Shown: positions 1 through 64,000 of the stretch, one piece after another
Numbering within the stretch: position 1 is the first letter of the stretch
How the letters are laid out: the number at the start of each line of letters is the position of its first letter
Assembly (NCBI GenBank): GCA_016222825.1
Contig: JACRQF010000015.1
Coordinates: 297,646-361,645, forward strand
Length of the DNA stretch: 64,000 bases
Reading direction: 5' to 3'
Source of the DNA: Verrucomicrobiota bacterium
Lineage (GTDB): Bacteria; Verrucomicrobiota; Verrucomicrobiia; CAIQCK01
Program-made: the position numbers and the translations under genes
The notes under the pieces: generated by a model
What the model was told of the DNA's origin: nothing
Seen by the model: only the letters and a program-made list of their open reading frames with translations
Database searches by the model: none

Positions 1-864
1 AAGGGCATCCTGCCCGTGCACATCTGCGGCTATCCGTCCGACATGGAGCGCATCATGGAGATTGCCCGCAAGCACAAGCTCTTCGTCGTGGAAGACGCAT
101 GCCAGGCACACATGTCTGAGATCAATGGCAAGAAGATGGGCACGTTCGGCACGACGGGTTGTTTCAGCTTCCAGACCTCGAAGGTCATGCCGATCGGCGA
201 GGGCGGCGCGATCCTGACCGACGACCCCGCGCTGAAGGACAAGCTCTATTCGTATCACAACTACGGATTCAAGACGAACATCGCACCCGGTTCGGTGGAC
301 AACATCGCCGCGTTCATCCTGGGGAACAAGATCCGCATGGCCGAGTATCAGGCGGCTATCGGGTTGTGCCAGTTGAAGAAGCTGGAGGAGCAGACCAAGA
401 TCCGCAACGAGAACGCCCGCTACCTGACGCCGAAGCTGGCGGCCATTCCCGGCATCACGCCCGTCAAACCGTATCCGAACGTGACACAGTTGTCCTACTA
501 CATGTATCCGTTCATCTACGACGAGGCGCAGTTCAAGGGGCTGCCCCGCGCCGCGTTTCTCAAGGCGCTGTCGGCGGAGGGAGTCCCGGCGGGCACTGGG
601 TATCCCAATTGTCCGATCTATACGCAGGAGTTCATCCACCAGATGTTCCAGACGGAGGTTTACAAGAAGTTCTACCCCAGCGCCGATCTGAACTTCGACG
701 CTTACAAGCAGAAGAACCACTGCCCGAACCTGATCAAGACCTTCCACACCTCCGTTTGGCTCAGCTCGCAAGGCATCCTGCTCGGCTCGAAGTCTGACAT
801 GGACGACATCGTCCGCGCGGTCGAGAAAGTCCAGAAGAACGCGGAGAAGTTGAAGAAGGCGTAG
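1..864 (+). CDS. DegT/DnrJ/EryC1/StrS-family PLP-dependent aminotransferase, C-terminal fragment (5' end lies outside window)
   Basis: Frame 1 is open from position 1 to the stop at 862-864; translation (…LPVHICGYPSDMERIMEIARKHKLFVVEDACQAHMSEINGKKMGTFGTTGCFSFQTSKVMPIGEGGAILTDD…) matches the conserved core of sugar aminotransferases (EDxAQA, SFxxxK lysine motif). Confidence 0.8.
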   Translation, partial: KGILPVHICGYPSDMERIMEIARKHKLFVVEDACQAHMSEINGKKMGTFGTTGCFSFQTSKVMPIGEGGAILTDDPALKDKLYSYHNYGFKTNIAPGSVDNIAAFILGNKIRMAEYQAAIGLCQLKKLEEQTKIRNENARYLTPKLAAIPGITPVKPYPNVTQLSYYMYPFIYDEAQFKGLPRAAFLKALSAEGVPAGTGYPNCPIYTQEFIHQMFQTEVYKKFYPSADLNFDAYKQKNHCPNLIKTFHTSVWLSSQGILLGSKSDMDDIVRAVEKVQKNAEKLKKA

Positions 865-898
865 CCTGCAACGTGTGGCACCAAGGGACACCTCGAAT

Positions 899-2341
899 AT
901 GAACATGAACCGCCGATGCTTCTTGAAAACCACAGCCGCCGCGGCAGCCGGCTCGCGCTTGTTCTGCGCGCCGAGCATTTTCGCGGCCGGTTCGCCGAGT
1001 TCGAAGCTCGCTACCGCTGTGATCGGTTGTGGCGAACGCGGCGTGACCTTTCACGTTCCGGCCGCGACGGAAGAGCGGCTCGTTGCCCTCGCGGACACCG
1101 ACGACAAGCAATTCGCGGTCGTGACGCGGCCTCCGAAGTCGAAGCGGCCTGCTGGCGATGAGAAGAGAGTGGCAGGCGTTGATTTCTCCAAGGTGAAGAA
1201 GTTCACCGATTACCGGAGGATGTTCGACCAGATCGGCAAGGAGATTGACGCCGTGTTCATCGCGACGCCGAACCATCATCACGCGCCGGCGGCGCTGATG
1301 GCGATGCAACTCGGCAAGCACGTCTATTGCGAGAAGCCGCTCTGTCATGACATCTTCACAGCGCGCCGCATGGCGGAGTTCGCTGCGAAACACAAGGTCG
1401 CCACGCAGATGGGCAACCAGGGCCATTCGTGCGAAGGCGCGCGCCGCCTTTGCGAATACATCGCCGCGGGCGCCATTGGCAAGGTTACGGCGGTCTATGC
1501 GTGGAGCAACCGTGCCAACGGCAGCGTCGGCCCGCGTCCGCCGCAGGAACCGGTGCCGGCGGGCTTGCATTGGGACGAGTGGATCGGCCCCGCGCCGTAT
1601 CGCGATTATCACAAGGACCTCCATCCGCACGAATGGCACAACTGGCACGACTTCGGCAACGGCTCGCTTGGCAACATGGGTTGCCACATTCTGGACGGCG
1701 CGTTCTGGGCGCTGAAACTCGGCCACCCGACATCCGTCGAGGTGGAAGAAATGCTCGGCGGCAGCAAGGAGTGTTATCCGCTTGGCACGCGCATCCGCTG
1801 GGAGTTCCCCGCCCGCGACGAAATGCCGCCGCTGAAGGTCTATTGGTTCGACGGCAAGAAACGGAACGCGAAAGGCAGCGCCGCCGCCGACAACGACACC
1901 CCGGACAGCATCGGCAGCAGCGTCCAGAATCTCCCGCCGCTGGTCGAGGAACTGGAGAAGAAACACAAGATCAAGCTCGGCGGCAACGGCGCGCTTTACG
2001 TCGGCGACAAGGGTGTTTTGTGGAGCGACACCACCTGCGCCAGCGTTCGCATTATTCCCGAGAAGCAGCACAGGGCTACGCGTGTTCCTCCAGCCCGGAT
2101 CCCGCGCATCAAGGGCAGCCACGTGAGCGACTTCTACCGCGCCTGTCGCAGCGGCAAGCCCGCTTGCTCGAACTTCGAGTATGCCGCGCGGTTGACCGAG
2201 ATGATCCTGCTTGGCTCGCTGGCCTGCATTGCCGGTCCCGGCCGGAAGATCGAGTGGGACGGGCCGGGAATGAAATGCACCAACCTCTCGGAACTGGACC
2301 GCTGGGTGAAATGTCCCGTCCGCAAAGGCTGGGAAGTCTAG
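899..2341 (+). CDS. Gfo/Idh/MocA-family oxidoreductase with twin-arginine (TAT) signal
   Basis: ORF 875..2341; first ATG at 899 gives MNMNRRCFLKTTAAAAAG (RR-x-FLK TAT motif); NAD-binding GCGERG motif and typical Gfo/Idh/MocA core. Confidence 0.85.
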   Translation: MNMNRRCFLKTTAAAAAGSRLFCAPSIFAAGSPSSKLATAVIGCGERGVTFHVPAATEERLVALADTDDKQFAVVTRPPKSKRPAGDEKRVAGVDFSKVKKFTDYRRMFDQIGKEIDAVFIATPNHHHAPAALMAMQLGKHVYCEKPLCHDIFTARRMAEFAAKHKVATQMGNQGHSCEGARRLCEYIAAGAIGKVTAVYAWSNRANGSVGPRPPQEPVPAGLHWDEWIGPAPYRDYHKDLHPHEWHNWHDFGNGSLGNMGCHILDGAFWALKLGHPTSVEVEEMLGGSKECYPLGTRIRWEFPARDEMPPLKVYWFDGKKRNAKGSAAADNDTPDSIGSSVQNLPPLVEELEKKHKIKLGGNGALYVGDKGVLWSDTTCASVRIIPEKQHRATRVPPARIPRIKGSHVSDFYRACRSGKPACSNFEYAARLTEMILLGSLACIAGPGRKIEWDGPGMKCTNLSELDRWVKCPVRKGWEV

Positions 2342-2496
2342 CCAGCCTGCTGAATGAGTGTGCAAGGGACGGAAACCTGAAATCGAAGAGAAGTGATCCA
2401 GCAACGACAACCTTCAATGTATTTAGATTACGCTTGCCTCGGCCCGCGCGCGTGTTAGCGTGCGCGCTGTCGACAGCGAACTCGAAAGAACAACCG

Positions 2497-3876
2497 ATGA
2501 CGCAACTCACCTCCATGAAAACCATCATCACCTCCCTCATCGCATTGACCGTCACAATTCCGCTCCTGTCCGGCGCGGAGGCCAAAGACCCGTTCCTGCC
2601 GGCGAAGAAGCTCACCGCGCAGATGTATGACTCGAACTTCCGCGAGGGCCACGACACCTACAACGGCATGGGCACTGGCAGCGATGGTTGCATCTACTAC
2701 GTGCTCAGCACCGAGCCGCACGACCTCGGCGGCCGGATGTTCAAGTTCGACCCGAAAACCGGGAAGGTCACCTGCTGTGGCGACCTCACGGAAATCTGCG
2801 GCGAGAAGGACAAGAAGACCGTCGTGCAGGGCAAGAGCCACGTGAACTACGTCGAGGCCAACGGCAAGCTCTACTTCGCTACCCACATCGGCTACTACAG
2901 CATCGTGGACGGCATGGAGACGATGGGCATCCCGCCCGCCGGCTGGAGCAAGTATCCTGGCGGCCACCTGCTCTCCTACGACCTCAAGACCGGCAAGTTC
3001 GAGGACCTCGCCATCGCGCCCGGCGGCGAAGGCGTGCTCACGATGAGCATGGACACCAAACGCGGCCGCATCTTCTGCATGACGTGGCCGAAGGGCGAGT
3101 TCTTCCGCTTCGACCTCGCGACGAAGAACCTGAAGAACTTCGGCAAGCAGTGCGCCGAGGGCGAGAACGCCAAGGGCGAGAAATACCGCACCATCTGCCG
3201 CTCCATCGCGGTGGACCCGGAGGACGGCTCGGCGTATTTCAGCACCTCCGAGGGCACGATTCTCCAATACCGCGCCGGCACCGACGACGTCGTGAAGATC
3301 GAGGACGAGGACTTGAAGAAGGATTACTTCGGCCTCTACGAAGTCTCCAATCCCGGCCACATGGGCTACAACTGGCGGATGACCTTCTACCGGCCCAAAG
3401 ACAAGATGTTCTACGGCGTCCACGGCAATTCCGGCTACCTCTTCCGCTTCGACCCGCGCAAAAAGCGCATCCAAGTGCTCGACCGCATCACCTCCGACCC
3501 CTCCAAGGCCAGCGGCATGTTCGACCAGTTCAGCTACGGCTACCTTGGCTTCGCGCTCGGTCCCGACGGCGACACCATCTATTATCTAACGGGTGGCCCG
3601 ATCTACAAAGACGGCAAGCGCCTCAAGGGCAAGGACCGCATCGCGATGGGCGCGGCCAAGGGTCTCGAAGACCTCCACCTTGTCACCTACCACATCCCGA
3701 CCGGCCGCTGCAAAGACCAGGGTGCGATTTACTACAAGAACGGCGATCGTCCGCTCTACGTCAACTCCATCGCTGTCGGCAAGGATGGGAGCGTTTATTC
3801 GCTCGCCCGCGTGCCCGACAAGAGCCGCGTCCGCGCCGACCTCTTTTGCGTGAAGGGGCCGTTCAACGTAAAGTAG
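2497..3876 (+). CDS. secreted hypothetical protein, probable beta-propeller fold
   Basis: Long ORF 1429..3876; the upstream part is an Arg/Gly/Pro-rich high-GC artefact. ATG at 2497 begins MTQLTSMKTIITSLIALTVTIPLLSGAEA (signal peptide), followed by repeated blade-like segments. Confidence 0.65.
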   Translation: MTQLTSMKTIITSLIALTVTIPLLSGAEAKDPFLPAKKLTAQMYDSNFREGHDTYNGMGTGSDGCIYYVLSTEPHDLGGRMFKFDPKTGKVTCCGDLTEICGEKDKKTVVQGKSHVNYVEANGKLYFATHIGYYSIVDGMETMGIPPAGWSKYPGGHLLSYDLKTGKFEDLAIAPGGEGVLTMSMDTKRGRIFCMTWPKGEFFRFDLATKNLKNFGKQCAEGENAKGEKYRTICRSIAVDPEDGSAYFSTSEGTILQYRAGTDDVVKIEDEDLKKDYFGLYEVSNPGHMGYNWRMTFYRPKDKMFYGVHGNSGYLFRFDPRKKRIQVLDRITSDPSKASGMFDQFSYGYLGFALGPDGDTIYYLTGGPIYKDGKRLKGKDRIAMGAAKGLEDLHLVTYHIPTGRCKDQGAIYYKNGDRPLYVNSIAVGKDGSVYSLARVPDKSRVRADLFCVKGPFNVK

Positions 3877-3966
3877 TCATCACGTTCCGCGTGATGATTA
3901 TTGACCGGCTCTTCGGTGTTGTTTCCGCCGGCTCTCGCGCCTAGTATGCGCGACATCCGAGAAGCG

Positions 3967-4031
3967 TAGCCGCGTCACTCCGTGACGTGGTTGTGGATGG
4001 ACGACTCTCGCGTCGCGGAGTGACGCGGCTA
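3967..4031. other. long hairpin: perfect 16-bp inverted repeat (TAGCCGCGTCACTCCG / CGGAGTGACGCGGCTA) with ~33-nt spacer
   Basis: Read directly in the sequence between the stop of the 2497..3876 gene and the start of the 4052..5434 gene; no U-tract follows. Confidence 0.5.
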
Positions 4032-4051
4032 CTAAGAAAAACGGACGACTT

Positions 4052-5434
4052 ATGAAACGTTGCCTGCCGATCCTCCTGCTCGCTTGTTCCGCCGCCGTCG
4101 CCGCCGATTTCCAGGCCGGCGTCGCCAAGGTCAAGATCACGCCGCCGACGCCGTTCTGGATGTCGGGCTACTCCTCGCGCACGAACCAATCCGTCGGCGT
4201 CGTGCAAGACCTGTGGGCGAAGGCGCTGGCCGTGCGCGACCCGCAAGGCCACCGCGCTGTCATCGTCACGATGGACCTGATCGGCCTGCACAGTTCCGTC
4301 TCCGACGAGGTCTTCGCGCGGGCAAAAAAGCAGTTCAAGCTCAACCGCGCCGACGTGCTGCTGTGCTGTTCGCACACACACAGCGGGCCGGTCGTCGGGC
4401 TGAACCTGAACGTGATGTTCGACTTCAGTGCCGAGGACATGAAGCGGGTGCAGGCTTATACCGCTGATCTTGTGGACAAGCTGGTGAACGTCATCGGCGA
4501 TTCGCTGAAGGACCTGTCGCCCGCGCAACTCGCCAGCGGCCACGGCTCGGCTGGCTTCACCTCAAACCGCCGCAAGGTGCAACCCAAAGGCGTGACGATG
4601 GAGCCGAACGCCACCGGCCCGGTGGACCAGGACGTGCCGGTGCTCAAAGTGACCTCGCCGGACGGTAAGCTGCGTGCCATCTTCTTCGGCTACGCGTGCC
4701 ACAACACCACCATCAGCCCCCGCCCCGATCCCGAACTGGACTTCTACAAGATCTACGGCGACTACGCCGGCTTCGCGCAGTTGGCGGTCCAGAAGGCGCA
4801 TCCGGGTGCGGAGGCGATGTTCACGATCCTCTGCGGCGCCGACCAGAACCCGCAGCCTCGCGGCGCGCTCGATTACGCCCGGCAGCACGGCGAGGAACTC
4901 GCGGCGTCCGTGGAGAAGGTGCTGGGCGCCGAGATGAAGCCGCTCCGCGCGCCAATCCGCACGGCGTTCCAGGAGATCAAACTGGATTTCGCCAAGCACA
5001 CGCGCCAGACATTCGAGGACGAGATCAAGAAAGCCGAGGAGGCGAAGCGGCCCGATGGCAAGTTTCGCATCCGGCGCGCGAAGCAGATGCTGGCCGCCTA
5101 CGACAAAGGCCGCCCCATCCGCCAGACGCGCTACCCGGTGCAGGCGATCCGTTTCGGGAATGACTTCACCCTCATCGCGCTTGGCGGCGAAGTGGTGGTG
5201 GACTTCGCGTTGCGCAGCAAGCGCGAGTTTCCCAACGAGAACCTGATGGTGATCGGCTACGCCAACGACGTGATGTGCTACATCCCCTCGCTCCGCGTCC
5301 TGAAGGAAGGCGGCTACGAAGTGGACACAAGCATGGTCTATTACGGCCAGCCCGGGCTGTTCGCGGAGGACGTGGAGGAGAAGGTCTTTGAGGCCATCCA
5401 CCAAGTCATGGCGAAGGCCGGCGCAGGCAAGTAA
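4052..5434 (+). CDS. secreted hydrolase, neutral/alkaline ceramidase-like family (tentative)
   Basis: ORF with signal peptide MKRCLPILLLACSAAVAADF; motifs ITPPTPFWMSGY and CCSHTHSGP resemble the N-terminal domain of non-lysosomal ceramidases; family call from motif memory only. Confidence 0.65.
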   Translation: MKRCLPILLLACSAAVAADFQAGVAKVKITPPTPFWMSGYSSRTNQSVGVVQDLWAKALAVRDPQGHRAVIVTMDLIGLHSSVSDEVFARAKKQFKLNRADVLLCCSHTHSGPVVGLNLNVMFDFSAEDMKRVQAYTADLVDKLVNVIGDSLKDLSPAQLASGHGSAGFTSNRRKVQPKGVTMEPNATGPVDQDVPVLKVTSPDGKLRAIFFGYACHNTTISPRPDPELDFYKIYGDYAGFAQLAVQKAHPGAEAMFTILCGADQNPQPRGALDYARQHGEELAASVEKVLGAEMKPLRAPIRTAFQEIKLDFAKHTRQTFEDEIKKAEEAKRPDGKFRIRRAKQMLAAYDKGRPIRQTRYPVQAIRFGNDFTLIALGGEVVVDFALRSKREFPNENLMVIGYANDVMCYIPSLRVLKEGGYEVDTSMVYYGQPGLFAEDVEEKVFEAIHQVMAKAGAGK

Positions 5435-5452
5435 ACGCGCAAGCGTTTCGGC

Positions 5453-6724
5453 TCAGGCTTTCCGGATTGTGCGCGTCTTGGGGTCGTAGGTCGTGCGCCG
5501 GCCGAACTTGTAGGATTCCACCGCCATCAGACACGTGACGGAGTGCAGATAGCCCGCCTCGATCGGCGCGCGCGTCGGTTTGCCGGTGCGCATGCATTGC
5601 AGCCAGTCGAGGAAGTGGTCGGGCGTCTCGATCGGCTTCACGTCGTTGACGCCGCGGATGCCGCCGTCGCGCTTCGGCCCGCCCTCAGCGCTGTAGGTCG
5701 GCGCGCCCCAGTTGTCCATGATGAGCTGACCCTTCTCGCAGAAGTAACGGTGACGGTTGCCGCCGCCGTTGCCGAAGTTGCTTGAGTAGGCGACCATGAA
5801 GCCCTCCGGATAAACCCAGAGCGCCTCGACGTGGTCGGGGCAGGTGAACTTGTTCTCGTCCTTCCACGTGAAGACACCGCCGTTGCAGACGCAGCTCTTC
5901 GGGAACTGGACGCCGGTGATGTAGTTGTAGAGGTCAATGAAGTGGCAGCCGAGGTTCGCGACGGGGCCGTCGGTGTAGTCGAGGTAGCCATACCAGCCGG
6001 TATAGACCTCGGCGTCGAACGGCCGCTTCGGGGCGTTCATCAGGAACTCGCCCCAGTCCACGTCCTCTTTCCTTACCTGCGCGGACTTCGGGAGACTGGC
6101 TTTGACGTAGCCATACCAATACGGTTTCTCGCCGTTGCGGCATTGCTCGATGCGCGACACTTTGCCGAGAATGCCGGACTTCCACAACTCGCGGCAACCG
6201 GTGCTGGTGGGCAGGCTGCGGGTCTGCGTGCCGACTTGCACGACGATGCCCGCTGCTTTCACCGCGTCCACGGCGCGGCAAAGCTCTTCCATGCTCCGCG
6301 CCATCGGCTTTTCGACGTAGCAGTGTTTCCTGGCCTTGGCGGTGGCTTCGAGCTGGATCGCGTGATGATGGTCGGGCGAGGCGATCATGACGGCGTCAAT
6401 GTCCTCGCGCGCCAGCACGTCGCGGTAGCTGACAATCTGCTTCACGTCGGTGCCATACCACTTCTTGCACATCTCGGCGGCTTCCTCGCGCGCGAGCCGC
6501 CACGGGTCGGAGACGGCCACGAACTCGACGTTCTGCGCCTTGTCGTGCTTGTGAACGCCCTCCATGTGCGCTTTCCGGCCGCGACCGCCGCAACCGATCT
6601 GCGCGATGCGGATGCGGTCGTTCGCGCCCATGACGCGCGCGTAACTCTGCGCGGTCATGGAGGTGGCCGTCGTGGCGACGGCGGTGGTCTTGATGAAGTT
6701 TCTGCGGTTGACGTTCGTGTTCAT
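5453..6724 (-). CDS. Gfo/Idh/MocA-family oxidoreductase with TAT signal (paralog 1 of tandem pair)
   Basis: ORF 5453..6724; N-terminus MNTNVNRRNFIKTTAVATTA (TAT motif), GCGGRG dinucleotide-binding motif. Confidence 0.85.
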   Translation of the reverse strand: MNTNVNRRNFIKTTAVATTATSMTAQSYARVMGANDRIRIAQIGCGGRGRKAHMEGVHKHDKAQNVEFVAVSDPWRLAREEAAEMCKKWYGTDVKQIVSYRDVLAREDIDAVMIASPDHHHAIQLEATAKARKHCYVEKPMARSMEELCRAVDAVKAAGIVVQVGTQTRSLPTSTGCRELWKSGILGKVSRIEQCRNGEKPYWYGYVKASLPKSAQVRKEDVDWGEFLMNAPKRPFDAEVYTGWYGYLDYTDGPVANLGCHFIDLYNYITGVQFPKSCVCNGGVFTWKDENKFTCPDHVEALWVYPEGFMVAYSSNFGNGGGNRHRYFCEKGQLIMDNWGAPTYSAEGGPKRDGGIRGVNDVKPIETPDHFLDWLQCMRTGKPTRAPIEAGYLHSVTCLMAVESYKFGRRTTYDPKTRTIRKA

Positions 6725-6741
6725 GGTTGGTTGCTCCTTGT

Positions 6742-7995
6742 TCAGGCTTTCAGGATGGCGCGCTTGGCGTGGTCATAGGTCGTGCGGCGGCCAAACTTGA
6801 ACGATTCCACCGCCATCAGGCACACGACGGAATGCACATAGCCCGCCTCGATGGGCGCGCGCGTGGTCTTGCCGGAGCGCATACATTGCAGCCAATCGAG
6901 GAAGTGGTCGGGTGTCTCGATCGGCTTGACCGGCGTGATGCCGCGGATGCCGCCATCGCGTTTCGGGCCGCCCTCGGCGCTGTAGGTCGGGGCGCTCCAG
7001 TTGTCCATGATGAGCTGGCCCTTCTCGCAGAAGAATCGGTGGCGGCTGCCGCCGGAGTTCCCGAAGTTGCTCGAGTAGGCGACCATGAAGCCCTCCGGGT
7101 AAACCCAGAGCGCCTCGACGTGGTCGGGGCAGGTGAACTTGTGCTCGTCCTTCCACGTGAACACGCCGCCGTTGCAGACGCAGCTCGTCGGGAACGTCGC
7201 GCCGGTGATGTAGCTGTAGAGGTCAATGAAATGGCAGCCGAGGTTTGCGATCGGGCCGTCGGTGTAATCGAGATAGCCATACCAGCCGGAGATGAGGCTG
7301 GCGTCGAACGGCCGCTTCGGCGCGTTACCGAGGAATTCCGCCCAGTCCACGTCCTCCTTCTTGATGTCCTTGACGTAATGATACCAGTAGGGACGTTCGC
7401 CGTTGCGGCATTGTTCGATGCGCGACACCTTGCCGAGGATGCCCGACTTCCACAGTTCATTGCAGCCGGTACTGGTGGGCAGGCTGCGGATTTGAGTGCC
7501 GACCTGCACGACGATGCCCGCCGCTTTCACCGCGTCCACGGCGCTGCAAAGCTCCTTCATGTTGCGCGCCATCGGTTTCTCGACGTAGGCGTGCTTCTTC
7601 ACCTTCGCAGCGGCTTCCAGGTGCATGGAGTGATGATGGTCCGGCGAGGCGATGAGCACGGCGTCCACGTCCTTGCACGCCAGCACGTCGCGGTAGCTGG
7701 AGAACTGCTTCACGTTGGTGCCATACCATTCCTTGCATTGCGCCGCAGCCTGCTCGCGCGCGATGCGCCACGGGTCGCTCACCGCGACGTATTCGACGTT
7801 CTCGGCCTTGTCGTGTTTGTGGATGCCCATCTCCATGTGCGCCTTCCGGCCGCGCCCACCGCAACCGATCTGGCCGAGGCGGATGCGCTCGTTGGCGCCC
7901 ATAATACGGGCGTAGCTGCGCGCCGTCATGGCGGTGGCGGCGGTGCTGACGGCGGCGGTCTTGATGAAATCCCTGCGGTTGCAAACGGTGCTCAT
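6742..7995 (-). CDS. Gfo/Idh/MocA-family oxidoreductase with TAT signal (paralog 2 of tandem pair)
   Basis: ORF 6742..8352; upstream part is implausible (Pro/Ser/Thr-rich). Internal ATG at 7995 gives MSTVCNRRDFIKTAAVSTAA; by eye roughly 80% identical to the 5453..6724 protein. Confidence 0.85.
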   Translation of the reverse strand: MSTVCNRRDFIKTAAVSTAATAMTARSYARIMGANERIRLGQIGCGGRGRKAHMEMGIHKHDKAENVEYVAVSDPWRIAREQAAAQCKEWYGTNVKQFSSYRDVLACKDVDAVLIASPDHHHSMHLEAAAKVKKHAYVEKPMARNMKELCSAVDAVKAAGIVVQVGTQIRSLPTSTGCNELWKSGILGKVSRIEQCRNGERPYWYHYVKDIKKEDVDWAEFLGNAPKRPFDASLISGWYGYLDYTDGPIANLGCHFIDLYSYITGATFPTSCVCNGGVFTWKDEHKFTCPDHVEALWVYPEGFMVAYSSNFGNSGGSRHRFFCEKGQLIMDNWSAPTYSAEGGPKRDGGIRGITPVKPIETPDHFLDWLQCMRSGKTTRAPIEAGYVHSVVCLMAVESFKFGRRTTYDHAKRAILKA

Positions 7996-8152
7996 GGTGA
8001 GGTGGCTCCTGGTTGGCTGTTGAATAGGTGCTTCACAGTTCTGCCGATGGTTCGACTTTCGCGCGCATCCTACGCCCCGGCCTGTGAGTGCCGCTACATG
8101 GAAGCCGACGGTTGCTGGTATTTTTCCGACGCGCCTTCGCGACCCTTGTCGT

Positions 8153-9640
8153 TCAGCGTTTGGACTTCCCCTTCTTCGGTTGCTGCGGAGGCTTGGGCAC
8201 GACGGCGTCCATCTGCTTGCGCCACTCCAGCACGCGGGCGAACTCGGAGGCGTCGGCGGTGGAGGCGTTGTAGCGGGAGACATCCATGTCCTCGTAGAGC
8301 GCGCGATGGAGCGCGGCGTCGAACTTCGGATTCGGCGTGTTGGTCTGCACACCGGTCGCGTCGCGCCAAGCGGCCAGCTTGGCGCGGAGTTGCTTGACGC
8401 GCTCCGGCTGGCTTGCGGCGAGGTTGTTCAACTCGCTGGCGTCCCGAGCGAGGTTGAACAGCTCGATGCGGCCCTCGTAATACTCGATGAGCTTCCAGTC
8501 GCCGTCGCGCACAGCGCCGTCGGGCTGGCCGCCCTGGTTGTTGTAGTGCGGGAAGTGCCAGAACAGCGCCCGCCTCGGCGCGTCGCCGCCGGCCAGCAAC
8601 GGCGCGAGGCTCACGCCGTCGAGACCCGACGGCACGGGCAGGCCGCACATTTCCAGCAGCGTCGGCGCCCAGTCACTGTTTACCACGGGCGAGGTCACGA
8701 CGCGTCCCGCCGGCACGCGGCCGGGCCAGCGGACGATGAGCGGGATGCGCAGGCCGCCTTCGTGGAGGAAGCCCTTGCCGGCGCGATACGGCGTGTTGTG
8801 CGTGATCTTCTCGTGCTTCAGTTCGGGCACATGGAGGCCGCCGTTGTCGGAGGTGAAGATGACGAGGGTGTTCCCGGCGATGCCGAGCGCGTCGAGCGTG
8901 GCGAGCACCAAGCCGACGACGTCGTCCATCGTCTCGATGACGGCGGCATAGACCGGCTCGAACGCCTTGCGGTTCTTCGCGACGAGCGGCTCCTTGGCGG
9001 CGTAGGGAATGTGCGGGGTGTTGTGACCGAGGTAGAGGAAAAACGGCCGGCTGCGGTTCTCCTCGATGAACTTCAGCGCCTGCGCGGTGAGGTCGTATTC
9101 GCCTTTGCCGCCCTCGGTTTCGGACGGCGTGGTGTTGGGCCGGCCGGCATAAACCACGTCGAAGCCCTGCTCCGCCGGTCCGAAGCCTTTGCCGCCGAGA
9201 TGCCATTTGCCGATGCACGCGCTGACGTAGCCGGCGGGCTTCAGGTATTCCGCGAGCGTCTTCTCTTCCAGCGGCAACTGCTGGCGGATGACCGGGTGAA
9301 GCAGCTTTTGCGACGGACAATCCGGCCGGCCCGGCAGGTAGGTCGTCAGGTGCAGCCGCGCGGGATTTTTGCCCGTCATGATCGCCGCGCGCGACGGCGA
9401 GCAGATCGGCTGCGCGCAATAGGCCGACGTGAAGCGCATGCCCGCTGCCGCCATCGCGTCGAGGTGTGGCGTGTGGTGCTCGCGGCGCCCGTAGCAGCCA
9501 AGGTCGTTGATGCCGAGATCGTCGGCGAGAATGAAGACGATGTTCGGTTTTGGCGGAGACGATTCAGCGGCCAGACAGACGTTGGATGACACGAGTGCGG
9601 CAATAAGCCACATCCAGCCGGCGAGACGTTTGGCTCTCAT
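8153..9640 (-). CDS. sulfatase (arylsulfatase family)
   Basis: ORF 8153..9787; start placed at the ATG ending at 9640 (MRAKRLAGWMWLIAALVSSNVCLAAE signal peptide); formylglycine motif C-S-P-S-R (…YCAQPICSPSRAAIMTG…), plus LADDLG and GKWHLG sulfatase motifs. Confidence 0.9.
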   Translation of the reverse strand: MRAKRLAGWMWLIAALVSSNVCLAAESSPPKPNIVFILADDLGINDLGCYGRREHHTPHLDAMAAAGMRFTSAYCAQPICSPSRAAIMTGKNPARLHLTTYLPGRPDCPSQKLLHPVIRQQLPLEEKTLAEYLKPAGYVSACIGKWHLGGKGFGPAEQGFDVVYAGRPNTTPSETEGGKGEYDLTAQALKFIEENRSRPFFLYLGHNTPHIPYAAKEPLVAKNRKAFEPVYAAVIETMDDVVGLVLATLDALGIAGNTLVIFTSDNGGLHVPELKHEKITHNTPYRAGKGFLHEGGLRIPLIVRWPGRVPAGRVVTSPVVNSDWAPTLLEMCGLPVPSGLDGVSLAPLLAGGDAPRRALFWHFPHYNNQGGQPDGAVRDGDWKLIEYYEGRIELFNLARDASELNNLAASQPERVKQLRAKLAAWRDATGVQTNTPNPKFDAALHRALYEDMDVSRYNASTADASEFARVLEWRKQMDAVVPKPPQQPKKGKSKR

Positions 9641-9714
9641 GGCGCCGAGGGTATCGGATTGCCATGTCCCGCGCCACAGATTCTTAGTTTGGTCTGGCGA
9701 GAACCCGCCGGGCG

Positions 9715-10209
9715 TCACTGCAACTTGCCCAGCGCGGCCTTGATCTCGTCGAAGTTGGGAAGGTTGCCGGGATTGTCGCTGACCCACGCGTAGCGGACGA
9801 CGCCCGTCTTGTCCACGACGAACGCGCTGCGTTTCGGCACCCCGGACTGGCCGAGATTCTTTTCAGGCAGGAAGCTGTCGTAGGCGACGCCGTAGGAGCG
9901 GGCGACGCTGTGGTCGTAATCGGCTAGAAGCGGCACGGTGATTTTCTCTTTTTGTGCCCACGCTTCCTGCGCAAACGGATTGTCGCCGCTGATGCCATAG
10001 ACGGTGGCATTGAGGCCGGTGAAGGCGTTCAGGCCCTGACTGACATCGCACATTTCTTTCGTGCAAACTCCGGTGAACGCCATCGGAAAGAAGAGCAGAA
10101 CGGTGTTCTTCTTGCCGAGGTTATCGCCGAGCTTGATCCTCTTGGGACCTTCCGCGGTCTTGGTGGTCAGGTTGAAATCCGGTGCTTTGTCGCCGACGCC
10201 GATGCTCAT
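9715..10209 (-). CDS. peroxiredoxin (redoxin/AhpC-TSA superfamily)
   Basis: ORF 9715..10269; ATG at 10209 (MSIGVGDKAPDF) is preceded by AAGGAG about 7 nt upstream; FTGVCTKE active-site motif. Confidence 0.85.
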   Translation of the reverse strand: MSIGVGDKAPDFNLTTKTAEGPKRIKLGDNLGKKNTVLLFFPMAFTGVCTKEMCDVSQGLNAFTGLNATVYGISGDNPFAQEAWAQKEKITVPLLADYDHSVARSYGVAYDSFLPEKNLGQSGVPKRSAFVVDKTGVVRYAWVSDNPGNLPNFDEIKAALGKLQ

Positions 10210-10319
10210 GGTTGTCTCCTTCTGGTTTAGGTTGTTTCTCCCTGGACAGTAAATCCAGGGTCTAACCAAGCACGGCGGCGCGGAAAGTCAAACCCGGCAC
10301 ACGAACTCGCGAGCAATGG

Positions 10320-10532
10320 TTACGACTGGTCGAGCGTGAAGCCAATCTTGAGCGTCACTTGCCAGTGAGCAACCTTGCCGTCCTCGATTTGCCCGCGTGT
10401 TTCCACCACCTCGAACCAGCGCATGTTGTGCACCGTCTTCGCGGCTTTGGCGATGGCGTTCTGAATAGCCTCCTCGATGCTGCTCGGGGATGAGCCGACC
10501 AACTCGATCTTCTTGTAGATGTGATTGCTCAT
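10320..10532 (-). CDS. dodecin (small flavin-binding protein)
   Basis: ORF 10320..10622; [68 protein letters not shown] matches the dodecin fold signature. An alternative start 18 nt upstream (10550) has better GGAGG spacing. Confidence 0.75.
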
Positions 10533-10572
10533 GATGGCGCAATCTAGCATCACTCCTCCCCGTCGCAAGCGG

Positions 10573-11838
10573 TCACGGGTTCGCGAACTGAACCGTTGAA
10601 CTGACCATTGCGCCGCGGTCATCGGTGAGGCCGATGAGCCAGGTGTTGGCGTCGGCGGGCGGGCGCGGTGCGATGATGACGCCGTCGCTGATCCTGGCCG
10701 GCTGGCTCTGCCACTTGCGCTTGGAGCGGAGGCCGGTGTCGGTGGTGTAGTGAAGAGCGGCTTCTTTGAGGGTTGTGACGGACTTCACGGGCAGGCGGAT
10801 GTGGTCGCCCTCGACGACGGGTTTGCCGGGAATCGGCAGAGGTTGTCCCCCGATGCAATGCGAGTCAATGAACAAGCCGATCTCCTTCGGTGCCCAGCCC
10901 GACGGATGCCCGTGAGGCATGTTGACCTGGATGCGCATCTGTTTCAGCCCCGGCACGAGATCGAAGCTCTTCTGGTAGCTGTCGAGCGGGTAATGGACGT
11001 CGCATGTGCCGTTCACGAACAGGATCGGCACGTGGCAGCGCGGCAACAGGCTGGAAGGGTCGTAGGTCTTAACCCAAAGCTCGCGGCGGTCGCCCAACTT
11101 GTCTATGGAAGGCTTCTGCACCGACTCGCCCTCGTGCAGGAAGCCGCAACCATACACGGGAACGGCCGCTTTGAAGCGGTCGTCGAGCGAGGCCACAAGG
11201 CACGTCGTGTAGCCGCCCCAACTGATGCCCGTGACCGCTGTGCGATCGGCGTTCACTTCGGCAAACGAGCGCAGCAGCGAGTGCGCGCGAATCACGGACG
11301 CCGCCGCATGGAACGGCCAGTCGTCGCTCGCGTCGCCGCCGATGGTGTCGAACTTCTCCGGATGGCCCTGGTTCGGTCCGCCGTTCGGCAAGCGTGTGCG
11401 CGTCTCTTTCTTTGCCGCTTGGTTCAGCACCGGCGCGCTGGTCTTGGAATCGTAGATTGGGTTGGCGGGCCGGCAGCCTCCCAGGTCCATCGCGATAGCC
11501 GCGTAGCCGCGCTGCGCCCAGAGCCAGGCCCATTCGACGAATGCCGTGCCGCCGCCGCCGTGGATGAGCACCACGCCGGGAAACTTCGTCTTGCCGTCGC
11601 TGGCCTTGCCCAATGTCCGTGGCGACGCATAAAACGCAAAGACTTCCGTTGCGTGGCCCTGATAGTTCTCACCGGCGTAGAACAGCGAATACACCGGCCC
11701 CGACTGGTCCGCCCAACGCATCGTGGGAACCGTCCGCTTGAGCGCGCTGAGGTTCCACGGCCCGACTTTTTCGTCCTCGGCGCGAACGGGGGATGTGACG
11801 GCGAGTATCGTGAGAAAGAGAGCGATGAGATGTTTCAT
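10573..11838 (-). CDS. secreted alpha/beta-hydrolase (esterase/peptidase S9-like)
   Basis: ORF 10573..12030; ATG at 11838 gives signal peptide [20 protein letters not shown]; nucleophile elbow GISWGG and HGGGG motif. Confidence 0.75.
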
Positions 11839-11842
11839 GTTC

Positions 11843-13438
11843 TTATTGGATGTAGAGGGCGCTGAAACGAACCTTCGTGTTTTGTTCGCCTTCAAACGAC
11901 ACTTTGAGGCGGATACGGCCCGGCAGACCGACGATGGCGGTCTGGCCGTTCCACAAGATCGGCGTGTGGAAGCCGCTCTGGCGGACGATGGCGGCGGCTT
12001 TGCCGGAGAAGCCGGGCAACGGACGTTCACGGTCGTCCAGCAGTTCGACCTTCAGGTTTGCCTGCGCGCCGAGTCCGTCGGCGTTCAGATAGAAGCGATG
12101 GGCGATACCAGCTTTTGTCGGAACGGCCGCGGTGACGAACTCGCTTGTGATGACCGGCAATTGATAATCGCCGCTGCCTTTGCCCGCCTCCTCCACCACC
12201 AAGTCGCCGAAGCGGTCGCGCGGGAGCGTGGCGATGCCCACGCCGCCGCGTTCGGGCGTGTCTTGCCAGTGCCGCGGGTCCCACGCACCGTAGTAGATAA
12301 AGGTCTCGTCGCCAATGTTCTCGAAGCCCTGACCTTGTAGCACCCCGCCTTGGTCCCATGCGCCGTCTTCGCCGCGCTTGAGGAAGGTCCACTCGTGAGC
12401 CGGTTCGCGGAAGCTCACGCCGTCGTTGCTGACCACGAACCCGAGGTCAATCGTCACGTCCTTCCATTCCTTCCCGCCATGCCAGATGCCATACAGGCCG
12501 AGCAGCACGTTGCCGCGGTTCCAGACGCTGATGGCTTCGTGCGTCTGCTCGCCCTCACGGCTCCGGCCCGGGCCGAGGTATGTGTGCTGCGGCTCGCGAA
12601 CAAACGCGACGCTGCTGGTCTGCGACCAGTTCACGAAATCCGGCGAACGATACGTCCGCGCCACACGGCCCTGGTAGGGACGCGTCGCGTTCATGGCGTT
12701 CTGGCCGCAGACGTAATACATGCCATCCCATTTATACAGGCCGCCGCACGGCTCAAAGTGAACCGCGGGCAGCACGAGGTCTTCCTTGCGCAACTCCGCG
12801 TTCTTCGGCTTGGCTGGCGTGAGCAGTTTCCATCGCAACCCATCTGCGCTCGCAAACGGGGCCAGCGTGCCGAGGCGTCTGCTGTTCCGAAAATAAACGT
12901 GCGTGGAAATCTTGTAGCGTCGCGCCGGGTCCGGATCGTCGGGGTCACTCAGCACCTTGAGGTTGACGAAGCCCAGCGGCGCGGGATCGGTCAGGATGAG
13001 GTTGTTGTTCTTGTTACCGCGATACTCCACGAGACCGAGATTGGGTTTGGTCCAGTGCAAACCGTCCCGGCTCTCCGCGTAGGCCGCGCGCCACCGCGCC
13101 GAGGCCACCTTGTTCTCGGTGTCATCGTCAAAGGCGACATACCACATGCGGAACTTACCGCCCTCGCGAATGACCGAGCCATAGAACTGCACCCCAAAGG
13201 CGTCCGGCGTGCCCGGCTTGCCGCGCTGCACGACGGGATTGGCCGGATGCCGCGTCGGCGACCGCATTTCCAGCCGGAGGTTCTGCGAAAAAGGAATCGC
13301 CACCGAATCAAACGCAAACAACGTCACGCCCGCCGTCTCGTCGAAGTCTGCGTCCGCCGCAGCCAGTTGGCCCGCCGCGAAAGTGGAAACGCAAATCACT
13401 CCGAGCAAGGAGAACATGAGGACGCTGGGCTTGTTCAT
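11843..13438 (-). CDS. secreted glycoside hydrolase-like beta-propeller protein (GH43/GH32-type fold, tentative)
   Basis: ORF 11843..13543; ATG at 13438 gives MNKPSVLMFSLLGVICVSTFAAG signal peptide; propeller-blade repeats. The conserved 5' block (see findings) precedes the ATG. Confidence 0.6.
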   Translation of the reverse strand: MNKPSVLMFSLLGVICVSTFAAGQLAAADADFDETAGVTLFAFDSVAIPFSQNLRLEMRSPTRHPANPVVQRGKPGTPDAFGVQFYGSVIREGGKFRMWYVAFDDDTENKVASARWRAAYAESRDGLHWTKPNLGLVEYRGNKNNNLILTDPAPLGFVNLKVLSDPDDPDPARRYKISTHVYFRNSRRLGTLAPFASADGLRWKLLTPAKPKNAELRKEDLVLPAVHFEPCGGLYKWDGMYYVCGQNAMNATRPYQGRVARTYRSPDFVNWSQTSSVAFVREPQHTYLGPGRSREGEQTHEAISVWNRGNVLLGLYGIWHGGKEWKDVTIDLGFVVSNDGVSFREPAHEWTFLKRGEDGAWDQGGVLQGQGFENIGDETFIYYGAWDPRHWQDTPERGGVGIATLPRDRFGDLVVEEAGKGSGDYQLPVITSEFVTAAVPTKAGIAHRFYLNADGLGAQANLKVELLDDRERPLPGFSGKAAAIVRQSGFHTPILWNGQTAIVGLPGRIRLKVSFEGEQNTKVRFSALYIQ

Positions 13439-13487
13439 GACAAACCGCAGCCTGCCACTGTGCGCCGTGCGCGCGCCACAAGAAAAA
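13431..13487 (-). repeat. copy A of a ~56-nt conserved 5' block (…TTTTCTTGTGGCGCGCG…GTGGCAGGCTGCGG…ATGAACAAG in gene sense)
   Basis: About 49 of 56 positions identical to 16998..17053 by manual alignment; spans the ATG of the downstream gene. Confidence 0.7.
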
Positions 13488-13755
13488 TCTCGTGCGTGTT
13501 TCAGGCAGCAGCCACTCTCCGCGGACCAGGAGAAACAACACATGACGAAACAGGAAGCCCGCTGGGCCGCGTCTCAAACAAATCGCATCTCAGCGCGCAA
13601 GCTCATGGGAGGACCAGAATGCGCGGGCCGCGGCAAATGGAGAGAGCATCTATGTGCCAGTTCCGGTGTTATCAACCGCAGTATCTTTCAATCGAATATC
13701 CGATGTGGCCCGGAAACGTTGCCAGATAAGATGAAACGAAAACGAGGACAAGACC

Positions 13756-14763
13756 GTGAACACACACAACGAACAACTGACCCGCCGCGAGTTTGTGAAA
13801 AGGGTTACGCAGGTGGCTGCCGCCGCGCCGCTCGTCGCCCGCGCCGGTGAGGAAGCCCGGCCGCGTGGCTCGCGGATTTCCTATTACTGCAACGGCGAAA
13901 TTCACGTCGGTGTGCCCGGCCGGCCGGAAGGGAAGCCGCTCACGAACGGCCATTGGGATTTCAAGCCGTCGTGGTCGAAGACCGGCAACCACCTCGTCTG
14001 TTTCCGCAGGCTCAAAGACGATCCCGTCGTCGTCAACTGGAAGAGCGCGATCTTCATCATCAACGCGGACGGCACCGGGTTTCACACGTTGAGCGACGGC
14101 ACGCACACGGATTTCAATCCGACGTGGACGCGTGATGGCCGCAACACACCGATCTGGAACCGCAAGAACGCCAAAACCGCCGGCTTCCACGTGGTGCAGA
14201 GTAAGGTGGGCGCCAAGCCGGGCGAAGAGGTCGCCATCACCGACGAGAGTTTTCCCAACTGGGCGCACTCGTGCCTCATGGACGGAAGAATTGTGGTCGG
14301 CTCCCGGCACCCGACGCTGGGTTCAAGCCTGTTCTTGCTGACCCGCAGGGAAAGGGGAAAGCCACTCTACGAGCGCGTTCAATGCGAGTTAACTGCCAAG
14401 GGCAGCTTTGCCCGGCTCAGCGTTTCTCCCAGCGAAAAGAAGGTCTGCTTCGAGTTCATCCCGTTCGAGCGAGCGAGAGAAATCAAAGGCGGAGAAGCCG
14501 GCCACACGCTCTACGTCGCGGACCTCGATGCGCGCGCGCGCACGATCACGAACCTCAAGCCGTTCGCCAACGAGGCCGGGAAAAAGATTTGGTTCGCGTA
14601 TGCGCGCTGGATTGATGGCGAGTCGGCGGTGGTCTATCACTCCGGCGAGACCGGCAAGAACCAACTCTACGTTTATCGCTTGGAAGACGGCTCGACCAAG
14701 CGCGTGTCAACAAACCCAACTGCCGACTACCGCTATCCGCACGGCGAAGCCGCGCCTTGCTGA
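13756..14763 (+). CDS. TAT-signal protein, TolB-like beta-propeller (hypothetical)
   Basis: ORF with N-terminus MNTHNEQLTRREFVKRVTQVAAAAPLVARA (TAT motif); PD40-like repeats (…NPTWTRDGRN…). Confidence 0.7.
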   Translation: MNTHNEQLTRREFVKRVTQVAAAAPLVARAGEEARPRGSRISYYCNGEIHVGVPGRPEGKPLTNGHWDFKPSWSKTGNHLVCFRRLKDDPVVVNWKSAIFIINADGTGFHTLSDGTHTDFNPTWTRDGRNTPIWNRKNAKTAGFHVVQSKVGAKPGEEVAITDESFPNWAHSCLMDGRIVVGSRHPTLGSSLFLLTRRERGKPLYERVQCELTAKGSFARLSVSPSEKKVCFEFIPFERAREIKGGEAGHTLYVADLDARARTITNLKPFANEAGKKIWFAYARWIDGESAVVYHSGETGKNQLYVYRLEDGSTKRVSTNPTADYRYPHGEAAPC

Positions 14764-14799
14764 GGAAAGGCGGGGACGCGGCGACTGAATGGATACGGC

Positions 14800-15477
14800 T
14801 TAGCGGGACACGTCCTGCATTTCATCCTTCCACGAATCGTCGCGTTGCGCGCCCCAGAGGTCGGTTTGCGGGAGAAGAAGTTCGGGGATGTTGCCGCGTG
14901 ACAAACCATCGGGCAACAGATGGTGACGCGCGGGGACACCGTAGGCCAGCGTGTCGGGCGGCACGTCCTTGTTCACCAGCGAACCGGCGCCGATGACGGA
15001 GTTGCGGCCGATGGTGACGCCGGGGCAGACGGTGACGCCGCCGCCGATGCAGACGTGGTCTTCGATGTGCGCGCCGTCCACCGGTGCGGGGCGGCGCATG
15101 GGATACTTGTCGTTCAGGAAGGTCGTGCCCGGGCCGATGAAGACCATGTTGCCGATGACGGTGGTGCTGGGGATGTAAATGTGCGCCATGAGCTTCACGC
15201 CGTTGCCGATGCGGATGCGGCCTTCGAGCGTGCATTTGTGGTGGACCACGCAACGGTTGCCGATGGTCACCTCGGCGCGGATGAGGACGTGGTGACCGCA
15301 CTGGAACCGGTGGCCGATGGTGGTGTTGGCGTAGATGATCGTGCCGGAGCGGATGATGGCGTGGTCGCCGATGCGCGTGGGCCGCGAATCGCCCGGCCAG
15401 CGGTAGCCGAGGATCACGTCGGGGTCCACCTGCGCGTCGCGGCCGATCTCGTAGAAGGGTTCACTTGCCGTCTTCAT
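14800..15477 (-). CDS. hexapeptide-repeat (left-handed beta-helix) acyltransferase
   Basis: ORF 225 aa with repeated [LIV]-G-x-x-x-x hexapeptides (…IGNMVFIGPGTTFLND…VCIGGGVTVCPGVTIGRNSVIGAGSLV…). Confidence 0.85.
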   Translation of the reverse strand: MKTASEPFYEIGRDAQVDPDVILGYRWPGDSRPTRIGDHAIIRSGTIIYANTTIGHRFQCGHHVLIRAEVTIGNRCVVHHKCTLEGRIRIGNGVKLMAHIYIPSTTVIGNMVFIGPGTTFLNDKYPMRRPAPVDGAHIEDHVCIGGGVTVCPGVTIGRNSVIGAGSLVNKDVPPDTLAYGVPARHHLLPDGLSRGNIPELLLPQTDLWGAQRDDSWKDEMQDVSR

Positions 15478-17005
15478 GTTTCGCGAAACGGTTGAGGATC
15501 TCGATGCCTTTGTCGGCGAGGACGTCGCCGGCGGGTTTCTTGAACGGCGGGCGGAACTTGGTGTAGCGGTAATGCGCGCTCATGTATTCGCGGTCGCCGG
15601 TGTTCGGGCCGTCGGTGAGGTAGCCGTGGGAGACGTTGACGTAACCGCACGGGATCGCCAGCGGCAGCGGCGAGCGGCTGCGGATTTGCCGGCCGATTCC
15701 CTGGAACGGCTCGAAAGGCATGCCGACGATGCCGACATCGCCGAGCCGCAAGACTTGGATTTCCACTTCGAGATGCTTGGGCACCGTGTCGGCCTTGCCG
15801 GTCTGACGCAAATCGAGCGCCCATCGGCTCCACGGCAGGACGGCCTCGACCAGCTTGCCGCGATAGGCGGGCGTGAGTTCGGTCGGGAAGTTCAAGCCCA
15901 CACACGCCAACGTGTTCTGGTCGCCAGCCGCCGCGCGGCGGCTGAAGTCCTCCATCTCGGCGATCTCGGCCTTCAGCGTTTTCTTGGAGGGCAGCGGCCC
16001 CAGCGGTATCCGCGCTTTTTCCGCGGCGTAGTCCAGACCGTCGCGGCGGGACGGTTTGAGTTGGCCCAGCGCCTTGATGTAGCTCTCGCCGAGCATCCGC
16101 CCGTATTTCTCCGAGAGCGCGACATCACCGCGGAACATCCCTTTGGAATTCACCTCGCCGGCGCAGCCTTGCAGGAAGCTGACCGCCAACGGCTTCGTCG
16201 GCGAGAGATGGCTCGCCACGACATCGCACGCCACCTGCGGCCAATCACCGAAAACCACCGGCTTTTCCGGGTGGTAGCAGGTGCAGGGATGACTGGTGAA
16301 CTGCGCCAGCGCAGTGACCGGCTCGCCCCGCGTGTTCTTCAGCACGACGATGGGCGCCTGGCGGTCAATGTCGCCGTTGAAGTCCACGCCCATCAGGTCG
16401 CGGTCTTCCTCGCGCATGAGATAGGTCGAGCCGTCGGCGCGGCGGCCTTTGCGATTGTAGCTGATGCGGCCCTCCGCCCCCTCGGCCCACCACACCGTCA
16501 CGGGCTGGAGCATCGCGGGCAAGCGCCTGACGTGGCTGCGGAGTTTCGCTAGCAACTCTTCGCCAACCGGCAGCAGCTTCGCTTCCGGCACGCCTTCCGA
16601 CGGTGGGATGCGGTAGGTCTCGTAGGCTTCGATGTGGTTGCTGCTCACCTTCAGGTCGGTGTGATTGTGCGAGACGAACAGGATCACGTTCGCAACCGGC
16701 AACTTGAGGTCGTCGGCGAGCGTCCGGCGGAACATCGCGCTCACGTTTGCAGCCTTCGGCGAGTTCAGATGCGTCGTCACCAGACACAATCGCAGCCCGC
16801 CGTCCTCCAATAGCGTGACCGTGGTCTTCAACGGCCCGGCCACCTTCTGCACGACGGCCCCCGTCTTGCCAGCCGTCGGCCCGCCAGCTTCCGGCATGAT
16901 CGCGAATTCCAGCGAAGCCGCACGCAGTCGCGGATGCTCGACAGGCGCAGCCCCAGCCGCCATCGCGAAGCCGAGGAACAACAGCAGGCAAGTGAGCTTG
17001 TTCAT
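15461..17005 (-). CDS. secreted hydrolase, possibly distantly ceramidase-like (hypothetical)
   Basis: ORF 15461..17092; ATG at 17005 gives MNKLTCLLLFLGFAMAAGAAP signal peptide; C-terminal region resembles that of the 4052..5434 protein. Overlaps the start of the acyltransferase gene by 17 nt. Confidence 0.6.
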   Translation of the reverse strand: MNKLTCLLLFLGFAMAAGAAPVEHPRLRAASLEFAIMPEAGGPTAGKTGAVVQKVAGPLKTTVTLLEDGGLRLCLVTTHLNSPKAANVSAMFRRTLADDLKLPVANVILFVSHNHTDLKVSSNHIEAYETYRIPPSEGVPEAKLLPVGEELLAKLRSHVRRLPAMLQPVTVWWAEGAEGRISYNRKGRRADGSTYLMREEDRDLMGVDFNGDIDRQAPIVVLKNTRGEPVTALAQFTSHPCTCYHPEKPVVFGDWPQVACDVVASHLSPTKPLAVSFLQGCAGEVNSKGMFRGDVALSEKYGRMLGESYIKALGQLKPSRRDGLDYAAEKARIPLGPLPSKKTLKAEIAEMEDFSRRAAAGDQNTLACVGLNFPTELTPAYRGKLVEAVLPWSRWALDLRQTGKADTVPKHLEVEIQVLRLGDVGIVGMPFEPFQGIGRQIRSRSPLPLAIPCGYVNVSHGYLTDGPNTGDREYMSAHYRYTKFRPPFKKPAGDVLADKGIEILNRFAKHEDGK

Positions 17006-17053
17006 GGCAAGCCGCAGCCTGCCACCATCCGCTGTCCGCGCGCCACAAGAAAA
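16998..17053 (-). repeat. copy B of the ~56-nt conserved 5' block
   Basis: See copy A; located at the start of the 15461..17005 gene. Confidence 0.7.
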
Positions 17054-17189
17054 CACCACGCATAGCTGTGTTGGCACGCCTTGGGATTTCACTCGGTTGA
17101 CGCAAAGAAGTTTCTCGTCTATCTATCGAAACACATCACCCTGTCTGCGGTGGTGGAGAACAACAATTTTACTGAATCGCACCCGCCTC

Positions 17190-18011
17190 GTGAACATCCC
17201 ACTCGAAGACAATTTCAACGACGTTCTCGGCAAAGCCCTGCGCGGTTTGAAGCTTTTGCCCGCCCAACTCGCGTCCCGGGCCGGCGTTTCCGAATCGGAT
17301 GTGAAGAAAGCCCTCGCGGGTGAGTTCGATGAAGCCGTCGTCCGCAAACTCGCCCCCGTCCTCGGCCTCGGCGCGGAGCAGCTTGTCACGCTCGGCAGGA
17401 AAGCGTGGTATCCGCCGCCCCACGAAATCGCGGGGCTTGCTCTGTTCAACACGCCGTTCGCCGATTTCACGGTCAACGCCTATCTCACTTGGGACGTCAA
17501 GACCCGGCAAGCCGTCGCATTCGACACGGGCACTGATTGCGGCCCGATGTTGAGAACCGCGAAGGAGAACGGTCTCGACATCGTCCTCATTTTGATCACC
17601 CACATCCACGGCGATCACATCGCCGACCTGGCGCGGCTGAAGAAGGAAACGGGCGCGCGCGCTTTCGTCTCGGAATTGGAGCCAACGGAAGGCGCAGAGT
17701 TGTTCACGGCGGGCAGGGTGTTTCACGCCGGCGGCCTCGCGATTGAGTCGCGCCAGACCAGCGGCCACAGCAAAGGCGGCACGAGCTACATCGTCGCGGG
17801 TCTCGAAAAGACCCTGGCCGTCGTTGGCGACGCGATGTTCGCGGCCTCGATGGGTGGCGGACTGGTTTCCTACGAGGAAGCGCTCCGCACCAACCGTCAG
17901 CAGGTTCTTTCGCTGCCGGACGACACCATCCTGTGCCCCGGGCACGGGCCGCTGACGACGGTGGGCGAACAGAAGACGCATAACCCGTTTTTCCCGGAAT
18001 TCAACAAGTGA
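17190..18011 (+). CDS. helix-turn-helix domain fused to MBL-fold metallo-hydrolase
   Basis: ORF 16665..18011 with implausible upstream part; N-terminal HTH-like segment (LGKALRGLKLLPAQLASRAGVSESDVKKALAG) then HxHxDH motif (ITHIHGDHI). Start uncertain: GTG at 17190 chosen, no in-frame ATG nearby. Confidence 0.65.
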   Translation: MNIPLEDNFNDVLGKALRGLKLLPAQLASRAGVSESDVKKALAGEFDEAVVRKLAPVLGLGAEQLVTLGRKAWYPPPHEIAGLALFNTPFADFTVNAYLTWDVKTRQAVAFDTGTDCGPMLRTAKENGLDIVLILITHIHGDHIADLARLKKETGARAFVSELEPTEGAELFTAGRVFHAGGLAIESRQTSGHSKGGTSYIVAGLEKTLAVVGDAMFAASMGGGLVSYEEALRTNRQQVLSLPDDTILCPGHGPLTTVGEQKTHNPFFPEFNK

Positions 18012-18062
18012 ACCGGCGACACAGGCCTCGCTTGCGCGCTGAAGCACGTCAAGGAGAACATC

Positions 18063-18968
18063 ATGACCACTCGAATCGGCTTCGTCGGCGTTGGACGCAT
18101 GGGCGCGAACATGGCGCGACGGCTCAAGGAAGTCGGCTACCCCATCACCGCCGTCTGTGACGTGAATGCGCCCGCTGCGGAAGCCCTCGCGAAAGAACTG
18201 GGCTGCGCCGCCGCGAAAACATTCGCTGACGTTACTGCCGCCGCGGATGTCATCATCACTGTCGTGACCGATGACGCCGCGATGAAGAGAATCTTCGCAA
18301 CACGTGGTGACAGCCTCCTGGCAGGCGCGCGCGGCAAGGTTTTCGTCAACTGCGCGACCGTCTCACCGAAGGCGCACGTCGAAATCGAGAAGCGCGCCCG
18401 GAAGGTCGGTGCGGAAACGCTTGAAGGTTGCATGGCCTCCAGCATCACCCAAGCTCGCGCGGGCACGCTTTACCTCATGTGCGGCGGACAGCGATCCACG
18501 TTCAAGAAGGTGAAACCCATCCTCACCAAGCTCAGCGACGAGGGCAGACTGATGCGCTACATCGGTCCCGCAGGCAAGGCCGCGCAGGTCAAGGCGCTCG
18601 TCAACATGGTCATGAACATCAACACCGCCGGCCTCGCCGAAGGACTCGCCCTCGGCGACGCGCTCGGACTCGACCTCAAGATATTGATGGAAGTGTTCTC
18701 CCAGACTGGCGCGAACTCGCGAGTGCTGGCGACCGACGGCGGGGACATGATGAACCGCGAGCATTCCTGTTTCTTCTCCGCGGCGCACGCGGCGAAGGAC
18801 AGCGGTATCGCGCTGGACCTCGCCAAGCGCCAGCGGCTGAACCTCCCGCTGGCCGCCGCGACGTTCAGACAATACTCGCGCATGATCCGGGAGGGCCTCG
18901 GCGAACTCGACAAGTCGGGCGTCGCCGAACTGACCTTCAGAGGCCGGCATAAATCTCGAAAGAGGTAG
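18063..18968 (+). CDS. NAD(P)-dependent oxidoreductase, 3-hydroxyisobutyrate/6-phosphogluconate dehydrogenase-like
   Basis: N-terminal Rossmann motif MTTRIGFVGVGRMGANMARRL; AAGGAG about 6 nt upstream of ATG. Confidence 0.85.
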   Translation: MTTRIGFVGVGRMGANMARRLKEVGYPITAVCDVNAPAAEALAKELGCAAAKTFADVTAAADVIITVVTDDAAMKRIFATRGDSLLAGARGKVFVNCATVSPKAHVEIEKRARKVGAETLEGCMASSITQARAGTLYLMCGGQRSTFKKVKPILTKLSDEGRLMRYIGPAGKAAQVKALVNMVMNINTAGLAEGLALGDALGLDLKILMEVFSQTGANSRVLATDGGDMMNREHSCFFSAAHAAKDSGIALDLAKRQRLNLPLAAATFRQYSRMIREGLGELDKSGVAELTFRGRHKSRKR

Positions 18969-19011
18969 TTTCAGATCACCCAACCCAACCCACCAACAGA
19001 AGGAGATAGTC

Positions 19012-19452
19012 ATGAACAAAATAGCGCCCCTCATCAGTTCCGGCGTCGCAGGCCCGCTCGGTGTCCTGCATCTGCCCCGCCTCTGGCTTAAAGTTTCGCT
19101 TGCGGCCGCGGGCCGGCTCGCCGACGGCTACCCCGATTGCGGCAAAGGCTACGACATGATTACCCTCAACGCGCTCGGCCTGGACGCCGACGCCGCGTTG
19201 AAGTTCCTCCGCGAGAAGCACCCGACGTATCCGCAGTTCGAGGCGTGGGTTCGGCAGCAGCCGGGCGTGAAACTCGACAAGGCGACCATCGAGAAGCACA
19301 ACGCCGCCGTCCGCGGCTACAACCACGACGACGCCACGCGCAAGAGCATCCTCGACGCCAACGGCATTCCCGACGACGGCACGATCAAGGACGCCGTCAA
19401 CCTCAACAACCTCGACGACTGGAAGGAATTCCACGCCGCGTTATGGGGCTGA
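19012..19452 (+). CDS. hypothetical protein (conserved domain of unknown function)
   Basis: 146-aa ORF with AAGGAG 7 nt upstream of ATG; no family confidently recognised. Confidence 0.65.
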   Translation: MNKIAPLISSGVAGPLGVLHLPRLWLKVSLAAAGRLADGYPDCGKGYDMITLNALGLDADAALKFLREKHPTYPQFEAWVRQQPGVKLDKATIEKHNAAVRGYNHDDATRKSILDANGIPDDGTIKDAVNLNNLDDWKEFHAALWG

Positions 19453-19507
19453 GAATCCGCCCCGCCCGTCATTGACAGCCGCCGGTCGCCGATGGCGCGG
19501 CCCCCAT

Positions 19508-20743
19508 TCACCGACCAAACAAATTCACGAGTTCCGTGATGGCGATCCAACCGAAGAGTGCCAGCGCGACCACGAGCGCAATGTTGCGTGTCGCGTCGTT
19601 GCGCAACGAACCGATCCAATCGCGGCGGTTGTTGAGGTAAAGCAGCAACGCGGCCAGGAACGGCATGAAGAACGCCCCGATGACCGTGAAGAGCACCACC
19701 ATCGCCACCGGTTTCTCGGCAAACAGCAGCACCAGCGGCGGGCCGGCGAGAAAGAGCAGGTAGCCGCGATAGGCGCGCGTGGTCTTCAGGTCCACATCGC
19801 CCACGGCCGTGGCGCGCGAGCGTTGCGCCATGAAGTCGGCGAAGAGATACGGCACGCCCTGCCACACCGCGAGCATCGCGCCAAACACCGCGCACCAGAA
19901 GCCGATGAGAAACGCCCAGCGCCCCGCCGGCCCCAGCAACGCCTCCAGCCGCGACGCGACTTCCAGCGCCATGCCGCTGCCCTGCGTGACCGCCGCGCTG
20001 CAGCCCGCCGCGACCACGGTCAGCGCGAGTGCGAAGACCAGCGTTACCGCATACGCCAGCAACAGGTCTGCGCGCACGGTGCGCTGGCAGCCGACGCCGC
20101 TCCATGCGTTCTCGCGAATCCAGTAGCCGTAGCAAAGCATCGTCATACTGCCGCCGATTCCGCCGAAGATGCCGAGCACGGATTTGCCCGAGGCCGGCGG
20201 CAACTCAGGCCACGCGAGATGGCGCAGCAGTTCCCCGACATGCGGTTTCACCAACACCGCGCAGACCGCCACCGTCAACACCATCACGCCGACGAGCGCC
20301 TTCATCACACGCTCGAAGAACGTAAACCCACCCGCGAGCGCAAGCGCCGCCGCCGCTACAGAATGGATGATGCCCCACACCCACACAGGCCATTGCGGGA
20401 ACAGCGTGTGCCCGGCGAGGCCGCAGGCGTTGGTGAGCGAGCCGCCGACGAAGAACGTCCACAGCAGCAGGTAGAGGAAGAAGTAACCGCTCACCCATCG
20501 CGGCAGCCGTTGCGCGCACGCCTCGATGATCGTGCTGCCGGTGGCGAGCTGCCAGCGGGCCACGCCTTCGTTGAGGGCGAACTTCAACGCCACGCAGGCC
20601 GCCAGCGCCCAAGCGAGCCGCGTGCCGAACGTCGCTCCCGTCACCGTCGCCGTGATGACATCCCCCGCGCCGATGCCCGCCGCCGCCACGACCAAGCCCG
20701 GCCCCAAGGCCTTGAGCGGTGAGAGGAGGGTCAAGCGCGGCAT
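19508..20743 (-). CDS. polytopic membrane transporter, Nramp/MntH-like (tentative)
   Basis: 411-aa ORF with ~11 hydrophobic segments; N-terminal LGPGLVVAAAGIGAGDV resembles the Nramp signature region. Confidence 0.65.
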   Translation of the reverse strand: MPRLTLLSPLKALGPGLVVAAAGIGAGDVITATVTGATFGTRLAWALAACVALKFALNEGVARWQLATGSTIIEACAQRLPRWVSGYFFLYLLLWTFFVGGSLTNACGLAGHTLFPQWPVWVWGIIHSVAAAALALAGGFTFFERVMKALVGVMVLTVAVCAVLVKPHVGELLRHLAWPELPPASGKSVLGIFGGIGGSMTMLCYGYWIRENAWSGVGCQRTVRADLLLAYAVTLVFALALTVVAAGCSAAVTQGSGMALEVASRLEALLGPAGRWAFLIGFWCAVFGAMLAVWQGVPYLFADFMAQRSRATAVGDVDLKTTRAYRGYLLFLAGPPLVLLFAEKPVAMVVLFTVIGAFFMPFLAALLLYLNNRRDWIGSLRNDATRNIALVVALALFGWIAITELVNLFGR

Positions 20744-20992
20744 ATGATTTGTGTTCCGGCGTGTTTCGCGGAGCGAAGCTCAAGCTAGAGCGAGTTTTAG
20801 TTTCCGCGGCATTGTAGGCCGTCGTCGCCGCCACACAAGGGCGAAGTCCCCGCCGCCGCGTTGACGGCCGGGTTTGTTCTTGACGTGACTGCGCGGCGGG
20901 CGAGAATGGCGCGCGTTGACGGCCTTGATGAAGGCTAGGACTTGGACAGGCTTCTCATCGGCCTTCGGAACGTCAACAGAAGGAGCGCGAAC

Positions 20993-21694
20993 ATGTATAT
21001 GGGTCTTGCGGCGGCAATTATTCTTCTCCTGCTCGTGCCGGGGCTTTTGGGATGGATCATTCCCCTCGCGTTTGGGATCGGGCGCATCCGGAAAAAGACA
21101 GGCGGAGTGGTGCTGACGGTTGTGGGCGGAGTGTGGGGGCTGCTCGCCCTCTGTTTTGGCGGCTTGGTCGCGTGGTCCATCACGATGGGATTTCGCGCCA
21201 TGCAGGTCGAGGACTTCGACCCGGCGAAATTCCAGGGCAAGACCGGCAAGATCACCCTGGCCCACAAGGCGGAATCGGAGCTTGTTTTGATGAGCTTCGG
21301 CGGCATGGACACCAAACGGATGCGGTTCAAAACCCTCGACGGCGTCTTCTCGGTCCCCGAAGGGAAGTATTTTCCATTTGAGTTTGCGGCATTCGCTCGC
21401 GATCCGGCGGGCGCGAAGTGGAAGGCTACCTGCCAACTGTTCGGCGGGGCGAAGGATGAACTGTCTGTCAGCGCGGAGTCGTCGCAGGAACTCGCGGCCG
21501 GCCCTCCGTTCACGGCCAAGGTGAAGGTTTCCAAGCAGTCAGGAAATGAGGTCGCCTTTGACCTGAAGATCACGGGTCAAGGCGGCCACAATTATGCTTT
21601 TCAACGGACTGACGCGGCAGACACGCCACCAGGGTTTGAGGTCGTCGGTCCGGATGGCAAAGTGGTCCTGAAAGACAAGTTCCACTTTGGGTGA
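20993..21694 (+). CDS. membrane-anchored hypothetical protein
   Basis: ORF 20942..21694; ATG at 20993 is preceded by AGGAG 8 nt upstream; two N-terminal hydrophobic helices, then a soluble domain. Confidence 0.65.
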   Translation: MYMGLAAAIILLLLVPGLLGWIIPLAFGIGRIRKKTGGVVLTVVGGVWGLLALCFGGLVAWSITMGFRAMQVEDFDPAKFQGKTGKITLAHKAESELVLMSFGGMDTKRMRFKTLDGVFSVPEGKYFPFEFAAFARDPAGAKWKATCQLFGGAKDELSVSAESSQELAAGPPFTAKVKVSKQSGNEVAFDLKITGQGGHNYAFQRTDAADTPPGFEVVGPDGKVVLKDKFHFG

Positions 21695-21707
21695 GGGGGC
21701 ACATGCC

Positions 21708-21726
21708 GGTATTCCGGGCGAATACC
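21708..21726. terminator. short hairpin (GGTATTC-CGGGC-GAATACC) between convergent genes
   Basis: 7-bp perfect inverted repeat 14 nt after the stop of the 20993..21694 gene; no clear U-tract, so terminator function is uncertain. Confidence 0.3.
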
Positions 21727-21842
21727 AGAGAACGTCAAGGGCACGTTGGTCGCGCGGCCTGTGCTGGAGAAGAATCCGTTTCAAGTGACGATTGAAGAAA
21801 CGCGCTGGACCCAATGAACAACGAGGGAAAGGACTAGACAAC

Positions 21843-24800
21843 CTATCGCGGCAACGACGCGGTCCGCCGCGAGGCGCGCAAGGTCCGCAATCCCACAGCC
21901 GCTTGGTCCGCCACGAGCACGGCGGGATGCTCGTCGAGCACGCGGGTAAGCAGAGCTTCGATTCCCGGCGCGTGGGTTTCGGTCAGGCCGGCCAGCGCTC
22001 CAGTTCGCAGCCAGATGTTGTCGCTGGCCAACAGACGGCGCACTTCGGGATGCTCGATGTTTCGGGCGAGCCGGGCGATGGCCTTGGCTGCCGGATAGCC
22101 CAGCCCCATTCCCAACGGCCCGTGCATGCCGGGGAAGTTCTCCGCTTGGGCGTATCGCACCAGCGCCGGCAGCGCATCGGCCACGCCGCGTTGCGCAAGG
22201 GCCTCGCACGTCCAGTAAAACCCAACCGTCTCGGCGAGCTTGGCGTAGGCATCCAGTTTCTTTAGCAGCAGCGGATTCAAATCGGCGTGCTTGCCCGATA
22301 GCAGTTCCCGCAATGCGAGATAATTGGCAAACGGGTAAGGTGAATCAAGCAACCGCTGCAACATCGGCGGCGCAGCATCAGTATAGCGCGCCGACAACTC
22401 AACGACCGCGCGGTCTAGAGGGTGAATGCCAGTGACCATCATCCGCGTCGCGCCGGGCGCCTGGTTGTTCCCATTGTTCAGGTTGCGGTAGTGGTCCTTC
22501 TTGAGACCTTCGGCAATGTCGCGTTCGAGCGACGCGAGGCTTGGCGCTCCCGGCGATGCTCGATCCTGTCGCGTTTCCACGACTGGCCCCGGCCACTTCA
22601 GACCGCGCGGCGGATACCACGCTTCGTAGGGCATCGGCGGGGGCAGCTTGATTTCCGGCACGCGATGGCCGGCGATGCGCTGGGTTTGTTGGATGGACCG
22701 CAGCGACTCCAAAGCCTGGCGTCGCACCACGGAGATCGGGTCGCGAGTGGCGATCTCGACCAGCAGGTCAATCGCGTCGGTCTTGCCGCGGGTCCCGAGT
22801 CCCACCGCGAGTCCGTAGCGCACGTCGCGGTAGCGCGTTATTGGATCGGCGAATGTCCGCAACTGCGCCACGTCCGCTGCGTGCCGGGCGAGCGCCATGA
22901 CGAGGTAGCACTTGTCGCGGAAGTTCGTTTCGAACCGCCCTTTGCCGATGGACATGATCTCCTTGAAATCATAGGGCTTGGCAGCTTCCGTCCGCAGCGC
23001 CGCGGCGGTCTTGGGACCGAAACCGAGCCGGTGAAGGAGCACGGCCCCGTCAATCCGCTCCCGCCAATTCTTGCTGGCCAGACAGGGCGCGACCAGTTCG
23101 TCAGGCACTTCCGATTGCTCGACGGCGAGACAGCCCAAGAGCCAGAGCGCCTGCTCCGGCTCGATCCGCTTCACCACCGGGAACGGGTGGCCGTGTTCGC
23201 TAAACGGGCGCTCCAGATTGATGCCCTCGCGAAGTTTCACATAGAGCGGATCCTGCTCCGGCGCGGCGTCACCACGCAGCACGTCGGCCAGCAACGCGAC
23301 TGCGTGCCGCCGCAGCCCCGCACGTTCCAACAAGAGCCGCACCAGTAACACACGTTGCGACTCGGGCCGGAGGCGGTCCTCGTAGCGCGGCTTCTCCAGA
23401 AATGTGCCGGGCAACAAACCGATCAACAGCGGCACGTCCTTCAGCACGGGTTTCGCGCCAGCCAGAACGAGGCCATGCAACCAGGCGTATTCTTCCGGCC
23501 GCGGCCCGTGCTGGAAGTAGCGAGCCAAGTAGCTGGGCCGCTTGGGAACCATCTCGTGGACCATCCGCCACAACGCCTCGATTGCCTGCGGTGTTCCAAT
23601 GCAACCCAGCGCGAGCGCTGCTTCGAACGCGTGATCTTGATGCTCCGGCCGCGACAGCCACGGAATCAGCAGCGGCACTGACGACGCATCGCGCATCCAG
23701 CCCGCCGCGCGAACCGCGCCCAACGCGGGCGGACGACCCGCCATGTCATTTCGCTTCCCTTCCACCGGATCGAATTTGACAGGCGGCGGCATGGGAGCCT
23801 GCAACGCCGTGCGCACGACCTGCCGGGCCGAATCCAGCGCGGCTGTTCCCAAGCGCCCGACCGCTTCAAACCACCGGTCGTTCAGTTCGTCACCCGCCTT
23901 CTGCCCGTGGCCGCACAATGCCGTGGGGCCTTTGCCAATCAGCTTCGCCAGTCCCTCCGCGCCGCCTACATCCGCAAGCAGCTTCGCATAGAACTTCACT
24001 CCATCATGGAGTGGTACGCAGGCCGTGATCGTCTCCAACGCAGCCGCCGCATGGAACCGAACCTGCCAGTCCGAGTCTCCGAGAGCTTTGCAGAGCGCAA
24101 GCGCCGTCTCCGGCGTGCCGAGCCGTGTCAGCGCCAGCGCGGCGGCGCGACGCACCTCCACCGTCTCGTCCGCGAGCAACCGGGCGATGGCGCCGCCGTC
24201 TTGTCGCGCTCCATCCTCCATCGTCATCAGCGTCTCGCAGCCGAGCCGCCGCAATTCCGGGTCCGCGTTGCCCAACCACGGCCGATAAATGGACTCCTCA
24301 CCCACGCGGGCTTGGCAACGATATTCCTCAAGTTCGTTGCGGCGATAGAGAATGTCGGTCACGTCAAGCCCGACCTGGACAGGCTCGCGCACGACAGGTG
24401 AGTGCAAAGCCGTGTGCGCAGGCGCGTCGTCCTGCGGCGCGTGGCAGCCTTGGCACGACTTGGTCTCGCCGGGTCGCGACGTGACGTAGCTCATCTCCAT
24501 CACGTTCTGCCGCGAGCCGACGGGCGCCGACGTGACAGGGTAGTTCCAGTCGAACGCAATCCGCCGCTGTGCCGCGTCCAGCGGTTCCACGAACAAGCCC
24601 GTGTCCGCCGGCGCTTCAAAATACGCCGAGCCATCCGGGAGCACGGGCACGATGCCGAGACTGCGCGTCGCAAGGCTCGTGTGGCTCGCAGAAGTCACTG
24701 CGGTCGGCAACGCTTCGATCACGCGGTAGTAACGGACCTTGCCCAGCACCGCCGCGACGTGTGGATTGTCGGAGCGGCGCGCGTTGAAGATCGCCATGCG

Positions 24801-26051
24801 ACAGCGGCCGGTGACCTGCACGAGGCTGGAATCTTTCGCAGAATCCGAAAACCCGCCCTTTGGCGCGAGCATCGTCGGTCGGGGGCGCTCCAGCAAGATA
24901 GGCCGCGCATCAAACTCGACCGTGTCTGGCCGATTGAACACTAGTTTCACCTCGCGCGTTTTCGGATCGGCCACGTAGATGCCCAGATCGCGCGCGCCCG
25001 GCTGCGTCGCCGAGAACAGGAACCGCCCGTCCGGCAGCGGATACGGCGTGGTTCTCGATCCCAGCGGCGAGAGATGAACGCGATGGGTCGCACCGCCGAG
25101 TTGAATCGTGGTCGCGCATGGGAAGACCGGCGAGAGCGCCGCCGTCGGAGTGAGCCCGCGCCGCACGTCGAGGATACACGGCCCCAATTCCGACAGCACC
25201 AGCAACGTCCCGTCGGGCATCTCACCCGCCTGCGCGTAGGCCAGGCCGGAGTGCCGCTCGCGGTTGTAGAACCGATAGCCGCCGATGCCGAAATAGTGGC
25301 TCTCGTCGGTGCCGTCGGGCCGGATGGTCATCAGGTAGTTCTCGTGCTTGTCGAGCGGCGGGACGTTCAGATGAAACGTGTCCCACAGCGTGAACAGAAT
25401 ACGCCCGTCCCGCAGCACCGTCGGGTCGAACACCGTGCCGGGATTGAACGTGAGTTGCTGCATCCCCTTCCCGTCGCTGTCCATGATCCAGAGCGTCTCC
25501 GTCCGCTCCTCGTGGTATTCATCGAGATAGCCATTGCGGTCGCTGACGAAGACGATCCGCCCGTCCGGCAGATACACTCCCGAAACGTCGTTGAACGGCC
25601 CGTCGGTCAACTGCACGAGGTTCAGCCCGTCCGCGCCGATCTCGTAGAGATGAAACCAATCCTCTCCGTCGCGCCGCATGCTGAACAGAATCCTGCGCCC
25701 GTCATAGGACGGCTCCGGGTCGAAGACTTCACCCTCCGTCAAATGGGTGATGCGCCGCAGTGTGCCGTCCGGCTGCGCGGGGATGAGCGTGTAGAGATTG
25801 CGTCCGGACCGCGAAGGCGTCGTCGTCCGCTCCAACGGATGCAAAGTGGTCCCGCGGTGGAAAATGTAACCTTCCTTCCAATGCGCCGTCCCCGGCCGCC
25901 CTTCCCACAAATGATGCGGTCCCAGAATATCGTCCGACACAAAGACGATCCCCGGCAGCCGATCATCCGCCCGGCCGCAGATCGCGCAGGATAGCAACGC
26001 CACGAGCGCGAGAAATGCCTCGAACATGGCTCGTCTGGACATCGGCGGCAT
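21843..26051 (-). CDS. large multidomain protein: N-terminal beta-propeller, single c-type haem site (CxxCH), C-terminal HEAT repeats (PVC-type)
   Basis: ORF 21843..26099 (1418 aa); signal peptide from ATG at 26051 (or 26042); propeller-like repeats (YLPDGRIVFVSDRNG, RDGRILFTLWD); CQGCH haem-binding motif; multiple HEAT-like repeats (…EVRRAAALALTRLGTPETALALCKALGDSDWQVRFHAAAAL…). Confidence 0.8.
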   Translation of the reverse strand: MPPMSRRAMFEAFLALVALLSCAICGRADDRLPGIVFVSDDILGPHHLWEGRPGTAHWKEGYIFHRGTTLHPLERTTTPSRSGRNLYTLIPAQPDGTLRRITHLTEGEVFDPEPSYDGRRILFSMRRDGEDWFHLYEIGADGLNLVQLTDGPFNDVSGVYLPDGRIVFVSDRNGYLDEYHEERTETLWIMDSDGKGMQQLTFNPGTVFDPTVLRDGRILFTLWDTFHLNVPPLDKHENYLMTIRPDGTDESHYFGIGGYRFYNRERHSGLAYAQAGEMPDGTLLVLSELGPCILDVRRGLTPTAALSPVFPCATTIQLGGATHRVHLSPLGSRTTPYPLPDGRFLFSATQPGARDLGIYVADPKTREVKLVFNRPDTVEFDARPILLERPRPTMLAPKGGFSDSAKDSSLVQVTGRCRMAIFNARRSDNPHVAAVLGKVRYYRVIEALPTAVTSASHTSLATRSLGIVPVLPDGSAYFEAPADTGLFVEPLDAAQRRIAFDWNYPVTSAPVGSRQNVMEMSYVTSRPGETKSCQGCHAPQDDAPAHTALHSPVVREPVQVGLDVTDILYRRNELEEYRCQARVGEESIYRPWLGNADPELRRLGCETLMTMEDGARQDGGAIARLLADETVEVRRAAALALTRLGTPETALALCKALGDSDWQVRFHAAAALETITACVPLHDGVKFYAKLLADVGGAEGLAKLIGKGPTALCGHGQKAGDELNDRWFEAVGRLGTAALDSARQVVRTALQAPMPPPVKFDPVEGKRNDMAGRPPALGAVRAAGWMRDASSVPLLIPWLSRPEHQDHAFEAALALGCIGTPQAIEALWRMVHEMVPKRPSYLARYFQHGPRPEEYAWLHGLVLAGAKPVLKDVPLLIGLLPGTFLEKPRYEDRLRPESQRVLLVRLLLERAGLRRHAVALLADVLRGDAAPEQDPLYVKLREGINLERPFSEHGHPFPVVKRIEPEQALWLLGCLAVEQSEVPDELVAPCLASKNWRERIDGAVLLHRLGFGPKTAAALRTEAAKPYDFKEIMSIGKGRFETNFRDKCYLVMALARHAADVAQLRTFADPITRYRDVRYGLAVGLGTRGKTDAIDLLVEIATRDPISVVRRQALESLRSIQQTQRIAGHRVPEIKLPPPMPYEAWYPPRGLKWPGPVVETRQDRASPGAPSLASLERDIAEGLKKDHYRNLNNGNNQAPGATRMMVTGIHPLDRAVVELSARYTDAAPPMLQRLLDSPYPFANYLALRELLSGKHADLNPLLLKKLDAYAKLAETVGFYWTCEALAQRGVADALPALVRYAQAENFPGMHGPLGMGLGYPAAKAIARLARNIEHPEVRRLLASDNIWLRTGALAGLTETHAPGIEALLTRVLDEHPAVLVADQAAVGLRTLRASRRTASLPR

Positions 26052-26095
26052 TGTCGCTGCCTCTCCGCAGCGTGCAAGCGCAAAACCCTCTCCGA

Positions 26096-28042
26096 TCATT
26101 CTGACGCGGCGCCGGTGAGCGCAACTTGCGTCTTCAGTTTCAGCCGCTGCACCGGCTGGTCAGTGCGCAGGACGACGCACGCGTGCTGCGTGATCGTGTT
26201 GGGCGCGAGCGTCGCGTCGGGCATGGACTCGATGCGAGCCGCAACCGCTTGGTCTGCCAAGTAGGTGACTGACACGTCGCCAGCCGTGATCTGGCCCGCG
26301 CTGGCGCGACTTGGCGCTTCCGCCGGCACGCCGAGATGCCAGCGGAACTGCACGATGTCGGGCTGCTTCAACTCGACCTCGTCTTCGATGGTCACGGAGG
26401 TTTGGCTCCATTCCACGCGCCGCTTCCATTTGACGACTGACTCGTAGCAGCCGGACACGTCCACGGAAGCCGCACCGCCCGATTCGTCCATCCGCTCGAC
26501 GGTGATCGGAGCCACGCGCCGCTCCTTCGTGAGCACTTGGCCCGCTTGCTTCAACACGGCAGGCGTGAGCTTCTCCAGGGCGGCGTCGCCGACCTGCAAC
26601 ACGTTATGGCCGGCGATGCTGCGCAAGTGCGTGGCGTTGTTCGGCACGGCGTAGTTGAGCGTGCCGGCCTCGATCAGCAACGCGCGCCGGCCGATGATGA
26701 AGTTCACATGGCCGCGGTCCATGTGATCGTGAAAATCCGTCGCATGGCCGCCGCGCAGCCAGAGGCCGGCCGCCGTGTCGTCGTCCCAACTGCTGCGCCA
26801 GTTCAGCCGCGCCGCCTTCGCGTAGTTCGCAAACAGCGGCGGCGCGCCCGCCCGCGAGGCCGGCATGTTCGCGGCGAGAATCGCGTCGAGCGTTTCGCCG
26901 AACCTGGCGCGCGTGCGCAGTCCCCACAGTGCGTGCGGACTGCCAGTCACGAAAGCTGCGGTCGCGAGAAGGTTCCGGTCGCGCGTGAGGTTTCCCCTCG
27001 AGCTGCCCGGCGCGTCGAACGCGTTGATCAGAAATCCGCCGGGCTGGAAATGATGGACAAGCCACGTCGGGAACTTCTGTAGGAATGGATGCGCCAGCAG
27101 CCGATTGTCACTTGTCCGCGCCGTCGCGCGCGCGATGGAGTAGAGGCTCTCCAGTGACAGACCGGAATAACGCAGTCCTTCGACGAACTCGCCATCGCTG
27201 CCTTGCACATCCATGGACCGGAGCAGCCGCGCAATCCCGGCCTCGCAGGTTTCGCGATGCCGGTCCACGCCGAGAAACAGGCAGGCTCGGACGAGAGCTT
27301 CGTTCGGCAGAATCCACTGATTGCTGTGCGCGGCCTCGCTGCGGACATACCACGGCCGCTTCGTCGCCCAATCCTTCTCCATCAAGGCCAGTTCGTCGGC
27401 CAGCCGCGATTCCAGTGCCGCGCGCAGGTCCGGCGAAATCGTGCCGGGCGGGAGCAGATCCACCGTGTCCGCAATCACCCGCACCAGCCAGCCGGTGCCG
27501 AGCCACGCGCCGTCGTCGCCCTTGTAGTGGGGCTTCGCATTGTTCAACGACCAGCCGCGCCGTTCCAGCGGAGACCACGCCGCCAACTCGGCGAGTTGCG
27601 CGCGGACGCGCTCGAACAACGCCGCATCGCCCGTCAGCGTGGCCGCCGCCGCAAGACGCGGAAGCTCGACCTTGAGCAAAGCGCCCGCATAGTTGTCGCC
27701 CTGCGAGAGGCAGAATATCTCCCACTCCTTGTCGGGAAGCGCCGACATCTGCGGTGGGCGCGTCTTGTATTTCAGCGTCACCCGCCACTTCCGCAGCTCC
27801 TCAAGCGTTTGCGGCCGGCGGAGCACCGGCTTGGCCGCGTCGTGTCTTGCCCCCGCGATGAGCTTCGCGCGCGCGCCCGCAAGCGCGGAATTGGTGGCAA
27901 CTGCCGAGAGAAGCTGTCTCAGCGGCGCGCGAGCAAGCTCATCGGGGGCGCGGTTGTCCGCTCTCGCGCATGAGCAGAACGCGACCGCGAGCGCCAGCAG
28001 CGAGGATGGCGCCCGCGGCAGATTCAGTCTGGGGATTGTCAT
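26096..28042 (-). CDS. heparinase II/III-like protein (polysaccharide lyase-like)
   Basis: ORF 26096..28096; ATG at 28042 gives signal peptide MTIPRLNLPRAPSSLLALAVAFCSCARA; C-terminal GGHATDFHDHMDRGHVNFI segment is typical of the heparinase II/III C-terminal domain. Confidence 0.75.
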   Translation of the reverse strand: MTIPRLNLPRAPSSLLALAVAFCSCARADNRAPDELARAPLRQLLSAVATNSALAGARAKLIAGARHDAAKPVLRRPQTLEELRKWRVTLKYKTRPPQMSALPDKEWEIFCLSQGDNYAGALLKVELPRLAAAATLTGDAALFERVRAQLAELAAWSPLERRGWSLNNAKPHYKGDDGAWLGTGWLVRVIADTVDLLPPGTISPDLRAALESRLADELALMEKDWATKRPWYVRSEAAHSNQWILPNEALVRACLFLGVDRHRETCEAGIARLLRSMDVQGSDGEFVEGLRYSGLSLESLYSIARATARTSDNRLLAHPFLQKFPTWLVHHFQPGGFLINAFDAPGSSRGNLTRDRNLLATAAFVTGSPHALWGLRTRARFGETLDAILAANMPASRAGAPPLFANYAKAARLNWRSSWDDDTAAGLWLRGGHATDFHDHMDRGHVNFIIGRRALLIEAGTLNYAVPNNATHLRSIAGHNVLQVGDAALEKLTPAVLKQAGQVLTKERRVAPITVERMDESGGAASVDVSGCYESVVKWKRRVEWSQTSVTIEDEVELKQPDIVQFRWHLGVPAEAPSRASAGQITAGDVSVTYLADQAVAARIESMPDATLAPNTITQHACVVLRTDQPVQRLKLKTQVALTGAASE

Positions 28043-28332
28043 TGTTCCATTCCGTCTGCGTCGCCGGCAGGGCTGCGTCAAGGGCAGGAGAACCACGCGG
28101 CCGGCCAGTTCGCAGCCGGCTTGTGAACGCGGGTTGTTGGTTCGACGGCCATCATGCGCGGCACTTTAAGGTTTCGCGGCCGGAAAGACAACACCAGCGG
28201 CATTGGAGGGCGGGTTCGCGCCTGGAACAAATCGCAAGCCAAGACAGGGGCCGTGCTGTTCCACGTCCTCGGCGGCAACGACGTGGCAGGGAATCCAAAG
28301 ACCGTTTGAGAAGCTTCAGGACGGCTCGCCCA

Positions 28333-29250
28333 TCAAGCCACCGCGGTCTTGTTTCTGACCGTGGCGGTTGACTGTTCGGCAACGGCGATGTTTGGCGAAC
28401 GGCGCGCTTCTGGCAGACTGTCGAACCCTCCGACAGCACCGCAGGACTGCGCCGGCGCGTCGGGCGCAGCGCCGACGTGCAACGTCGGGTTGGGCGCGTC
28501 CTGCGAGGTGACGTGGACACGGACGTGGCGCGCGTCGGCGTTGTGGAGGGCGGCGGTCACGGCGCGGTGGGCCAGTTCGGGGCGGTTGCACTCGCGGCTG
28601 AGATGGCCGAGGAAGATGTGCCGCAGGCCGCCGCTTGCGAGCTGTGTGACGACTTCGGCGGCGGCCTCGTTGGATAGATGGCCGAAGCGTGAGAGAATGC
28701 GCTGCTTCAACGACCACGGGCGGCTGGCGTCCTGCAACATGCGCGGGTCGTGGTTGGTCTCCAGCATGAGGACGTTGGCGGGCCGAACGCGTTCGAGCAC
28801 CAGGCGCGTGCAGTGGCCCAAGTCGGTCAGCACACCGACGTTGCCGCACTCGTGCCGCAGCAGGAAACCGACCGGATCGTGCGCGTCGTGCGGCACGGTG
28901 AAGCTCTCCACCAGCACGTCGCCCAGTTCGAACGCGTGGCCGGTCTGAAACACGCGCCATTGTTTCAACTCCGGCATCTCCTCCTGCACGGCCTCGGCGG
29001 TGAGGCGGTTGGCATAGACGGGAATCTCGTAACGTTTGCAGAGCACGGGCAGTCCTTGCGTGTGGTCGTGGTGCTCGTGCGTCAGCAACACCGCGCTCAC
29101 CTCTTCGAGCTTGCGTCCGATGCTGGCGAGCCGCATCGCGATCTGTTTGCCGCTGAAGCCGGCATCAATGAGCAGCCGCAGCCGTGGCGTCTCGATGAAC
29201 GCGCAGTTGCCGGCCGACCCGCTGCCGAGGATGGTGATCGTTGCTGCCAC
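28333..29250 (-). CDS. MBL-fold metallo-hydrolase
   Basis: ORF 28333..30018; MBL core begins at GTG 29250 (MAATITILGSGSAGNC…LLTHEHHDHTQG…, HxHxDH motif). An alternative ATG start at 29364 would add 38 residues and lies inside the palindromic element. Confidence 0.7.
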   Translation of the reverse strand: MAATITILGSGSAGNCAFIETPRLRLLIDAGFSGKQIAMRLASIGRKLEEVSAVLLTHEHHDHTQGLPVLCKRYEIPVYANRLTAEAVQEEMPELKQWRVFQTGHAFELGDVLVESFTVPHDAHDPVGFLLRHECGNVGVLTDLGHCTRLVLERVRPANVLMLETNHDPRMLQDASRPWSLKQRILSRFGHLSNEAAAEVVTQLASGGLRHIFLGHLSRECNRPELAHRAVTAALHNADARHVRVHVTSQDAPNPTLHVGAAPDAPAQSCGAVGGFDSLPEARRSPNIAVAEQSTATVRNKTAVA

Positions 29251-29337
29251 AGCCGTTGAGCGTAGCGAGCCGAAGCGGCGGTCACAAGGAGGAAAGTGGA
29301 GGCGGAAAGAAGGTGACGCTTTGATGACGGATTTTTG

Positions 29338-29373
29338 GGGCAAAATCGTGATTTTGCCCTCCATGATTTTGCC
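29338..29373. promoter_or_regulatory. operator-like element: palindrome GGGCAAAATC-GT-GATTTTGCCC plus a third direct half-site GATTTTGCC
   Basis: Read directly: 10-bp perfect arms at 29338-29347 and 29350-29359, third half-site at 29365-29373; lies between the DUF4339 gene stop (29382) and the MBL hydrolase gene. Confidence 0.45.
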
Positions 29374-29381
29374 GTTCCCCG

Positions 29382-29897
29382 TTACTTCCCTTGCAACCGC
29401 CTCAGATACTCGTCGAGGAGTTGTTGCTGCGCGGCGGGGTCCAGACTTGCGACAAGCCAGATGTAGATAATGCTCAGCACACCCAGCAACAGCCCGGCGA
29501 AACCGAGGATGATGCCGCAGATTGCCAGCGCCCGGCCACGCTCGCGGCGCTGGCGGATTTGCGAGAGTGAGACAAAGCCACAAATGACGCATGGGATGGC
29601 AAAGGGAAAACAGCACAGGCCCAATTGCGCCAGCACGAAGCTCCAGATCGCCTGCGCGTTCACCGGCGGCCCAACCACTGGCGGCGCGCCCGCTTGAAAC
29701 CACGCCGCGAAAGCCGCGTCCAACTCGCGTCGCTCTCCCGCCGCGCGCCACTGGCTGTCCGACGACGACCAGACCATCGTCGCCTTCGTCAGGCGCGCCT
29801 CGCGGGTCCATCGCTCCAACGTGGCGATGTCCACGGGGCCGTATTCCCGCTCGTCGCCGCCGCAGACGCGGTAGGAAATAGAGAAAGGTTCGGTCAT
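29382..29897 (-). CDS. DUF4339 (GYF-like) domain membrane protein, tandem paralog 3
   Basis: ORF 29382..29921; ATG at 29897 gives MTEPFSISYRVCGGDEREYGPVDIATLERW… then two or three TM helices. Start overlaps upstream gene stop (ATGA). Confidence 0.7.
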   Translation of the reverse strand: MTEPFSISYRVCGGDEREYGPVDIATLERWTREARLTKATMVWSSSDSQWRAAGERRELDAAFAAWFQAGAPPVVGPPVNAQAIWSFVLAQLGLCCFPFAIPCVICGFVSLSQIRQRRERGRALAICGIILGFAGLLLGVLSIIYIWLVASLDPAAQQQLLDEYLRRLQGK

Positions 29898-30385
29898 GTG
29901 CCGAGGCCCTCCACGCGGCACCTGAACACGGTCCAGAACAATCCGAGAAGCAGGCTAAGCACGAGGGAGAAGATGCCGATGGCGATGCCGGCGATGGCCA
30001 GCCCGCGTCCGCCTTCACCGCGCGTGTTGATCTGCGACAGCGAGATGGCGCCGAGGATAATCGCCGGGACGGAGAGGCAACCGCAGCAGTTCAACCCGAA
30101 GACCGCCAGCGACAGGCTCCAGACCGCGAGTGTGTTTGTGCGCGGCACTGCGAAGGAGAGCGGCGGGATGACGGCGGGCGGCAACGGGGCGATTCCGAGG
30201 GCTTGGGCCAGTTCAGGGATTTGCACGGCGGGCTGCCAGTTGCCGGTGCGCGAGTCCCACACCTTTGTCGGGGCGGCGACGCGGCGCTGGCGGATCCACT
30301 CTTGAAGCGTGGCGAGGTCCACCGGGCCGTATTCCTGACCGTCGCCGCCGATGATGCGGAAGGTAACTGGTGTCGCGTCTGTCAT
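29894..30385 (-). CDS. DUF4339 (GYF-like) domain membrane protein, tandem paralog 2
   Basis: 163-aa ORF: MTDATPVTFRIIGGDGQEYGPVDLATLQEWIRQRRVAAPTKVWDSRTGNWQPAVQIPEL then hydrophobic C-terminus. Confidence 0.7.
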   Translation of the reverse strand: MTDATPVTFRIIGGDGQEYGPVDLATLQEWIRQRRVAAPTKVWDSRTGNWQPAVQIPELAQALGIAPLPPAVIPPLSFAVPRTNTLAVWSLSLAVFGLNCCGCLSVPAIILGAISLSQINTRGEGGRGLAIAGIAIGIFSLVLSLLLGLFWTVFRCRVEGLGT

Positions 30386-30415
30386 GGTTTCTGGGATGGC
30401 TCGGCGCCAAGCACG

Positions 30416-31393
30416 TCAGGTTTGCTGACCGAAAATGTTCTCGTAAGCGACCATGAACATGCAGAAGCACATGGGCAGAGTGAAAACGATCCCGACAATG
30501 CAGGCAAGCAAGCCGAGCATGGTCAGCAGTCCCACCACGAGACCGTATGCGAAAATGGCAAACCAATGCCTGGCCACAACGCGACGGCTGGTTTCCATCG
30601 CCGCCCAGAACTGCATCCGCCGGTCCGCGACCAACGGCAACGCGAACGAATAGCAGACGCCGAGATACAGCACTGGCACCATGATCAGGCCCACGCCCAG
30701 CACCACCAACGAAACGCCCAACATATTGCGCGAGTCGGCCAGGAGCGCGCCGATGCCCACGACAACTCCACCAGGCAGAGCCGCGGCGAGGATCAGCACC
30801 GTCATGATGAGGTTCACCAGGATGGCTTGGGCGAAGAACAGATTGAAGCCATCGAAGATGTTGCCGAAACTCACGGTTTGTCCGCGCCGTCGCTGCAACA
30901 GCACATACCACACGCCGCCGATGAGCACCGGCTGGACAACGAGGTTGAAGGCCAGTTGCACCACGGCGCCAAAACAGGGAATCATCCCGATGGCGCTGAC
31001 ACCGAAGGACATGCCGAAAACGATCCAGCACGCGCCGAGCGCGAAACCCATATTGGCCTTGAAGAAGTTCCATCCCTGATTGAGCCAGTCGCCGAAGGCG
31101 ACCGTGTAATCGCGTTGCAGAATCTGACCCGCCAATTCTGCGCCCGGCGCGGGGCCGGTGGGAGCGACGCCGGGCGCGGCGGCTGGCGCGGGCGGCGGCG
31201 CGCTGAAGGCAGCGGCCAGTTCCGCAATCTGCGCGGCGGGCTGCCATTGGCCGGTGCGCGAATCCCACACCTGCGTCTGGCCGGCGACGCGGCCCTCGCG
31301 CGCCCATTGTTGGATGGTGGCGAGGTCAATGGGGCCGTATTCCTTGCCGTCGCCGCCGACGATCTTGAACGTGGGTGATGCTGGTGTGCTCAT
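30416..31393 (-). CDS. DUF4339 (GYF-like) domain fused to polytopic membrane domain, tandem paralog 1
   Basis: ORF 30416..31501; ATG at 31393 gives MSTPASPTFKIVGGDGKEYGPIDLATIQQWAREGRVAGQTQVWDSRTGQWQPAAQIAEL, Pro/Ala-rich linker, then ~6 TM helices. Confidence 0.7.
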   Translation of the reverse strand: MSTPASPTFKIVGGDGKEYGPIDLATIQQWAREGRVAGQTQVWDSRTGQWQPAAQIAELAAAFSAPPPAPAAAPGVAPTGPAPGAELAGQILQRDYTVAFGDWLNQGWNFFKANMGFALGACWIVFGMSFGVSAIGMIPCFGAVVQLAFNLVVQPVLIGGVWYVLLQRRRGQTVSFGNIFDGFNLFFAQAILVNLIMTVLILAAALPGGVVVGIGALLADSRNMLGVSLVVLGVGLIMVPVLYLGVCYSFALPLVADRRMQFWAAMETSRRVVARHWFAIFAYGLVVGLLTMLGLLACIVGIVFTLPMCFCMFMVAYENIFGQQT

Positions 31394-31522
31394 GTGGGAC
31401 TCCTTGGTTGATTGATGGCCGACTATCTCCGTCTGGACGCAACCATTACCAGAAAGCCGCCGCCGCGTCGAGGGGCGAAAAACCGCTTGCGTTCGCGGCA
31501 AGCGCGGCTAGACTGCTGCGCA

Positions 31523-31576
31523 AATGAACAAGATGACGCAGCATTGGTGGTGGCATAGATCGGGCCTCAAGCCCTG
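31523..31576 (+). CDS. candidate attenuator leader peptide (17 aa, MNKMTQHWWWHRSGLKP)
   Basis: Short ORF read directly from sequence (ATG AAC AAG ATG ACG CAG CAT TGG TGG TGG CAT AGA TCG GGC CTC AAG CCC TGA); three consecutive Trp codons flanked by His codons, immediately upstream of hisF-hisI-trpE-trpG. Confidence 0.55.
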
Positions 31577-31609
31577 ATCGCGCTATCCCTGCGCTGCGCT
31601 TGAGGACCC
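31562..31609 (+). promoter_or_regulatory. candidate antiterminator stem (GGGCCUCAAGC pairs with GCUUGAGGaCCC)
   Basis: 11-bp pairing with one bulge between 31562-31572 and 31598-31609; its 3' arm shares CCC (31607-31609) with the terminator 5' arm, so the two structures are mutually exclusive. Confidence 0.45.
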
Positions 31610-31642
31610 GGTGATTTGAGAAAGTCATCGGGTTTTTTATTT
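31607..31642 (+). terminator. intrinsic terminator-like hairpin plus U-tract (CCCGGUGAU…8-nt loop…GUCAUCGGG then UUUUUUAUUU)
   Basis: 9-bp stem (two G-U pairs) followed directly by T6AT3; ends 10 nt before the hisF ATG at 31652. Confidence 0.55.
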
Positions 31643-31651
31643 CAACGAATC

Positions 31652-32419
31652 ATGTTAGCCAAACGCATCATACCGTGCCTGGATGTCACCGGCGGTCGCG
31701 TGGTGAAGGGAACCAAGTTCCTGAACCTGCGCGACGCGGGCGACCCTGTGGAGTGCGCCCGCGAATACGACCGCCAGGGCGCCGACGAACTGGTGTTTCT
31801 CGACATCACCGCCAGCAGCGACGGGCGGCCGACGATGGTTGACGTGGTGCAGCGCACGGCCAGCGAGTGTTTCATGCCGCTCACGGTTGGCGGTGGCATC
31901 CGCACCGTCGAGGACATCCGCGCGATGCTCAAGGCCGGCGCGGACAAGACCTCGCTGAACACGGCGGCGGTGCAGAACCCCGACGTCGTGCGCGCGGGCG
32001 CGGAGCGGTTCGGCAGCCAATGCATCGTGGTGGCGGTGGACGCGCGGCGCGTGTCCGGCTCGTCGCCGCAACGATGGGAGGTCTATACGCACGGCGGGCG
32101 CAAGCCGACGGGCATTGACGCCATCGAGTGGGTGCGGCGCGTCGAGTCGCTCGGCGCGGGCGAGATTCTGCTGACCTCGATGGACGCCGACGGCACGAAG
32201 GCCGGCTACGACATTGAGTTGAACCGCGCGGTGAGCGAGGCGGTGCGCATCCCGGTGATCGCCAGCGGCGGCGCGGGCACGCTGGAGCACATGGCAGACG
32301 TGTTGCAGCGCGGCAAGGCCGATGCCGTGTTGGCGGCTTCCATTTTTCACTTTGGCGAGTATCAGGTGGCGGACGTGAAACGGTTTTTGCAGAGCAAAGG
32401 AATTTGTGTGCGACTCTGA
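31652..32419 (+). CDS. hisF: imidazole glycerol phosphate synthase, cyclase subunit HisF
   Basis: ORF 31616..32419; canonical HisF N-terminus begins at ATG 31652 ([23 protein letters not shown]…), full-length TIM barrel. Confidence 0.95.
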
Positions 32420-32431
32420 AAGGAAAACAAA

Positions 32432-32827
32432 ATGGCTGAACCGACATTCGACAAACTGAAGTTCGACTCCAACGGACTGATCCCGGCTGTCATCCAGGAG
32501 AGCGGCACGGGCCGCGTCTTGATGGTGGCCTACATGAACGCGGCGTCGCTGGCGAAAACGCTGGAAACCGGCAAGACGTGGTTCTGGAGCCGCTCGCGGC
32601 AAAAATACTGGCTCAAGGGCGAGTCCAGCGGCCATGTCCAGACCGTCAAGCGCGTGACGACGGATTGCGACTGCGACACGGTGCTCATCGAGGTCGAACA
32701 GGTCGGTGCGGCGTGCCACGAGGGTTTCAAGAGTTGCTTCTACCGCGAACTGCGCGCCGACGGCAACCTGAGTGAGCCGATCGAGCAGCGGTTGTTCGAC
32801 CCGGCGAAGGTGTATGGAAAGAAATGA
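32432..32827 (+). CDS. hisI: phosphoribosyl-AMP cyclohydrolase HisI
   Basis: 131-aa ORF with HisI motifs (…[26 protein letters not shown]…[20 protein letters not shown]…DCDCDTVL…). Confidence 0.9.
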
Positions 32828-32830
32828 GTC

Positions 32831-33391
32831 ATGAGCGAACTCTACGCACCGCCATTCGGACTGGCCTACTGGGCCGGCGTGGCGTTGCTGTTGTTCGCGC
32901 GCGGGCTGGATTTCCTCAGCACGTGGATCGCGACGCCGAGTTTGTTGCTGGAGGCGAACCCGATCGCGCGGCGGCTGGGCTGGCAAGGCGGAATTGCGGT
33001 GAACCTGCTCGTCTGCCTGGTGGCGGCGATGATTCCGTTTGTGGCTGTGCTGATCAGCGTGACGAGCGTGCTGGTGGCGGCGCGGAATTTCCAGGCGGCG
33101 TGGGTGTCGCGGACGATGGGCGAGTATGAGTTCCGCGAGCATCTGGAGGAGCAGTTTGGCCGCGCCGACAAGCGGCTGGTGCTCGGCTGTGTCTGGGCGC
33201 AAGGACTGCTCTACAGCGCGGTCGGCGTGGCGGTGGTGGCGCTGACGAACGACCTGATGGCGCAGGCGGTCGGCGGCGGCATCGTGGGTTTTGGCGTGGC
33301 GATAGCGGTCCATTCAATACATTATTACCGAAGAGCAAGACATGTATTATCCGACAAAGAGCGAGTTTCGCAGTTTAGCGAGCCGCGGTAA
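32831..33391 (+). CDS. hypothetical integral membrane protein (about 4 TM helices)
   Basis: ORF starts 4 nt after the hisI stop and overlaps trpE by 50 nt; strongly hydrophobic; no recognised family. Could be a frame artefact. Confidence 0.4.
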   Translation: MSELYAPPFGLAYWAGVALLLFARGLDFLSTWIATPSLLLEANPIARRLGWQGGIAVNLLVCLVAAMIPFVAVLISVTSVLVAARNFQAAWVSRTMGEYEFREHLEEQFGRADKRLVLGCVWAQGLLYSAVGVAVVALTNDLMAQAVGGGIVGFGVAIAVHSIHYYRRARHVLSDKERVSQFSEPR

Positions 33392-34826
33392 CCTCATTCC
33401 GGTTTACTGCGAGCTGCTGGCCGACCTGGAGACGCCGGTGTCGGCCTACCAGAAACTTCGCGGCAAAGGCCCGGCGTTCCTGTTCGAGTCCGTCGAGGGC
33501 GGCGAGCACATCGGCCGCTATTCGTTCATCGGCGCGGACCCCGGCATCACGCTCGTGCAGGACGGCGGCACCGTCCTCGTGCGCGAGGGCCGCAAGAGCA
33601 CGCGCGTCAAGTTCAAGCGCGACCCGTTGGAGGTCGTGGAGAAGGTGATGGCGCGCTACCGGCCGGTGGCGCTGCCGGAACTGCCAAGGTTCAGCGGCGG
33701 CGCGGTCGGATTCCTCGGCTATGAGTTCATCCACCACGTCGAGCCGGTCGTGCCGCGTCCGAAACAGGACGATCTTGGCGTGCCGCCGATGTATCTGATG
33801 CTGACGGACACCATCGTCATTTTCGATCGCGTCCGCCAGACCATCAAGGTCGTTTCCAACGCTCACGTCAGCGGCAACGCCGCCGCCGCCTACGACAAAG
33901 CCTGCCGCCGCATCGCCGCCATCATCGAACGGTTGCGGCGACCGCTGCCCGCCCGGCACGTCGAGTTCCAGCGCGAGGCGACGCCGCTGACGATGGAGAG
34001 CAACATGCCGGTCGAGCGTTACCAGACGATGGTGCGCAAGGCGAAGGAATACATCAAATCCGGCGACATCATCCAGGTCGTGCTCAGTCAGCGGTTCTCC
34101 GCGAAGGTGCGCTCCAAGCCGCTCGACGTTTACCGCGCGCTTCGCAGCGTCAATCCCTCCCCCTACATGTTCATCCTCGAACTCGGCGATTTCTCGCTCG
34201 TCGGCGCGTCGCCGGAGGTCCACGTGCGTTGCGAGGACGGCAACGTGGAGATTCGCCCCATCGCCGGCACGCGCAAACGCGGCAAGACGCCCGCCGAGGA
34301 CCTCGCGCTCGAAAAAGACCTGCTCGCTGACGAGAAGGAGCGTGCTGAGCACCTGATGCTCGTGGACCTCGCCCGCAACGATATTGGCCGCGTGTGCGAC
34401 TTCGGCAGCGTGAAGGTCGAGGAATTCATGGTCATCGAGCGTTACAGCCACGTGATGCACATCGTCAGCCAGGTCGAAGGCAAGCTCCAGAAGGAGCGCA
34501 CCGTCTATGACCTGATGCGCGCGACGTTCCCGGCAGGCACGGTCAGCGGCGCGCCGAAGATTCGCGCAATGCAGATCATCTCGCAACAGGAGGCGACGCA
34601 GCGCGGCCCCTACGCCGGCGCGGTCGGCTACTTCAGCTTCAACGGCAACCTCGACTGCTGCATCACTCTGCGCACCGCGTTGCTCAAGGGCGGCCGCGCA
34701 TACGTGCAGGCAGGCGGCGGCATCGTTGACGACAGCACGCCGGAAAACGAGTTTCAGGAAACGGTGAACAAGTCCATGGCATTGAGAAAGGCCATTGCGG
34801 TGGCGGAAGGTTTTGGAAAGACGTGA
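33342..34826 (+). CDS. trpE: anthranilate synthase component I TrpE
   Basis: 494-aa ORF; chorismate-binding enzyme signature and TrpE N-terminal region (MYYPTKSEFRSLASRGNLIPVYCELLADLETPVSAYQKL). Confidence 0.95.
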   Translation: MYYPTKSEFRSLASRGNLIPVYCELLADLETPVSAYQKLRGKGPAFLFESVEGGEHIGRYSFIGADPGITLVQDGGTVLVREGRKSTRVKFKRDPLEVVEKVMARYRPVALPELPRFSGGAVGFLGYEFIHHVEPVVPRPKQDDLGVPPMYLMLTDTIVIFDRVRQTIKVVSNAHVSGNAAAAYDKACRRIAAIIERLRRPLPARHVEFQREATPLTMESNMPVERYQTMVRKAKEYIKSGDIIQVVLSQRFSAKVRSKPLDVYRALRSVNPSPYMFILELGDFSLVGASPEVHVRCEDGNVEIRPIAGTRKRGKTPAEDLALEKDLLADEKERAEHLMLVDLARNDIGRVCDFGSVKVEEFMVIERYSHVMHIVSQVEGKLQKERTVYDLMRATFPAGTVSGAPKIRAMQIISQQEATQRGPYAGAVGYFSFNGNLDCCITLRTALLKGGRAYVQAGGGIVDDSTPENEFQETVNKSMALRKAIAVAEGFGKT

Positions 34827-34915
34827 TTCGTAACTCGTGATCCGTGATTCGAGCCGCGTCACCAATCACGAATCACGGATCACGAGTTACGAGTCACGCA
34901 TTACGGATTACGAAC
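34827..34915. repeat. array of 7-nt repeats (TYACGRR and its complement) forming a 24-bp perfect inverted repeat
   Basis: Read directly: arms at about 34828-34851 and 34868-34891, ~16-nt spacer; about seven consecutive 7-mers (aatcacg/aatcacg/gatcacg/agttacg/agtcacg/cattacg/gattacg) run to 1 nt before the trpG ATG. Confidence 0.75.
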
Positions 34916-35482
34916 ATGCTCCTAGTCATAGACAACTACGACAGCTTCACCTACAACCTCGTCCAATACCTGGGCGAGATGGGCGTGGAGATGAAGATCG
35001 TCCGCAACAACGAGGTCACTCTCGACGATGTGCGGGCGTTGAAACCGGCGCGAATCCTCATATCGCCCGGCCCGTGTTCGCCGGCACAGGCGGGCATTTC
35101 GGTGGAGGTCATCCGCCAGCTTGGACCGAAGATTCCGCTCTTCGGCGTCTGCCTTGGCCACCAGAGCATCGGCTACGCGTTCGGCGGCGAGGTCATCCGC
35201 AACTACCGGATGATGCACGGCAAGACCTCGCCGATCCACCACGACGGCCGGTTCCTCTTCCAAGGTCTGGCGAATCCTTTCGAGGCGACACGTTACCATT
35301 CGCTCGTCGTCAAGCGCGAGACGCTGCCGGATTGCCTGGAGATCACCGCCGAGACGCGCCCTGAAGGCGAGATCATGGGCCTGCGCCACAAACAATTCCC
35401 GATCTGGGGCGTGCAGTTCCACCCGGAGAGTGTGCTGACCACCGAAGGCAAGAAACTGCTGAAAAACTTCCTGACACTCTGA
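34916..35482 (+). CDS. trpG: anthranilate synthase component II (glutamine amidotransferase) TrpG
   Basis: ORF 34844..35482; canonical start at ATG 34916 ([19 protein letters not shown]…), class-I GATase catalytic Cys (GVCLGHQ) and His (QFHPES). Confidence 0.9.
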
Positions 35483-35575
35483 GGCCGCAGGCCGGGAACA
35501 TGGTGTCGGCGGGTTCCAGCGACGAGCGGGGGACGGTCTTGCAGTTTCGGTTGAGAAGCTGATTGTTCAACCGTT

Positions 35576-35601
35576 GTCCGAAGAATTTGTCCGAAGAATT
35601 T
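35576..35601. repeat. perfect 13-bp tandem duplication (GTCCGAAGAATTT x2)
   Basis: Read directly in the trpG to oxidoreductase intergenic region. Confidence 0.6.
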
Positions 35602-35726
35602 CCCTTTTCGTCGTGAATGACTGGCGGTAGTATCCGTCCGCCGTTTGCTTTTGAGAAGTCACCATGACATCGAGCAACCAATACTCCTTGCCGCAGTCGC
35701 GGACCGAAACCAACCCCTCACTCACC

Positions 35727-37091
35727 ATGAAGACTGAATCATCCTCCAAACCTACGCCTCAACCCACGCGCCGCGAATTCCTCCAGTGGAGCGGCAAAGC
35801 CGTCGCCGCGTCTGCTCTTGCAGGCGTCGCGCTGCCCCAAGTCCACGCCGCAGGCACCAACGCCATCAAGCTCGCCCTCATCGGCTGCGGTGGCCGCGGC
35901 AGCGGCGCCGTCGTCAACGCCCTCGAATCCGCCAATGGCCCCGCCAAGCTCGTCGTCATGGCCGACCTCTTCGAGGACCGGCTCAAGCGCTCCCACAAGG
36001 CCCTCCACGACAAGTTCGGCGACAGTGTGGATGTGCCGGAGGACCGCCGCTTCGTCGGCTTCGACGCTTACAAGAAGGCGATTGATTCGCTGCGGCCGGG
36101 CGACGTAGCGATGCTGACCGGCTATGCCGGCTTCCGGCCGGGCCAGTTGGAATACGCCGTCGAGAAGGGCGTGAACGTCTTCATGGAGAAATCGTTTGCC
36201 GCCGATCCGCCGGGATGCCGTCGCGTCATCGCGGCGGGCGAGGCGGCGGAGAAGAAGGGGCTGAAGATCGCCGCGGGTCTCCAGTGCCGGCATTCGCGCA
36301 ACCGGCAGGAACTCATCCGCCGCATCCGCGATGGCGAGATGGGGCAGATCATGCTCATCCGCGCCTACCGTTGCGAGGGAAGCGGCTGGTTGAAGCCGCG
36401 CCCACCGGAGATCAAAGACCTGCACTATCAAATCCGCAACTTCACGAAGTTCCTGTGGGTTTCGGGCGGACTGTGGGCGGAGATGGACATCCACCAGATT
36501 GACGAGATCTGCTGGCTTAAAGGCGAGTATCCGGTGAGTGCGCACGGCATCGGCGGCCGGGTCGCGAACAGCAAGGATTGCAGCCAGAACCTCGACTCGT
36601 TCTCGGTGGAATGGACGTTCGCCGACGGGACGAAGGCCTACGACGTGGTGCGCTACATCCCGAAGTGCCTCTACCAGTTCGACACCTACGTCCACGGCAC
36701 CAAGTGCGCGGCGCAGTTCTCCGGGCCGATCCACGCGGGCATTGTGCATACCTACAAGGACCAGCGTTGCGCGCCGGACAACATCGCGTGGGAGGCGGAG
36801 AAGGAGCCGATCACGCCGTGGCAGGCGGAGTGGGACGCGTTGTTCGACGCGATTCGGAACAACAAGCCGCACAACGAGGCAAAGCGCGCGGCGATGAGCA
36901 ACCTGGCGGACATCATGGGCCGCGCGGCGGTTCACATGGGCCGGGTGATCACGTGGGAGGAAGCGATGAAGTCCGACTTCAAGTTCTGCCCGAACATTGA
37001 CAACCTCACCGACGACAGCGAGCCGCCGATCAAGGCCGATGCCAACGGCTGCTACCCCGTGCCGATCCCGGGACAGTGGACGGAAATCTAG
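35727..37091 (+). CDS. Gfo/Idh/MocA-family oxidoreductase with TAT signal (paralog 1 of second tandem pair)
   Basis: ORF 35664..37091; TAT motif TRREFLQWSG, GCGGRGSG motif. Start at ATG 35727 chosen (alternative ATG 35664). Confidence 0.85.
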   Translation: MKTESSSKPTPQPTRREFLQWSGKAVAASALAGVALPQVHAAGTNAIKLALIGCGGRGSGAVVNALESANGPAKLVVMADLFEDRLKRSHKALHDKFGDSVDVPEDRRFVGFDAYKKAIDSLRPGDVAMLTGYAGFRPGQLEYAVEKGVNVFMEKSFAADPPGCRRVIAAGEAAEKKGLKIAAGLQCRHSRNRQELIRRIRDGEMGQIMLIRAYRCEGSGWLKPRPPEIKDLHYQIRNFTKFLWVSGGLWAEMDIHQIDEICWLKGEYPVSAHGIGGRVANSKDCSQNLDSFSVEWTFADGTKAYDVVRYIPKCLYQFDTYVHGTKCAAQFSGPIHAGIVHTYKDQRCAPDNIAWEAEKEPITPWQAEWDALFDAIRNNKPHNEAKRAAMSNLADIMGRAAVHMGRVITWEEAMKSDFKFCPNIDNLTDDSEPPIKADANGCYPVPIPGQWTEI

Positions 37092-38446
37092 CGCCGTTGA
37101 ATTCTTCATCATCCACGCGCCGTGAGTTTGCCGGGTCGCGCGGAAAAGCGATGGCCGCTTCCGCGTTGGCGGGCGTGGCCGTTCCGCGAGTCCATGCCGC
37201 GGGCGACAACACCATCCGCCTTGCGCTCATCGGCTGCGGCGGGCGCGGCAGCGGTGCGGTGGTGGATGCGTCGCAATCGCCCTACGGCCCGGTGAAACTC
37301 TACGCGATGGCCGACCTGTTCGAGAAACGGCTCGCGTCTTCGCACAAGGTCCTCAGCGAGAAACTCGGCGGGCAGGTGGACGTGCCACCGGACCGGCGGT
37401 TTGTCGGCTTCGATGCTTACAAGAAGGCGATTGACCTCCTGCGCCCCGGCGATGTGGCGATGCTGACCGGTTACGCCGGCTGGCGGCCGATGCAACTGGA
37501 ATACGCCGTTGCCAAGGGCATCAACGTCTTCATGGAGAAATCGTTCGCCACCGATCCGCCCGGCGTGCGGCGCATCATCGCGGCGGGCGAGGTTGCGGAA
37601 AAGAAGGGGCTGAAGATCGCCGCTGGCCTGATGGCGCGCCACGCACCCAACCGGCAGGAACTCATCCGCCGTATCCGCGACGGCCAGCTCGGCGATATCC
37701 AGATCATCCGCGCCTTCCGGATGCAGCCTTGCGGAACGTTGCCGCCGCGAAAGCCGGAGGACAACGAGCTCCGATGGCAGATCAGCCGCTTCACACATTT
37801 CCTCTGGGTTTCCGGCGGACTCTGGGCCGAGATGAACATCCACCAAGTGGACGAGATTTGCTGGATCAAGGACGCCTGGCCGGTCTCCGCGCACGGCGTC
37901 GGCGGACGGATTGCCGGCAGCCGGGACTGCGGGCAGAACCTCGACTCGCTCTCCGTCGAATGGACCTTCGCCGACGGGACGAAGGCGTATCACGTCACGC
38001 GCTGGCTGCCGAAGTGCCACGCCGAGTTCAACACCTACATGCACGGAACCAAATGTGCGGGCGTCTTCCCGTGGCTGAGCGGTCATCGCGACGACCTCAC
38101 GCGAATCTACAGGGACCAACGCTGCGCGCCCGACAACATCGCATGGCAGGCCGAGGAGGGGCTGTTCACTTACTACCAAGCCGAGTGGAACGTCCTGCTC
38201 GACGCCATCCACAACAACAAGCCGCATAACGAAGCGAAGCGCGCGGCGTTCTCGAACCTTGCCGACATCATGGGCCGGGCCGCCGTCCACATGGGTCGCG
38301 TCATCACGTGGGACGAAGCGATGAAGTCCGACTTCCGCTTCTGCCCAAACATCGAGAGTCTCACCGACGCCAGCGAGCCGCCGTTGAAAGCCGGCGCCGA
38401 CGGACGCTACCCCGTGCCGATTCCCGGCCAGTGGACGGAAATCTGA
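37076..38446 (+). CDS. Gfo/Idh/MocA-family oxidoreductase with TAT signal (paralog 2 of second tandem pair)
   Basis: ORF 37076..38446; TAT motif TRREFAGSRG; by eye roughly 80% identical to the 35727..37091 protein. No ATG upstream of the TAT motif, so start is GTG 37076 (overlapping the upstream gene) or TTG 37097. Confidence 0.8.
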   Translation: MDGNLAPLNSSSSTRREFAGSRGKAMAASALAGVAVPRVHAAGDNTIRLALIGCGGRGSGAVVDASQSPYGPVKLYAMADLFEKRLASSHKVLSEKLGGQVDVPPDRRFVGFDAYKKAIDLLRPGDVAMLTGYAGWRPMQLEYAVAKGINVFMEKSFATDPPGVRRIIAAGEVAEKKGLKIAAGLMARHAPNRQELIRRIRDGQLGDIQIIRAFRMQPCGTLPPRKPEDNELRWQISRFTHFLWVSGGLWAEMNIHQVDEICWIKDAWPVSAHGVGGRIAGSRDCGQNLDSLSVEWTFADGTKAYHVTRWLPKCHAEFNTYMHGTKCAGVFPWLSGHRDDLTRIYRDQRCAPDNIAWQAEEGLFTYYQAEWNVLLDAIHNNKPHNEAKRAAFSNLADIMGRAAVHMGRVITWDEAMKSDFRFCPNIESLTDASEPPLKAGADGRYPVPIPGQWTEI

Positions 38447-38504
38447 GCGGAGCCGCGGCGAGCTTGCGGCGCGCGCCCATTCTGACTAAAACAATCCGCG
38501 CGAT

Positions 38505-38837
38505 ATGAAGAACGAAGCTCAGAGACAGACTTTGATCGAAGAGAATCCGATACCGGAAGTGTATCGGCAGATCATCCACGACCATAATTTTACCTGCGTC
38601 TTCTCCTGCAAGGTTGGAAGACGCGCCTCTACCGGGCAGATGGGGATCACCTCGTCCAACCTCGACCCTCAGACTTTCAAGGACGCTGAACAAAAAGCGA
38701 TCGTCCGGGGCGACCCGGAACTGGTGCTCAAGCGCGGCGCCGCCACGTTCGTTTATCGGCTCATCACCAAGACCGCCTCGGCGCGGCTCTACAGGGTGGC
38801 GGCCCATCTGGCGGATTTCGCGCGAGGGAAATACTAA
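38505..38837 (+). CDS. hypothetical small protein (lower GC than surroundings)
   Basis: 110-aa ORF, no recognised family; 5' half appears markedly lower in GC than neighbouring genes (by eye, not computed). Confidence 0.5.
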   Translation: MKNEAQRQTLIEENPIPEVYRQIIHDHNFTCVFSCKVGRRASTGQMGITSSNLDPQTFKDAEQKAIVRGDPELVLKRGAATFVYRLITKTASARLYRVAAHLADFARGKY

Positions 38838-38932
38838 CCCGTCCATCGCGGCCTTGGGCGTGATGTGAAAATGCTTGTTTGGAGCGGACTGGCTGGCGTA
38901 GCGTGCGCGCGGTTTCTGCGGAGGAATAAACT

Positions 38933-39775
38933 ATGATGACAAGGCGAGAGTTCCTGAAACATAGCGCCGTCAGCGCGGCGGCGGCGTGGGCGGCGGGTTG
39001 CGCGACCGGTTCGGGTCGGGCGGGTGGAAAGATTCCGATTGCGCTGGAACTTTACTCGGTGCGCAAGGAATGCGCCCAAGACACCGCAGGCACGATTCAA
39101 GCCGTCGCAAAGATGGGCTACCAAGGCGTCGAGTTCGCCGGCTTCTACAACAAGGACGCGAAGACGCTCCGCAAGATCCTCGACGACTGCGGCCTCAAGT
39201 GCTGCGGCAGCCACACACCGCTGCCCGACCTGCTCGGCGACAAACTCCAGAAGACCATCGAGTTCAACCAGACGCTCGGCAACAAGTTCCTCATCGTGCC
39301 CGGCCTGCCGAAAGACCGCACCGCGTCGCGCCAGGCGTGGCTCGACACGGCCAAGCTCTTCAATGAGCTTTCCGACAAGGTCGCTCCGCAAGGCATGCGC
39401 GTCGGCTATCACAACCACACCATCGAGTTCAAACCGCTCGACGGCGAACTGCCGTGGGACACATTCTTCGGCAACACGAAGAAGGAGGTCATCATGCAGT
39501 TCGACACCGGCAACGCCATGCACGGCGGCGGCGACGCGACGGTTTATCTGAAGAAGTATCCCGGCCGCGCCGTGACGGTCCATTGCAAGCCGTTTTCCCA
39601 CGCCAAGCCCGACGCGCTCATCGGCGAGGATGAACTGCCGTGGAAGGATATCTTCCACCTCTGTGAAACCATCGGCAACACCGAGTGGTATATCGTTGAA
39701 TACGAGCGTCCGAACGTGCCCGCGTTGGAGGCCGTCGAGAAGTGTCTGCAAGCAATGAAGCAGATGGGCAAGTAA
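38933..39775 (+). CDS. sugar phosphate isomerase/epimerase (xylose isomerase-like TIM barrel) with TAT signal
   Basis: GGAGG 8 nt upstream of ATG; N-terminus MMTRREFLKHSAVSAAAAWAAG (TAT); TIM-barrel motifs. Confidence 0.85.
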   Translation: MMTRREFLKHSAVSAAAAWAAGCATGSGRAGGKIPIALELYSVRKECAQDTAGTIQAVAKMGYQGVEFAGFYNKDAKTLRKILDDCGLKCCGSHTPLPDLLGDKLQKTIEFNQTLGNKFLIVPGLPKDRTASRQAWLDTAKLFNELSDKVAPQGMRVGYHNHTIEFKPLDGELPWDTFFGNTKKEVIMQFDTGNAMHGGGDATVYLKKYPGRAVTVHCKPFSHAKPDALIGEDELPWKDIFHLCETIGNTEWYIVEYERPNVPALEAVEKCLQAMKQMGK

Positions 39776-39793
39776 CCAAACCGCCGGGATGCC

Positions 39794-40690
39794 ATGATTG
39801 ACACACTGCAAACCAAATTCGGGATTCCGGGGGCGGTCGCGGTCACGGCGGGCAACAACGGCCTGCCGCGCGTGACGCTCTCGCACCGCTCCGGCGCGAG
39901 CGCGGAGATTTACCTGCACGGCGCGCACGTCACGTCGTGGCGGAACGCGAAGGGCGAAGAGCTTTTCTTCCTGAGCCGATCCTCCAACTGGGCCGCCGAC
40001 AAGCCGATTCGCGGCGGCATCCCGATTTGCTTTCCGCAGTTCAGTAATCACGGTCCGTTGCCGCTGCACGGTTTCGCGCGCATCAGCGAGTGGACGCTGG
40101 CGCAAACCGAACGGCTTGGCTCCGGCGAGGTTGTGGCCGCGTTCCAACTCAGCGACTCCGACGCCACGCTCGCGCTCTGGCCGCACCGGTTCACCTTCGA
40201 GCTGCGCGTGACGCTTGCGGAGACGGTGCTGACACTGGCAGTGCAAGTGAAGAACAACGGTGACAAGCCGTTCGACTTCGAACTGGCGCTCCACACCTAC
40301 TTCGGTGTCGGCGAAATCCAGCGCGCGGCTGTCTGCGGGCTGGAGGGCGTCACGTTTAGCGATTCGCTGCGGAACAATGTCCACGAGGTTGAGACGCGGC
40401 AGGAAATCCGCTTCGATCAGGAAACCGATCGCATTTACATCAACACGCCGGATTGTGTGCGCATCCGCGACGAAGCCCGCAACCGCGTCATCGCCGTCCA
40501 GAAGAGCGGTATGGCCGACGCCGTCGTGTGGAATCCGTGGATCGCAAAATCGCAGCGCATGCCCGACTTCGGCGACGACGAGTATCTGCGCATGGTTTGC
40601 GTCGAGACCGGCAACATGGCCAGCCGCATCAACCTCGCCCCGCGCGGCCAGTGGCACGGCTCGACCGTCCTCTCCGTGCTGCCCGCCTGA
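39794..40690 (+). CDS. aldose 1-epimerase family protein (D-hexose-6-phosphate mutarotase-like)
   Basis: 298-aa ORF; …IRGGIPICFPQFSNHGPLPLHGFAR… motif typical of the glucose-6-phosphate 1-epimerase subfamily. Confidence 0.8.
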   Translation: MIDTLQTKFGIPGAVAVTAGNNGLPRVTLSHRSGASAEIYLHGAHVTSWRNAKGEELFFLSRSSNWAADKPIRGGIPICFPQFSNHGPLPLHGFARISEWTLAQTERLGSGEVVAAFQLSDSDATLALWPHRFTFELRVTLAETVLTLAVQVKNNGDKPFDFELALHTYFGVGEIQRAAVCGLEGVTFSDSLRNNVHEVETRQEIRFDQETDRIYINTPDCVRIRDEARNRVIAVQKSGMADAVVWNPWIAKSQRMPDFGDDEYLRMVCVETGNMASRINLAPRGQWHGSTVLSVLPA

Positions 40691-40696
40691 CCGAAA

Positions 40697-41578
40697 TCAG
40701 TCCCGCACGGCTTTCGCGTAGCAGTCGAGCATGTATTGCCGCGACTTCGCTGCCGCCGCCGTCATCTCGTCCGGCTCCGGTTCGCCGTGCATGAATGGGT
40801 TCACATAGCGCGCGTAGCCGATCTTCGCCAACGCCGCCAGCCACGGCGTGAAATCGGTCGGGCCGTGGCCGGGCAGTTGCTCGAGTCCTTTGCCGTGCTG
40901 CCAGGCGTAGAAGAAAAACAGTTGCTTGCCGCACGCCGCGATGGCGTCCTCCACGGACATCTTCCCCGCCTGGATGTGATACGGCGCCAGCGCGATGCCG
41001 AGGTGTGGATGCTTGTTGAGGTCCGTGAACGCCTTGAGCGAATCAATCGAGTCGAGCAGCGCGTTGCCGTGGTTCTCAATGGCGAGATACGAGTTGTTCT
41101 TCCCCGCCAGATCGGCAAACGGCTTGAGCCGCTCCAGGAAGTCTTTCATCTTCGCCGTGAGTTCCTCCGGCTTGCAGGGCCGCTCGCTGCCGCGGATCGC
41201 CACGCCGCCGCCTGCCGCGCCGAGCATCGTGACATATTTCTGGTAGTCGCCGCGATAGAGCGAGAAGGCGCAGAGCTTCAGCTTGTGTTTCGCCAGCAAC
41301 TCTTTCAGCCCGCTGGCGCCGAGCCGGGCCTCGATGTCCTCCAGATGGGTGCATTTGAACAGCGGCCCCCAGATGTCCACCGCCTCGAAACCGAGCTTCG
41401 CGGCGCGCTCGCAGAACTGCTCGATGGACAGCTTCACGAACATGACCGACGACGTCGAGAGGCGCATCTTCCAGCGCGCTTCCGCCGCGCCTGCCAGCGT
41501 CGCCGCCAACCCGGCGCTCGCGGCGATGAATTGCCGCCGGCTTAGCTTCGTTTCCGTTGCTTGATGGCTCGTCTCCAT
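40697..41578 (-). CDS. sugar phosphate isomerase/epimerase (xylose isomerase-like TIM barrel) with TAT signal
   Basis: 293-aa ORF; N-terminus …LSRRQFIAASAGLAATLAGAA (TAT); starts 4 nt after the stop of the upstream gene. Confidence 0.8.
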   Translation of the reverse strand: METSHQATETKLSRRQFIAASAGLAATLAGAAEARWKMRLSTSSVMFVKLSIEQFCERAAKLGFEAVDIWGPLFKCTHLEDIEARLGASGLKELLAKHKLKLCAFSLYRGDYQKYVTMLGAAGGGVAIRGSERPCKPEELTAKMKDFLERLKPFADLAGKNNSYLAIENHGNALLDSIDSLKAFTDLNKHPHLGIALAPYHIQAGKMSVEDAIAACGKQLFFFYAWQHGKGLEQLPGHGPTDFTPWLAALAKIGYARYVNPFMHGEPEPDEMTAAAAKSRQYMLDCYAKAVRD

Positions 41579-41582
41579 GGCT

Positions 41583-42635
41583 TCATTCCTTTCGTGCAGC
41601 CTCGCGGCGCAGCTTCCTGAACCACGCGTCGAGGATCTTGTTGCTCCGACAGAAAACCACCGTCCCGGCTAGCATCCGATTCACGTCGCCTTGCGCGACC
41701 ATGATGCGTTTGTCGGGATCGAGCACGTCGTCGCTGCGGCGCAGCAACGCGAGCGTCTTCAGCCCGATGAAAATCGGCCAGAGGCACGCGAGCCGCAGCC
41801 GGCCGCACGAGCGGGGAATCGCCAGTGTGTAGCGCCACGCGGCGTCGTAATGATCGAGCGCCAGGTCGAGATGCCGGTCGTAAACCTCCCGGAACCGGCT
41901 CATCGTTGCCGGCGAGAGCAAGTCTTCCGGCTTCAGTCCCGCTTCTGCTAATCGCTGGCGCGGCACGTAGCAACGGGCGATGCGCAAGTCCTTCGGGATG
42001 TCGCGGAGAATGTTCGTGAGCTGGAGCGCTTTGCCAAAGCGGATGCCGAGCGCCGTCATCTCGGCGGGATTCCATCCGTGCAACGCCCGCAGATGCGCCG
42101 CGCACATCTCCGTCCAGAACTTCCCGACGCAACCGGCGACGGCGTAGGTGTAATCGTCAAGTTGCTGGTCGGTGTCGAACGCCGCGAGTTCCTTCTCCGT
42201 CTCGCCCGGAAACTGCACGAGGTCGTCCTCCTGCCCGCGCGTGATGACGCCGAGCAACTCGCCGATGCGCCGACGGTCGTCCTCCGGCAGCGACGCGAGC
42301 ATGGCGAAACAGTCGTCGAGCCGCTCCAGCAGCAGCTTTTCCGCCGGCAGACTTTGGTATTGCGCGAGGTCGGCCCGGATGAGCGCCGTCTCACCTGAGT
42401 CGTGGCGATGCTCGAACTGCTGGCGGAAGAGGACAAGGTGGGCGCGGCGTTTGTCGCGCGGGACGACCTTCGTGTCGGCGATGGTGTCGCTGGCGCGTGC
42501 CAGCAGGTAACCGAGCGAGATCGCCGGTCGCAACGCCTTCGGCAGCACGCGCAACGTCAGATAAAACGAGCGCGACACGTCGCGCAGCAGCGGGCCAATG
42601 AGTTGGTCGCGTTCTTGTTGGATCACGCGGCGCAT
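41583..42635 (-). CDS. squalene/phytoene synthase-family protein (HpnC/HpnD-like)
   Basis: ORF 41583..42662; ATG at 42635 (MRRVIQQERDQLIGPLLRDVSRSFYLTLRVLP…); substrate-binding motifs (…YTYAVAGCVGKFW…, …LQLTNILRDIPKD…). Confidence 0.8.
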   Translation of the reverse strand: MRRVIQQERDQLIGPLLRDVSRSFYLTLRVLPKALRPAISLGYLLARASDTIADTKVVPRDKRRAHLVLFRQQFEHRHDSGETALIRADLAQYQSLPAEKLLLERLDDCFAMLASLPEDDRRRIGELLGVITRGQEDDLVQFPGETEKELAAFDTDQQLDDYTYAVAGCVGKFWTEMCAAHLRALHGWNPAEMTALGIRFGKALQLTNILRDIPKDLRIARCYVPRQRLAEAGLKPEDLLSPATMSRFREVYDRHLDLALDHYDAAWRYTLAIPRSCGRLRLACLWPIFIGLKTLALLRRSDDVLDPDKRIMVAQGDVNRMLAGTVVFCRSNKILDAWFRKLRREAARKE

Positions 42636-42686
42636 CGTAGGCGCGGCCCGCGGCGGGCGCAAGTCTGCGCGTAACGGCCGCCATGC

Positions 42687-43199
42687 TTACTGTTCCGGCG
42701 GCTTGAGGATCGCCAGCACCTTGAAGCCGCTGCTGGTCTTTCGGAAGACGAAGATGCGCCGGACCGGCTCGCCGTTGTCGCGCAGGTCCGCCACCACGAC
42801 AGTGTCGCTGGCCGTCAGCACGTCGTCAGCCTCCGGCGGTAGGCCGGCCTCGCGCGCGGTTGTTTGCACGGCGCTTTCCACGGCGAACGCATGCGGTTTC
42901 TCGACGGCCTTCTGGATGAAATCGGCGAGCGACTGCTCGTCTTCGATCTTCTTGCCTTCGAGGTAGAACGGCACGGTGAACTGCTCCCGCAGTTTGGCCG
43001 CGTCGTCCTTGTTGAGGAGCGAGATGAGGTCTTCCAGGGCAGCGGTGGCGTCGCGTTGCAAGGGCGCGCCGGCGGGCCGCGGCGGGGTTTTGGCTCTGGC
43101 TTCGGCGCGCTCGCCGCCCTTCCTCCCGCCGAGCGCGAACAAGCCCAGCACAACACCCAACACCACCAACACCACAACGGGTCGAGAAATACGGTTCAT
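42687..43199 (-). CDS. hypothetical membrane-anchored protein
   Basis: 170-aa ORF with N-terminal hydrophobic anchor (MNRISRPVVVLVVLGVVLGLFALG); no recognised family. Confidence 0.6.
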   Translation of the reverse strand: MNRISRPVVVLVVLGVVLGLFALGGRKGGERAEARAKTPPRPAGAPLQRDATAALEDLISLLNKDDAAKLREQFTVPFYLEGKKIEDEQSLADFIQKAVEKPHAFAVESAVQTTAREAGLPPEADDVLTASDTVVVADLRDNGEPVRRIFVFRKTSSGFKVLAILKPPEQ

Positions 43200-43308
43200 G
43201 TGTTTTCCTAAGCTCTGCTCTAGTCATACCGCCAGCCGGGGAAAAGGTTACATGCCGCAGGCAATTCAGTCTTGAATTACCCGCGCCAATCAGGAGAAAT
43301 TCGCGTTC

Positions 43309-44520
43309 ATGTTCAGAGCACTCATCCTTTCGAGCACGATCGTCAGTCTGTTGGCTTCCGCTCTTCGCGCCGACGACTGGCCGCATTGGCGCGGGCCGGC
43401 GCGTAACGGCCACTCTGCCGAGACGGCGTGGAGCGATCAGTGGCCCGCGGAGGGGCCACGCGTCGCATGGAAGGCGAACGTCGGCCTCGGCTTCTCGACG
43501 TTCGTCGTCGCCAAAGGCCGAGTGCTCACCACCGGCCACGCCGGCGGCAAAGACACGGTCTTCTGTTTCGACGCCGACGGCGGCAAGCTACTCTGGAAAC
43601 ATTCCTACGCCGCCGAGCTTGGCGACAAATACTTCGAGGGCGGTGCGACCGGCACGCCGACGATTGACGGCGACCGCGTCTATCAACTCAGCCGCTGGGG
43701 TGATCTCTTTTGTCTCGACGCGGCGACGGGCAGCGTCGTCTGGTCCAAAAACCTCCAGCAAGAGCCGGGCGTGCGGATTCCCGACTGGGGTTTCAGTGGC
43801 GCGCCGCTCGTGCTCGGCAATCTGCTCATCCTCAATGCCGGCGACGCCGGCATGGCGCTCGACAAGACCAGCGGCAAGGTTGTCTGGCAGTCGCAGAACA
43901 AGGAAGCCGCCTACTCGACGCCGCTGCCGGTCAAACGCGGCAACGAGACGCTCGTGTTGCTCGGCTCGCGGCAGAGCTATGTCGCTGTGGATGCGCAGAC
44001 CGGGAAAGAGGCCTGGCGTCATCGCTGGCTCACGCAATACGGCGTCAACGCCGCCGACCCGATCGTGCAGGGCGACCTCGTTTTCATCAGCACCGGCTAC
44101 GGCAAGGGCGCGGCGATGCTCAAGCTCGGCGCGGGACAGCCGCAGGAGCTTTGGAAGAGCAAGGCGCTCCGCACGCAGATGAATCCGGCTGTGTTGGTAG
44201 ATGGCCACCTCTACGGCATTGATGGCGACACCACTTCGTCGGCGTCGCTCAAGTGTCTTGAGTTCGTCTCCGGCGTCGAGAAGTGGGAGCATCCGAACGT
44301 CGGCTCCGGCGCGCTCATCACGGCGGGCGGGCGCTTGATCGTGCTGAGCGGCACTGGTGAACTGATGGTCGCGCCAGCTTCGCCTGCCGGCTTCAAGCCG
44401 ACGGCACGCGCCCAAGTTCTTAGAGGCAAGTGCTGGACCTCGCCCGTGCTGGCCAACGGCCGGATCTACTGCCGCAGCGTTGCCGGCGATGTCGTCTGCC
44501 TCGACGTGCACAAGCCATGA
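43309..44520 (+). CDS. PQQ-like beta-propeller repeat protein
   Basis: 403-aa ORF; signal peptide then DWPHWRGPARNG start typical of PQQ-repeat propellers; stop overlaps the start of the next gene (ATGA). Confidence 0.8.
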   Translation: MFRALILSSTIVSLLASALRADDWPHWRGPARNGHSAETAWSDQWPAEGPRVAWKANVGLGFSTFVVAKGRVLTTGHAGGKDTVFCFDADGGKLLWKHSYAAELGDKYFEGGATGTPTIDGDRVYQLSRWGDLFCLDAATGSVVWSKNLQQEPGVRIPDWGFSGAPLVLGNLLILNAGDAGMALDKTSGKVVWQSQNKEAAYSTPLPVKRGNETLVLLGSRQSYVAVDAQTGKEAWRHRWLTQYGVNAADPIVQGDLVFISTGYGKGAAMLKLGAGQPQELWKSKALRTQMNPAVLVDGHLYGIDGDTTSSASLKCLEFVSGVEKWEHPNVGSGALITAGGRLIVLSGTGELMVAPASPAGFKPTARAQVLRGKCWTSPVLANGRIYCRSVAGDVVCLDVHKP

Positions 44521-45833
44521 AACTAACCCGCCGTCATTTCCTGCGCACCGCCGCCGTTGCGGGATTCGCAGCGCCGTTTACGATGCGCGGCGCTGACGCG
44601 GGGCGCAAGTTCCGCACCGCGCTCATCGGCGCGGGTTGGTGGGGCAAGAACATCCTCAAGGAAGCGTTGGCGTCCGGCCGCTGCGAGATCAGCGCGCTCT
44701 GCGACGTGGACGCGATGGGCCTCGAAGTCGCCGCCGAACAAGTCAGCGACCTCAGCGGCAAGCAACCGAAGACCTACAAGGATTTCCGCGAGCTTCTCAA
44801 AAAGGACCGCCCGGAGATCGTCATCATCGCCACGCCGGACCACTGGCACGCGCTACAGACCATCGCCGCGCTCAAGGCCGGCGCGCACGTGTTCGTTGAG
44901 AAGCCCACCGGCCACACCGTCAACGAAAGCCGCGCGATGGTGAAGGTCGCGCGCGACGCGGGCCGCGTCGTGCAGGTCGGCCTCCATCGCCGCGTCGGGC
45001 CGCATCACGCCAGCGCGATGAAGTTCCTCCAGTCCGGCGCGGTCGGCGAGATCGGCATGGTGCGCGTGTTTGCACACAGCGGCGGCGGGCAGGAAAAACC
45101 GGCGCCGAACAGCGAGCCGCCGGACGGGATGGACTGGGATTTCTGGTGCGGCCCCGCGCCGAAGCGGCCCTTCAACAGCAAGCTCCATCCCGGCGGTTGG
45201 CGCAACTTCCTCGACTACGCCAACGGTCAGATCGGCGACTGGGGCGTGCATTGGCTCGACCAAGTGCTGTGGTGGAACGGCGGCGAATACCCCCGTCGCG
45301 TCTTCAGCACCGCCGGCCGCGCTATCCGCGGTCCCGCCGTGCTCAACGGTTGGGAGCAGACCACCGACGCGCCCGATCATCAGGTCGCCACGTTCGAGTT
45401 TCCGAAGTTCACCTGCGTCTGGGAGAACCGCCAGTTCGCCGGCAACGAGGCCGAGAAGCACCGCATCGGCGCTTACTTCTTCGGAACGAAGGGCACGCTC
45501 CATATCGGCTGGCGCGACGGTTGGACGTTCTATCCGGCGAACAAGAAGGAGAAGCCGCTGCACGAGGACGCGCAGTTGCAGGAACCCGACGGCCACAACC
45601 TCAAGCTGCTCTGGGCCGACCTCCTCGGCGCAATCGAGAGCCGCAAGCCCGCCGCCGCGCGAATCGAACTGGCGCACCGCTCGTCGGTGCTGCCGATGCT
45701 GGCGATGATCTCCTGGCGCACGGGCCGCAGCCTCCAATGGGACGGAGCGAAGGAGGAGATCGTCGGCGACGCGGAAGCGAGCAAGTTACTCCGCCGCCCC
45801 TATCGCGCGCCGTGGGTTTATCCTGCAGCCTAG
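44517..45833 (+). CDS. Gfo/Idh/MocA-family oxidoreductase with TAT signal
   Basis: ORF 44430..45833; ATG at 44517 gives MKLTRRHFLRTAAVAGFAAP (TAT); IGAGWWGKN NAD-binding motif. Confidence 0.85.
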   Translation: MKLTRRHFLRTAAVAGFAAPFTMRGADAGRKFRTALIGAGWWGKNILKEALASGRCEISALCDVDAMGLEVAAEQVSDLSGKQPKTYKDFRELLKKDRPEIVIIATPDHWHALQTIAALKAGAHVFVEKPTGHTVNESRAMVKVARDAGRVVQVGLHRRVGPHHASAMKFLQSGAVGEIGMVRVFAHSGGGQEKPAPNSEPPDGMDWDFWCGPAPKRPFNSKLHPGGWRNFLDYANGQIGDWGVHWLDQVLWWNGGEYPRRVFSTAGRAIRGPAVLNGWEQTTDAPDHQVATFEFPKFTCVWENRQFAGNEAEKHRIGAYFFGTKGTLHIGWRDGWTFYPANKKEKPLHEDAQLQEPDGHNLKLLWADLLGAIESRKPAAARIELAHRSSVLPMLAMISWRTGRSLQWDGAKEEIVGDAEASKLLRRPYRAPWVYPAA

Positions 45834-46597
45834 CGGGCTACTTCCAGCGGCACCTGCATGGCGATGTTCATGATCGGCGTCGTCTCGGCGAAAACGGCGG
45901 CGACGGCCTGCACAAGCTCGTGGCCGGTCATGCCGCGGACTTCCTTCTCCGGGAACGGATAGTAAATCTGGAAGCCGACCCAGTCGCGCCTGCCGACTTT
46001 CTTCAGCGCATCGCGCACTTGCGCGACCGATCGGAAGTTCTTCGTGTCGAAGACCTGCATCCGTTCCCAGTCGCCGATCTGCGCGACGAACTCGTCCTGC
46101 CGTATCAGCCGCAACAACTCTCGCTCCAGCGCGCTGCCCGCTCGCAGGCCGGCGACGAGGCGGTGCCAGTCCCAGTCGGGCTTCAGCACGCAGCCGGGAA
46201 ATTCCTCCGGCCCTTCCGCCGGGCCGCGCTCGATCTGCGCGCCGGCCTTGAAGACGCGCTCGTCCTGGTCCACCGAAATGAAGAACTTCGCGCAGCTCCA
46301 GTTCACGTTGTTGCTGAAGGGTTTGGCGTCGCGGTTCTTGCGCGGCACCCAACAAATCCACTGCCAGAACACGCCACGGCCCCAGCGGTCGCACGTGAAC
46401 GGCTGCCGGTAACGCTGTTCGAGGTGATACTTGAAGATCTGCGTGACGCGCTCGTGCGGTTCGAGGTTGCCGACGCGGATGCCGTTCTCGAAATCAATCC
46501 ACTCCGACCGGAACGCCGCGCCCGTCGGCAACTCGCCCGCCGGCTGCGCGCCCCGCGCCAACGGCAACCATGATTTGATCGAAGCAGCCTTCTTCAT
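45830..46597 (-). CDS. hypothetical protein
   Basis: 255-aa ORF with protein-like composition; no family recognised. Confidence 0.55.
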   Translation of the reverse strand: MKKAASIKSWLPLARGAQPAGELPTGAAFRSEWIDFENGIRVGNLEPHERVTQIFKYHLEQRYRQPFTCDRWGRGVFWQWICWVPRKNRDAKPFSNNVNWSCAKFFISVDQDERVFKAGAQIERGPAEGPEEFPGCVLKPDWDWHRLVAGLRAGSALERELLRLIRQDEFVAQIGDWERMQVFDTKNFRSVAQVRDALKKVGRRDWVGFQIYYPFPEKEVRGMTGHELVQAVAAVFAETTPIMNIAMQVPLEVAR

Positions 46598-46607
46598 CGA
46601 TGGATTC

Positions 46608-48008
46608 CTATTCTCGTGGAAAGATAACGCGCGCTGCTTCCCCGCGCATCGCGTCGTAGAAATACATGCCGACGTCCTTGGTGCCCGGCGGATATTTCGA
46701 GTCGCCGTAGCTCCAGAGCAACTGGAAGTCGCCCGGCCCGCGCTGGTGTCCGAAGACGACCTTCACGCAGTTGTGACTCAGCGGCGAAGCGCGCGTGACG
46801 TGCTTCGTGTTGGCCCATGTCTTGCCGCTGTCGGTTGAGCGCCATTCCTCGATATCGCCGCCGTCCTCCTGTGCTTGCGTCGCCGTTGTTGGCGCATAGA
46901 CGCGAAAATCGTCCGCGGCGCGGATCACCAAGCCGCCGTCGTCATACATGTGATCGCTCGCGACCACGTCGGTGATCGCCCAGCGCCCGGCGGCGTGACG
47001 CGCGAACTTCCACGCGCTCGCGTAGGTCGCCACGTCAGCGTCAATGAAAAGGATGCAGGGGTTGCCTTGCGGATCGATCTGGATGTCCTTCAGCCACACG
47101 CCGTGCTCGCCGCAGTCGTAGATCTTCTCCGCGGCTGCCTCGGTGATCGGCAGCGTGTAACGCGAACCGTCCGAGCGTTTCCAGGTCGCGCCGCCGTCGT
47201 CGGAGCAGGCGTAATAGACGTTGTAGCGCCGCGCCCAGAGATGCTTGGTCTTCTGTTCCTCGGGCGTGCCGCCGCCGAGCCGCGACCACGCGATGTGGAG
47301 CTTGCGCGGATACGCGCCTTCCCCGGCGATGGTGACGGCATAGGCTGTGGCGCCCGCAAGCCTGATGAGATCGGTCGCGGGTTGCCAGGTCGCGCCGCCG
47401 TCGTGCGAAATGGTGAACCGCCAGCCGGGAGCCTGGCCTTCCAAGCTTTTGGGATCGCGCACCGCCGACAACGGCTGGCCGCGCCACGAGACGAAAAGCT
47501 CGCCCGCTTTGAGCTGCCACGGCTGCGGGTAGGTCGTCTTCGCGTCCGGCAGGTCGGGCTTCCGCTCCCATGCGGCGATGTCGTAGGGCGCGCGTGACTT
47601 CACGACGCGGGTCGGATGTCCGTGCGCGCCGTAGAAGACGTAGAGATGACCGTCCTCGGCGACGTGCAGCGTCGGATTGCGGTGCGCGTCGCCGTCGGGA
47701 TTGTTGCCGAGAACCACCGGTTTGGCGAAGACGCGCCGCGCATGGTCGTAGAAGCTGATGGTCGGCGCGTTGGTGGCGTTGCCATAGACGAAGAAAGTTC
47801 TGTTCACCGCCGGCGCGAACACCGCCATCGGTCGGTGCCAGACGCAGTAGGTCGCCATCGGCCCGGAATAAACGTAGTGGTGCCCCGGCAGCGTATTCAC
47901 CGTGCCGCAGCCATACCACACGCCGCGGTGTTCGGGCGGCGTCTCGGCCGCAAGAACGCAGGCTGATGACAGCAGCGACACAATGACTACCAGCGCGATT
48001 GTTTTCAT
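46608..48008 (-). CDS. BNR/Asp-box repeat protein (sialidase-like glycosidase)
   Basis: ORF 46608..48038; ATG at 48008 gives signal peptide MKTIALVVIVSLLSSACVLA; three Asp-box motifs (SHDGGATW, SDDGGATW, STDSGKTW). Confidence 0.8.
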   Translation of the reverse strand: MKTIALVVIVSLLSSACVLAAETPPEHRGVWYGCGTVNTLPGHHYVYSGPMATYCVWHRPMAVFAPAVNRTFFVYGNATNAPTISFYDHARRVFAKPVVLGNNPDGDAHRNPTLHVAEDGHLYVFYGAHGHPTRVVKSRAPYDIAAWERKPDLPDAKTTYPQPWQLKAGELFVSWRGQPLSAVRDPKSLEGQAPGWRFTISHDGGATWQPATDLIRLAGATAYAVTIAGEGAYPRKLHIAWSRLGGGTPEEQKTKHLWARRYNVYYACSDDGGATWKRSDGSRYTLPITEAAAEKIYDCGEHGVWLKDIQIDPQGNPCILFIDADVATYASAWKFARHAAGRWAITDVVASDHMYDDGGLVIRAADDFRVYAPTTATQAQEDGGDIEEWRSTDSGKTWANTKHVTRASPLSHNCVKVVFGHQRGPGDFQLLWSYGDSKYPPGTKDVGMYFYDAMRGEAARVIFPRE

Positions 48009-49339
48009 GAAGCCGGCTCCGTTGCGCGATACACCCACAGATAACGGCGGTCGTAGATGATGACCTCCTTCACGCCGTCGCCGTCCCAGTCCACGATCTT
48101 CGTCGCGAAACCGTAGCCGAGGTCATCGGCGCGCGCTTTCGGCGGTAACTCGTGCTCGGGCTGGCGCGAGTTCGGCGGCAGTGCGAACTCCAGCGTGATG
48201 TTGCCGTCGCCGTCCATGCCCCACGGCCAGCCGCCGTCAGTGTAGATGATGTAGTCCTTCGTGGGCTTGCCGGCGCGCGGGATGGGAAATGGCTTGATGG
48301 GGCCGTTGCGGTGAAACACGCGGCCCTCGCACGCTCTCGGGCAACCGAGCGGCCAGCGGCGCGGCGACGGCCGCTGCCAGAGTTCCTTGCCGTGGGCGTC
48401 GTAGAGGACGATCGGGCCGTTGGGGGCGTTATAGACGGCAACCTGAAACTCCGAGTCGTCGCGGAACCGGCCCAGCGCACTGCACTGCACGTGAGGACCG
48501 GGGTGCGCGAACAACGTCCGCCCGCCGCGCTCGACGAGGTAGGACTTGTCGGAGCCGGCGAACGCGAGCATCAGTTTGCCGGAAGCGAGCCGCAACACGT
48601 CGGTGTAGTCCACGTGCTGTTTGCCTGCGTCGAGCTTCGCCGGGTCAATCGCGTCCACCGTCCACGCGATCTTGCCGGACGGTTTCACCGCGCAATAGCC
48701 GATGAGGAACTCGCTGCCTTTCTCGCCGTCGAGGTCGAGCGTGAGGATGTGATGACCTGCGCCGGGAATCGCGACGGGTCCCCAGACGGGTTTGAGTTTT
48801 GCGTCGAGCGCGATGAGCGGCTCGCCGTAGCGCCACTTGCCATAGCCGCCCTCGCCGTTCTTCACGACGACGGCTGCTTCGCCGGGCGCAGTCCGCTCGC
48901 CGAGCACCTGCACGATGTAGAAGTTGTCCTCCGGCATCTCGGCTTCGGCGCGCACACGGCCGGTGAGGCCGTCGAGCAAATGGATTTTGCGCCCATCGGC
49001 CAGCGCGACTTCCACGCGCCCGTCGCCATCCACGTCGCCCGCCGCAACGCACGATTCGAAAGCGTGACTCGTGTAGGGACGGTCGGTTGGGTTCGGCGTG
49101 CCCCAGGTCCACAAGCGCGTTCCGTCCTGCCGGAACGCGATCAGGCAGGTGGACTTTGGCAGCGCCGGTTTCACTTGCGGCCAGCTCGAATACAATGCCG
49201 AGCCGAAGACAGCCGGCCCTTGATACGCGAGCACTTCGGGCCGGCCGTCGTGGTCGAGGTCGGCAAAGAAAAGTTCCGCGCCACCGAACGCAGCGACGGA
49301 GAGTTCCTGAAGGAGCTTGAGGCAGATGGAGGCACTCAT
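48005..49339 (-). CDS. FG-GAP/VCBS repeat beta-propeller protein
   Basis: ORF 48005..49357; FG-GAP-like calcium-binding repeats (DLDHDGRPEV, GDVDGDGRVEV, DWDGDGVKEV); stop overlaps start of the BNR gene. Confidence 0.75.
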   Translation of the reverse strand: MSASICLKLLQELSVAAFGGAELFFADLDHDGRPEVLAYQGPAVFGSALYSSWPQVKPALPKSTCLIAFRQDGTRLWTWGTPNPTDRPYTSHAFESCVAAGDVDGDGRVEVALADGRKIHLLDGLTGRVRAEAEMPEDNFYIVQVLGERTAPGEAAVVVKNGEGGYGKWRYGEPLIALDAKLKPVWGPVAIPGAGHHILTLDLDGEKGSEFLIGYCAVKPSGKIAWTVDAIDPAKLDAGKQHVDYTDVLRLASGKLMLAFAGSDKSYLVERGGRTLFAHPGPHVQCSALGRFRDDSEFQVAVYNAPNGPIVLYDAHGKELWQRPSPRRWPLGCPRACEGRVFHRNGPIKPFPIPRAGKPTKDYIIYTDGGWPWGMDGDGNITLEFALPPNSRQPEHELPPKARADDLGYGFATKIVDWDGDGVKEVIIYDRRYLWVYRATEPAS

Positions 49340-49429
49340 GACAACGGGAGAATCCACCTCCGCGTGCCAAGAGCCAAGCCCGAAGTGAGATGGCGAACCG
49401 GACAGGAGTGTCCGGCTTGCGATGAGACC

Positions 49430-49687
49430 TCAGTCCGGCAGCATGTCAATGTCGTGGGCGATGTCGAGAAACTCGTTTTTCGAAACCTCTTCGAGCGTCT
49501 TGCCGCGCTGCTTGAGCTTCTCGTTGAACTTGATCGCCTTCTCGGTCATGTGGTCGTGCGTCTCTTCGCTGCCGCCGAGCAGCAGGAAATTCTCGCCTTT
49601 CGTAACCCGCTTGTGGTGGTCCTTGTTGTCCAGCCCCAGACCGAGCAGGAGGGCTTTCTTTGACTTGGCTTTTTTTCGAGGCTTCAT
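49430..49687 (-). CDS. hypothetical small charged protein
   Basis: ORF 49430..49702; ATG at 49687 (MKPRKKAKSKKALLLGLGLDNKDHHKR…); no recognised family. Confidence 0.5.
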   Translation of the reverse strand: MKPRKKAKSKKALLLGLGLDNKDHHKRVTKGENFLLLGGSEETHDHMTEKAIKFNEKLKQRGKTLEEVSKNEFLDIAHDIDMLPD

Positions 49688-49745
49688 CTGTAAGGATCGC
49701 AACTACGAAGAAAGTTATCCGGAAACCAGCGGTTGTCGCGGGGCA

Positions 49746-50099
49746 TCATTTGCGGGGTCGAGCGCTGAAGAGGAGCACCCCGCCTGCCGCCACCGTCAAC
49801 AGACTGATGCCACAGAGCGCGAGCTTCACCCGGTAATTGGTTCGCGTCAGCAGGATCGTGCCGGTGGCAAAACCCTTCGTTACTCCAAACACCTGCTGGC
49901 TGTTGCTGGCGATCTTCGGCCAGTTGCTTTCCAGTTGCTGAAGATTCCGCTGGGCTTGCTCCAATTGTTCCGCGCTCTTGAGCGTGGCAAATCCCGCGTA
50001 GAGCAACATCACCGCGCCGACTACGAAGCAAACAAGGCCCATGACCAGCGGCAGCTTTGCCGTGGTTGTCGGCGCGGTTGACGGGTTTTTCATGCTCAT
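49746..50099 (-). CDS. hypothetical small membrane protein
   Basis: 117-aa ORF with two hydrophobic helices flanking a soluble segment. Confidence 0.5.
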   Translation of the reverse strand: MSMKNPSTAPTTTAKLPLVMGLVCFVVGAVMLLYAGFATLKSAEQLEQAQRNLQQLESNWPKIASNSQQVFGVTKGFATGTILLTRTNYRVKLALCGISLLTVAAGGVLLFSARPRK

Positions 50100-50147
50100 G
50101 GCCGGCTAGCCTATTCGCGGACAGGTCGTTTTCAAGGGGATTCTCGG

Positions 50148-51212
50148 CTACTTCAGATCTATCACGGAGATCGTGTAGAGCTTGCTCGATTTGTGCGGGC
50201 CGTAGGCGAGATTGATGTTCGAGACGTAGAGCTTGTTGCCGCGCACGATGCACTCCGATGGCGAGTGGAGGCTGCCGTCGGCGCCGTCGCTCTCGCCGTT
50301 CTTGGCAACGACCGTCACCGCGCCGGACTTGGAATCAATCCGCACGACGGCGTTGCCGAGAAAGTCGGCCACCCAGAGGTTGCCGGCGGCGTCGCAATGA
50401 AGGCCGTCGGTGCTCTCCATGCCGTTGTCCTTCGCGAGCACGGCCTGTGACTGAACCTTGCCGGCGGCATCGAAGACCACCTTGATGACCTCGCGGTCGC
50501 CGAAGTTGCAGACATACATGTTGCCGGCGGCGTCGAAGTCGAGGCCGTTCGCGCCGACGGGATGCTCCTTGTTTTGCGTGGAGAGCTTCACGACCAGACG
50601 CGGGTCGCCGAGGCCGGTCACCTTCAAAGGATTCTTCGCGTCCAGTTCGGCGATGGCGAAGCGATAGACGCCGCTGGCCATGGGTGTCTCTTTGTTGAGC
50701 GTCGTGTCGCAGACGTAGATGCAGTCGCCTTTCGCCGCCACGCCATTGGCCATGTTGAGGCCGACCGCCACCACGTCACAGCCGGTCGCCTTGCCGTCCT
50801 TCATGTTCACGCGCAACAGCCGCGACTTTGCCGGCTCCTTCGTGCAGAACGCCTGGCAGTCGGCGACGTAGAGGTTGCCGTCGGAGCCGAACGCGACGCC
50901 GAGCGGGCTGGCGAGCTTGGTGTCGGGTTGCGGCGGCAGCGTGATGACTTCCTCCAACTGGTCGTCAGGCGTGATGCGCAGAATTTTCGCCGGATGTTGC
51001 TGAAGCACGACGTTGTTCATGGCGAGGTAGATGCAGCCGTCCTTGCCGAGGGTCATGCCGTCGGGGCTGTTGTATTTCTCCGGCAGCATAAAACCGACGC
51101 GCGGCTTCATGAGGCCGGCCTTTCCGCATTCGCACTCGCAGCCGCAGCCGCCGAGGAACCAGCACAATCCCAAAACTGCCATCAAGCTCGCTACTCTTGT
51201 CATCGTTCGCAT
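50148..51212 (-). CDS. SMP-30/gluconolactonase/LRE-like beta-propeller lipoprotein
   Basis: 354-aa ORF; lipobox-type signal (…LGLCWFLGGCGC…); NHL/SMP-30-like blade repeats (GNLYVAD, GNMYVCN, GNLWVAD). Confidence 0.75.
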   Translation of the reverse strand: MRTMTRVASLMAVLGLCWFLGGCGCECECGKAGLMKPRVGFMLPEKYNSPDGMTLGKDGCIYLAMNNVVLQQHPAKILRITPDDQLEEVITLPPQPDTKLASPLGVAFGSDGNLYVADCQAFCTKEPAKSRLLRVNMKDGKATGCDVVAVGLNMANGVAAKGDCIYVCDTTLNKETPMASGVYRFAIAELDAKNPLKVTGLGDPRLVVKLSTQNKEHPVGANGLDFDAAGNMYVCNFGDREVIKVVFDAAGKVQSQAVLAKDNGMESTDGLHCDAAGNLWVADFLGNAVVRIDSKSGAVTVVAKNGESDGADGSLHSPSECIVRGNKLYVSNINLAYGPHKSSKLYTISVIDLK

Positions 51213-51239
51213 GTCTTTCTCCTTTGGCTGATCGCGAGG

Positions 51240-52733
51240 CTACCACTTCGTCCAGACGTTCTCCAAAGACTGGATGACTTCCAGATACCTCGCATACTTC
51301 GCTGCATACAAATCCTTCATCGCCGGGTCCGGCTCCTGCCGCCGCGCGACGCGGGTCATCGCCGCCACCGCCTGCGGATAGCCTGCGTAGCAGCCGCTCG
51401 CAACCGCCGCGGCGATGGCCGCGCCGAGCGCGCCGAGTTCCGTGCCGGCGGGAATCTCCACCGGAATCTGGAAGCAGTCGGCGAACATCCGCACCCATAC
51501 GTCGCTGCGCGCCGCGCCGCCAGTGAAACGGATCGCCTCCGGCGGCGGGCGGAATTGCAGCAGCCGGCGCACGTGCCAGTGGTGGGCGAAGACGATGCCT
51601 TCATAAACCGCGCGCAAGATGTGGGCGCGCGTGTGACGGCCTTCGAGACCGATCAAGCATGACTTCGCTGCCGGATGCGCATTGGAGCCGTAAAGGAACG
51701 GCAGGAACACGAGCCGCGAGTCACGCGCATCCACCGAAGCGACCAGTTCGTTGCAAAGTTCGTAAGCGGACCCGCGTTGCTCCGGGCCGAGAAATTCGGC
51801 GATGAACCACTCGAGGTTGCCGGCGGAGGTCGGGCTGCCTTCCAGCATCAGATGCCAACCCGGCACCGCGTAGCAGGTGGTCATGAAGAGGTCTTTGTCT
51901 ATGAGCGGCTCGCGGGCGACGTAGAGGTTGCAGCCCCACGTGCCGGCCACCACTGACATCAGCCGCTCGTCCACCATGCCCGCCGCCAGACCGCACGCAT
52001 CAATGTCGAACAACCCGCCCGCGACCGGCGTGCCCGCGACCAGGCCCGTCTCGGCGGCGGCTTGCGCAGTGACCTTGCCGCAGAGGTCGGCGCTCCCGAC
52101 CAGCGGCGGCAGCAGGCGCTTCATGTCCGCGATGCCGAACAGTTCCAGCACGCTGTCGTCGTAGCCGGCGGTGACGACGTTCATCAAGCTCGTGCCGGAC
52201 ATGTCGGTCAGTTCGGCACCAACCTCGCCCGTGAGCCGGAAGCGGATGTAGTCCTTGCACATCAACGCCCACCGTGATTGGGCAAGCGTCTCAGGCTCAT
52301 GATCGCGCAGCCACGCCAGCAAAGCGTTCGGCTGGCCGGGCCAGAGGCATTGCGCAGTCTTCGGCAGCGCCTGCTCGCCGACGCCCGCCGCGCGCCACCG
52401 CGTGACGATGTCCAGAGCGCGAGAGTCGGTGGAATAGATGCCGTTCCGCGCGGGGCGGCCGTCCTTGTCTATGAGGTAGAGGCCGTTGCCGTGGCCCGCG
52501 CAGGCGACGCAGAGAATGTCGCGCGGATTGACGCCGGACTTCGCCAGCACTTCGCGGATCGCCTCGGCCGTGCTGCGCCAGAGCGCGTCCGCGTCGCGCT
52601 CGGCGTGGCCCGGCTTCGGCTCCAGCGACGGCAGTTTTCGCCCTGCGACGGCGACCTCGTCGCCGTTAAGCGTGAACAACGCGGCCTTCGAGACCGTGCC
52701 GCCGTTGTCAATGCCGAGCAGATAGCGCGACAT
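51240..52733 (-). CDS. FGGY-family carbohydrate kinase (xylulokinase-like)
   Basis: 497-aa ORF; N-terminal LGIDNGGTVSKAALF phosphate-1 motif and typical FGGY N- and C-domains. Confidence 0.9.
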   Translation of the reverse strand: MSRYLLGIDNGGTVSKAALFTLNGDEVAVAGRKLPSLEPKPGHAERDADALWRSTAEAIREVLAKSGVNPRDILCVACAGHGNGLYLIDKDGRPARNGIYSTDSRALDIVTRWRAAGVGEQALPKTAQCLWPGQPNALLAWLRDHEPETLAQSRWALMCKDYIRFRLTGEVGAELTDMSGTSLMNVVTAGYDDSVLELFGIADMKRLLPPLVGSADLCGKVTAQAAAETGLVAGTPVAGGLFDIDACGLAAGMVDERLMSVVAGTWGCNLYVAREPLIDKDLFMTTCYAVPGWHLMLEGSPTSAGNLEWFIAEFLGPEQRGSAYELCNELVASVDARDSRLVFLPFLYGSNAHPAAKSCLIGLEGRHTRAHILRAVYEGIVFAHHWHVRRLLQFRPPPEAIRFTGGAARSDVWVRMFADCFQIPVEIPAGTELGALGAAIAAAVASGCYAGYPQAVAAMTRVARRQEPDPAMKDLYAAKYARYLEVIQSLENVWTKW

Positions 52734-52741
52734 GCGAGCGT

Positions 52742-53431
52742 TTACTTCACATCCTTCAGGAAGAAGTCGTTCATCGCCTTGTCGAGATGACGCACGCCGG
52801 CGTTGGTGTGGACGTTGGCCACCTCGGTGATGATCGCGCCTTCGGGGCCGGCCATCTGCCAGTGATGCGCGCCCTCGCGGTTGAGCGGAACGAAATCGCC
52901 GGGCTTCGCGGCGACCTCGTGCTCGACGGTGACTTTGCCGCCGTTGTGGATGGTCGGCACCTTCACCGTCAGGTTCGGCTCGCCCTCACCGACGATGTGC
53001 GAGAGACCGTAACGCACCAGCCAGCCTTCGAGCTTGGAAGGATTCTCCTTCGCGGCTTGGTGCCAGTGCTCCGGCAACATCTGGTTCGGCATCAGGTAGA
53101 TGTCCATGAGCATGTAGCGGTCCTTCTCGTTGTTGTTCCACATCACCGCCGCGAGCCCGACCTCGGTGAAATGGCCGAGGCCGTAGTCGGAAACCCAAAT
53201 CTTCTCGCGGATGCCGGGATAGACCGGATAGCCGTGGTATTTCATCAGCGCCATGACGGCGTCCTTGCCTTTCTCCTCGTCGAACTTGCCGTCCTTGTAG
53301 AAGAAATTGTTGTCGAACTTGATCTTCACTTTCTTGGCTCCTTGTGCGTCGCAGGCGCCCGGCATCGCGACCGCCAGCAACATCATGCCCGCGCAAACCG
53401 CGCGGAGGGTTTGGTTCAGCTTTAGGTTCAT
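52742..53431 (-). CDS. cupin-domain protein, D-lyxose/D-mannose isomerase-like (tentative), with signal peptide
   Basis: ORF 52742..54544, upstream part implausible; ATG at 53431 gives MNLKLNQTLRAVCAGMMLLAVAMPGACDAQG; cupin His cluster (…PEHWHQ…). Specific isomerase assignment is tentative. Confidence 0.6.
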   Translation of the reverse strand: MNLKLNQTLRAVCAGMMLLAVAMPGACDAQGAKKVKIKFDNNFFYKDGKFDEEKGKDAVMALMKYHGYPVYPGIREKIWVSDYGLGHFTEVGLAAVMWNNNEKDRYMLMDIYLMPNQMLPEHWHQAAKENPSKLEGWLVRYGLSHIVGEGEPNLTVKVPTIHNGGKVTVEHEVAAKPGDFVPLNREGAHHWQMAGPEGAIITEVANVHTNAGVRHLDKAMNDFFLKDVK

Positions 53432-53472
53432 GTGGCTCCTCGTCTTGGTTGGTTGTCTTGGTTGAAACTCGA

Positions 53473-54771
53473 TTACACGATCTCTTCCTTCACCGGATCC
53501 CAGCGCACCTGACGGCGCTTCAGATAGGACTCGACGGACATCAGCGACGTCGCGATCTCCACGAACGCTTCGTCCACGCCGCACTTCGGCGTGCCGCGGC
53601 TGCGGATGCAGTTGAAGAAATCCTCCATGTGGTTCGGCTGGCGCGGCGTCTTGCCGCGAATGTAGCCCTTCGGCAGGTCCTTCTTCTCGTTGTGGCCTTC
53701 GGGCGTGATGGTGAAGTTCGTCGCGTCGTGCGCGATGCCGTCGAAGCGCAGCAGCGCGTCCTTGCCGCAGAACTCCACCGGCTGGCCGACGCCGGTGTTC
53801 ATGCTCGCGGTGAACGTGACCGTGCGGCCGAGCTTGATGAACTGATACGTCGCCGCCCACGTGTCGGGCACCTCGCGGTCGTCCTTGAGCAGCGCGTTGA
53901 GACCGGCGCAGATGCAGGTGTCGGGAATGCCGTGGCCGAGGATGTATTGGACGAAGTCCAGCTCGTGCGAGAGCAGGTCGCCCGCCTGGCCGGTGCCGTA
54001 GCGCCAGTAACAACGCCAGTGCCAGAAGTGCCGCTCGTTGAACGGAATCTTCGGCGACTCGCCTAGCCAGAGCTTCCAGTCCACGTCCTTGACGACCTTC
54101 GCGGGATCGGGACGCTCCCATTGGCCGTAGTAACCATACCAGCGCCAGATCGGATGGGCCGGCTCGGTGTTGCCGTAGCGGCCGGTGCGCACGAGCGTGA
54201 TCGGGCCGAGCGCGCCGGTGGCGATGAGTTCCTTGGCTTGCAACGCGCACGCGCTCTGCCGCGCCTGGTGGCCGAGCTGGAACACGACCTTGCTCTTCTT
54301 GAGCGCGGCGCGCATCAGCTTCGCCTCCTTGAGCGTGCGCGAGAAACCCTTCTCGCAATAGATGTCTTTGCCGGCCTTCACCGCATCGAGAACCATCTGG
54401 CAATGCCAGTGGTCCGGCGTGCCGATGACGACCGCATCCACGTTCTTGTCGGCAAGCAGCTCGTGGTAATCCACGTAAGCCTTCACGTCGGGGTTCTTGC
54501 TGCGCTCGACGCCTTTCTGGCGGTGCGGTCCATACACGTCGCACACCGCCGTCATCTTCACGCCGTCGCAGTTGACCGCCCCGTTGATGAGATCGCCGCC
54601 GCGCGTGCCGAGGCCGATGCAGCCGACGCCGATGGTCGCGTTCGGCGATTTGGCACTGAGGATGGCTGGCGCGAAAGCCGAAGCCGCGGCGAGCGTTGTC
54701 GCGGTCCTGCCGGTGGTGCTGAGAAACTCCCGTCGGGTGAAGTGGGTCTGCTCGTTCATGTTGGTTTCCAT
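53473..54771 (-). CDS. Gfo/Idh/MocA-family oxidoreductase with TAT signal
   Basis: ORF 53473..54831; start at ATG 54771 (METNMNEQTHFTRREFLSTTG) or 54759; GCIGLGTRG NAD-binding motif. Confidence 0.85.
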   Translation of the reverse strand: METNMNEQTHFTRREFLSTTGRTATTLAAASAFAPAILSAKSPNATIGVGCIGLGTRGGDLINGAVNCDGVKMTAVCDVYGPHRQKGVERSKNPDVKAYVDYHELLADKNVDAVVIGTPDHWHCQMVLDAVKAGKDIYCEKGFSRTLKEAKLMRAALKKSKVVFQLGHQARQSACALQAKELIATGALGPITLVRTGRYGNTEPAHPIWRWYGYYGQWERPDPAKVVKDVDWKLWLGESPKIPFNERHFWHWRCYWRYGTGQAGDLLSHELDFVQYILGHGIPDTCICAGLNALLKDDREVPDTWAATYQFIKLGRTVTFTASMNTGVGQPVEFCGKDALLRFDGIAHDATNFTITPEGHNEKKDLPKGYIRGKTPRQPNHMEDFFNCIRSRGTPKCGVDEAFVEIATSLMSVESYLKRRQVRWDPVKEEIV

Positions 54772-54895
54772 GTTTGACTGCCGCCTGTCTGGGCGCGCAG
54801 AAAACACTACTTTCCGGCGAAGTGCAAGCATTCTGAGGTTTTGTTCCCGACCGCGTGGTTAACTTTCCGCGCCGACCGTATTAGCTGGAGGCATC

Positions 54896-55120
54896 ATGAT
54901 GCCACGGTCACGGTGGAACAAGCGCAGGCGCAATGGGAGGGGGTTCTTTGCCGTCTCCAAACACGGCAAGACTGTCGGCTTCTTTATCTCCTTGGACCGT
55001 ATGGAGGCGCTGCTGGAAACTATTGAGATCATGGGAAATCCAAAGGCGATGAAAGCCATACGTGACTATCAAGCGGGCAAGATGAAGTTCCGCGATATTG
55101 ACCGCTTGCATGAAAACTAA
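54896..55120 (+). CDS. Phd/YefM-like antitoxin-domain protein (solitary; no cognate toxin recognised)
   Basis: 74-aa ORF with GGAGG 4 nt upstream of ATG; C-terminal two-thirds (…FFAVSKHGKTVGFFISLDRMEALLETIEIMGNPKAMKAIRD…) resembles Phd/YefM antitoxins; N-terminus atypical (see findings). Confidence 0.55.
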   Translation: MMPRSRWNKRRRNGRGFFAVSKHGKTVGFFISLDRMEALLETIEIMGNPKAMKAIRDYQAGKMKFRDIDRLHEN

Positions 55121-55233
55121 TGGATCGCACAGCTAGCCGTCGCCGCGCTTCGGGCAAGGACAAGTCAAGAGGGCGGCTACCACTCGGAACCGGGGGTCTC
55201 TTTCGTTGGATTCCGCAGCAGCGGAAGGGCTGG

Positions 55234-55803
55234 TCAGGCTTGCGGCGGAGGCGCTGCCTTGGCGCGGGAAGCTTCGCGCGGAACCAAAGCGGCCGGGACC
55301 ACGCGCGCCGCCGATGGCGCTTCGGTCTTGACGTTCGGGACGCAACTGTCGCAGTAGCGAAGAACGTAGTAACGGACGATCTGGTGGAAGGCGCGGTTCA
55401 GTTGCTCGAAGACGTCGAACCATTCCTCTGGCGCCGCTTCGAGGCGCGAGTGGATCCAGCGGCGCACGACGCTCTCGCCGACCAGAAACACCTCGATGCC
55501 CTGGCAGAGCGTCAGTTTCCAGACGCTCATCGGGCCGAGTCGGCAGAGGGATTGGGAGGCGGGCGGCTGGGCGGGGAGTTTACCCTCGATGATGCGGACG
55601 ACATCGCGCAGCAACAGCTTCAACGGCTCCTGCGGCGCTTCGGCGAGGTTGATGCTCGCCAGCACGGCATCTTCGTTCAGCCGGCGCATCCAGCCGGCGC
55701 AAAGCTGTTCTTCATCGCGGGTGAGCAACTCGATCAGTTGCTTCTTGATCGTGCGCGCCGCGCCATCGCTCTTGCGCTTAACGAGATTGTCTTTGGAATC
55801 CAT
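55234..55803 (-). CDS. hypothetical protein
   Basis: ORF 55234..55872; ATG at 55803 (MDSKDNLVKRKSDGAARTIKKQLIELL…); protein-like composition, unlike the overlapping plus-strand ORF. Confidence 0.5.
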   Translation of the reverse strand: MDSKDNLVKRKSDGAARTIKKQLIELLTRDEEQLCAGWMRRLNEDAVLASINLAEAPQEPLKLLLRDVVRIIEGKLPAQPPASQSLCRLGPMSVWKLTLCQGIEVFLVGESVVRRWIHSRLEAAPEEWFDVFEQLNRAFHQIVRYYVLRYCDSCVPNVKTEAPSAARVVPAALVPREASRAKAAPPPQA

Positions 55804-55970
55804 GTGTGCCGTCGAGGCTGGCTGCGGCCCGATTTGCGAACGGCTCCAGACGGCCAGCTTCCTACAGTGCATCCTAGGAGAACGGGAGCGAGCCAGCTAC
55901 ACCATGCTTGGCTTTCTTTTTGCAGCCATTGCACGAGCCACGGTGGCGAGCGACCGCCAAAGAATCCGCG

Positions 55971-57320
55971 CTATTTGCCGGCAGGCGTTATCGGCTTTTT
56001 CGAGACGATGTCGTCGGCAGGAATGTCCACGAAGATGCCGGGCGCGGTCTCGAAATGAACGGTGCCGTCGTTCTCGACGCGGTTGATCAGGCCGCGCAGG
56101 GTGCGACCATCCTTGACTACTATAATGGTGTCGGGAAGGAAGAGGCGCTTGAGTTGGACGTTGCTGATCGTCGTGGTCTGGCCGTCCTGGATGCTGGCCA
56201 CGACCTGGACGTCGGCGCAGCCGGGCCTGACAAACTTCACGATGCGCTGGCCTTGCGGCACGTTGGAGATGATCAGCGGGACCGAGTAGGCTTGGTTGGG
56301 CGGCGCCTGGGTGACGCCACGCGGGTCGTTGTCCACAAACACCTGCACGCCGGCCGGGATCGTCGTCACTTGAAGGATGCCGAAAAGTTTCGCGAACGGT
56401 ATCTTCAGGTCCAAGTCCGCCCCTTTCTTCAGTGTGACCTTTCTCTCGACGGGGTCGAAGCCGTGCTTGGTGATCTTGATGGCGTATTCGCCTTCGTGGA
56501 GCCGGTCGAGGATGACCGGGGCCTTGCCACGCGCTTCGCTGTTAAGAAACACCTCGCCGCCGGTCGGATCGGTGTCCACCTTGATGCGACCGAGTTTCTC
56601 CTTGAGCAGGGCGTCGACGTTAAATTCCTTCATGCTTTTGACTTCGGCTTCCTGCTCGAACGGTTCATAGCCATCGAGTTCGACGCGGACCTGGTGTTTG
56701 CCGGCAAGGACGTTTTGGATGCTTTGCGGCGAATCACCCACGTAGGAACCGTCAAGGTAAACCTTGGCCTTCTCAGGCGTGGAAATGACCTTGATGGCGG
56801 TGAGCAGCGAGCGCAGTTCGAGCGAAATCAGCTTCGGCTGGCGGTCGCCTTCGTTCTGGATGTTCAGCACCGTTTCCTTGGACTCGTAGCCGTCCTTCTT
56901 GATGACGATGCGATGCTGGCCGGCGGGCAGGTCGGTCAACAGCACCGGCGTCTTGCCGCGGAACACATTGTTCACGAGCACTTCGGATTCCGCGGGGAAC
57001 GATTCGGCGAGGACCAGGCCGAACAACGGCCGCAGCGACAGGTCGAACCGCGTGGTTCCTTCCGGCAGCACGTTGACGGTGGCGCGCGTCTCCAGGAAAC
57101 CGTCGCGCGTGGCCACAACCAGATGTTGTCCCGGCGCAACCTTTAGCTTGATGGGCGAGTCGCCCTGGTAAACACCATCCAGTTCGATGCGCGCGCCGGA
57201 TGGCGACGTGCGCAGTTCGAGCAGGCTGCCGGGTTGTTCAACACAGCCGGCGGCCAGCAGTGCTGCCAGTATCAAGGCACTCAGTCCGCAACGTGCGATG
57301 GCAATCGTAGGGTTCATCGG
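55971..57320 (-). CDS. PEGA-domain lipoprotein (several PEGA repeats)
   Basis: ORF 55971..57437; ATG at 57320 gives lipoprotein-type signal MNPTIAIARCGLSALILAALLAAGC; repeated PEGA-like modules (…GKTPVLLTDLPAGQHRIVIKKDGYE…, …GKAPVILDRLHEGEYAIKITKHGFD…). Confidence 0.8.
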   Translation of the reverse strand, partial: PMNPTIAIARCGLSALILAALLAAGCVEQPGSLLELRTSPSGARIELDGVYQGDSPIKLKVAPGQHLVVATRDGFLETRATVNVLPEGTTRFDLSLRPLFGLVLAESFPAESEVLVNNVFRGKTPVLLTDLPAGQHRIVIKKDGYESKETVLNIQNEGDRQPKLISLELRSLLTAIKVISTPEKAKVYLDGSYVGDSPQSIQNVLAGKHQVRVELDGYEPFEQEAEVKSMKEFNVDALLKEKLGRIKVDTDPTGGEVFLNSEARGKAPVILDRLHEGEYAIKITKHGFDPVERKVTLKKGADLDLKIPFAKLFGILQVTTIPAGVQVFVDNDPRGVTQAPPNQAYSVPLIISNVPQGQRIVKFVRPGCADVQVVASIQDGQTTTISNVQLKRLFLPDTIIVVKDGRTLRGLINRVENDGTVHFETAPGIFVDIPADDIVSKKPITPAGK

Positions 57321-58744
57321 CGTGGCAGATGTCGTTGCACACCAATCAGTTTCCGGTCGGCCTCCTTGTAACGCTCGTCCTCGCGGTCGGGAACGCGCGC
57401 CAGGATCTCCGACAGGCATGTCTGCGCCTTGGCCCACTCGCCGAGCTTCATGGCTTGCTCGGCGTTGAAGCGCAAGCTGTTGATCTTTTCCTTGAGCATG
57501 TCCTTCGCCAGCGTCTCGTTCTGGACCGCCGCGGCGAAGTTGGCCGGTTTCGGCTCGATGATCTCCAGGTCAATCTGGACAAGCTGGAATGCCTTGATGG
57601 CGTTGTAGAGGTTGGGATAGTCCACGTCGCGCTGCTCGAAGAGCTGCTTGCCGCGCAGGTAGGCCTCGTCCGCTTCCCTGATCAACTCCTCGCGGGAGCG
57701 GTTGATCGCGGCGATGCCCAGTTCGTTCTGGGCGAAATCCTCCAGCACTTTCTGCGCGTTGACGAATGCGTCGGGGGCGATGGTGTTTTCGATCTCGACC
57801 CGCTTCACGCGCGCGCCGCGGGTCAGTTCGATGACCGCCATTTCCTGCTTGTCAGCAGGGAAGCCGCCGTATTTGGGTTTCTCCAACTTGTCGAAGCCGC
57901 CGTTCTCGATCTGACGGACCAGTTCTATGATGAGGCCCTCGCCCACCTTCTTCTCGCGCTGGACGTGGCGGCGCTGTTTGAGGTCATCCACGTTCAACGT
58001 CACTTTGTCGCCGCTGAGGCGTAGCGCGAACCGGAAGATGTTCTGCGTGCTCGCCTCGACCTTCTCGTAAAACAGGTCTGGCCGCCGCGTCTCGCCGCCC
58101 ATGCTCGACACCACTTGTGGCATGGAGCGCTGGACTTCCTTCCAAACGTAGAGTCCGCCGCCGATGGCCACGATTGTCAGGAGGGCCGTCAGCCCCAACG
58201 ACATCAGGCGGCGGCCGATGGGAGCGGCGGGCTTCTTCTTCGCGGGGCGTTTGGGCTTGCCGCCGAAGGTCAGTTCGGCCGGAGCCTCTTCGCCGGTTTC
58301 CCCGGCTTCTTCAACCTCTTCCTCCTTCCTTCGGGGCTGCTCCTCTTCCGCCGTCTCCTCCTCGGCTTCTTCCACGGCGGGCTTTGTGACCACGGGAAGC
58401 TTCTCGGTCGCCGGGCCGCGCTTGGGCGGCTCGCTCTCGCGGACGGGGCGCGCGGCTTCCTCAATGACCTCGAAGAGGGTGCTGCCGATGGAAATCTCGT
58501 CGCCGGGCTTCAGGACGCTCTCGTCAATGGACTGGCCGTTGACCTCGGTGCCGTTGACCGATTCGAGGTCGCGGATGACCATCTGGCCGTGCTCATCCAT
58601 GCGCACGTCGGCGTGTTCGGAGGAAACGAGCTGGTCGTCGGGAATGACGATGTCGCACTGCGCCGCGCGGCCGATGGTCACGGGGTTTTTGCCAACCGAG
58701 TATTCCCGGCCGCGGCGTCTGCCTTGTAGGATGCGAAGTTTCAT
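57314..58744 (-). CDS. FHA-domain membrane protein
   Basis: 476-aa ORF; N-terminal FHA domain (…YSVGKNPVTIGRAAQCDIVIPDDQLVSSEHADVRMDEHGQMVIRDLESVNGTEVNG…), Glu-rich linker, one TM helix, C-terminal domain. Confidence 0.85.
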   Translation of the reverse strand: MKLRILQGRRRGREYSVGKNPVTIGRAAQCDIVIPDDQLVSSEHADVRMDEHGQMVIRDLESVNGTEVNGQSIDESVLKPGDEISIGSTLFEVIEEAARPVRESEPPKRGPATEKLPVVTKPAVEEAEEETAEEEQPRRKEEEVEEAGETGEEAPAELTFGGKPKRPAKKKPAAPIGRRLMSLGLTALLTIVAIGGGLYVWKEVQRSMPQVVSSMGGETRRPDLFYEKVEASTQNIFRFALRLSGDKVTLNVDDLKQRRHVQREKKVGEGLIIELVRQIENGGFDKLEKPKYGGFPADKQEMAVIELTRGARVKRVEIENTIAPDAFVNAQKVLEDFAQNELGIAAINRSREELIREADEAYLRGKQLFEQRDVDYPNLYNAIKAFQLVQIDLEIIEPKPANFAAAVQNETLAKDMLKEKINSLRFNAEQAMKLGEWAKAQTCLSEILARVPDREDERYKEADRKLIGVQRHLPRR

Positions 58745-58763
58745 CCGCTTTGTGGTCTTCTCA

Positions 58764-59114
58764 CTACGCTACAACAAATTCAAGCTGGTCGCCCGGCTGC
58801 GAGTGGCTGCGGGCAATGGCGCCCACGGGCAACTCCAGCACACCCGCCGCGCCCAACGCGCCGCAGAACAGCCTCCAAGGAGCGAGCGCCGGCACCATTT
58901 TCACTATCGTCAGTCGCTTGTCAAAGAATATCACGTCAAGCGGCATCCGCATGAAACACATGTGGATGGCGTTGGCCGGCCGCAGCATCATGCCGTCGAA
59001 CCCCTCGAACCGCTGGAACATCAGCCCCAGCGTGCGGCTCCAGAGGGTCACGGCGGGCCGGGCGTTCCCGGCCAGCGTCGTGCCGCGGGTTGTGTTGCGG
59101 ATGATCATCGGCAA
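58764..59114 (-). CDS. DUF192-family protein
   Basis: 116-aa ORF; …RTLGLMFQRFEGFDGMMLRPANAIHMCFMRMPLDVIFFDKRLTIV… matches DUF192/COG1430 pattern. Confidence 0.7.
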   Translation of the reverse strand: MPMIIRNTTRGTTLAGNARPAVTLWSRTLGLMFQRFEGFDGMMLRPANAIHMCFMRMPLDVIFFDKRLTIVKMVPALAPWRLFCGALGAAGVLELPVGAIARSHSQPGDQLEFVVA

Positions 59115-59128
59115 CGAGTCGAGGCGGC

Positions 59129-60070
59129 TCAGAACGCGCTCCGGAACGCCTGCGCGAGGATCGGGCCGAGCAGGAACAGCATCACCGCCGGGAAAATCAG
59201 CAGCAGCAGCGGGCCGAGCATTTTCACCGGCGCCTCATAAGCGAGCTTCTCGGCGCGCTGGAACCGCTTCACGCGCATCTGGTCGGCCATGATGCGGAGG
59301 ATGGTGCCGAGGCTGACGCCGAGTTCGTCGGCCTGGACGAGCGCGGAGACGACGGAACTGAGGTCGGGCTGGTCCGCCCGCAAGCCCATGTCCCGCAGCG
59401 CCTGTCGGCGCGTCTTGCCGACCTGGATTTCATGGAACACGCGCAGCAGTTCCTCGCCGAGCGGGTCCATCGCGCGCTTCTCGATGATCTTGCGGATGGC
59501 GGTCATGAAATCGAGGCCGGCCTCCACTGAGAGCGTCATCAGGTCGAGCACGTAGGGCAGCGCCTTCTGCATGCTGCGGTGCCGGGCGTTGCGGGTCTGT
59601 TTCAGCCAACTCGTCGGGTAGATCAGGCTGTAGCCGATCATCAGGATCATCCCCACATTCCAAAAGCGGCCAACACCGGGCAGATCCTCCAATGCCGGCT
59701 TCATGCCGAAGCTGAGCGGCACGGCCACGATGAACAGCAGGACCTGGATGGACATGAACTCCTCCGCGCTCAGCAGCCCTTCATAGCCCGCGGAAATCAG
59801 CCGCCCGTCGAGCTTGGCGCGGTAGTTGTCCAGTTTCTTGTGCCGGAACAACGGCGCGACGTTGGGCACAAACGGCAGCAACAGCCGGAACAGCAGCGGC
59901 AGTTTTCTCATCTGCTGCCGGCCGTCGGCCAACCGCACGTATTTCACCTCACTCGCCGACATCCCGACATACCACGCCGCGGCAAACGCAAAGACCATCC
60001 ACATCAACGGCGCGATGATCTCCTGCGGCGTGATCTGCGTGACATACGGCACGATTCGCTCTGGTTCCAT
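59129..60070 (-). CDS. tadC: type II secretion system F-family protein, TadC-like (Flp pilus assembly)
   Basis: 313-aa ORF with GspF/TadC-type domain (…ALPYVLDLMTLSVEAGLDFMTAIRKI…) and flanking TM helices. Confidence 0.85.
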   Translation of the reverse strand: MEPERIVPYVTQITPQEIIAPLMWMVFAFAAAWYVGMSASEVKYVRLADGRQQMRKLPLLFRLLLPFVPNVAPLFRHKKLDNYRAKLDGRLISAGYEGLLSAEEFMSIQVLLFIVAVPLSFGMKPALEDLPGVGRFWNVGMILMIGYSLIYPTSWLKQTRNARHRSMQKALPYVLDLMTLSVEAGLDFMTAIRKIIEKRAMDPLGEELLRVFHEIQVGKTRRQALRDMGLRADQPDLSSVVSALVQADELGVSLGTILRIMADQMRVKRFQRAEKLAYEAPVKMLGPLLLLIFPAVMLFLLGPILAQAFRSAF

Positions 60071-60169
60071 TGCTTGTTGTCCTGCTCGTTAAAAAGTTGT
60101 GTCTCTGCGTTGTTGCGCTCCCGGATGCCGCTGGCTTAAACTGTGCCGGCAAAGAAACCGGAGCGCGTC

Positions 60170-60997
60170 ATGAAATTGTTACTGCTCATCATCTGCTTCG
60201 CTGCAAGCGTTATTCAGGCCGCCGACAAGCCTGTGCGCATCAAGTTCAAGGACAAGTCTGAACTGGAGGGCATCGTCAGCACCAGCATCAGCGATACCCA
60301 AGGGTTCACGCTCAAAACCAAGTTTGGCGAAACTCATTACAACTGGAACCAGATTGACATCAACGACCTGCGCCAATCCAACCCGGAACTCTACCAGTTC
60401 TACGTCCAACAAAGTCATGGCCGCTCGGTCAATGCCAGCCTGCTCAAAATCAAGCTCCGCGACGGCACTGTGCTCGAAGGTTCCGTTACCACGTCGCAGA
60501 CCGACACGCGAGGCTTCACGTTTCGATCCCAGTTTGGCAGCCGCTATTACGAATGGACTCAGATTGACCTCGAACATCTGAAACAGTCCAAGCCGGAGCT
60601 TTACCAGTTCTATCTCCAGCAGTCCCAGATTGACGACATCAAGACCGACGAACAGATCATCCAGTTCGTGAAGGGCAAGTTCGTCTTTCGCTCCGAGGCC
60701 AATGTCATCCTCAAGAACTACGGCCGCGTCCTCGACCAGGTGACCGCCGCGATGCGCATCAGACAGGTGTCCCAGCGCAACCAGCAGCTCGCCACCATTG
60801 TCAGCAACAGCCGGCCCGTGCTGCAAGCCGTCATCCAAAAATGCCAGGTGTTCTACGGCGCCACGCGCAGCCGCCCGCTCCAGTCGTTGCTGCTCAGCTA
60901 TCGCAACGCCTACGACGCCCTGGTCCGCACCGACTACGCGAGCTTCGCCTACAACCACAAGTTCGTCCAGGAGGCGCTCGCCGGGATGCAGCAGTAG
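60170..60997 (+). CDS. secreted hypothetical protein with internal tandem ~45-aa repeat
   Basis: ORF 60143..60997; ATG at 60170 with GGAG 8 nt upstream; signal peptide MKLLLLIICFAASVIQA; two repeat modules (DTQGFTLKTKFGETHYNWNQIDINDLRQSNPELYQFYVQQS and DTRGFTFRSQFGSRYYEWTQIDLEHLKQSKPELYQFYLQQS); GC appears lower than neighbours. Confidence 0.65.
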   Translation: MKLLLLIICFAASVIQAADKPVRIKFKDKSELEGIVSTSISDTQGFTLKTKFGETHYNWNQIDINDLRQSNPELYQFYVQQSHGRSVNASLLKIKLRDGTVLEGSVTTSQTDTRGFTFRSQFGSRYYEWTQIDLEHLKQSKPELYQFYLQQSQIDDIKTDEQIIQFVKGKFVFRSEANVILKNYGRVLDQVTAAMRIRQVSQRNQQLATIVSNSRPVLQAVIQKCQVFYGATRSRPLQSLLLSYRNAYDALVRTDYASFAYNHKFVQEALAGMQQ

Positions 60998-61019
60998 CCG
61001 GCCGCGGCAGCTTTCTTTT

Positions 61020-61916
61020 TCAAATATCAATGTTCACGATTTTGCGGATGATCAGGTAGCCGCAGATCTCAAAGCCGAGCGCCAGCACGATGATCATCAC
61101 ACCCACCGTGGAGAAAATGAAGCCCGTCATCATCGCCGGGCTGATGAAATACATCGCCGTCGCCAGCAGCAGCGGCATGAACCCGACGATGATCGCCTGA
61201 AGCCGCCCCTGCGCCGTCAGCGAGCGGATCTTGCCCTCCACCCGCATCCGTTCGCGGATGACCGTGGCGAGCTGATCGAACACTTCTGTCAGGTTGCCGC
61301 CGGTCTGGCGCGAAATCTCGATGGCGGTGATCATCAGGTCGAGGTCCTGGCTGCCGACGCGCTTGCTGAGGCTGTCCATCGCCTCCTCGAATTTCACGCC
61401 CAGCCGGTGCTGGTGCAGGAACAGCCCGAACTCCTCGCTGATCGGCCGGCGGTTTTCTTTCACCACCATGTCGAAGGCCTGCAACACGCTGAAGCCGGCG
61501 CGCAGCGAGTTGCTCATCGTCTGCATCGCCTCCACCAGTTGCTCGTTGAACAGCTCCAGCCGCTTTTGCCGCATCCGCCGGATCACCCAGCGCGGAATCA
61601 TGAAACCGATGGCGCCAAAGATCAGCGAGAACGCCGCCGTGCCGGCGAGGTGCAGCGTGTCCTCGAAGCTGCCCACCAGCGCGAACATGATCAGCGCGAA
61701 CGACACTCCCGTGATCTGCGCCAGCATCACCACCTGCTGCGGGTTGAGCGACAGGAACATGTCGTCCAGATGCCGGCCGGTCTCCTCGATATAGACCTCG
61801 CGATACGTCCGGGACATTTCCGCCATCCACTCGCCGAGCGCCCAGACGATGCCGGCCGCCGACAGGAAATAGAGCAGCGGCACCAAGTAACTGACGCTGA
61901 GGTCGTAAAAGGTCAT
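61020..61916 (-). CDS. tadB: type II secretion system F-family protein, TadB-like (Flp pilus assembly)
   Basis: 298-aa ORF, GspF-type domain with TM helices (…SNSLRAGFSVLQAFDMVVKE…). Confidence 0.85.
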   Translation of the reverse strand: MTFYDLSVSYLVPLLYFLSAAGIVWALGEWMAEMSRTYREVYIEETGRHLDDMFLSLNPQQVVMLAQITGVSFALIMFALVGSFEDTLHLAGTAAFSLIFGAIGFMIPRWVIRRMRQKRLELFNEQLVEAMQTMSNSLRAGFSVLQAFDMVVKENRRPISEEFGLFLHQHRLGVKFEEAMDSLSKRVGSQDLDLMITAIEISRQTGGNLTEVFDQLATVIRERMRVEGKIRSLTAQGRLQAIIVGFMPLLLATAMYFISPAMMTGFIFSTVGVMIIVLALGFEICGYLIIRKIVNIDI

Positions 61917-63640
61917 GGCATCGGCTCAGTCTGCTGGGTGAAAACACTGCGGTCCAGTTGCAGACCGCGGATCCGCACCTCGTCAATGAACGTCGGCACC
62001 GAGCCGGTGGCGGTGAAGTAGCCGAGCACCTTGCCCCTCGGATCCAGCCCGGTCTGCTTGAAGATGAACATGTCCTGCATCACGATCACATCCTTCTCCA
62101 TGCCGGTGACCTCGGAGATTTTCGTGACGCGCCGCGTGCCGTCGCTGAGCCGGTCGGTGTGGCAGATGATGTCCACCGCGGCGGCAATCTGCTCGCGGAT
62201 GGCGCGGCTGGGCAGGTCCATGCCCGCCATCAGCACCATCGTCTCCATGCGGCTGATGGTGTCGCGCGGCGAGTTGGAGTGGACGGTCGTGAGCGAGCCG
62301 TCGTGGCCGGTGTTCATCGCTTGGAGCATGTCGAGCGACTCGCCGCCGCGGCACTCGCCGACAACAATGCGGTCGGGCCTCATGCGCAAGGCGTTGCGGA
62401 CGAGGTCGCGGATGGTGACGGCGCCGCGGCCCTCGATGTTCGCCGGGCGCGCCTCCAGGCTGACGACGTGCGGCTGGTTCAGGCGCAACTCGGCGGTGTC
62501 CTCGATGGTGACGATGCGCTCGTCCTTCGGGAGATAGTTGGAGAGCACGTTCAGCAGCGTGGTCTTGCCGGAACCGGTGCCGCCGGAGATGATGATGTTC
62601 TTGCGCAGCAGCACGCAGATGCGCATGAAGTCAGCGATCTGGTCGGTCATCGTGCCGAACCGGACCAAGTCTGGCACGGTGGACGGCGTCTTGGCGAACT
62701 TGCGGATGGTGATGGTCGGGCCTTTGAGCGAGAGCGGGGCGATGATGGCGTTGACGCGGCTGCCGTCGGCCAGGCGCGCGTCCACATAGGGCGAGCTTTC
62801 GTCAATGCGCTTGCCGATCGGCGCGACGATGCGCTCGATGATGGCCAGCACCTGCGCGTCGTCCACGAACGAGCGCTCCGTCAGTTGTATCTTGCCGCGA
62901 CGCTCCACGTAAACCTTGTCGGGGCCGTTGACCATGATTTCGGTGACCTCGTTGTCTTCCAGCAGGTCGTCGAGCGGGCCGAGGCCGATGGCTTCCTGGA
63001 TGATCTCGCGCGTCAGCACCGCGGGCGCGATGGAGGCCGGAAGCTGGTCTTTGATCTCGTTGACGATGGACGCGACGGTGGCGCGGACCTTTTCCTGCAA
63101 CGACTTCGTCGCGGCCGTGTTGGTGCCCACCAGCCGTTTCAGGTCGAGCCGCTTCAGCAATTCGGCGTGAATCTGCGCCTTGAACTTCCGCATCAGCGCG
63201 CGCGCGGGATCGCCGCCGGCGGGCGGCGACGGTTCGGCTTCGCGCGGCGCGGGCTGTTTGGACAGGTAATCGAGTTCCGGGGCGCGTTCCGCTTGGGCGC
63301 GCTGTCCCGGCGCGGCGTCGTCCTTCGGGTAGTCCAGCCAGATGACGCAGGCGCCGATGATCACGCGCTGGCCGACGTTGATGCGGACGCGGCGCTTGAT
63401 GCGGACGCCCTCCACGAAGGTGCCGTTGGTGCTGCCAAGGTCTTCGATCTGGATGTCGTCCGGTTGGTAAAGAAGCCGGGCGTGCTGGCGGGAGACGCCG
63501 CTGTTGCTGACGCAGATGGCGCAGGCCGGATCGCTGCCGATGGAATACTCGGCCGGATGCAGGCGCTGGCGAATCCTGCGTTTCTGGCCGTCCTCGGTCA
63601 CTTCCACGACGAGGTCGAGTTGGTCGGTGGTCTTCGGCAT
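61913..63640 (-). CDS. cpaF: CpaF/TadA-family secretion ATPase with N-terminal FHA domain
   Basis: 575-aa ORF; N-terminal FHA (…SRQHARLLYQPDDIQIEDLGSTNGTFVEG…); Walker A GGTGSGKTTLLN; VirB11/CpaF core. Confidence 0.9.
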   Translation of the reverse strand: MPKTTDQLDLVVEVTEDGQKRRIRQRLHPAEYSIGSDPACAICVSNSGVSRQHARLLYQPDDIQIEDLGSTNGTFVEGVRIKRRVRINVGQRVIIGACVIWLDYPKDDAAPGQRAQAERAPELDYLSKQPAPREAEPSPPAGGDPARALMRKFKAQIHAELLKRLDLKRLVGTNTAATKSLQEKVRATVASIVNEIKDQLPASIAPAVLTREIIQEAIGLGPLDDLLEDNEVTEIMVNGPDKVYVERRGKIQLTERSFVDDAQVLAIIERIVAPIGKRIDESSPYVDARLADGSRVNAIIAPLSLKGPTITIRKFAKTPSTVPDLVRFGTMTDQIADFMRICVLLRKNIIISGGTGSGKTTLLNVLSNYLPKDERIVTIEDTAELRLNQPHVVSLEARPANIEGRGAVTIRDLVRNALRMRPDRIVVGECRGGESLDMLQAMNTGHDGSLTTVHSNSPRDTISRMETMVLMAGMDLPSRAIREQIAAAVDIICHTDRLSDGTRRVTKISEVTGMEKDVIVMQDMFIFKQTGLDPRGKVLGYFTATGSVPTFIDEVRIRGLQLDRSVFTQQTEPMP

Positions 63641-63672
63641 GTCAGGGGGTCGCTTGGAACGGTGTGGTGGTT

Positions 63673-64000
63673 TCAGCGGCCCAGCGTCGGCAACGGCGTG
63701 GTCCTCGGAACGGCCGTCGCCGGCACGGGCGACGACGGTGAAAGCAACTGCGGGTGCAACCGTTGCTGGCGGACCCGGTTCAGCTCGTTGAAGTTCTTCT
63801 CCAGCTTCTGGAAATCCACGTTCTCCAGTTGCTGCTCCACCGAAACATCCTCACGGTTGCGCAACGAGAGCGCGAGGCGGCCTTTCTGGTGCGCGAACAC
63901 CAGCATCTCCGCCTCGCGTGGTGTCACACCCACCGTTACGGAGGAATACTGGCTGCCGAAACGGTCGGCTCCTCCCTGCGTCTCCGTCGCGCGCCGGCTC
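63673..64000 (-). CDS. cpaB: Flp pilus assembly protein CpaB/RcpC-like, C-terminal fragment (5' end outside window)
   Basis: Reading frame open from the window edge to the stop at 63673; …VTVGVTPREAEMLVFAHQKGRLALSLRNRED… resembles the conserved C-terminal region of CpaB. Confidence 0.55.
   Translation of the reverse strand, partial: SRRATETQGGADRFGSQYSSVTVGVTPREAEMLVFAHQKGRLALSLRNREDVSVEQQLENVDFQKLEKNFNELNRVRQQRLHPQLLSPSSPVPATAVPRTTPLPTLGR

Follow-up and report, generated by a model that had tools for sequence, protein, structure and literature searches.

Two long-retained tandem pairs of Gfo/Idh/MocA oxidoreductases with twin-arginine signals in a Verrucomicrobiia genome, and their possible role in oxidise-then-eliminate glycoside cleavage

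PVC bacteria carry very many unassigned Tat-signal genes labelled "Gfo/Idh/MocA family oxidoreductase", often beside sulfatases. What such genes do, and whether their adjacent copies are recent, are the questions raised by the window analysed here, a 64,000-nucleotide stretch of DNA (63% GC) from an uncultured member of the Verrucomicrobiia. A first-pass annotation had counted six of these genes in the window; seven Gfo/Idh/MocA (GFO) genes with an RR (twin-arginine) signal motif were found, belonging to five subfamilies with a mutual identity of at most 31%. Three are single genes and four form two adjacent pairs:

875..2341, plus strand: single TAT-signal GFO gene (Pfam), with a probable ATG at 899
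5453..6724, minus strand: copy B of pair 1, a TAT-signal GFO oxidoreductase of 423 aa
6742..7995, minus strand: copy A of pair 1, a TAT-signal GFO oxidoreductase of 417 aa (PF01408/PF22725/PF19051)
35727..37091, plus strand: copy G1 of pair 2, a TAT-signal GFO-fold oxidoreductase of 454 aa (PF22725)
37076..38446, plus strand: copy G2 of pair 2, of 456 aa, with the motifs TRREFAG and EMNIH
44517..45833, plus strand: single TAT-signal GFO gene (Pfam), directly after a PQQ_2 beta-propeller gene
53473..54771, minus strand: single TAT-signal GFO gene (Pfam)

The single gene at 875-2341 is the closest of the seven to the BT_2158 glycoside 3-dehydrogenase family (NF058561; 342 bits against a cutoff of 750), and it is missing from the syntenic position in the related locus L004. 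The genes at 44517-45833 and 53473-54771 score 145 and 133 bits with the same model. Glycan-related neighbours in the window include a sulfatase, xylose-isomerase-like TIM barrels, a heparinase II/III-like protein and a BNR_4 protein.

The two adjacent paralogue pairs noticed in the first-pass annotation are borne out, as all four ORFs are intact and all four are GFO proteins by Pfam, with C-terminal domain matches to PF22725, PF19051 and PF02894. Identity within the pairs, put at about 80% by eye, was measured as 81% (amino acids) and 83.7% (nucleotides) in pair 1 and as 73% and 74% in pair 2. The tandem genes of pair 1 are separated by 17 bp and each is preceded by AGGAG, while the GTG start of G2 overlaps the G1 stop by 16 nt; an alternative TTG start lies at 37097, and either start keeps the RR motif. 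In all four proteins this motif, set against the consensus S/T-R-R-x-F-L-K, is followed by a hydrophobic stretch and an A-x-A-like site, and export is predicted. Two Tat models score above cutoff in copy A (TAT_signal, PF10518, 24.4 bits; TIGR01409, 17.6 bits), which carries the motifs NRRDFIK, IGCGGRG, VEKP, RPYW and NLGCH. The RR motif of copy B is NRRNFIK, with a PF10518 score just under cutoff, and a 7-aa insertion (residues ~209-215) immediately follows its K-P-Y-W motif. The motifs of G1 are TRREFLQ, FMEKS and EMDIH. The N-terminal Rossmann domain (PF01408) is matched in pair 1 at 63 and 61 bits; pair 2 matches the C-terminal PF22725 only and does not reach PF01408, with LIGCGGRG present. 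Pair 1 combines GxGxxG and EKP with an invariant Asp (D73) at the end of beta-2, and pair 2 combines GxGxxG and EKS with an invariant Asp (D80) at the same place; this residue favours NAD, not NADP. Alignments revealed E138-K139-P140 and H261 to be invariant across the family of pair 1, and E154-K155-S156 and H256 across that of pair 2. The AlphaFold model of copy B has the GFO fold (pLDDT 87), as does the model of G1 (pLDDT 86.5), whose Foldseek matches belong to the GFO family.

Both pairs are old, retained and conserved tandem paralogues rather than the outcome of a recent burst of duplication, as had been proposed. The copies differ by a dS of 0.52 in pair 1 (dN/dS 0.21) and 0.80 in pair 2 (dN/dS 0.27). 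Related genomes carry both pairs in a shared gene arrangement, with identities of 92-97% between orthologues against about 80% between paralogues. Orthologues of copy A reach 92-96% in L004, L008, L009, L010 and L019, and in L004 the orthologues of the pair are 96-97% identical against about 80% for the paralogues. Furthermore, Planctomycetota sequences fall in each of the two paralogue clades of pair 1. Nucleotide identity between the paralogues is equal within a genome (83.7%) and across genomes (84.0%), so the copies have undergone no recent gene conversion. G1 belongs to a very slowly evolving PVC subfamily with 70-75% identity across phyla, and its orthologues in L087 and L090 are 90-95% identical. 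G2 is the more divergent partner, with a longer branch in the tree, and G1 has closer relatives elsewhere; G2 orthologues (85-92%) occur in L087-L090 and are paired with G1 in L087 and L090. An origin of the pairs as artefacts of assembly, or as duplicates in decay, is extremely improbable: 16% and 26% of nucleotides differ between the copies, the ORFs are intact with the dN/dS values given above, and the same pairs are present in independent assemblies (L004, L008-L012 and L019 for pair 1; L087 and L090 for pair 2). Since the copies are neither identical nor broken, assembly duplication and pseudogenisation, the outcomes that would have undone the first-pass reading, were rejected.

The diversification proposed for the duplicates is weakly supported. 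Only seven alignment columns are invariant within each of the A and B clades yet different between them, and six of the seven cluster in a single loop next to the motif predicted to bind sugar. This near confinement of the fixed differences to the loop at the R/K-P-Y-W motif suggests that the two copies may act on related, non-identical substrates.

The immediate neighbours of pair 1 are two further genes:

4052..5434, plus strand: short neutral-ceramidase-like metallohydrolase of 460 aa (PF04734, 68.5 bits) with a Sec signal
8153..~9613, minus strand: Cys-type (formylglycine) sulfatase (PF00884, 192 bits, with SGSH_C) with a Sec signal

The sulfatase lies upstream of pair 1 on the same strand, as first described, with a gap of 157 bp. 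Its ORF is open to 9787, and alignment with the 486-aa orthologue from L004 places the likely start near 9613; the formylglycine motif CSPSR (C/S-x-P-x-R) is at residue 129 of the long ORF. From the gap and the conserved gene order, pair 1 is probably co-transcribed with the sulfatase. The order sulfatase, GFO_A, GFO_B is kept in the close relatives L004, L009, L010 and L019, so the proposed sulfatase link holds among these, but it does not extend across the family, whose conserved partner, unremarked in the first-pass annotation, is instead a xylose-isomerase-like TIM barrel exported by TAT. Among relatives of pair 1 below 69% identity, a TIM barrel (PF01261) with an RR signal lies directly downstream in 31 of 39 loci, whereas in the clade of pair 1 itself (at least 69% identity) it is adjacent in only 2 of 29. 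No xylose-isomerase-like TIM barrel stands beside pair 1 in the window, and the two TIM barrels present there are not orthologues of the usual partner. The ceramidase-like gene is convergent on pair 1 and abuts it, an arrangement shared with L004. It is distinct from the sulfatase, and its SHTHSGP motif aligns to ATHTHSGPG of the Pseudomonas aeruginosa neutral ceramidase 2ZWS. A distant relative of its domain (29% identity) is fused to the TAT-exported TIM barrel encoded immediately after a GFO gene of the pair 1 family in 18 of 20 Planctomycetota loci; cooperation of the window's ceramidase-like gene with pair 1 is a lead only. In L019 alone, a same-strand GH16/PF06439 gene resembling 3-keto-disaccharide hydrolases comes directly after the orthologous pair, and no PF06439 (DUF1080) match was found among the window ORFs scanned.

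The best match of pair 1 in the Protein Data Bank, by sequence, is the Alistipes glucoside-3-dehydrogenase AL3 (8tdf/8tdh, E 6e-18), and AL3 is also the best fold match of the copy B model (8TDF, E 1.5e-22, Foldseek), with an identity of only about 19%. Five sugar-site residues of AL3 can be mapped, Tyr349 being outside the alignable region, and four of the five are kept in pair 1. Gln161, Trp195 and His252 are retained, the Arg192 position holds R in copy A but K in copy B, and Asn takes the place of Asp248, a substitution shared with Oxido1 of P2B11, the characterised glucuronide-3-dehydrogenase (Asn205/His209). Among NCBIfam models, pair 1 scores best with BT_2158_fam (NF058561, glycoside 3-dehydrogenase), at 111 and 96 bits, short of the equivalog cutoff of 750; pair 2 has no match to this model. 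Neither pair reaches the 355-bit cutoff of the IolG model (TIGR04380), pair 1 scoring 79 and 69 bits and pair 2 scoring 51 and 41. Near-ties with AL3 in Foldseek are many and include an aldose-aldose oxidoreductase, glucose-fructose oxidoreductase (GFOR), levoglucosan dehydrogenase and DgpA.

Pair 2 sits in a different cluster, in which the order G1, G2, small ORF, TIM barrel and epimerase is met by a convergent second TIM barrel:

38505..38837, plus strand: small ORF of 110 aa separating pair 2 from XI1, with no Pfam match
38933..39775, plus strand: XI1, a xylose-isomerase-like TIM barrel (PF01261, 67.5 bits) with an RR signal
39794..40690, plus strand: aldose 1-epimerase family protein (PF01263, 171 bits)
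40697..41578, minus strand: XI2, a second xylose-isomerase-like TIM barrel (PF01261, 63.5 bits) with the RR signal SRRQFIA

XI1, the epimerase and XI2, the last convergent on the operon of pair 2, are syntenic in L087, L088 and L090. The small ORF has counterparts in L087 and L090, at 85% and 76% amino-acid identity respectively, and is absent from L088. XI1 has a possible lipobox (AAGC), with TAT_signal below threshold and TIGR01409 above cutoff. The epimerase was without a signal peptide on inspection of its N-terminus and is probably cytoplasmic for that reason. More distant relatives of pair 2 are singletons without TIM-barrel neighbours.

Taken together, we lean, with modest confidence, towards both pairs being old TAT-exported, NAD-bound GFO dehydrogenases that act in the periplasm of a glycan-degrading Verrucomicrobiia bacterium, in the known oxidise-then-eliminate route of glycoside cleavage. 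The first-pass idea of periplasmic sugar-oxidising enzymes tied to glycan degradation is consistent with the RR motifs, the modelled GFO fold, the AL3 match and the glycan-related neighbours. Starting from the observed genes, signal motifs, fold, duplicate age and selection, and conserved neighbourhoods, we infer which substrates are used, which position is oxidised (C3 as against C1 or another) and how the sulfatase is coupled to the pathway. The enzymes would fold and load NAD in the cytoplasm before export, hence the Tat route. For pair 1, the sulfatase would first remove a sulfate ester. The periplasmic GFO enzyme would then oxidise a ring hydroxyl of the glycoside, most likely the C3-OH, and because a C3 ketone acidifies the C2-H, a metal-dependent xylose-isomerase-like TIM-barrel lyase could then break the glycosidic bond through beta-elimination. 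Hydration of the glycal and reduction of the 3-keto sugar by the same bound NADH would follow, making the cycle redox-neutral.

Other chemistries have been weighed against this scheme. Pair 1 might oxidise C1, as a periplasmic aldose dehydrogenase or an enzyme of the aldose-aldose or glucose-fructose type, so that a desulfated monosaccharide would become a lactone and pass by way of a lactonase to uptake and a kinase. In the close relative L004, the sulfatase-GFO-GFO unit is immediately preceded by genes for SGL (gluconolactonase-like) and an FGGY sugar kinase, and the same two genes are also present in the window (50148-52985), albeit 40 kb from pair 1. The Foldseek scores of the periplasmic aldose-aldose oxidoreductase 5A02 and of GFOR nearly equal that of AL3, and the classic example of a GFO enzyme exported by TAT with its NADP bound is GFOR (PMC8121099). 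However, the AL3 sugar-site residues Q, R/K, W and H are kept in pair 1, the cross-phylum partner of its family is a TIM-barrel lyase-type protein and not a lactonase, and one orthologous pair (that of L019) precedes the 3-keto-disaccharide-hydrolase-like gene, all of which leaves C1 oxidation unlikely. A role as self-contained NAD-dependent glycosidases, like GH109, GH4 and the NAD-dependent sulfoquinovosidases, would combine oxidation, elimination, addition of water and reduction within a single active site and dispense with a separate lyase. GH109-type enzymes share the GFO fold with bound NAD, and PF01408-based GH109 calls are common in Verrucomicrobia, though not specific (PMC5615132). 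The loss of TIM-barrel adjacency in the pair 1 clade would fit such a role, and 2IXA (GH109) and 8QC2/8QC8 (NAD-dependent glycoside hydrolase) are among the pair 1 matches, but the similarity is confined to the Rossmann domain (2IXA, NagA, E 2e-4, residues 36-160 only; 8QC2, E 9e-6, residues 63-190), which leaves GH109 membership of copy B unsupported. AL3, DgpA and levoglucosan dehydrogenase all rank above GH109 and 8QC2, and in the remoter parts of the family the link to a TIM-barrel partner encoded separately is firm; we regard this role as very improbable.

For pair 2, a cyclitol (inositol-type polyol) pathway is improbable. Under it, IolG would have its periplasmic equivalents in G1 and G2, and IolE in XI1, as suggested by the top Foldseek matches of G1 (myo- and scyllo-inositol dehydrogenases) and by the best NCBIfam models, namely IolG for G1 and G2, IolE for XI1 and IolO for XI2. 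The scores are nevertheless far under the cutoffs (51 against 355 for IolG; 63 against 290 for IolE with XI1), no other iol genes were found in the pair 2 cluster, and the Iol enzymes are cytoplasmic, yet RR signals are present on G1, G2, XI1 and XI2. Cyclitol and glycoside systems share the chemistry of an oxidation and a subsequent beta-elimination or dehydration, so homology cannot separate the two.

A variant of oxidative glycoside cleavage not yet described is a further, doubtful reading of the pair 1 family. Here a truncated neutral-ceramidase-like metallohydrolase would be integral, and the Verrucomicrobiia locus would have lost the TIM barrel and kept the GFO as two specialised copies, flanked by the sulfatase and a free-standing ceramidase-like gene. 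The metallohydrolase would possibly replace the DUF1080 hydratase or strip amino sugars of an N-acyl or N-sulfo substituent, and the two pair 1 copies might form a heterodimer.

The pairs are an already described kind of glycan-degrading enzyme and reveal no new kind of system. The locus adds two well-defined GFO subfamilies with conserved partners, and a clean example of long-retained tandem paralogues differing mainly in a loop at the sugar site. If the GFO genes of PVC bacteria serve the non-hydrolytic oxidise-then-eliminate route described in gut Bacteroidota (2021-2024), CAZyme-based surveys underestimate glycan degradation by environmental Verrucomicrobia and Planctomycetota.

Among known systems, GFOR of Zymomonas mobilis and the Caulobacter aldose-aldose oxidoreductase resemble the pairs as periplasmic GFO enzymes with Foldseek scores near the top, but they oxidise C1 of free aldoses and have other genomic partners. 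GFOR is Tat-exported and runs a ping-pong redox cycle on tightly bound NADP, whereas in both window families the beta-2 Asp speaks for NAD. Pair 1 has DgpA and LgdA among its best matches (16-18% identity), but these enzymes are cytoplasmic and act on C-glycosides or levoglucosan. The systems DgpA/DgpBC, LgdA/LgdB and Agrobacterium AtOGE/AtHYD/Gfo share C3 oxidation (by GFO or other enzymes) and then beta-elimination or hydration on a metal-dependent TIM barrel (PMC10628242). The GH109 alpha-N-acetylgalactosaminidase (2IXA) has a GFO-like fold and bound NAD, and its label is often given automatically to Verrucomicrobia genes (PMC5615132), but the likeness is limited to the Rossmann domain.

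Closer parallels are the systems in which a TAT-exported GFO enzyme with tightly bound NAD, a TIM-barrel lyase and a hydratase cleave glycosides; some clusters encode two oxidoreductases together with two isomerases, and one of these cleaves 6-sulfo-glycosides (preprint 10.1101/2024.03.25.586180; PMC8121099; PMC10628242). The AL3/BT2158 clusters of Alistipes and Bacteroides thetaiotaomicron oxidise, eliminate, hydrate and reduce (Nasseri et al., 2024, 10.1101/2024.03.25.586180; Liu et al., 2021, PMC8121099). Pair 1 shares with AL3/BT2158 the GFO fold, a twin-arginine signal and, by prediction, bound NAD, and with AL3 the sugar-site Gln, Arg/Lys, Trp and His. Members of the pair 1 family likewise adjoin a xylose-isomerase-like TIM barrel and, in one case, a PF06439 hydratase-like gene, and BT2158/BT2159 are also two GFO genes side by side. 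However, BT2158 and BT2159 represent different subfamilies and the window pairs are close paralogues (73-81%); Asp248 of AL3 is Asn in pair 1 at about 19% identity; pair 1 in the window has a sulfatase upstream and neither a PF06439 gene nor an orthologous TIM barrel beside it; and the host is Verrucomicrobiia, not Bacteroidota. The P2B11 cluster (Oxido1, Oxido2, Iso1, Iso2; PDB 8TDI) differs in that 8TDI ranks only 20th by Foldseek for pair 1 (17% identity) and does not figure in the list of pair 2 matches. Its make-up of two oxidoreductases and two TIM barrels nonetheless matches the pair 2 cluster, its Asn-x3-His active-site variant is that of pair 1, and its cleavage of 6-sulfo and other anionic glycosides fits a sulfated-glycan setting.

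The high GC content of the window (63.4%) gives long open reading frames (ORFs) in all six frames, and genes were therefore chosen by third-position GC together with Pfam. The four Gfo/Idh/MocA oxidoreductase (GFO) genes named by the first-pass annotation are present and intact, and its observation of two tandem pairs is real and far beyond chance. Pair 1 (copies A and B) and pair 2 (G1 and G2) lie among the following features:

2497-3876, plus strand: Sec-signal protein of 459 aa
4052-5434, plus strand: short neutral-ceramidase-like protein (Pfam), abutting pair 1 and convergent on it
5453-6724, minus strand: copy B, Gfo/Idh/MocA models (Pfam)
6742-7995, minus strand: copy A, Gfo/Idh/MocA models (Pfam)
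8153 to about 9613, minus strand: sulfatase (PF00884, 192 bits) with a Sec signal and the formylglycine motif CSPSR
35727-37091, plus strand: G1, C-terminal model PF22725 only (Pfam)
37076-38446, plus strand: G2, C-terminal model PF22725 only (Pfam)
55971-63850, minus strand: T2SSE ATPase with an N-terminal FHA domain, two T2SSF proteins, a second FHA protein and a four-repeat PEGA-domain protein

The pairs stand as described, but the accompanying count of six TAT-signal GFO genes does not: seven carry twin-arginine motifs, and these belong to five subfamilies with mutual identity of at most 31%. A gap of 157 bp separates the sulfatase from copy A downstream of it, only 17 bp lie between copy A and copy B, and AGGAG precedes each copy. 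The ORF at 4052-5434 was ruled out as the sulfatase of the first-pass annotation, being ceramidase-like by Pfam and on the opposite strand. Between it and the first TAT-signal GFO gene (875-2341) lies the 459-aa protein, whose frame was fixed by synteny with L004, a metagenome contig with DNA about 91% identical to the window, in which it is kept. This protein has no significant Pfam match and is perhaps a beta-propeller, judged by eye from a repeated sequence pattern. L004 has no counterpart of the 875-2341 gene at this place: there the 459-aa ORF comes directly after a DegT aminotransferase gene. Scans for promoter and terminator consensus sequences near both pairs did not exceed shuffled expectation, and Rfam and tRNA scans over the window gave no matches.

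The duplications had been taken as recent, a view contradicted by dS values, by orthologue versus paralogue identities and by recurrence in related genomes. The members of pair 1 are 81% identical by BLASTP, with dS 0.52, dN 0.11 and dN/dS 0.21 (Nei-Gojobori); for pair 2 the identities are 73% by BLASTP and 74% at the nucleotide level, with dS 0.80, dN 0.22 and dN/dS 0.27. L004 and the window have a common gene order of sulfatase, 416-aa GFO, 423-aa GFO (lengths from L004) and convergent ceramidase-like gene; orthologues of pair 1 are 96-97% identical between them, against about 80% for the paralogues in both genomes. Nucleotide identity between A and B is 83.7% within the genome and 84.0% across genomes, and recent gene conversion between the copies was rejected on this equality. 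When A and B are aligned, their identity at third positions climbs from about 0.65 to about 0.85 over codons 240-340. This rise is present in all within- and cross-genome comparisons and thus is not recent; it reflects either an old gene conversion predating the split of the two genomes or strong codon constraint.

The A-B pair is found again in Verrucomicrobiia metagenome-assembled genomes (MAGs; loci L008-L012 and L019). A neighbour-joining tree of the pair-1 family, which carries no support values, places Pirellulaceae sequences inside both the A clade and the B clade, and individual MAGs hold both an A-clade and a B-clade sequence, each on its own contig. The presence of Pirellulaceae in both clades may be due to ancient duplication or to later inter-phylum transfer, and either way the duplication is not recent. 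G1 has relatives elsewhere that are 91%, 85% and 79% identical to it, compared with only 72% for its neighbour G2, which sits on a longer branch than G1. An assembly artefact or pseudogene reading of the pairs is excluded.

The best PDB match of pair 1 is AL3, an Alistipes glucoside-3-dehydrogenase, in the sequence search (8tdf/8tdh, E 6e-18) as well as in the fold comparison (8TDF, E 1.5e-22), at an identity of only 19%; close behind it rank DgpA1, aldose-aldose oxidoreductase, levoglucosan dehydrogenase and GFOR. The AlphaFold models, built from family alignments, are of high confidence outside the signal peptides (pLDDT 87.2 for copy B of pair 1 and 86.5 for G1 of pair 2). The sugar site of AL3 comprises Gln161, Arg192, Trp195, Asp248, His252 and Tyr349 (Nasseri et al., preprint 10.1101/2024.03.25.586180). 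Residues were mapped by HMMER alignment, and once the numbering of the AL3 chain is shifted by 29 its Q, R, W, D and H coincide exactly with the published positions; the equivalents are Q168, R201, W204, N251 and H255 in copy A and Q167, K200, W203, N257 and H261 in copy B. The Asn-x3-His variant of pair 1 is likewise reported for the characterised glucuronide-3-dehydrogenase P2B11 (Nasseri et al., preprint).

Among NCBIfam models, five of the seven GFO genes score best on the "glycoside 3-dehydrogenase" model of the BT_2158 family (NF058561). Against its cutoff of 750 bits, the 875-2341 gene comes closest with 342, and pair 1 reaches only 111 and 96. Copies A and B are related to the BT_2158 family but do not belong to it. 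Both families, that of pair 1 and that of pair 2, have an invariant Asp closing the second Rossmann strand (D73 and D80, respectively). An Asp in this position favours NAD over NADP as a general Rossmann-fold rule, from which we infer that both families would prefer NAD. Only seven columns are invariant within each of the A and B clades yet differ between them: five belong to the 7-aa insertion of copy B, and the other two are H206/G205 and S314/G320. All but one come immediately after the R/K-P-Y-W motif. These clade-fixed columns suggest a difference in substrate fit rather than redundancy.

The gene neighbourhoods are the most informative evidence. A scan for relatives, with one genome per species, gave 534 encoding stretches, of which the best 79 loci were kept. 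All-versus-all clustering of stop-to-stop ORFs in these loci was swamped by high-GC shadow ORFs and fused ORFs, and the counts below come from targeted tblastn on the 79 loci instead.

Neighbourhoods of pair-1 relatives, by identity
Below 69% (mostly Planctomycetota, some Bacteroidales and Opitutales): TIM barrel directly downstream in 31/39 loci with room; tandem arrays of 2-3 copies in 0/45
At least 69% (window included): TIM barrel directly downstream in 2/29 loci with room; tandem arrays of 2-3 copies in 9/34

In the more distant group the downstream TIM barrel is xylose-isomerase-like and on the same strand as the GFO gene; it was PF01261 in all three loci scanned with Pfam (L037, L044 and L067), with an RR signal in L044. 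The two xylose-isomerase-like TIM barrels of the window, XI1 (38933-39775) and XI2 (40697-41578), have no significant similarity to this partner and were ruled out as its orthologues. The sulfatase adjoining pair 1, noted in the first pass, recurs in L004, L009, L010 and L019 but lies directly upstream in no other of the 79 loci; the few other sulfatase matches are on the opposite strand or elsewhere in the locus. Convergent neighbours in L008 and L009 are DUF4432 and an amidohydrolase. In L019, from a groundwater Verrucomicrobia MAG, the next same-strand gene after sulfatase, GFO_A and GFO_B is a GH16/PF06439 gene (7471-8283) resembling "3-keto-disaccharide hydrolase", which is missing from the window; PF06439 is the family of the hydratase BT2157/AL2 (Nasseri et al., preprint; PMC8121099). 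In the compared region of L004 (2966-7843), an FGGY kinase and an SGL lactonase-like gene lie directly upstream of the sulfatase. Their counterparts in the window are at 50145-53453, about 40 kb off with pair 2 in between; the two arrangements part immediately upstream of where the sulfatase begins. This separation (9690-50145 of the window) would represent an insertion or rearrangement.

Of the 36 loci in the distant group with room, 19 go on to a ceramidase-like domain, and where the TIM barrel and this domain are both present they form one ORF with no stop in 18 of 20 loci. Such ORFs are seen in Planctomycetota relatives (L043-L085, e.g., L044:7302-9569), where the TIM barrel is xylose-isomerase-like with a TAT signal, and look like two-domain fusion proteins. 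The ceramidase-like protein of the window is a member of a large family whose proteins stand alone and are about 460 aa long; its identity to the fused domain is only 29%, which makes its link to pair 1 a lead. No published account of ceramidase-like proteins linked to these clusters, including the TIM-barrel fusion, was found in the literature, and this partner, fused in Planctomycetota, is the most novel candidate reading.

Pair 2 belongs to an unusually conserved family (70-75% identity across Planctomycetota, Verrucomicrobiota and Omnitrophota) and opens a cluster in which G1, G2, a small ORF, a TIM barrel and an epimerase are joined by a squalene/phytoene synthase gene and by a second TIM barrel in convergent orientation. 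The whole cluster is kept in two related loci, L087 and L090, at 85-96% amino-acid identity, and partly in a third, L088. The small ORF between pair 2 and the TIM-barrel gene (38505-38837, 110 aa) has no Pfam match; its protein is 85% identical in L087 and 76% in L090, and it is absent from L088. A 114-aa ORF after the G1 orthologue of L005 is unrelated to it. The squalene/phytoene synthase gene (41583-42686), directly behind XI2, occupies the same place in L087, L088 and L090.

Elsewhere in the window, an ORF at 13735-14763 without a Pfam match clearly bears a twin-arginine motif, LTRREFVK. Two neighbouring minus-strand genes occupy 21843-28165: one encodes a 1438-aa protein that combines HEAT, PD40 and hydrazine-synthase-alpha-like segments, the other a heparinase II/III-like protein. 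Two adjoining membrane proteins (29894-31507) each have an N-terminal GYF_2 domain, and one has DUF4190. Long ORFs with metallo-beta-lactamase-fold matches (16665-18011 and 28333-30018; starts and frames provisional) occupy stretches left empty by GC3-based gene picking. The genes at 55971-63850 form a secretion or pilus-type cluster.

Both pairs would encode periplasmic glycoside dehydrogenases, probably C3-oxidising, with pair 1 acting after the sulfatase and its lyase encoded elsewhere in the lineage of the window. As a rival, the SGL and FGGY genes adjoining the sulfatase in L004 suggest aldose dehydrogenases that oxidise C1 and supply a lactonase and a kinase. Loss of the TIM-barrel neighbour would suit self-contained GH109-type glycosidases, although pair 1 resembles GH109 only in the Rossmann domain. 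For pair 2, which has no match to the BT_2158 family model, cyclitol dehydrogenases are the rival, as inositol dehydrogenases come nearest to it among both structures and NCBIfam models, with scores far below cutoff. The periplasmic glycoside dehydrogenase reading is favoured by the parts that pair 2 shares with a known system and by the partner shared in distant relatives of pair 1. The link to glycan degradation drawn in the first pass is reasonable and can now be put in more exact terms.

In the AL3 route, C3 oxidation by AL3 is followed by elimination by a sugar-phosphate-isomerase-like protein and hydration by a DUF1080 protein, after which the 3-keto sugar re-oxidises the cofactor; AL3 crystallises with NAD, and added NAD(P)(H) is without effect on the reaction (Nasseri et al., preprint). 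A second cluster, in which two oxidoreductases are combined with two isomerases, acts on glucuronides and 6-sulfo glycosides and cleaves them (Nasseri et al., preprint). In Agrobacterium the lyase and the hydratase are both TIM-barrel proteins and work together with a Gfo reductase (PMC10628242). The pair-2 cluster has the same set of parts as the two-oxidoreductase, two-isomerase cluster, and the pair-1 family has the TIM-barrel partner of AL3-type systems in most of its distant relatives. Nothing categorically new was found at the locus; its genes are new, distant members of the kind of system described since 2021.

Follow-up and report, generated by a model that had tools for sequence, protein, structure and literature searches.

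A HEAT-repeat protein with a predicted haem domain, related to hydrazine synthase alpha and encoded beside a heparinase-like gene in a Verrucomicrobiota genome

In a 64,000-nucleotide stretch of a Verrucomicrobiota genome (hereafter, the window), a gene for a secreted protein of about 1,400 amino acids adjoins a gene for a heparinase II/III-like protein. The preliminary description treated the two as a unit in the degradation of sulfated or acidic glycans. This raises the question of what the giant protein is, and whether its neighbor says anything about its role.

Gene arrangement and domain architecture

Both genes lie on the minus strand. The heparinase-like gene encodes a secreted protein of 648 amino acids from its NCBI start, M19 (26096..28042; fullest extent of the ORF, 26096-28096). 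The longest ORF of the giant gene spans 21843-26099, but its likely start, preceded by GGAGAGG, is M17 (26051) or M20 (26042), which gives a gene at 21843..26051 with a product of 1,399-1,402 amino acids; NCBI uses M20 (MBI5687101.1, 1399 aa). The stop codon of the heparinase-like gene falls ~45-55 nt ahead of the likely giant start; measured against the longest giant ORF, there is an overlap of 4 nt. The adjacency and common strand noted earlier hold, but the order had been reversed: the heparinase-like gene is transcribed first and the giant gene directly downstream. A convergent plus-strand ORF of 250 amino acids (20942..21694), which is membrane-anchored as read from its translation and had no match in the family search, terminates this transcription unit; a 212-aa minus-strand ORF overlapping it (20935-21573) looks spurious. 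The packing of the two genes is operon-like here and at one other locus (L012). Co-expression is likely in both genomes, and a functional tie could exist.

The giant protein begins with a predicted Sec signal peptide (residues 20-44, 25968..26042, MSRRAMFEAFLALVALLSCAICGRA followed by DD), which was read by eye from the translation; attachment of c-type haem requires export. A six-bladed β-propeller of the PD40/TolB type follows (residues ~50-405, 24885..25952; Pfam PD40, 40.1 bits), and then a middle domain of the HZS_alpha type (residues ~430-600, 24300..24812), which passes the Pfam gathering threshold (PF18582, 37.5 bits against a cut-off of 26.6, residues 474-515) and carries the sole CxxCH motif of the protein, C549-Q-G-C-H553 (24441..24455). 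With this motif and what looks like an export signal, the protein would carry a covalently bound haem at this site. The remaining ~800 amino acids (residues ~602-1418, 21846..24296) constitute a HEAT/ARM-type α-solenoid with Pfam matches to HEAT_2 (87.3 bits, three stretches), HEAT and HEAT_PBS; a profile search of the PDB matched alphaRep and HEAT structures, alphaRep down to E = 1.6e-50. The solenoid includes conserved non-helical inserts (EKPRxEDRLRPESQR and NLERPFSEHGxPFP). In an AlphaFold2 model of 1,200 residues (pLDDT 85.9, pTM 0.90), residues ~558-1200 are predicted to be nearly all-helical, with ~30 helices and short strand inserts. All these elements are encoded on the minus strand, and they bear out the earlier reading of a secreted protein of ~1400 amino acids with a propeller, a single CxxCH motif and HEAT repeats.

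The same reading had described the architecture as typical of the Planctomycetes and Verrucomicrobia and pointed to the PVC haem-binding, membrane-bound dehydrogenase and HEAT family. The phyla are correct, and the three ingredients (propeller, haem c and HEAT) are those of that family. However, its models, which we take to be TIGR02603 and TIGR02604, are not among the eight NCBIfam families matched at E ≤ 0.01 (the library being assumed to include them), and the Pfam scan returned no PSCyt or PSD model (PSCyt1, PSCyt2, PSD1). Proteins of that family also differ in propeller type and haem domain from the PD40/TolB propeller and HZS_alpha domain found here. Membership is extremely improbable, and the likeness is an architectural resemblance built from analogous parts in the same phyla. 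TolB, the propeller protein of the Tol-Pal system, has neither a haem domain nor a HEAT region, and the score against the NCBIfam TolB equivalog is 44.7 for a cut-off of 343.

Relationship to hydrazine synthase alpha

Homology lies elsewhere: the N-terminal 600 amino acids of the giant protein are homologous to HzsA, the alpha subunit of anammox hydrazine synthase (kuste2861 of Kuenenia stuttgartiensis; PDB 5C2V, chain A). A profile of the family matched 5C2V_A at E = 1e-9, and at E = 9.8e-43 once relatives were added, in an alignment that is collinear over ~550 residues from the propeller through the CxxCH motif. The same chain is the top Foldseek match of the AlphaFold2 model (E = 2.5e-18, 609 columns, 17% identity), and the HZS_alpha model was matched by 45/45 of the distant relatives sampled. 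The motif PGETKSCQGCH of the giant protein aligns with PYHGRICSGCH of 5C2V_A, which is the haem alphaI site. With HzsA the protein shares a six-bladed N-terminal propeller followed by an HZS_alpha domain, the alphaI CxxCH and export, and it appears to be a relative of this subunit, a conserved periplasmic haem protein that is as yet uncharacterised.

In functional HzsA, Tyr591 is the proximal ligand of haem alphaI, and His587 and Cys303 bind zinc. An equivalent of Tyr591 is missing from the giant protein, in which H553 is followed by A-P-Q-D, and Cys303 aligns with Gly273 in the profile alignment. The C-terminal bis-His cytochrome c domain that holds haem alphaII is also absent, there being one CxxCH only, and the HEAT solenoid starts at its position. 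No hzsB or hzsC lies nearby: none of the other large ORFs in the 64-kb window (43 in all) has a CxxCH motif, and hence there is no hzsBC-like gene. The host, furthermore, is not an anammox bacterium.

These differences bear on the possibility that the protein is a hydrazine synthase, or an analogous nitrogen-cycle enzyme acting on NO or NH2OH, outside the anammox bacteria. The homology, which includes the haem alphaI site, is in its favor, and one paper suggests a broader HZS-like family with other substrates. Yet the giant-protein family is devoid of Tyr591, Cys303, the alphaII domain and any hzsBC neighbor, and a functional hydrazine synthase is rejected on these grounds. From the same losses, Hagglund et al. 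2025 (PMC12758564) argued that other HzsA homologues do not have an anammox function. We consider a nitrogen-cycle role of this kind very unlikely.

Close precedents are the non-anammox HzsA homologues of Planctomycetota and other phyla (clades I-IV, PMC12758564; hzs-like genes, PMC10732223), whose function is likewise uncharacterised and which, as the giant protein does, keep the alphaI CxxCH but lack Tyr591 and Cys303. They were chosen for adjoining fused hzsBC-like genes, often with FG-GAP, whereas the giant family is without such neighbors; clade I retains alphaII, where the giant family has a HEAT solenoid instead. HEAT repeat domains are not mentioned in either paper.

The HEAT solenoid and the conserved loops

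HEAT repeats are present in 24/32 HzsA-like relatives with a single CxxCH (N-terminal in 14, C-terminal in 10) and in 0/40 of those with several, in a sample chosen in part by a HEAT-containing query; none of the relatives sampled combines HEAT repeats with a second cytochrome domain. The multi-haem relatives (L030-L058) are 25-31% identical to the giant protein over residues ~120-580, which cover the propeller and the HZS_alpha domain, and their first CxxCH lies in the same motif, PGExxxCxGCH. They differ in having two to three CxxCH motifs, the second of which belongs to a cytochrome c domain and comes ~52 residues after the first, and in lacking HEAT repeats, while an N-terminal 3keto-disac_hyd or NPCBM domain is often present. 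Their second motif (VQPxLDxxCxxCH) aligns with the alphaII site of HzsA, the point at which the HEAT repeats of the giant family begin.

Exactly one CxxCH is found in 117/117 homologues of at least 1,200 amino acids among the best 120 matches, and neither an alignment of 30 sequences nor one of 96 shows any variation in the motif. By chance, 0.006 such motifs would be expected in the giant protein from its composition, and 0.6% of 20,000 shuffles contained one. The core observation of the preliminary description survives, because haem-domain and HEAT profiles match the protein and homologues keep the motif. The homologues come from metagenome-assembled genomes of Verrucomicrobiota, Pirellulales, Gemmatales and Planctomycetales, and giant proteins of Gemmatales, Pirellulales and Verrucomicrobiota are ~50% identical across 1,400 amino acids. 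The giant gene stands alone and is conserved in Planctomycetota and in part of the Verrucomicrobiota.

Four loops of the propeller are also invariant: E194-YHEERTE-201, K251-HE-253, R280-ERHS-284 and R340-xHLSP-345. The YHEE, DKHE and RERHS loops of the family coincide with low-pLDDT segments in an otherwise confident model, and RERHS aligns with the loop of HzsA that bears Cys303, the zinc ligand at haem alphaI.

Combining these findings, we propose, with a probability of about 0.55, that the giant protein is a periplasmic single-haem HzsA-like enzyme or ligand-binding protein in which a HEAT solenoid has taken the place of the alphaII domain, and that its gene came to lie beside the lyase gene by lineage-specific rearrangement. 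The HZS_alpha middle domain would hold one covalent haem, the counterpart of the catalytic haem alphaI of HzsA, probably with ordinary His ligation. The active site, be it of an enzyme or of a ligand-binding haem protein, would be formed at this haem by the invariant charged and His-containing propeller loops. The HEAT solenoid would be built into a single compact particle and not be a free-standing adaptor, and may cover the pocket, offer a docking site for a partner, or do both; the pTM value of the 1,200-residue model supports such compactness. In this arrangement the loops would touch the haem and the HEAT repeats the propeller. The protein is probably a haem-centered periplasmic enzyme. 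Catalysis itself is a conjecture.

A different view of the same architecture is that of a scaffold or envelope protein of the periplasm that has no catalytic activity and whose haem has a structural role or simply relays electrons. HEAT solenoids commonly serve in protein-protein interaction, a TolB-like propeller joined to one would bind partners, and there is neither a second redox center in the protein nor a redox partner gene nearby. The pattern of conservation, however, peaks at the charged and His-rich loops and at CxxCH, and not on the repeat surfaces; the module with the haem site has its homologue in a catalytic subunit; and the ~50% identity over the full length across orders and phyla suggests constraint on the whole molecule. 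We consider an inert scaffold unlikely.

The heparinase-like gene and its neighborhood

The remaining part of the proposed reading, a position beside the lyase gene acquired by rearrangement, competes with the idea that the giant protein assists the lyase, as redox helper or as scaffold, in degrading acidic or sulfated glycans, and that the two genes form a true operon unit. Tight packing on the same strand, export of both proteins and the gene order at L012, where the two genes are followed by a third that also belongs to the lyase's surroundings (c3, see below), all favor such a partnership. At one distant giant orthologue, a sulfatase gene lies immediately upstream and a BNR gene nearby. 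Furthermore, fusions with F5_F8_type_C, NPCBM, CBM_35, Laminin_G_3 or 3keto-disac_hyd domains occur in some distant HzsA-like relatives. Carbohydrate-binding-type domains in such relatives lend indirect support to a glycan-related role for the giant protein, but no such fusion is present in its own family.

Among the loci compared, however, the two genes are adjacent in the window and at L012 only. The lyase gene is not upstream of giant orthologues of 89% (L074) and 84% (L073) identity, nor of one of 75% identity or at ~20 more distant loci, and the giant gene is not beside lyase orthologues of 84%, 74%, 70%, 68% and 51% identity (the loci without the adjacency being L073, L074, L001, L071, L068, L069, L070, L072 and ~20 others). 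The 82 nearest neighbors at 23 more distant giant loci match 142 Pfam families, none of which occurs more than three times, so that no partner recurs. The taxonomic centers differ as well: Verrucomicrobiota for the lyase family and Planctomycetota for the giant family. The giant gene came to adjoin the heparinase-like gene through a recent accident of gene order and not as a conserved partner, and their proximity does not argue for a shared pathway; relatives just as close do not show the pairing proposed earlier, nor does any distant one. A partnership with the lyase is quite improbable.

The sulfatase (8153-9787), BNR (46608-48038), FG-GAP (48005-49357) and esterase genes that had been listed as glycan-related neighbors are present, but they are far off, with unrelated genes in between (Nramp, NAD-dependent dehydrogenase, hexapeptide transferase, his and trp genes). 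Sulfatase, BNR and GFO/IDH/MocA genes recur across the window and the fetched loci and are abundant in PVC genomes generally, and for this reason the proximity of sulfatase and BNR genes carries little weight.

A glycan-degradation context does apply to the lyase gene, if not to the giant protein. The identification of its product as heparinase II/III-like is upheld by Pfam (Hepar_II_III_C, 53.7 bits against a cut-off of 24, residues 453-602), and its 117 homologues are mostly from Verrucomicrobiota. It shares the Hepar_II_III_C domain with PL33 (8R73) and PL35 (8KHV) lyases, but the structure matches are very distant: residues 202-482 align weakly but collinearly with PL33 8r73_A (E = 1.7e-4), and the match to PL35 8khv_A has E = 0.3. 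The protein appears to be a distant relative of both.

The lyase's older partners are an esterase and the protein c3, which is secreted, has no Pfam match and has a GH32/GH43/GH130-type fold (five-bladed propeller and β-sandwich; 11843..13543, minus strand). The c3 gene directly follows the lyase gene at L069 and the giant gene at L012, in the order lyase, giant, c3. The proposed rearrangement would have inserted the giant gene into this older glycan cassette of lyase, GH-fold protein and esterase. The AXE1/DLH-type esterase (10573..12030, minus strand) corresponds, at 73% identity, to the third gene of the lyase-c3-esterase cassette of L069, and in the window c3 and the esterase now lie ~8 kb away.

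Domain architecture of the giant haem protein

The gene examined here, which we call the giant, occupies the minus strand and has a longest ORF of 1418 codons (21843–26099). It is located downstream of a heparinase II/III-like gene (the lyase) on the same strand, the longest ORF of which spans 26096–28096. NCBI starts the lyase at M19 (26096–28042, 648 aa) and the giant at M20 (MBI5687101.1, 1399 aa); the sequence GGAGAGG is found 8 nt 5′ of the M17 ATG of the latter. The stop end of the lyase and the longest giant ORF share 4 nt, and from the M17 and M20 starts the gap between the two genes is about 45–55 nt. The lyase matches Pfam Hepar_II_III_C at 53.7 bits (cut-off 24).

A signal peptide of the Sec type was recognised by eye in the translation of the giant, and Pfam assigns PD40, HZS_alpha, HEAT_2, HEAT, and HEAT_PBS domains to the protein. 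The HZS_alpha match (PF18582, 37.5 bits, cut-off 26.6) draws a parallel to HzsA, the α subunit of hydrazine synthase (PDB 5C2V chain A), which has two haems, αI and αII. A single CxxCH motif is present (C549-QG-C-H553), where 0.006 such motifs are expected from composition and 0.6% of shuffled sequences contain one. Among the best 120 matches to the giant, each of the 117 homologues that reach 1,200 aa has exactly one CxxCH, and the family consensus of the haem motif is [TV][KR][ST]CxGCHA. The preliminary description of this DNA, which had reported a giant protein with a single CxxCH next to a heparinase-like gene, is thus borne out by the two minus-strand ORFs, their Pfam domains, and the motif count. 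Its naming of the parts (propeller, haem, HEAT) and of the phyla also stands, but the domain family is HzsA-like. The architecture it had pointed to, of PVC-type haem-binding and membrane-bound-dehydrogenase proteins, finds no NCBIfam model at E<=0.01 and no Pfam PSCyt or PSD match in the giant, and membership of that family is rejected; a search of the literature on the family returned nothing useful.

The AlphaFold2 model of residues 45–1244, based on 96 sequences, is confident overall (pLDDT 85.9, pTM 0.90). It consists of a β-propeller, a mixed β domain around the CxxCH motif, and an α-solenoid that begins at about residue 602. In a 30-sequence alignment, the invariant positions fall in four propeller loops (E194-Y-H-E-E-R-T-E201, K251-H-E253, R280-E-R-H-S284, and R340-x-H-L-S-P345) and, in the middle domain, at S472-H473 and the CxxCH motif; most of these columns are still invariant at 96 sequences. 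Three of the conserved loops coincide with segments of pLDDT below 50 in the otherwise confident model (model residues 151–154, 199–207, and 230–240, or 195–198, 243–251, and 274–284 of the protein). Loops that are conserved and yet left unplaced are expected where their shape depends on a ligand or cofactor that the prediction does not include. Furthermore, the RERHS loop corresponds in HzsA to the Cys303 loop, which is beside haem αI. We therefore infer that the invariant loops of the giant line its haem pocket.

Non-helical inserts in the HEAT region (EKPRxEDRLRPESQR and NLERPFSEHGxPFP) are conserved, which, together with the pTM of 0.90, suggests that the giant forms one compact particle. 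A weak match of the HEAT region to 4d4z (E=0.0017) raised a di-iron, deoxyhypusine-hydroxylase-like site as a candidate. This was rejected, as the region has one conserved H-x-x-E (H823, E826) compared to the four histidines and two glutamates needed.

Relation to hydrazine synthase and the distribution of HEAT repeats

Hydrazine synthase is regarded as unique in its biochemistry, and its origin in evolution is debated. A profile of the giant family matches 5C2V_A at E=1e-9, and the addition of 12 more distant relatives brings this to E=9.8e-43 over three collinear stretches. At the haem αI site, the giant-family PGETKSCxGCH aligns with PYHGRICSGCH of HzsA. At the haem αII site, IQPILDAKCAMCH of HzsA aligns with the relatives’ second CxxCH, VQPxLDxxCxxCH. 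The αII domain is absent from the giant, and its HEAT region begins exactly there in the alignment with the relatives. Two ligands differ as well: the proximal ligand Tyr591 of HzsA is missing in the giant family, which has CHAPQ, and Cys303, which binds the HzsA zinc together with His587, corresponds to Gly273. Of the 43 large ORFs in the window, the giant is the only one with a CxxCH, which leaves no candidate for an hzsBC neighbour there. Because (i) Tyr591, (ii) Cys303, (iii) the αII domain, and (iv) hzsBC neighbours are all missing, the module of the giant, while homologous to HzsA, is not that of a hydrazine synthase. Similar losses led to the rejection of an anammox function for other HzsA homologues, none of which has an experimentally known function (Hagglund et al. 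2025, PMC12758564).

The giant belongs to a tightly conserved family, about 1,400 aa in length, that is centred on Planctomycetota and extends into Verrucomicrobiota; identity of about 50% is retained from one Planctomycetota order to another and into Verrucomicrobiota. A word-index search with the giant gave more than 2,500 matches. The best 120 of these are nearly all full-length (1,300–1,450 aa), and the sole name they bear is ‘HEAT repeat domain-containing protein’. Identity to the giant within this set is 75–100% in Verrucomicrobiota, 59–66% in Pirellulales and Thermoguttaceae, and 43–50% in Gemmatales and Planctomycetales. Clustering at 50% reduces the full-length family to three or four representatives. 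The 29 genome matches included no cultured host.

More distant HzsA-like proteins amount to 154 representatives at E<=1e-30; the relatives compared include proteins P0266–P0387 and those of genome loci L030–L058. All 45 relatives sampled from the exhaustive search contain HZS_alpha and 31 contain HEAT_2, a frequency inflated by the use of a HEAT-containing query to draw the sample. By phmmer, HEAT repeats are present in 24 of the 32 single-CxxCH proteins, at the N-terminus in 14 and at the C-terminus in 10, compared to none of the 13 multi-CxxCH proteins of the same sample (Fisher p=3e-6). A second set of 28 relatives was found by N-terminal peptide patterns. All but one of them have two or three CxxCH motifs (27/28; the remaining protein has none), and HEAT repeats are absent from all 28 by phmmer and from the five that were scanned with Pfam. 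With this set added, HEAT repeats occur in 0 of 40 multi-CxxCH proteins (p=1e-12). The mutual exclusivity of HEAT repeats and the second cytochrome domain, along with the two orientations of the HEAT fusion, goes beyond what the query bias explains. In the giant family, the HzsA module that bears the catalytic haem is retained, and a HEAT solenoid takes the place of the second haem domain.

Recent work has found distant HzsA homologues. HEAT repeats are not mentioned in Hagglund et al. 2025 (PMC12758564), and in a FEMS 2023 paper (PMC10732223) the word occurs only within ‘heat maps’. The literature on HZS-like proteins yielded no description of the giant family or of HEAT-fused HzsA homologues.

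Some HzsA-like relatives are fused to other domains, namely F5_F8_type_C (7/45), NPCBM, CBM_35, Laminin_G_3, Bac_rhamnosid_N, and 3keto-disac_hyd. Fusions of the carbohydrate-binding type are seen in L030 (4310–7318), L050 (8894–11788), P0356, and members of alignment A4, hinting that part of the HzsA-like superfamily may work on or at glycans.

Possible functions of the giant

The giant combines a single-haem HzsA-like module with a HEAT solenoid and is of a kind that is known but functionally uncharacterised. The analysis shows export, a propeller and a middle domain of the HzsA type, a single, strictly conserved haem c site, and HEAT repeats in place of αII. As the canonical CxxCH is kept and the tyrosine is absent, we infer with moderate confidence that its haem is His-ligated; a matching conclusion was reached for other HzsA homologues (Hagglund et al. 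2025, PMC12758564). The giant might be an enzyme or a ligand-binding haem protein with a pocket formed by the invariant loops, and the solenoid might serve as an integral shield or a docking surface. Haem αII of hydrazine synthase has no assigned function and is too far from the other hemes for efficient electron transfer, so that αI chemistry could persist once αII is replaced. A glycan-related role is possible given the carbohydrate-binding modules on relatives, as is a small nitrogen or oxygen compound as the substrate given the homology to HzsA.

A farther-reaching proposal, which we consider unlikely (roughly one chance in seven), is that the single-haem HEAT proteins constitute a distinct, widespread, and undescribed class of periplasmic haem enzymes of PVC bacteria. 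The HEAT repeats, fused N- or C-terminally, would stand in for the electron-transfer cytochrome domain, and perhaps for the β and γ partner subunits of hydrazine synthase, enclosing an αI-type pocket in which the chemistry would be new. Such chemistry could be of the N–O or N–N type in aerobic freshwater heterotrophs or, as the carbohydrate-binding modules on relatives hint, a haem-dependent oxidation of glycan-derived substrates. The exclusive HEAT-or-cytochrome pattern offers a concrete way to study the use of the HzsA module outside anammox, and a single polypeptide with one haem is a tractable target for biochemistry. The main value of the family is in the evolution of hydrazine synthase and in this clean biochemical target.

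Genomic context of the giant and lyase genes

In the genome of the window, a Verrucomicrobiota MAG with a G+C content of 61–66%, the next gene downstream of the giant is most likely a convergent plus-strand ORF (20942–21694) that encodes a 250-aa protein with an N-terminal membrane anchor. A 212-aa minus-strand ORF in the same region (20935–21573) looks spurious: its sequence is junk-like, it has no homologues, and it does not resemble the GATase-like gene found at that position in locus L071. Close packing and the convergent ORF downstream therefore make the lyase and the giant look like a two-gene transcription unit. Scans of 20500–30500 gave 3 promoter-like sites (1.2±1.2 in shuffled sequence) and 10 terminator-like sites (8.1±2.6), neither clearly above expectation.

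The pairing put forward in the preliminary description is, however, not conserved. In a tblastn search of 64 genome loci, L012 alone has the lyase beside a giant (87% identical), in the tightly packed order lyase–giant–c3 (c3 is the window ORF 11843–13543 on the minus strand). Equally close relatives lack the adjacency. In L074 (giant 89%), the 500 nt upstream of the giant show no similarity to the lyase, and after the giant come Ion_trans, a small ORF, Nramp (92%), and a sulfatase; in L073 (giant 84%), a carboxylesterase is upstream. Conversely, the lyase occurs without the giant in L071 (84%; GDSL–lyase–GATase–Nramp, the last 89%) and in L072, L068, L069, and L070 (74%, 70%, 68%, and 51%, respectively). 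None of five giant-orthologue loci with precomputed Pfam annotation has a Hepar_II_III neighbour, and the lyase family is centred on Verrucomicrobiota (for example, Opitutaceae, Coraliomargarita, and Lentimonas). The lyase–giant association is shallow.

No Pfam family recurs around the giant: the 82 ORFs closest to it in 23 loci match 142 families, none of them more than three times. All-against-all clustering of flanking ORFs detects only GFO/IDH/MocA-like (5 loci) and ceramidase-like (4–5 loci) proteins; both families recur in the window and are abundant in PVC genomes, and we thus judge this to be chance co-occurrence. Neutral-ceramidase-like paralogues (Ceramidase_alk) are found at up to 10 kb from the giant in 5–6 of about 26 loci (window 4052–5434, plus strand, and 15461–17092, minus strand; L001, L003, L010, L028, and L065), with a mutual identity of 23–27%.

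A deeper association is that of the lyase with c3. In L069, a 562-aa protein that shares 77% identity with c3 directly follows the lyase, and next comes an AXE1-type esterase with 73% identity to window ORF 10573–12030 (minus strand); among the neighbours of the heparinase-like gene, c3 is the conserved one. The secreted c3 proteins of 530–560 aa (also L069 10019–11707 and L012 14269–15912) have over 1,600 homologues. Without the self-match, the best 119 of these are 68–90% identical, and the named ones are all from Verrucomicrobiota. No Pfam domain and no match among PDB sequences was found for c3, and the sole NCBIfam indication was a weak one for GH130. Its AlphaFold2 model (pLDDT 77.7) displays a five-bladed propeller and a β-sandwich, and Foldseek matches it to GH32, GH130, and GH43 at E of about 2e-11; c3 probably represents an unclassified glycoside hydrolase or phosphorylase family. 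The nearest solved relatives of the lyase are PL33 (8R73, E=1.7e-4) and PL35 (8KHV, E=0.3).

The most economical reading of these orders is that the giant entered an older lyase–c3–esterase cassette. The cassette, as in L069, would have come first, with the giant then coming to lie inside it, as in L012. In the window, 8 kb of unrelated genes, including Nramp, a dehydrogenase, a metallo-β-lactamase-fold protein, and a hexapeptide transferase, separate lyase–giant from c3–esterase–AhpC–sulfatase; this separation would have arisen further in the window lineage, after the entry. The alternative is that the giant was lost from L069 and L071, both of which have the lyase; the entry reading accounts for the same orders more economically. 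The seeming ‘CAZyme operon’ context may therefore be a shallow rearrangement, which calls for caution in annotation and gives no ground for assigning the giant a role in glycan degradation.

The most stable landmark of the region is the Nramp transporter (window 19508–20743, minus strand; L071 11912–13147; L074 6725–7960), at 89–92% identity. Around it, the lyase, the giant, the GATase-like gene, the ion channel, and c3 are shuffled among close relatives, and the region is thus a rearrangement-prone spot.

On the other side of the lyase, three tandem minus-strand ORFs are similar to GYF_2 (30416–31501, 29894–30385, and 29382–29921). They are overlapped by a 561-aa metallo-β-lactamase ORF (28333–30018, minus strand), the Pfam match of which begins only at residue 268, so that its real start is probably much later. 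Elsewhere in the window, a 335-aa ORF (13756–14763, plus strand) weakly resembles PD40/TolB propellers, with an NCBIfam TolB match (E=5e-7) that falls well short of the cut-off. In tblastn, it also gives weak matches to HzsA-like relatives of L040 and L045, within their propeller region. It is a small propeller that stands alone.

At least seven GFO/IDH/MocA-type oxidoreductases are encoded in the window (regions 875–2341, 5453–6724, 6742–8352, 35664–38446, 44430–45833, and 53473–54831), at least two of them with TAT signals (5453–6724 and 6742–8352), along with xylose-isomerase-like TIM-barrel proteins (38933–39775 and 40697–41578). Such a periplasmic sugar-oxidoreductase repertoire is typical of PVC bacteria. 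Finally, the minus strand at 57314–63640 carries what looks like a Tad/type IV pilus-like cluster, with a T2SS/T4SS-type ATPase that has an N-terminal FHA domain (61913–63640), two T2SS-F-like membrane proteins (61020–61916 and 59129–60070), and a second FHA protein (57314–58744); the cluster also includes a PEGA-domain protein (55971–57437).

Follow-up and report, generated by a model that had tools for sequence, protein, structure and literature searches.

A conserved operon encoding three GYF-headed inner-membrane proteins in a Verrucomicrobia genome

GltJ (AgmX) of M. xanthus (PDB 7z3c) is the sole experimentally studied bacterial GYF-domain membrane protein (PMC11135422). The beta-sheet face of its GYF domain binds a proline-rich sequence of AglZ with micromolar affinity, and its switch works by intramolecular competition in the N-terminal region, which runs through a ZnR domain and a linker and not through the GYF domain (PMC11135422). 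In bacteria, GYF domains usually lie in the cytosol at the N-terminus with membrane modules behind them, and the G-Y-F triad is missing from nearly all of them (PMC11135422). They are regarded as cytoplasmic protein-protein adaptors placed ahead of membrane modules (PMC11135422, PMC2034487), and Balaji and Aravind proposed that the GYF domain interacts with flanking proline-rich stretches (PMC2034487).

We analyzed a 64-kb stretch of DNA from a Verrucomicrobia MAG (the window), in which the original prediction of three consecutive same-strand genes was borne out. The minus-strand ORFs A (30416-31393, 325 aa), B (29894-30385, 163 aa), and C (29382-29897, 171 aa) form a genuine, conserved operon that encodes three inner-membrane proteins. 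Each protein starts with a GYF_2 head (residues 1-62; 31208-31393 in A, 30200-30385 in B, and 29712-29897 in C, all on the minus strand, as are the segments that follow). The head is succeeded by a Pro/Ala-rich linker in A (residues 63-100, 31094-31207), a Pro-rich linker in B (residues 63-84, 30134-30199), and a linker with a conserved APPxxGPPV motif in C (residues 63-80, 29658-29711). The membrane bodies are a six-helix module in A (residues 101-325, 30416-31093), a DUF4190 body with a short tail in B (29894-30133), and a DUF4190 body with a 25-aa tail in C (29382-29657). This architecture is already catalogued and the triad is an ordinary member of it: B and C are exactly GYF_2 + DUF4190 proteins, identical or near-identical proteins are deposited as DUF4190 or DUF4339 domain-containing, and an NCBI protein 100% identical to B is named 'DUF4190 domain-containing protein [Verrucomicrobia bacterium]'. 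What is special here is the fixed three-gene operon and its DUF975-like first gene.

HMM searches place GYF_2 (PF14237, the former DUF4339) at residues 14-59 of A, B, and C, with scores of 42.2, 43.4, and 35.5 bits (E 7e-11, 3e-11, and 8.5e-9) against a Pfam gathering threshold of 25.8 bits. As DUF4190 in B and C also scores above its cut-off, the DUF4339/DUF4190 assignment made from the letters alone was confirmed, and no unrelated family emerged. The F-x-I-x-GGDG-x-EYGP...W...W-x-P signature is found in the heads, and the position of the G-Y-F triad reads GRV, RRV, and ARL in A, B, and C. The eukaryotic-type GYF domain (PF02213) has no match in the three proteins at E<=0.1. Over the first 186 nt the heads share 75% (A/B), 58% (A/C), and 60% (B/C) DNA identity, and 65%, 45%, and 44% protein identity, respectively. 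This likeness is far beyond chance, because the window has 433 ORFs that reach 50 aa, of which only A, B, and C match a GYF-head HMM (E 7e-31 to 4e-23). With 1823 cluster representatives at E<=1e-3, the head family is very large, and its members are joined to many different partner domains. In gene A, the head is the most conserved part of the protein (88% identity versus 67% for the body).

The AlphaFold2 (AF2) models of A and B predict a GYF fold for the N-terminal module, with a beta-beta-alpha-beta-beta-alpha order (E9-12, E18-22, H24-32, E41-44, E49-52, and H57-62), a four-stranded sheet, and pLDDT of 84-92. Solved GYF domains rank among the top structural matches of these heads. When the head family profile (A3) was compared with PDB sequences, the GltJ GYF domain (7z3c_A) was matched with E 1.9e-8 and CD2BP2 marginally (E 0.46). 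The heads and the GltJ domain thus agree in profile and fold, at an identity of only about 20%. GltJ resembles the window proteins in having a bacterial-type GYF domain that lacks the triad, lies N-terminal to a membrane anchor, and is followed by a Pro-containing stretch. In contrast, its ZnR domain, 95-residue MglA-binding linker, single TM, periplasmic TonB-C-like part, and place in the Agl-Glt gliding machine are its own; Pfam finds neither ZnR nor TonB-C in the window proteins, which carry polytopic or dispanin-like membrane modules instead. Against the 671-position GltJ equivalog model NF033761, the window proteins reach 13.6 bits, over the GYF region only, where the cut-off is 450. No glt or agl genes lie nearby, and the GltJ partners AglZ and MglA are absent here together with the ZnR domain. 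Signal peptides are lacking in A, B, and C, and we infer that the heads are cytoplasmic.

The membrane anchors differ, as the original prediction had it: gene A encodes six long helices according to both a hydropathy scan and the AF2 model, and B and C have two hydrophobic segments each. The body of A scores 55.4 bits against BPSS1780_fam (cut-off 90; E 5e-15) and 18.8 bits against GPDPase_memb (cut-off 29.6; E 7e-4), and its orthologues match PF06161, PF10110, and PF06790. Gene A stays below the curated cut-offs of the DUF975, UPF0259, GPDPase_memb, and BPSS1780 member models, and these matches support its placement in that group at the superfamily level only. Mutant data for BPSS1780 are uninformative. 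The membrane core of A superposes structurally on the CysZ/choline-transporter-like fold, as represented by the sulfate permease CysZ (3tx3) and CTL1/PNS1 (7wwb, 9f63). Since this likeness of fold comes at a sequence identity of just 7-11%, transport by A is not established, and neither Pfam nor NCBIfam matches A to the CysZ or choline-transporter-like families. From the modelled fold, the body of A may transport small solutes or form a channel for them.

DUF4190 (PF13828; model length 62 positions, gathering threshold 35 bits) scores 59.7 bits in B (model positions 1-62) and 64.3 bits in C (positions 2-61), and its conserved CC and GRG motifs are visible in an alignment of 45 homologues. In both proteins the first of the two hydrophobic segments reads as helix-break-helix, a form that the low-confidence model of B shows. 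That model places helices at 85-99, 105-122, and 127-161 after the head; the head has pLDDT of 84-89 and the membrane part, at low confidence, 56-78. The loop between the segments is basic and K/R-rich: it holds five Arg in C, and its net charge averages +2.4 over 24 relatives. These features suggest an IFITM/dispanin-like topology for B and C, in which the N-terminus would be inside, the first segment re-entrant, the basic loop cytoplasmic, and a single TM helix would lead to a C-terminus outside. Members of the CD225/dispanin family such as IFITM3 and PRRT2 are, like B and C, small proteins with a conserved double cysteine in the first hydrophobic segment and a basic loop after it; a cytoplasmic N-terminal region and a TM helix toward the C-terminus would be further common traits. 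CD225 (PF04505) has no match in B or C at E<=0.1. An hhalign comparison of DUF4190 and CD225 bodies gives a probability of 85% (E 5.7e-6, 48 columns), and human IFITM3 alone gives 2.5%, which is not significant; the kinship of the two families is suggestive. A true CD225 module does stand behind the same GYF head in a sister array (L031:6255-6752; E 4e-24, 84.9 bits). We found no literature on the function of DUF4190, DUF2752, or DUF975.

Proline motifs follow the heads directly, reading APAPG in A, xPPxV in B, and APPxxGPPV in C, and the tether peptides are PPPAPAAAPGVAPTGPAPG in A, APLPPAVIPPLSF in B, and AGAPPVVGPPV in C. The linker of gene C is 81% identical among nine orthologues. Across 172 related genes, the Pro content of the linkers is 19%, compared with 6% overall.

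The gap between A and B is 30 nt in the window, and the stop of B overlaps the start of C by ATGA (29894-29897, minus strand), an arrangement for translational coupling. This overlap, on which the proposal of co-translation was based, is real and is kept in nine of the nine related loci examined; A and B also share a 4-nt overlap in two relatives (L003 and L008). Upstream of gene A lies a putative sigma-70 promoter of the operon (31443-31471, minus strand), which consists of a -35 element TCGACG (31466-31471), a 17-nt spacer, and an extended -10 element TGGTAATGG (31443-31451). The TCGACG...TGGTA motif is conserved in an alignment of eight related loci. A strict consensus scan missed the promoter, so it is an inference from conservation. 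A Shine-Dalgarno sequence AAGGAG (31400-31405, minus strand), which reads (a/c)aaggag in relatives, precedes the ATG of gene A by 6 nt. Terminator-like sites inside genes A and C number four against 2.5 expected, which is the level of chance, and Rfam finds no meaningful structured RNA in or around the triad.

The original prediction also set the triad next to an operator-like palindrome and suggested a small signalling or envelope module, an idea that is speculative. The palindrome GGGCAAAATC-GT-GATTTTGCCC, with a third half-site GATTTTGCC, occupies 29338-29373, past the stop codon of C and ahead of the promoter of the downstream MBL gene. It occurs in the window and in the closest relative (L001) only and is absent from seven syntenic loci (L003-L008 and L010), which rules out a conserved operator; it is probably a lineage-specific hairpin, to judge by its distribution. 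The second inverted repeat, CGCTTGC-N7-GCAAGCG (31484-31504), lies about 15 nt upstream of the -35 element of gene A, and its sequence is kept in relatives. It overlaps the -35 and spacer of a divergent his/trp leader promoter on the plus strand (-35 TTGCGT, 31487-31492; -10 TAGACT, 31509-31514). Neither palindrome speaks for a regulation of A, B, and C.

The genome scan used 21 close sequences, and the relatives compared carry gene B at 53-77% identity to the window. These relatives keep the A-B-C order, the putative promoter ahead of A, and the overlap of B with C, and none of the paralogues is pseudogenized, although gene A is cleanly deleted in two of them (L004 and L006) with B and C kept. 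Local duplication had been proposed from the similarity of the head DNA. The heads are indeed alike and belong to tandem paralogues. The duplication that gave rise to A, B, and C is ancient and not recent, because all three are already distinct orthologous groups in these relatives. The heads cluster by orthologue and not by genome (nucleotide identity of 76-91% for A-A and 74-97% for C-C between genomes, versus 68-80% for A-B within a genome), which rules out both recent duplication and general concerted evolution. The loss of gene A in L004 and L006 is the result of recombination between the A and B heads and produced two independent fusions of an A head to a B body. In L007, gene B differs from L005 B at 18 positions, eight of which agree with A; as the comparison run in reverse yields the same count, a short gene-conversion patch is ambiguous. 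Verrucomicrobiota commonly carry GYF-headed membrane genes in tandem arrays of two to seven, with short gaps; in other phyla, GYF_2-DUF4190 genes occur singly.

The reading that we favor, at a probability of roughly 45%, is that the heads dock proline-rich ligands and thereby link the membrane modules of A, B, and C in one assembly. A, B, and C would follow one plan, with a cytoplasmic GYF domain of about 60 aa, a proline-rich tether of 20-40 aa, and a membrane module. The heads, by analogy with GltJ, would be peptide-docking handles for a proline-rich ligand, which could be one cytosolic protein common to all three or the conserved proline motifs of one another's tethers. Docking would gather the transporter-like A and the dispanin-like B and C into one membrane-associated assembly, and coupled translation would set fixed A:B:C ratios. 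An obligate A-B-C complex is unlikely, because B and C remain in the two lineages in which gene A was lost. Further points count against the docking model: the heads share only about 20% identity with the GltJ domain, the GltJ partners are absent here, heads that are 44-65% identical could have different ligands, and proline-rich linkers also serve as generic flexible tethers.

The same heads could instead belong to three separate membrane proteins that have a common adaptor head and are adjacent through tandem duplication, with no joint complex. The dispensability of gene A in two lineages is consistent with this, as are the solitary GYF_2-DUF4190 genes of other phyla, the size of the head family with its many partner domains, and the divergence of the heads, each orthologous group retaining its own head type. 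However, gene order, spacing, and 4-nt overlaps are kept among relatives whose B proteins are only 53-77% identical, and Verrucomicrobiota maintain arrays of up to seven genes with short gaps; this layout argues for selection on co-expression and not for a residue of duplication, and we consider independence of the three proteins somewhat unlikely. A head might also bind the tether motif of its own protein, or the cytoplasmic loop of its own module, and so act as a gate, opening or closing the CysZ-like body of A for instance. Such regulation is suggested by the conserved proline motif right behind each head, by the flanking-proline interaction proposed by Balaji and Aravind (PMC2034487), and by the intramolecular competition in GltJ, although the latter uses the ZnR domain and linker (PMC11135422). 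The tethers begin right where the domain ends and measure 18-38 residues, a length that may not let the closest motifs reach back to the head. The linker is undocked and of low confidence in both AF2 models (pLDDT 43-64), and we regard self-binding as quite improbable.

The downstream gene offers another partner. It encodes an MBL-fold hydrolase (28333-29250, minus strand; GTG start; Lactamase_B_2 85.8 bits) and comes after gene C in every related locus examined, and the triad could work with it, for example by sensing for, or anchoring at the membrane, an enzyme that degrades nucleotides or nucleic acids. The MBL proteins of relatives match the Anti-Pycsar_Apyc1 cyclic-nucleotide phosphodiesterase family, and an S1-P1 nuclease gene follows the MBL gene in more distant relatives. 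However, a separate promoter (TTGTGA 29282-29287, 17-nt spacer, TACGCT 29259-29264, minus strand) abuts the start codon of the MBL gene, and both promoter and GTG start are conserved in nine loci; we rejected a fourth operon gene as the default reading. The MBL mRNA is likely leaderless, because 8 nt separate the end of the -10 box from the GTG. The spacer between C and MBL is variable and holds unrelated hairpins in different genomes, a Pfam scan finds neither a proline-rich region nor a GYF domain in the MBL protein, A, B, and C match no defence-system model, and the larger GYF arrays of other Verrucomicrobiota do not adjoin an MBL gene. We regard a partnership as very improbable. A defence-system role was rejected, as PADLOC assigns no family to A, B, or C and only weak generic MBL matches to their neighbor.

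The docking reading can be extended to a broader one, which we regard as rather improbable. The triad would be the minimal version of a modular system found for the most part in Verrucomicrobiota, whose operons would each couple as many as seven different small membrane modules (DUF4190, CD225/dispanin, TM2, the CysZ-like body, and several unnamed ones) to one exchangeable cytoplasmic GYF 'address tag' with its proline-rich tether. Contacts from GYF to PPxxGPP would daisy-chain the modules into a defined membrane micro-assembly, and the repeated heads would let recombination add, remove, and rearrange modules, as in the two fusions of an A head to a B body.

The main yield of this study is a tidier annotation, in which three 'DUF' proteins become one GYF-headed operon with one transporter-like fold and two dispanin-like proteins. 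The head-mediated deletions provide an example of how repeated domain-coding segments remodel a gene array. If the docking model is true, operons of this kind would offer small, naturally occurring systems in which to study bacterial GYF ligands outside myxobacterial gliding, the roles of bacterial DUF4190 and CD225 proteins, and adaptor-organized sets of small membrane proteins. If the broader modular reading is true, they would represent a bacterial counterpart of the eukaryotic membrane-organizer networks of proline-rich dispanins (PRRT/IFITM).

The triad consists of three minus-strand genes at 29382-31393. Gene A (30416-31393; 325 aa) carries a ribosome-binding site, AAGGAG, 6 nt 5' of its ATG, gene B (29894-30385; 163 aa) starts 30 nt past the gene A stop, and gene C (29382-29897; 171 aa) overlaps gene B, with start and stop (ATG/TGA) combined as ATGA. 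Pfam places a GYF_2 domain (PF14237, formerly DUF4339) at residues 14-59 of A, B, and C (42.2, 43.4, and 35.5 bits; cut-off, 25.8 bits) and DUF4190 in the C-terminal parts of B (59.7 bits) and C (64.3 bits; cut-off, 35 bits). The body of A, its membrane part, gives a sub-threshold match to GPDPase_memb in Pfam and a match to BPSS1780_fam in NCBIfam (E 5e-15; 55 bits, below the cut-off of 90), and the gene A orthologues match DUF975, UPF0259, and GPDPase_memb. Over the first 62 residues, here called the head, protein identity is 65% for A/B, 45% for A/C, and 44% for B/C, and DNA identity over the same stretch is 75%, 58%, and 60%, respectively. Among the 433 window ORFs of at least 50 aa, only A, B, and C match the head HMM. 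Together with the Pfam scores and the identities, this confirms every descriptive point of the original prediction, which had proposed three same-strand ORFs with a common N-terminal module, differing membrane parts, and a DUF4339/DUF4190 assignment. NCBI proteins 100% identical to A ('DUF4339 domain-containing protein') and B ('DUF4190 domain-containing protein') come from a 584,697-bp contig of 'MAG: Verrucomicrobia bacterium', so these genes are already catalogued in families without known function. The components of the triad belong to known, annotated families, and we found no functional literature on DUF4190, DUF2752, or DUF975.

The triad is a real, well-conserved operon. In loci drawn from metagenomes and GTDB genomes, the A-B-C order is kept in seven triad-type loci (L001, L003, L005, L007, L008, L010, and the window; the genes of L001 recur on L002, a second, short contig), among which gene B identity to the window copy falls to 56%. 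The 4-nt B/C overlap, from which translational coupling had been predicted, is present in all of these loci; A and B are separated by 27-30 nt or likewise overlap by 4 nt. The region 5' of gene A is conserved, and TCGACG, a 17-nt spacer, and an extended -10 element, TGGTAATGG, form a plausible gene A promoter (31443-31471, minus strand), after which comes a Shine-Dalgarno sequence. No structured RNA was detected within the triad locus, and defence-system models do not match A, B, or C.

An operator-like palindrome had also been proposed to adjoin the triad, and its reading as an operator was not supported. The spacer 3' of gene C is variable, with hairpins that differ between genomes, and the palindrome GGGCAAAATC/GATTTTGCCC (29338-29373) is common only to the window and its closest relative, which rules it out as a conserved operator. 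Another palindrome close to the triad (31484-31504) falls on the -35 and spacer of the divergent his/trp leader promoter. This promoter belongs to a classical attenuator (31487-31651, plus strand) located 5' of a hisF-hisI-(unknown membrane gene)-trpE-trpG cluster. The attenuator contains conserved promoter elements (TTGCGT, 16 nt, TAGACT), a 17-codon leader ORF, MNKMTQHWWWHRSGLKP (31524-31577), with three Trp codons flanked by His codons, alternative hairpins in which 31562-31572 pairs with 31598-31608, and a strong terminator hairpin (about 31603-31632) with a T-run at 31633-31638, just 5' of the hisF ATG at 31652. Its fold has a z-score of -4.7; the W-W-H core of the leader peptide, the hairpins, and the terminator are kept in L003, L004, L005, L008, and L010, and no Rfam family matches it. 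The unknown gene of the cluster (32831-33391, plus strand) encodes a predicted membrane protein of 186 aa without a Pfam match and overlaps the trpE start; relatives carry a same-sized gene without a family match between hisI and trpE. Elsewhere in the window, a minus-strand gene (21843-26099) encodes a 1418-aa protein with PD40 beta-propeller repeats, a hydrazine-synthase-alpha-like middle domain, and many HEAT repeats, and a heparinase II/III-like gene (26096-28096) lies 5' of it on the same strand with a 4-nt overlap.

The heads cluster by orthologue and not by genome. Between genomes, head nucleotide identity is 76-91% for A-A and 74-97% for C-C, and that for A-B in one genome is 68-80%. 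The paralogues are therefore old, and the nucleotide-level similarity of the heads (58-75%), from which local duplication had been predicted, is a mark of purifying selection acting on them; in gene A the head is 88% identical across orthologues versus 67% for the body. Gene A is absent in two relatives, where the first gene is chimeric: its 5'UTR and the start of its head are A-type, and the rest is B-type (L004:6001-6513, crossover at about nt 60; L006:178-669, crossover at about nt 120-180). Judging from these junctions, gene A was deleted twice independently, each time by homologous recombination of an A head with a B head; the deletions show that the gene can be dispensed with and that the repeated heads act as substrates for recombination.

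In place of the eukaryotic G-Y-F triad, A has GRV, B has RRV, and C has ARL; such a replacement is reported for almost all bacterial members of the family (Attia et al., 2024; PMC11135422). All three heads are followed by proline-rich linkers that are disordered in the structure models. The DUF4190 body, modelled at lower confidence, has a helix at 85-99, a break at a conserved CC(G)C motif, a helix at 105-122, and a long helix at 127-161. The loop separating the two hydrophobic segments contains five arginines in gene C, and in 24 related modules its mean net charge is +2.4 versus +0.5 for the C-terminal tail. With a cytoplasmic head and a cytoplasmic basic loop, the first segment (helix-break-helix) would be re-entrant, and we infer the topology described for IFITM/CD225 proteins. 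In line with this topology, genuine CD225 modules follow the same head in sister arrays (L031:6255-6752; 84.9 bits), and hhalign of DUF4190 against CD225 bodies gives 85% probability (E 5.7e-6). However, human IFITM3 alone has no significant hhalign match to the DUF4190 bodies and the Pfam CD225 model does not match B or C, so the sequence comparison is suggestive only of a DUF4190-CD225 relationship.

Bacterial GYF domains were discovered by Balaji and Aravind (2007; PMC2034487), who described their fusion to transmembrane regions, conserved neighbourhoods with transmembrane proteins, and flanking proline-rich stretches as possible ligands. Typically the domain is N-terminal and a membrane module comes after it, and the genes often lie in operons with other membrane-protein genes (Attia et al., 2024; PMC11135422); the architecture of the triad is thus already in the literature. 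In GltJ, a gliding protein of Myxococcus xanthus, the cytosolic GYF domain uses its beta-sheet face to bind a proline-rich sequence in AglZ, with an affinity in the micromolar range; across prokaryotic GYF domains this face is the best-conserved surface (Attia et al., 2024; PMC11135422). In the most likely mechanism, drawn by analogy with GltJ, the three heads would be cytoplasmic docking domains for proline-rich peptides. One transcript and coupled translation would bring A, a CysZ-fold and possibly solute-conducting protein, to the membrane along with B and C, dispanin-like DUF4190 proteins. There the heads would hold the three proteins on a proline-rich partner that they share, or on proline motifs of each other's tethers; the conserved tether motifs are APAPG (A), xPPxV (B), and APPxxGPPV (C). 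We assign this docking and assembly model a probability of about 0.45.

A, B, and C could also be independent paralogues without a joint complex, a reading that we consider somewhat less likely. That each head gates its own protein intramolecularly seems improbable. Least probable is a functional unit of the triad with the next gene after C, which encodes an MBL-fold hydrolase (28333-29250, minus strand; Lactamase_B_2, 85.8 bits). This gene adjoins gene C in every relative and has a promoter of its own (29248-29287, minus strand; TTGTGA, 17 nt, TACGCT). The -10 box ends 8 nt before the GTG and there is no Shine-Dalgarno sequence, an arrangement conserved in nine loci that implies a leaderless mRNA; the hydrolase gene is thus probably transcribed separately.

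Genes for GYF-headed proteins occur widely. The head alone matches 1823 cluster representatives (E<=1e-3) among 1.84 billion. Among 80 matching GTDB loci, nearly all from Verrucomicrobiota, together with the related loci used above, we found 174 GYF-headed genes in 82 loci; in 172 of these genes the head leads into a linker of about 25 aa (19% Pro) and then a hydrophobic segment. At least two such genes are in tandem in 38 loci and at least three in 22. Same-strand arrays of five to seven genes, spaced by -4 to about 200 nt and frequently coupled through 4-nt overlaps, occur in eleven loci: seven genes in L028, L031, L032, and L035, six in L043, and five in L012, L015, L040, L042, L058, and L060. 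The bodies are of at least nine types, including DUF4190, the DUF975-like body of A, RDD, CD225, TM2, a DUF4190-DUF1559 fusion, and unassigned modules. Arrays in L031, L032, and L058 are flanked 5' by trpD and a DUF2752 gene and 3' by a gene for a small membrane protein whose N-terminus (MKWVCLMANM...) is conserved; the L031 copy contains a PilZ domain. Other lineages have a lone GYF_2-DUF4190 gene, followed by DUF2752 and YbjQ or by unrelated genes. DUF2752 adjoins these genes in at least two lineages, after a single gene in one and before the array in Verrucomicrobiota (L085:1570-2007, L087:848-1285, L031:3936-4451, L032:2134-2676, and L058:3898-4380); the window contains no DUF2752 gene. 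The arrangement is common in Verrucomicrobiota, and the window triad is a small and stable example of it. Of more interest than the triad itself are the multi-gene GYF arrays of this phylum, their remodelling when heads recombine, the CysZ-like fold in the DUF975-type body, and a possible link between DUF4190 and dispanins.
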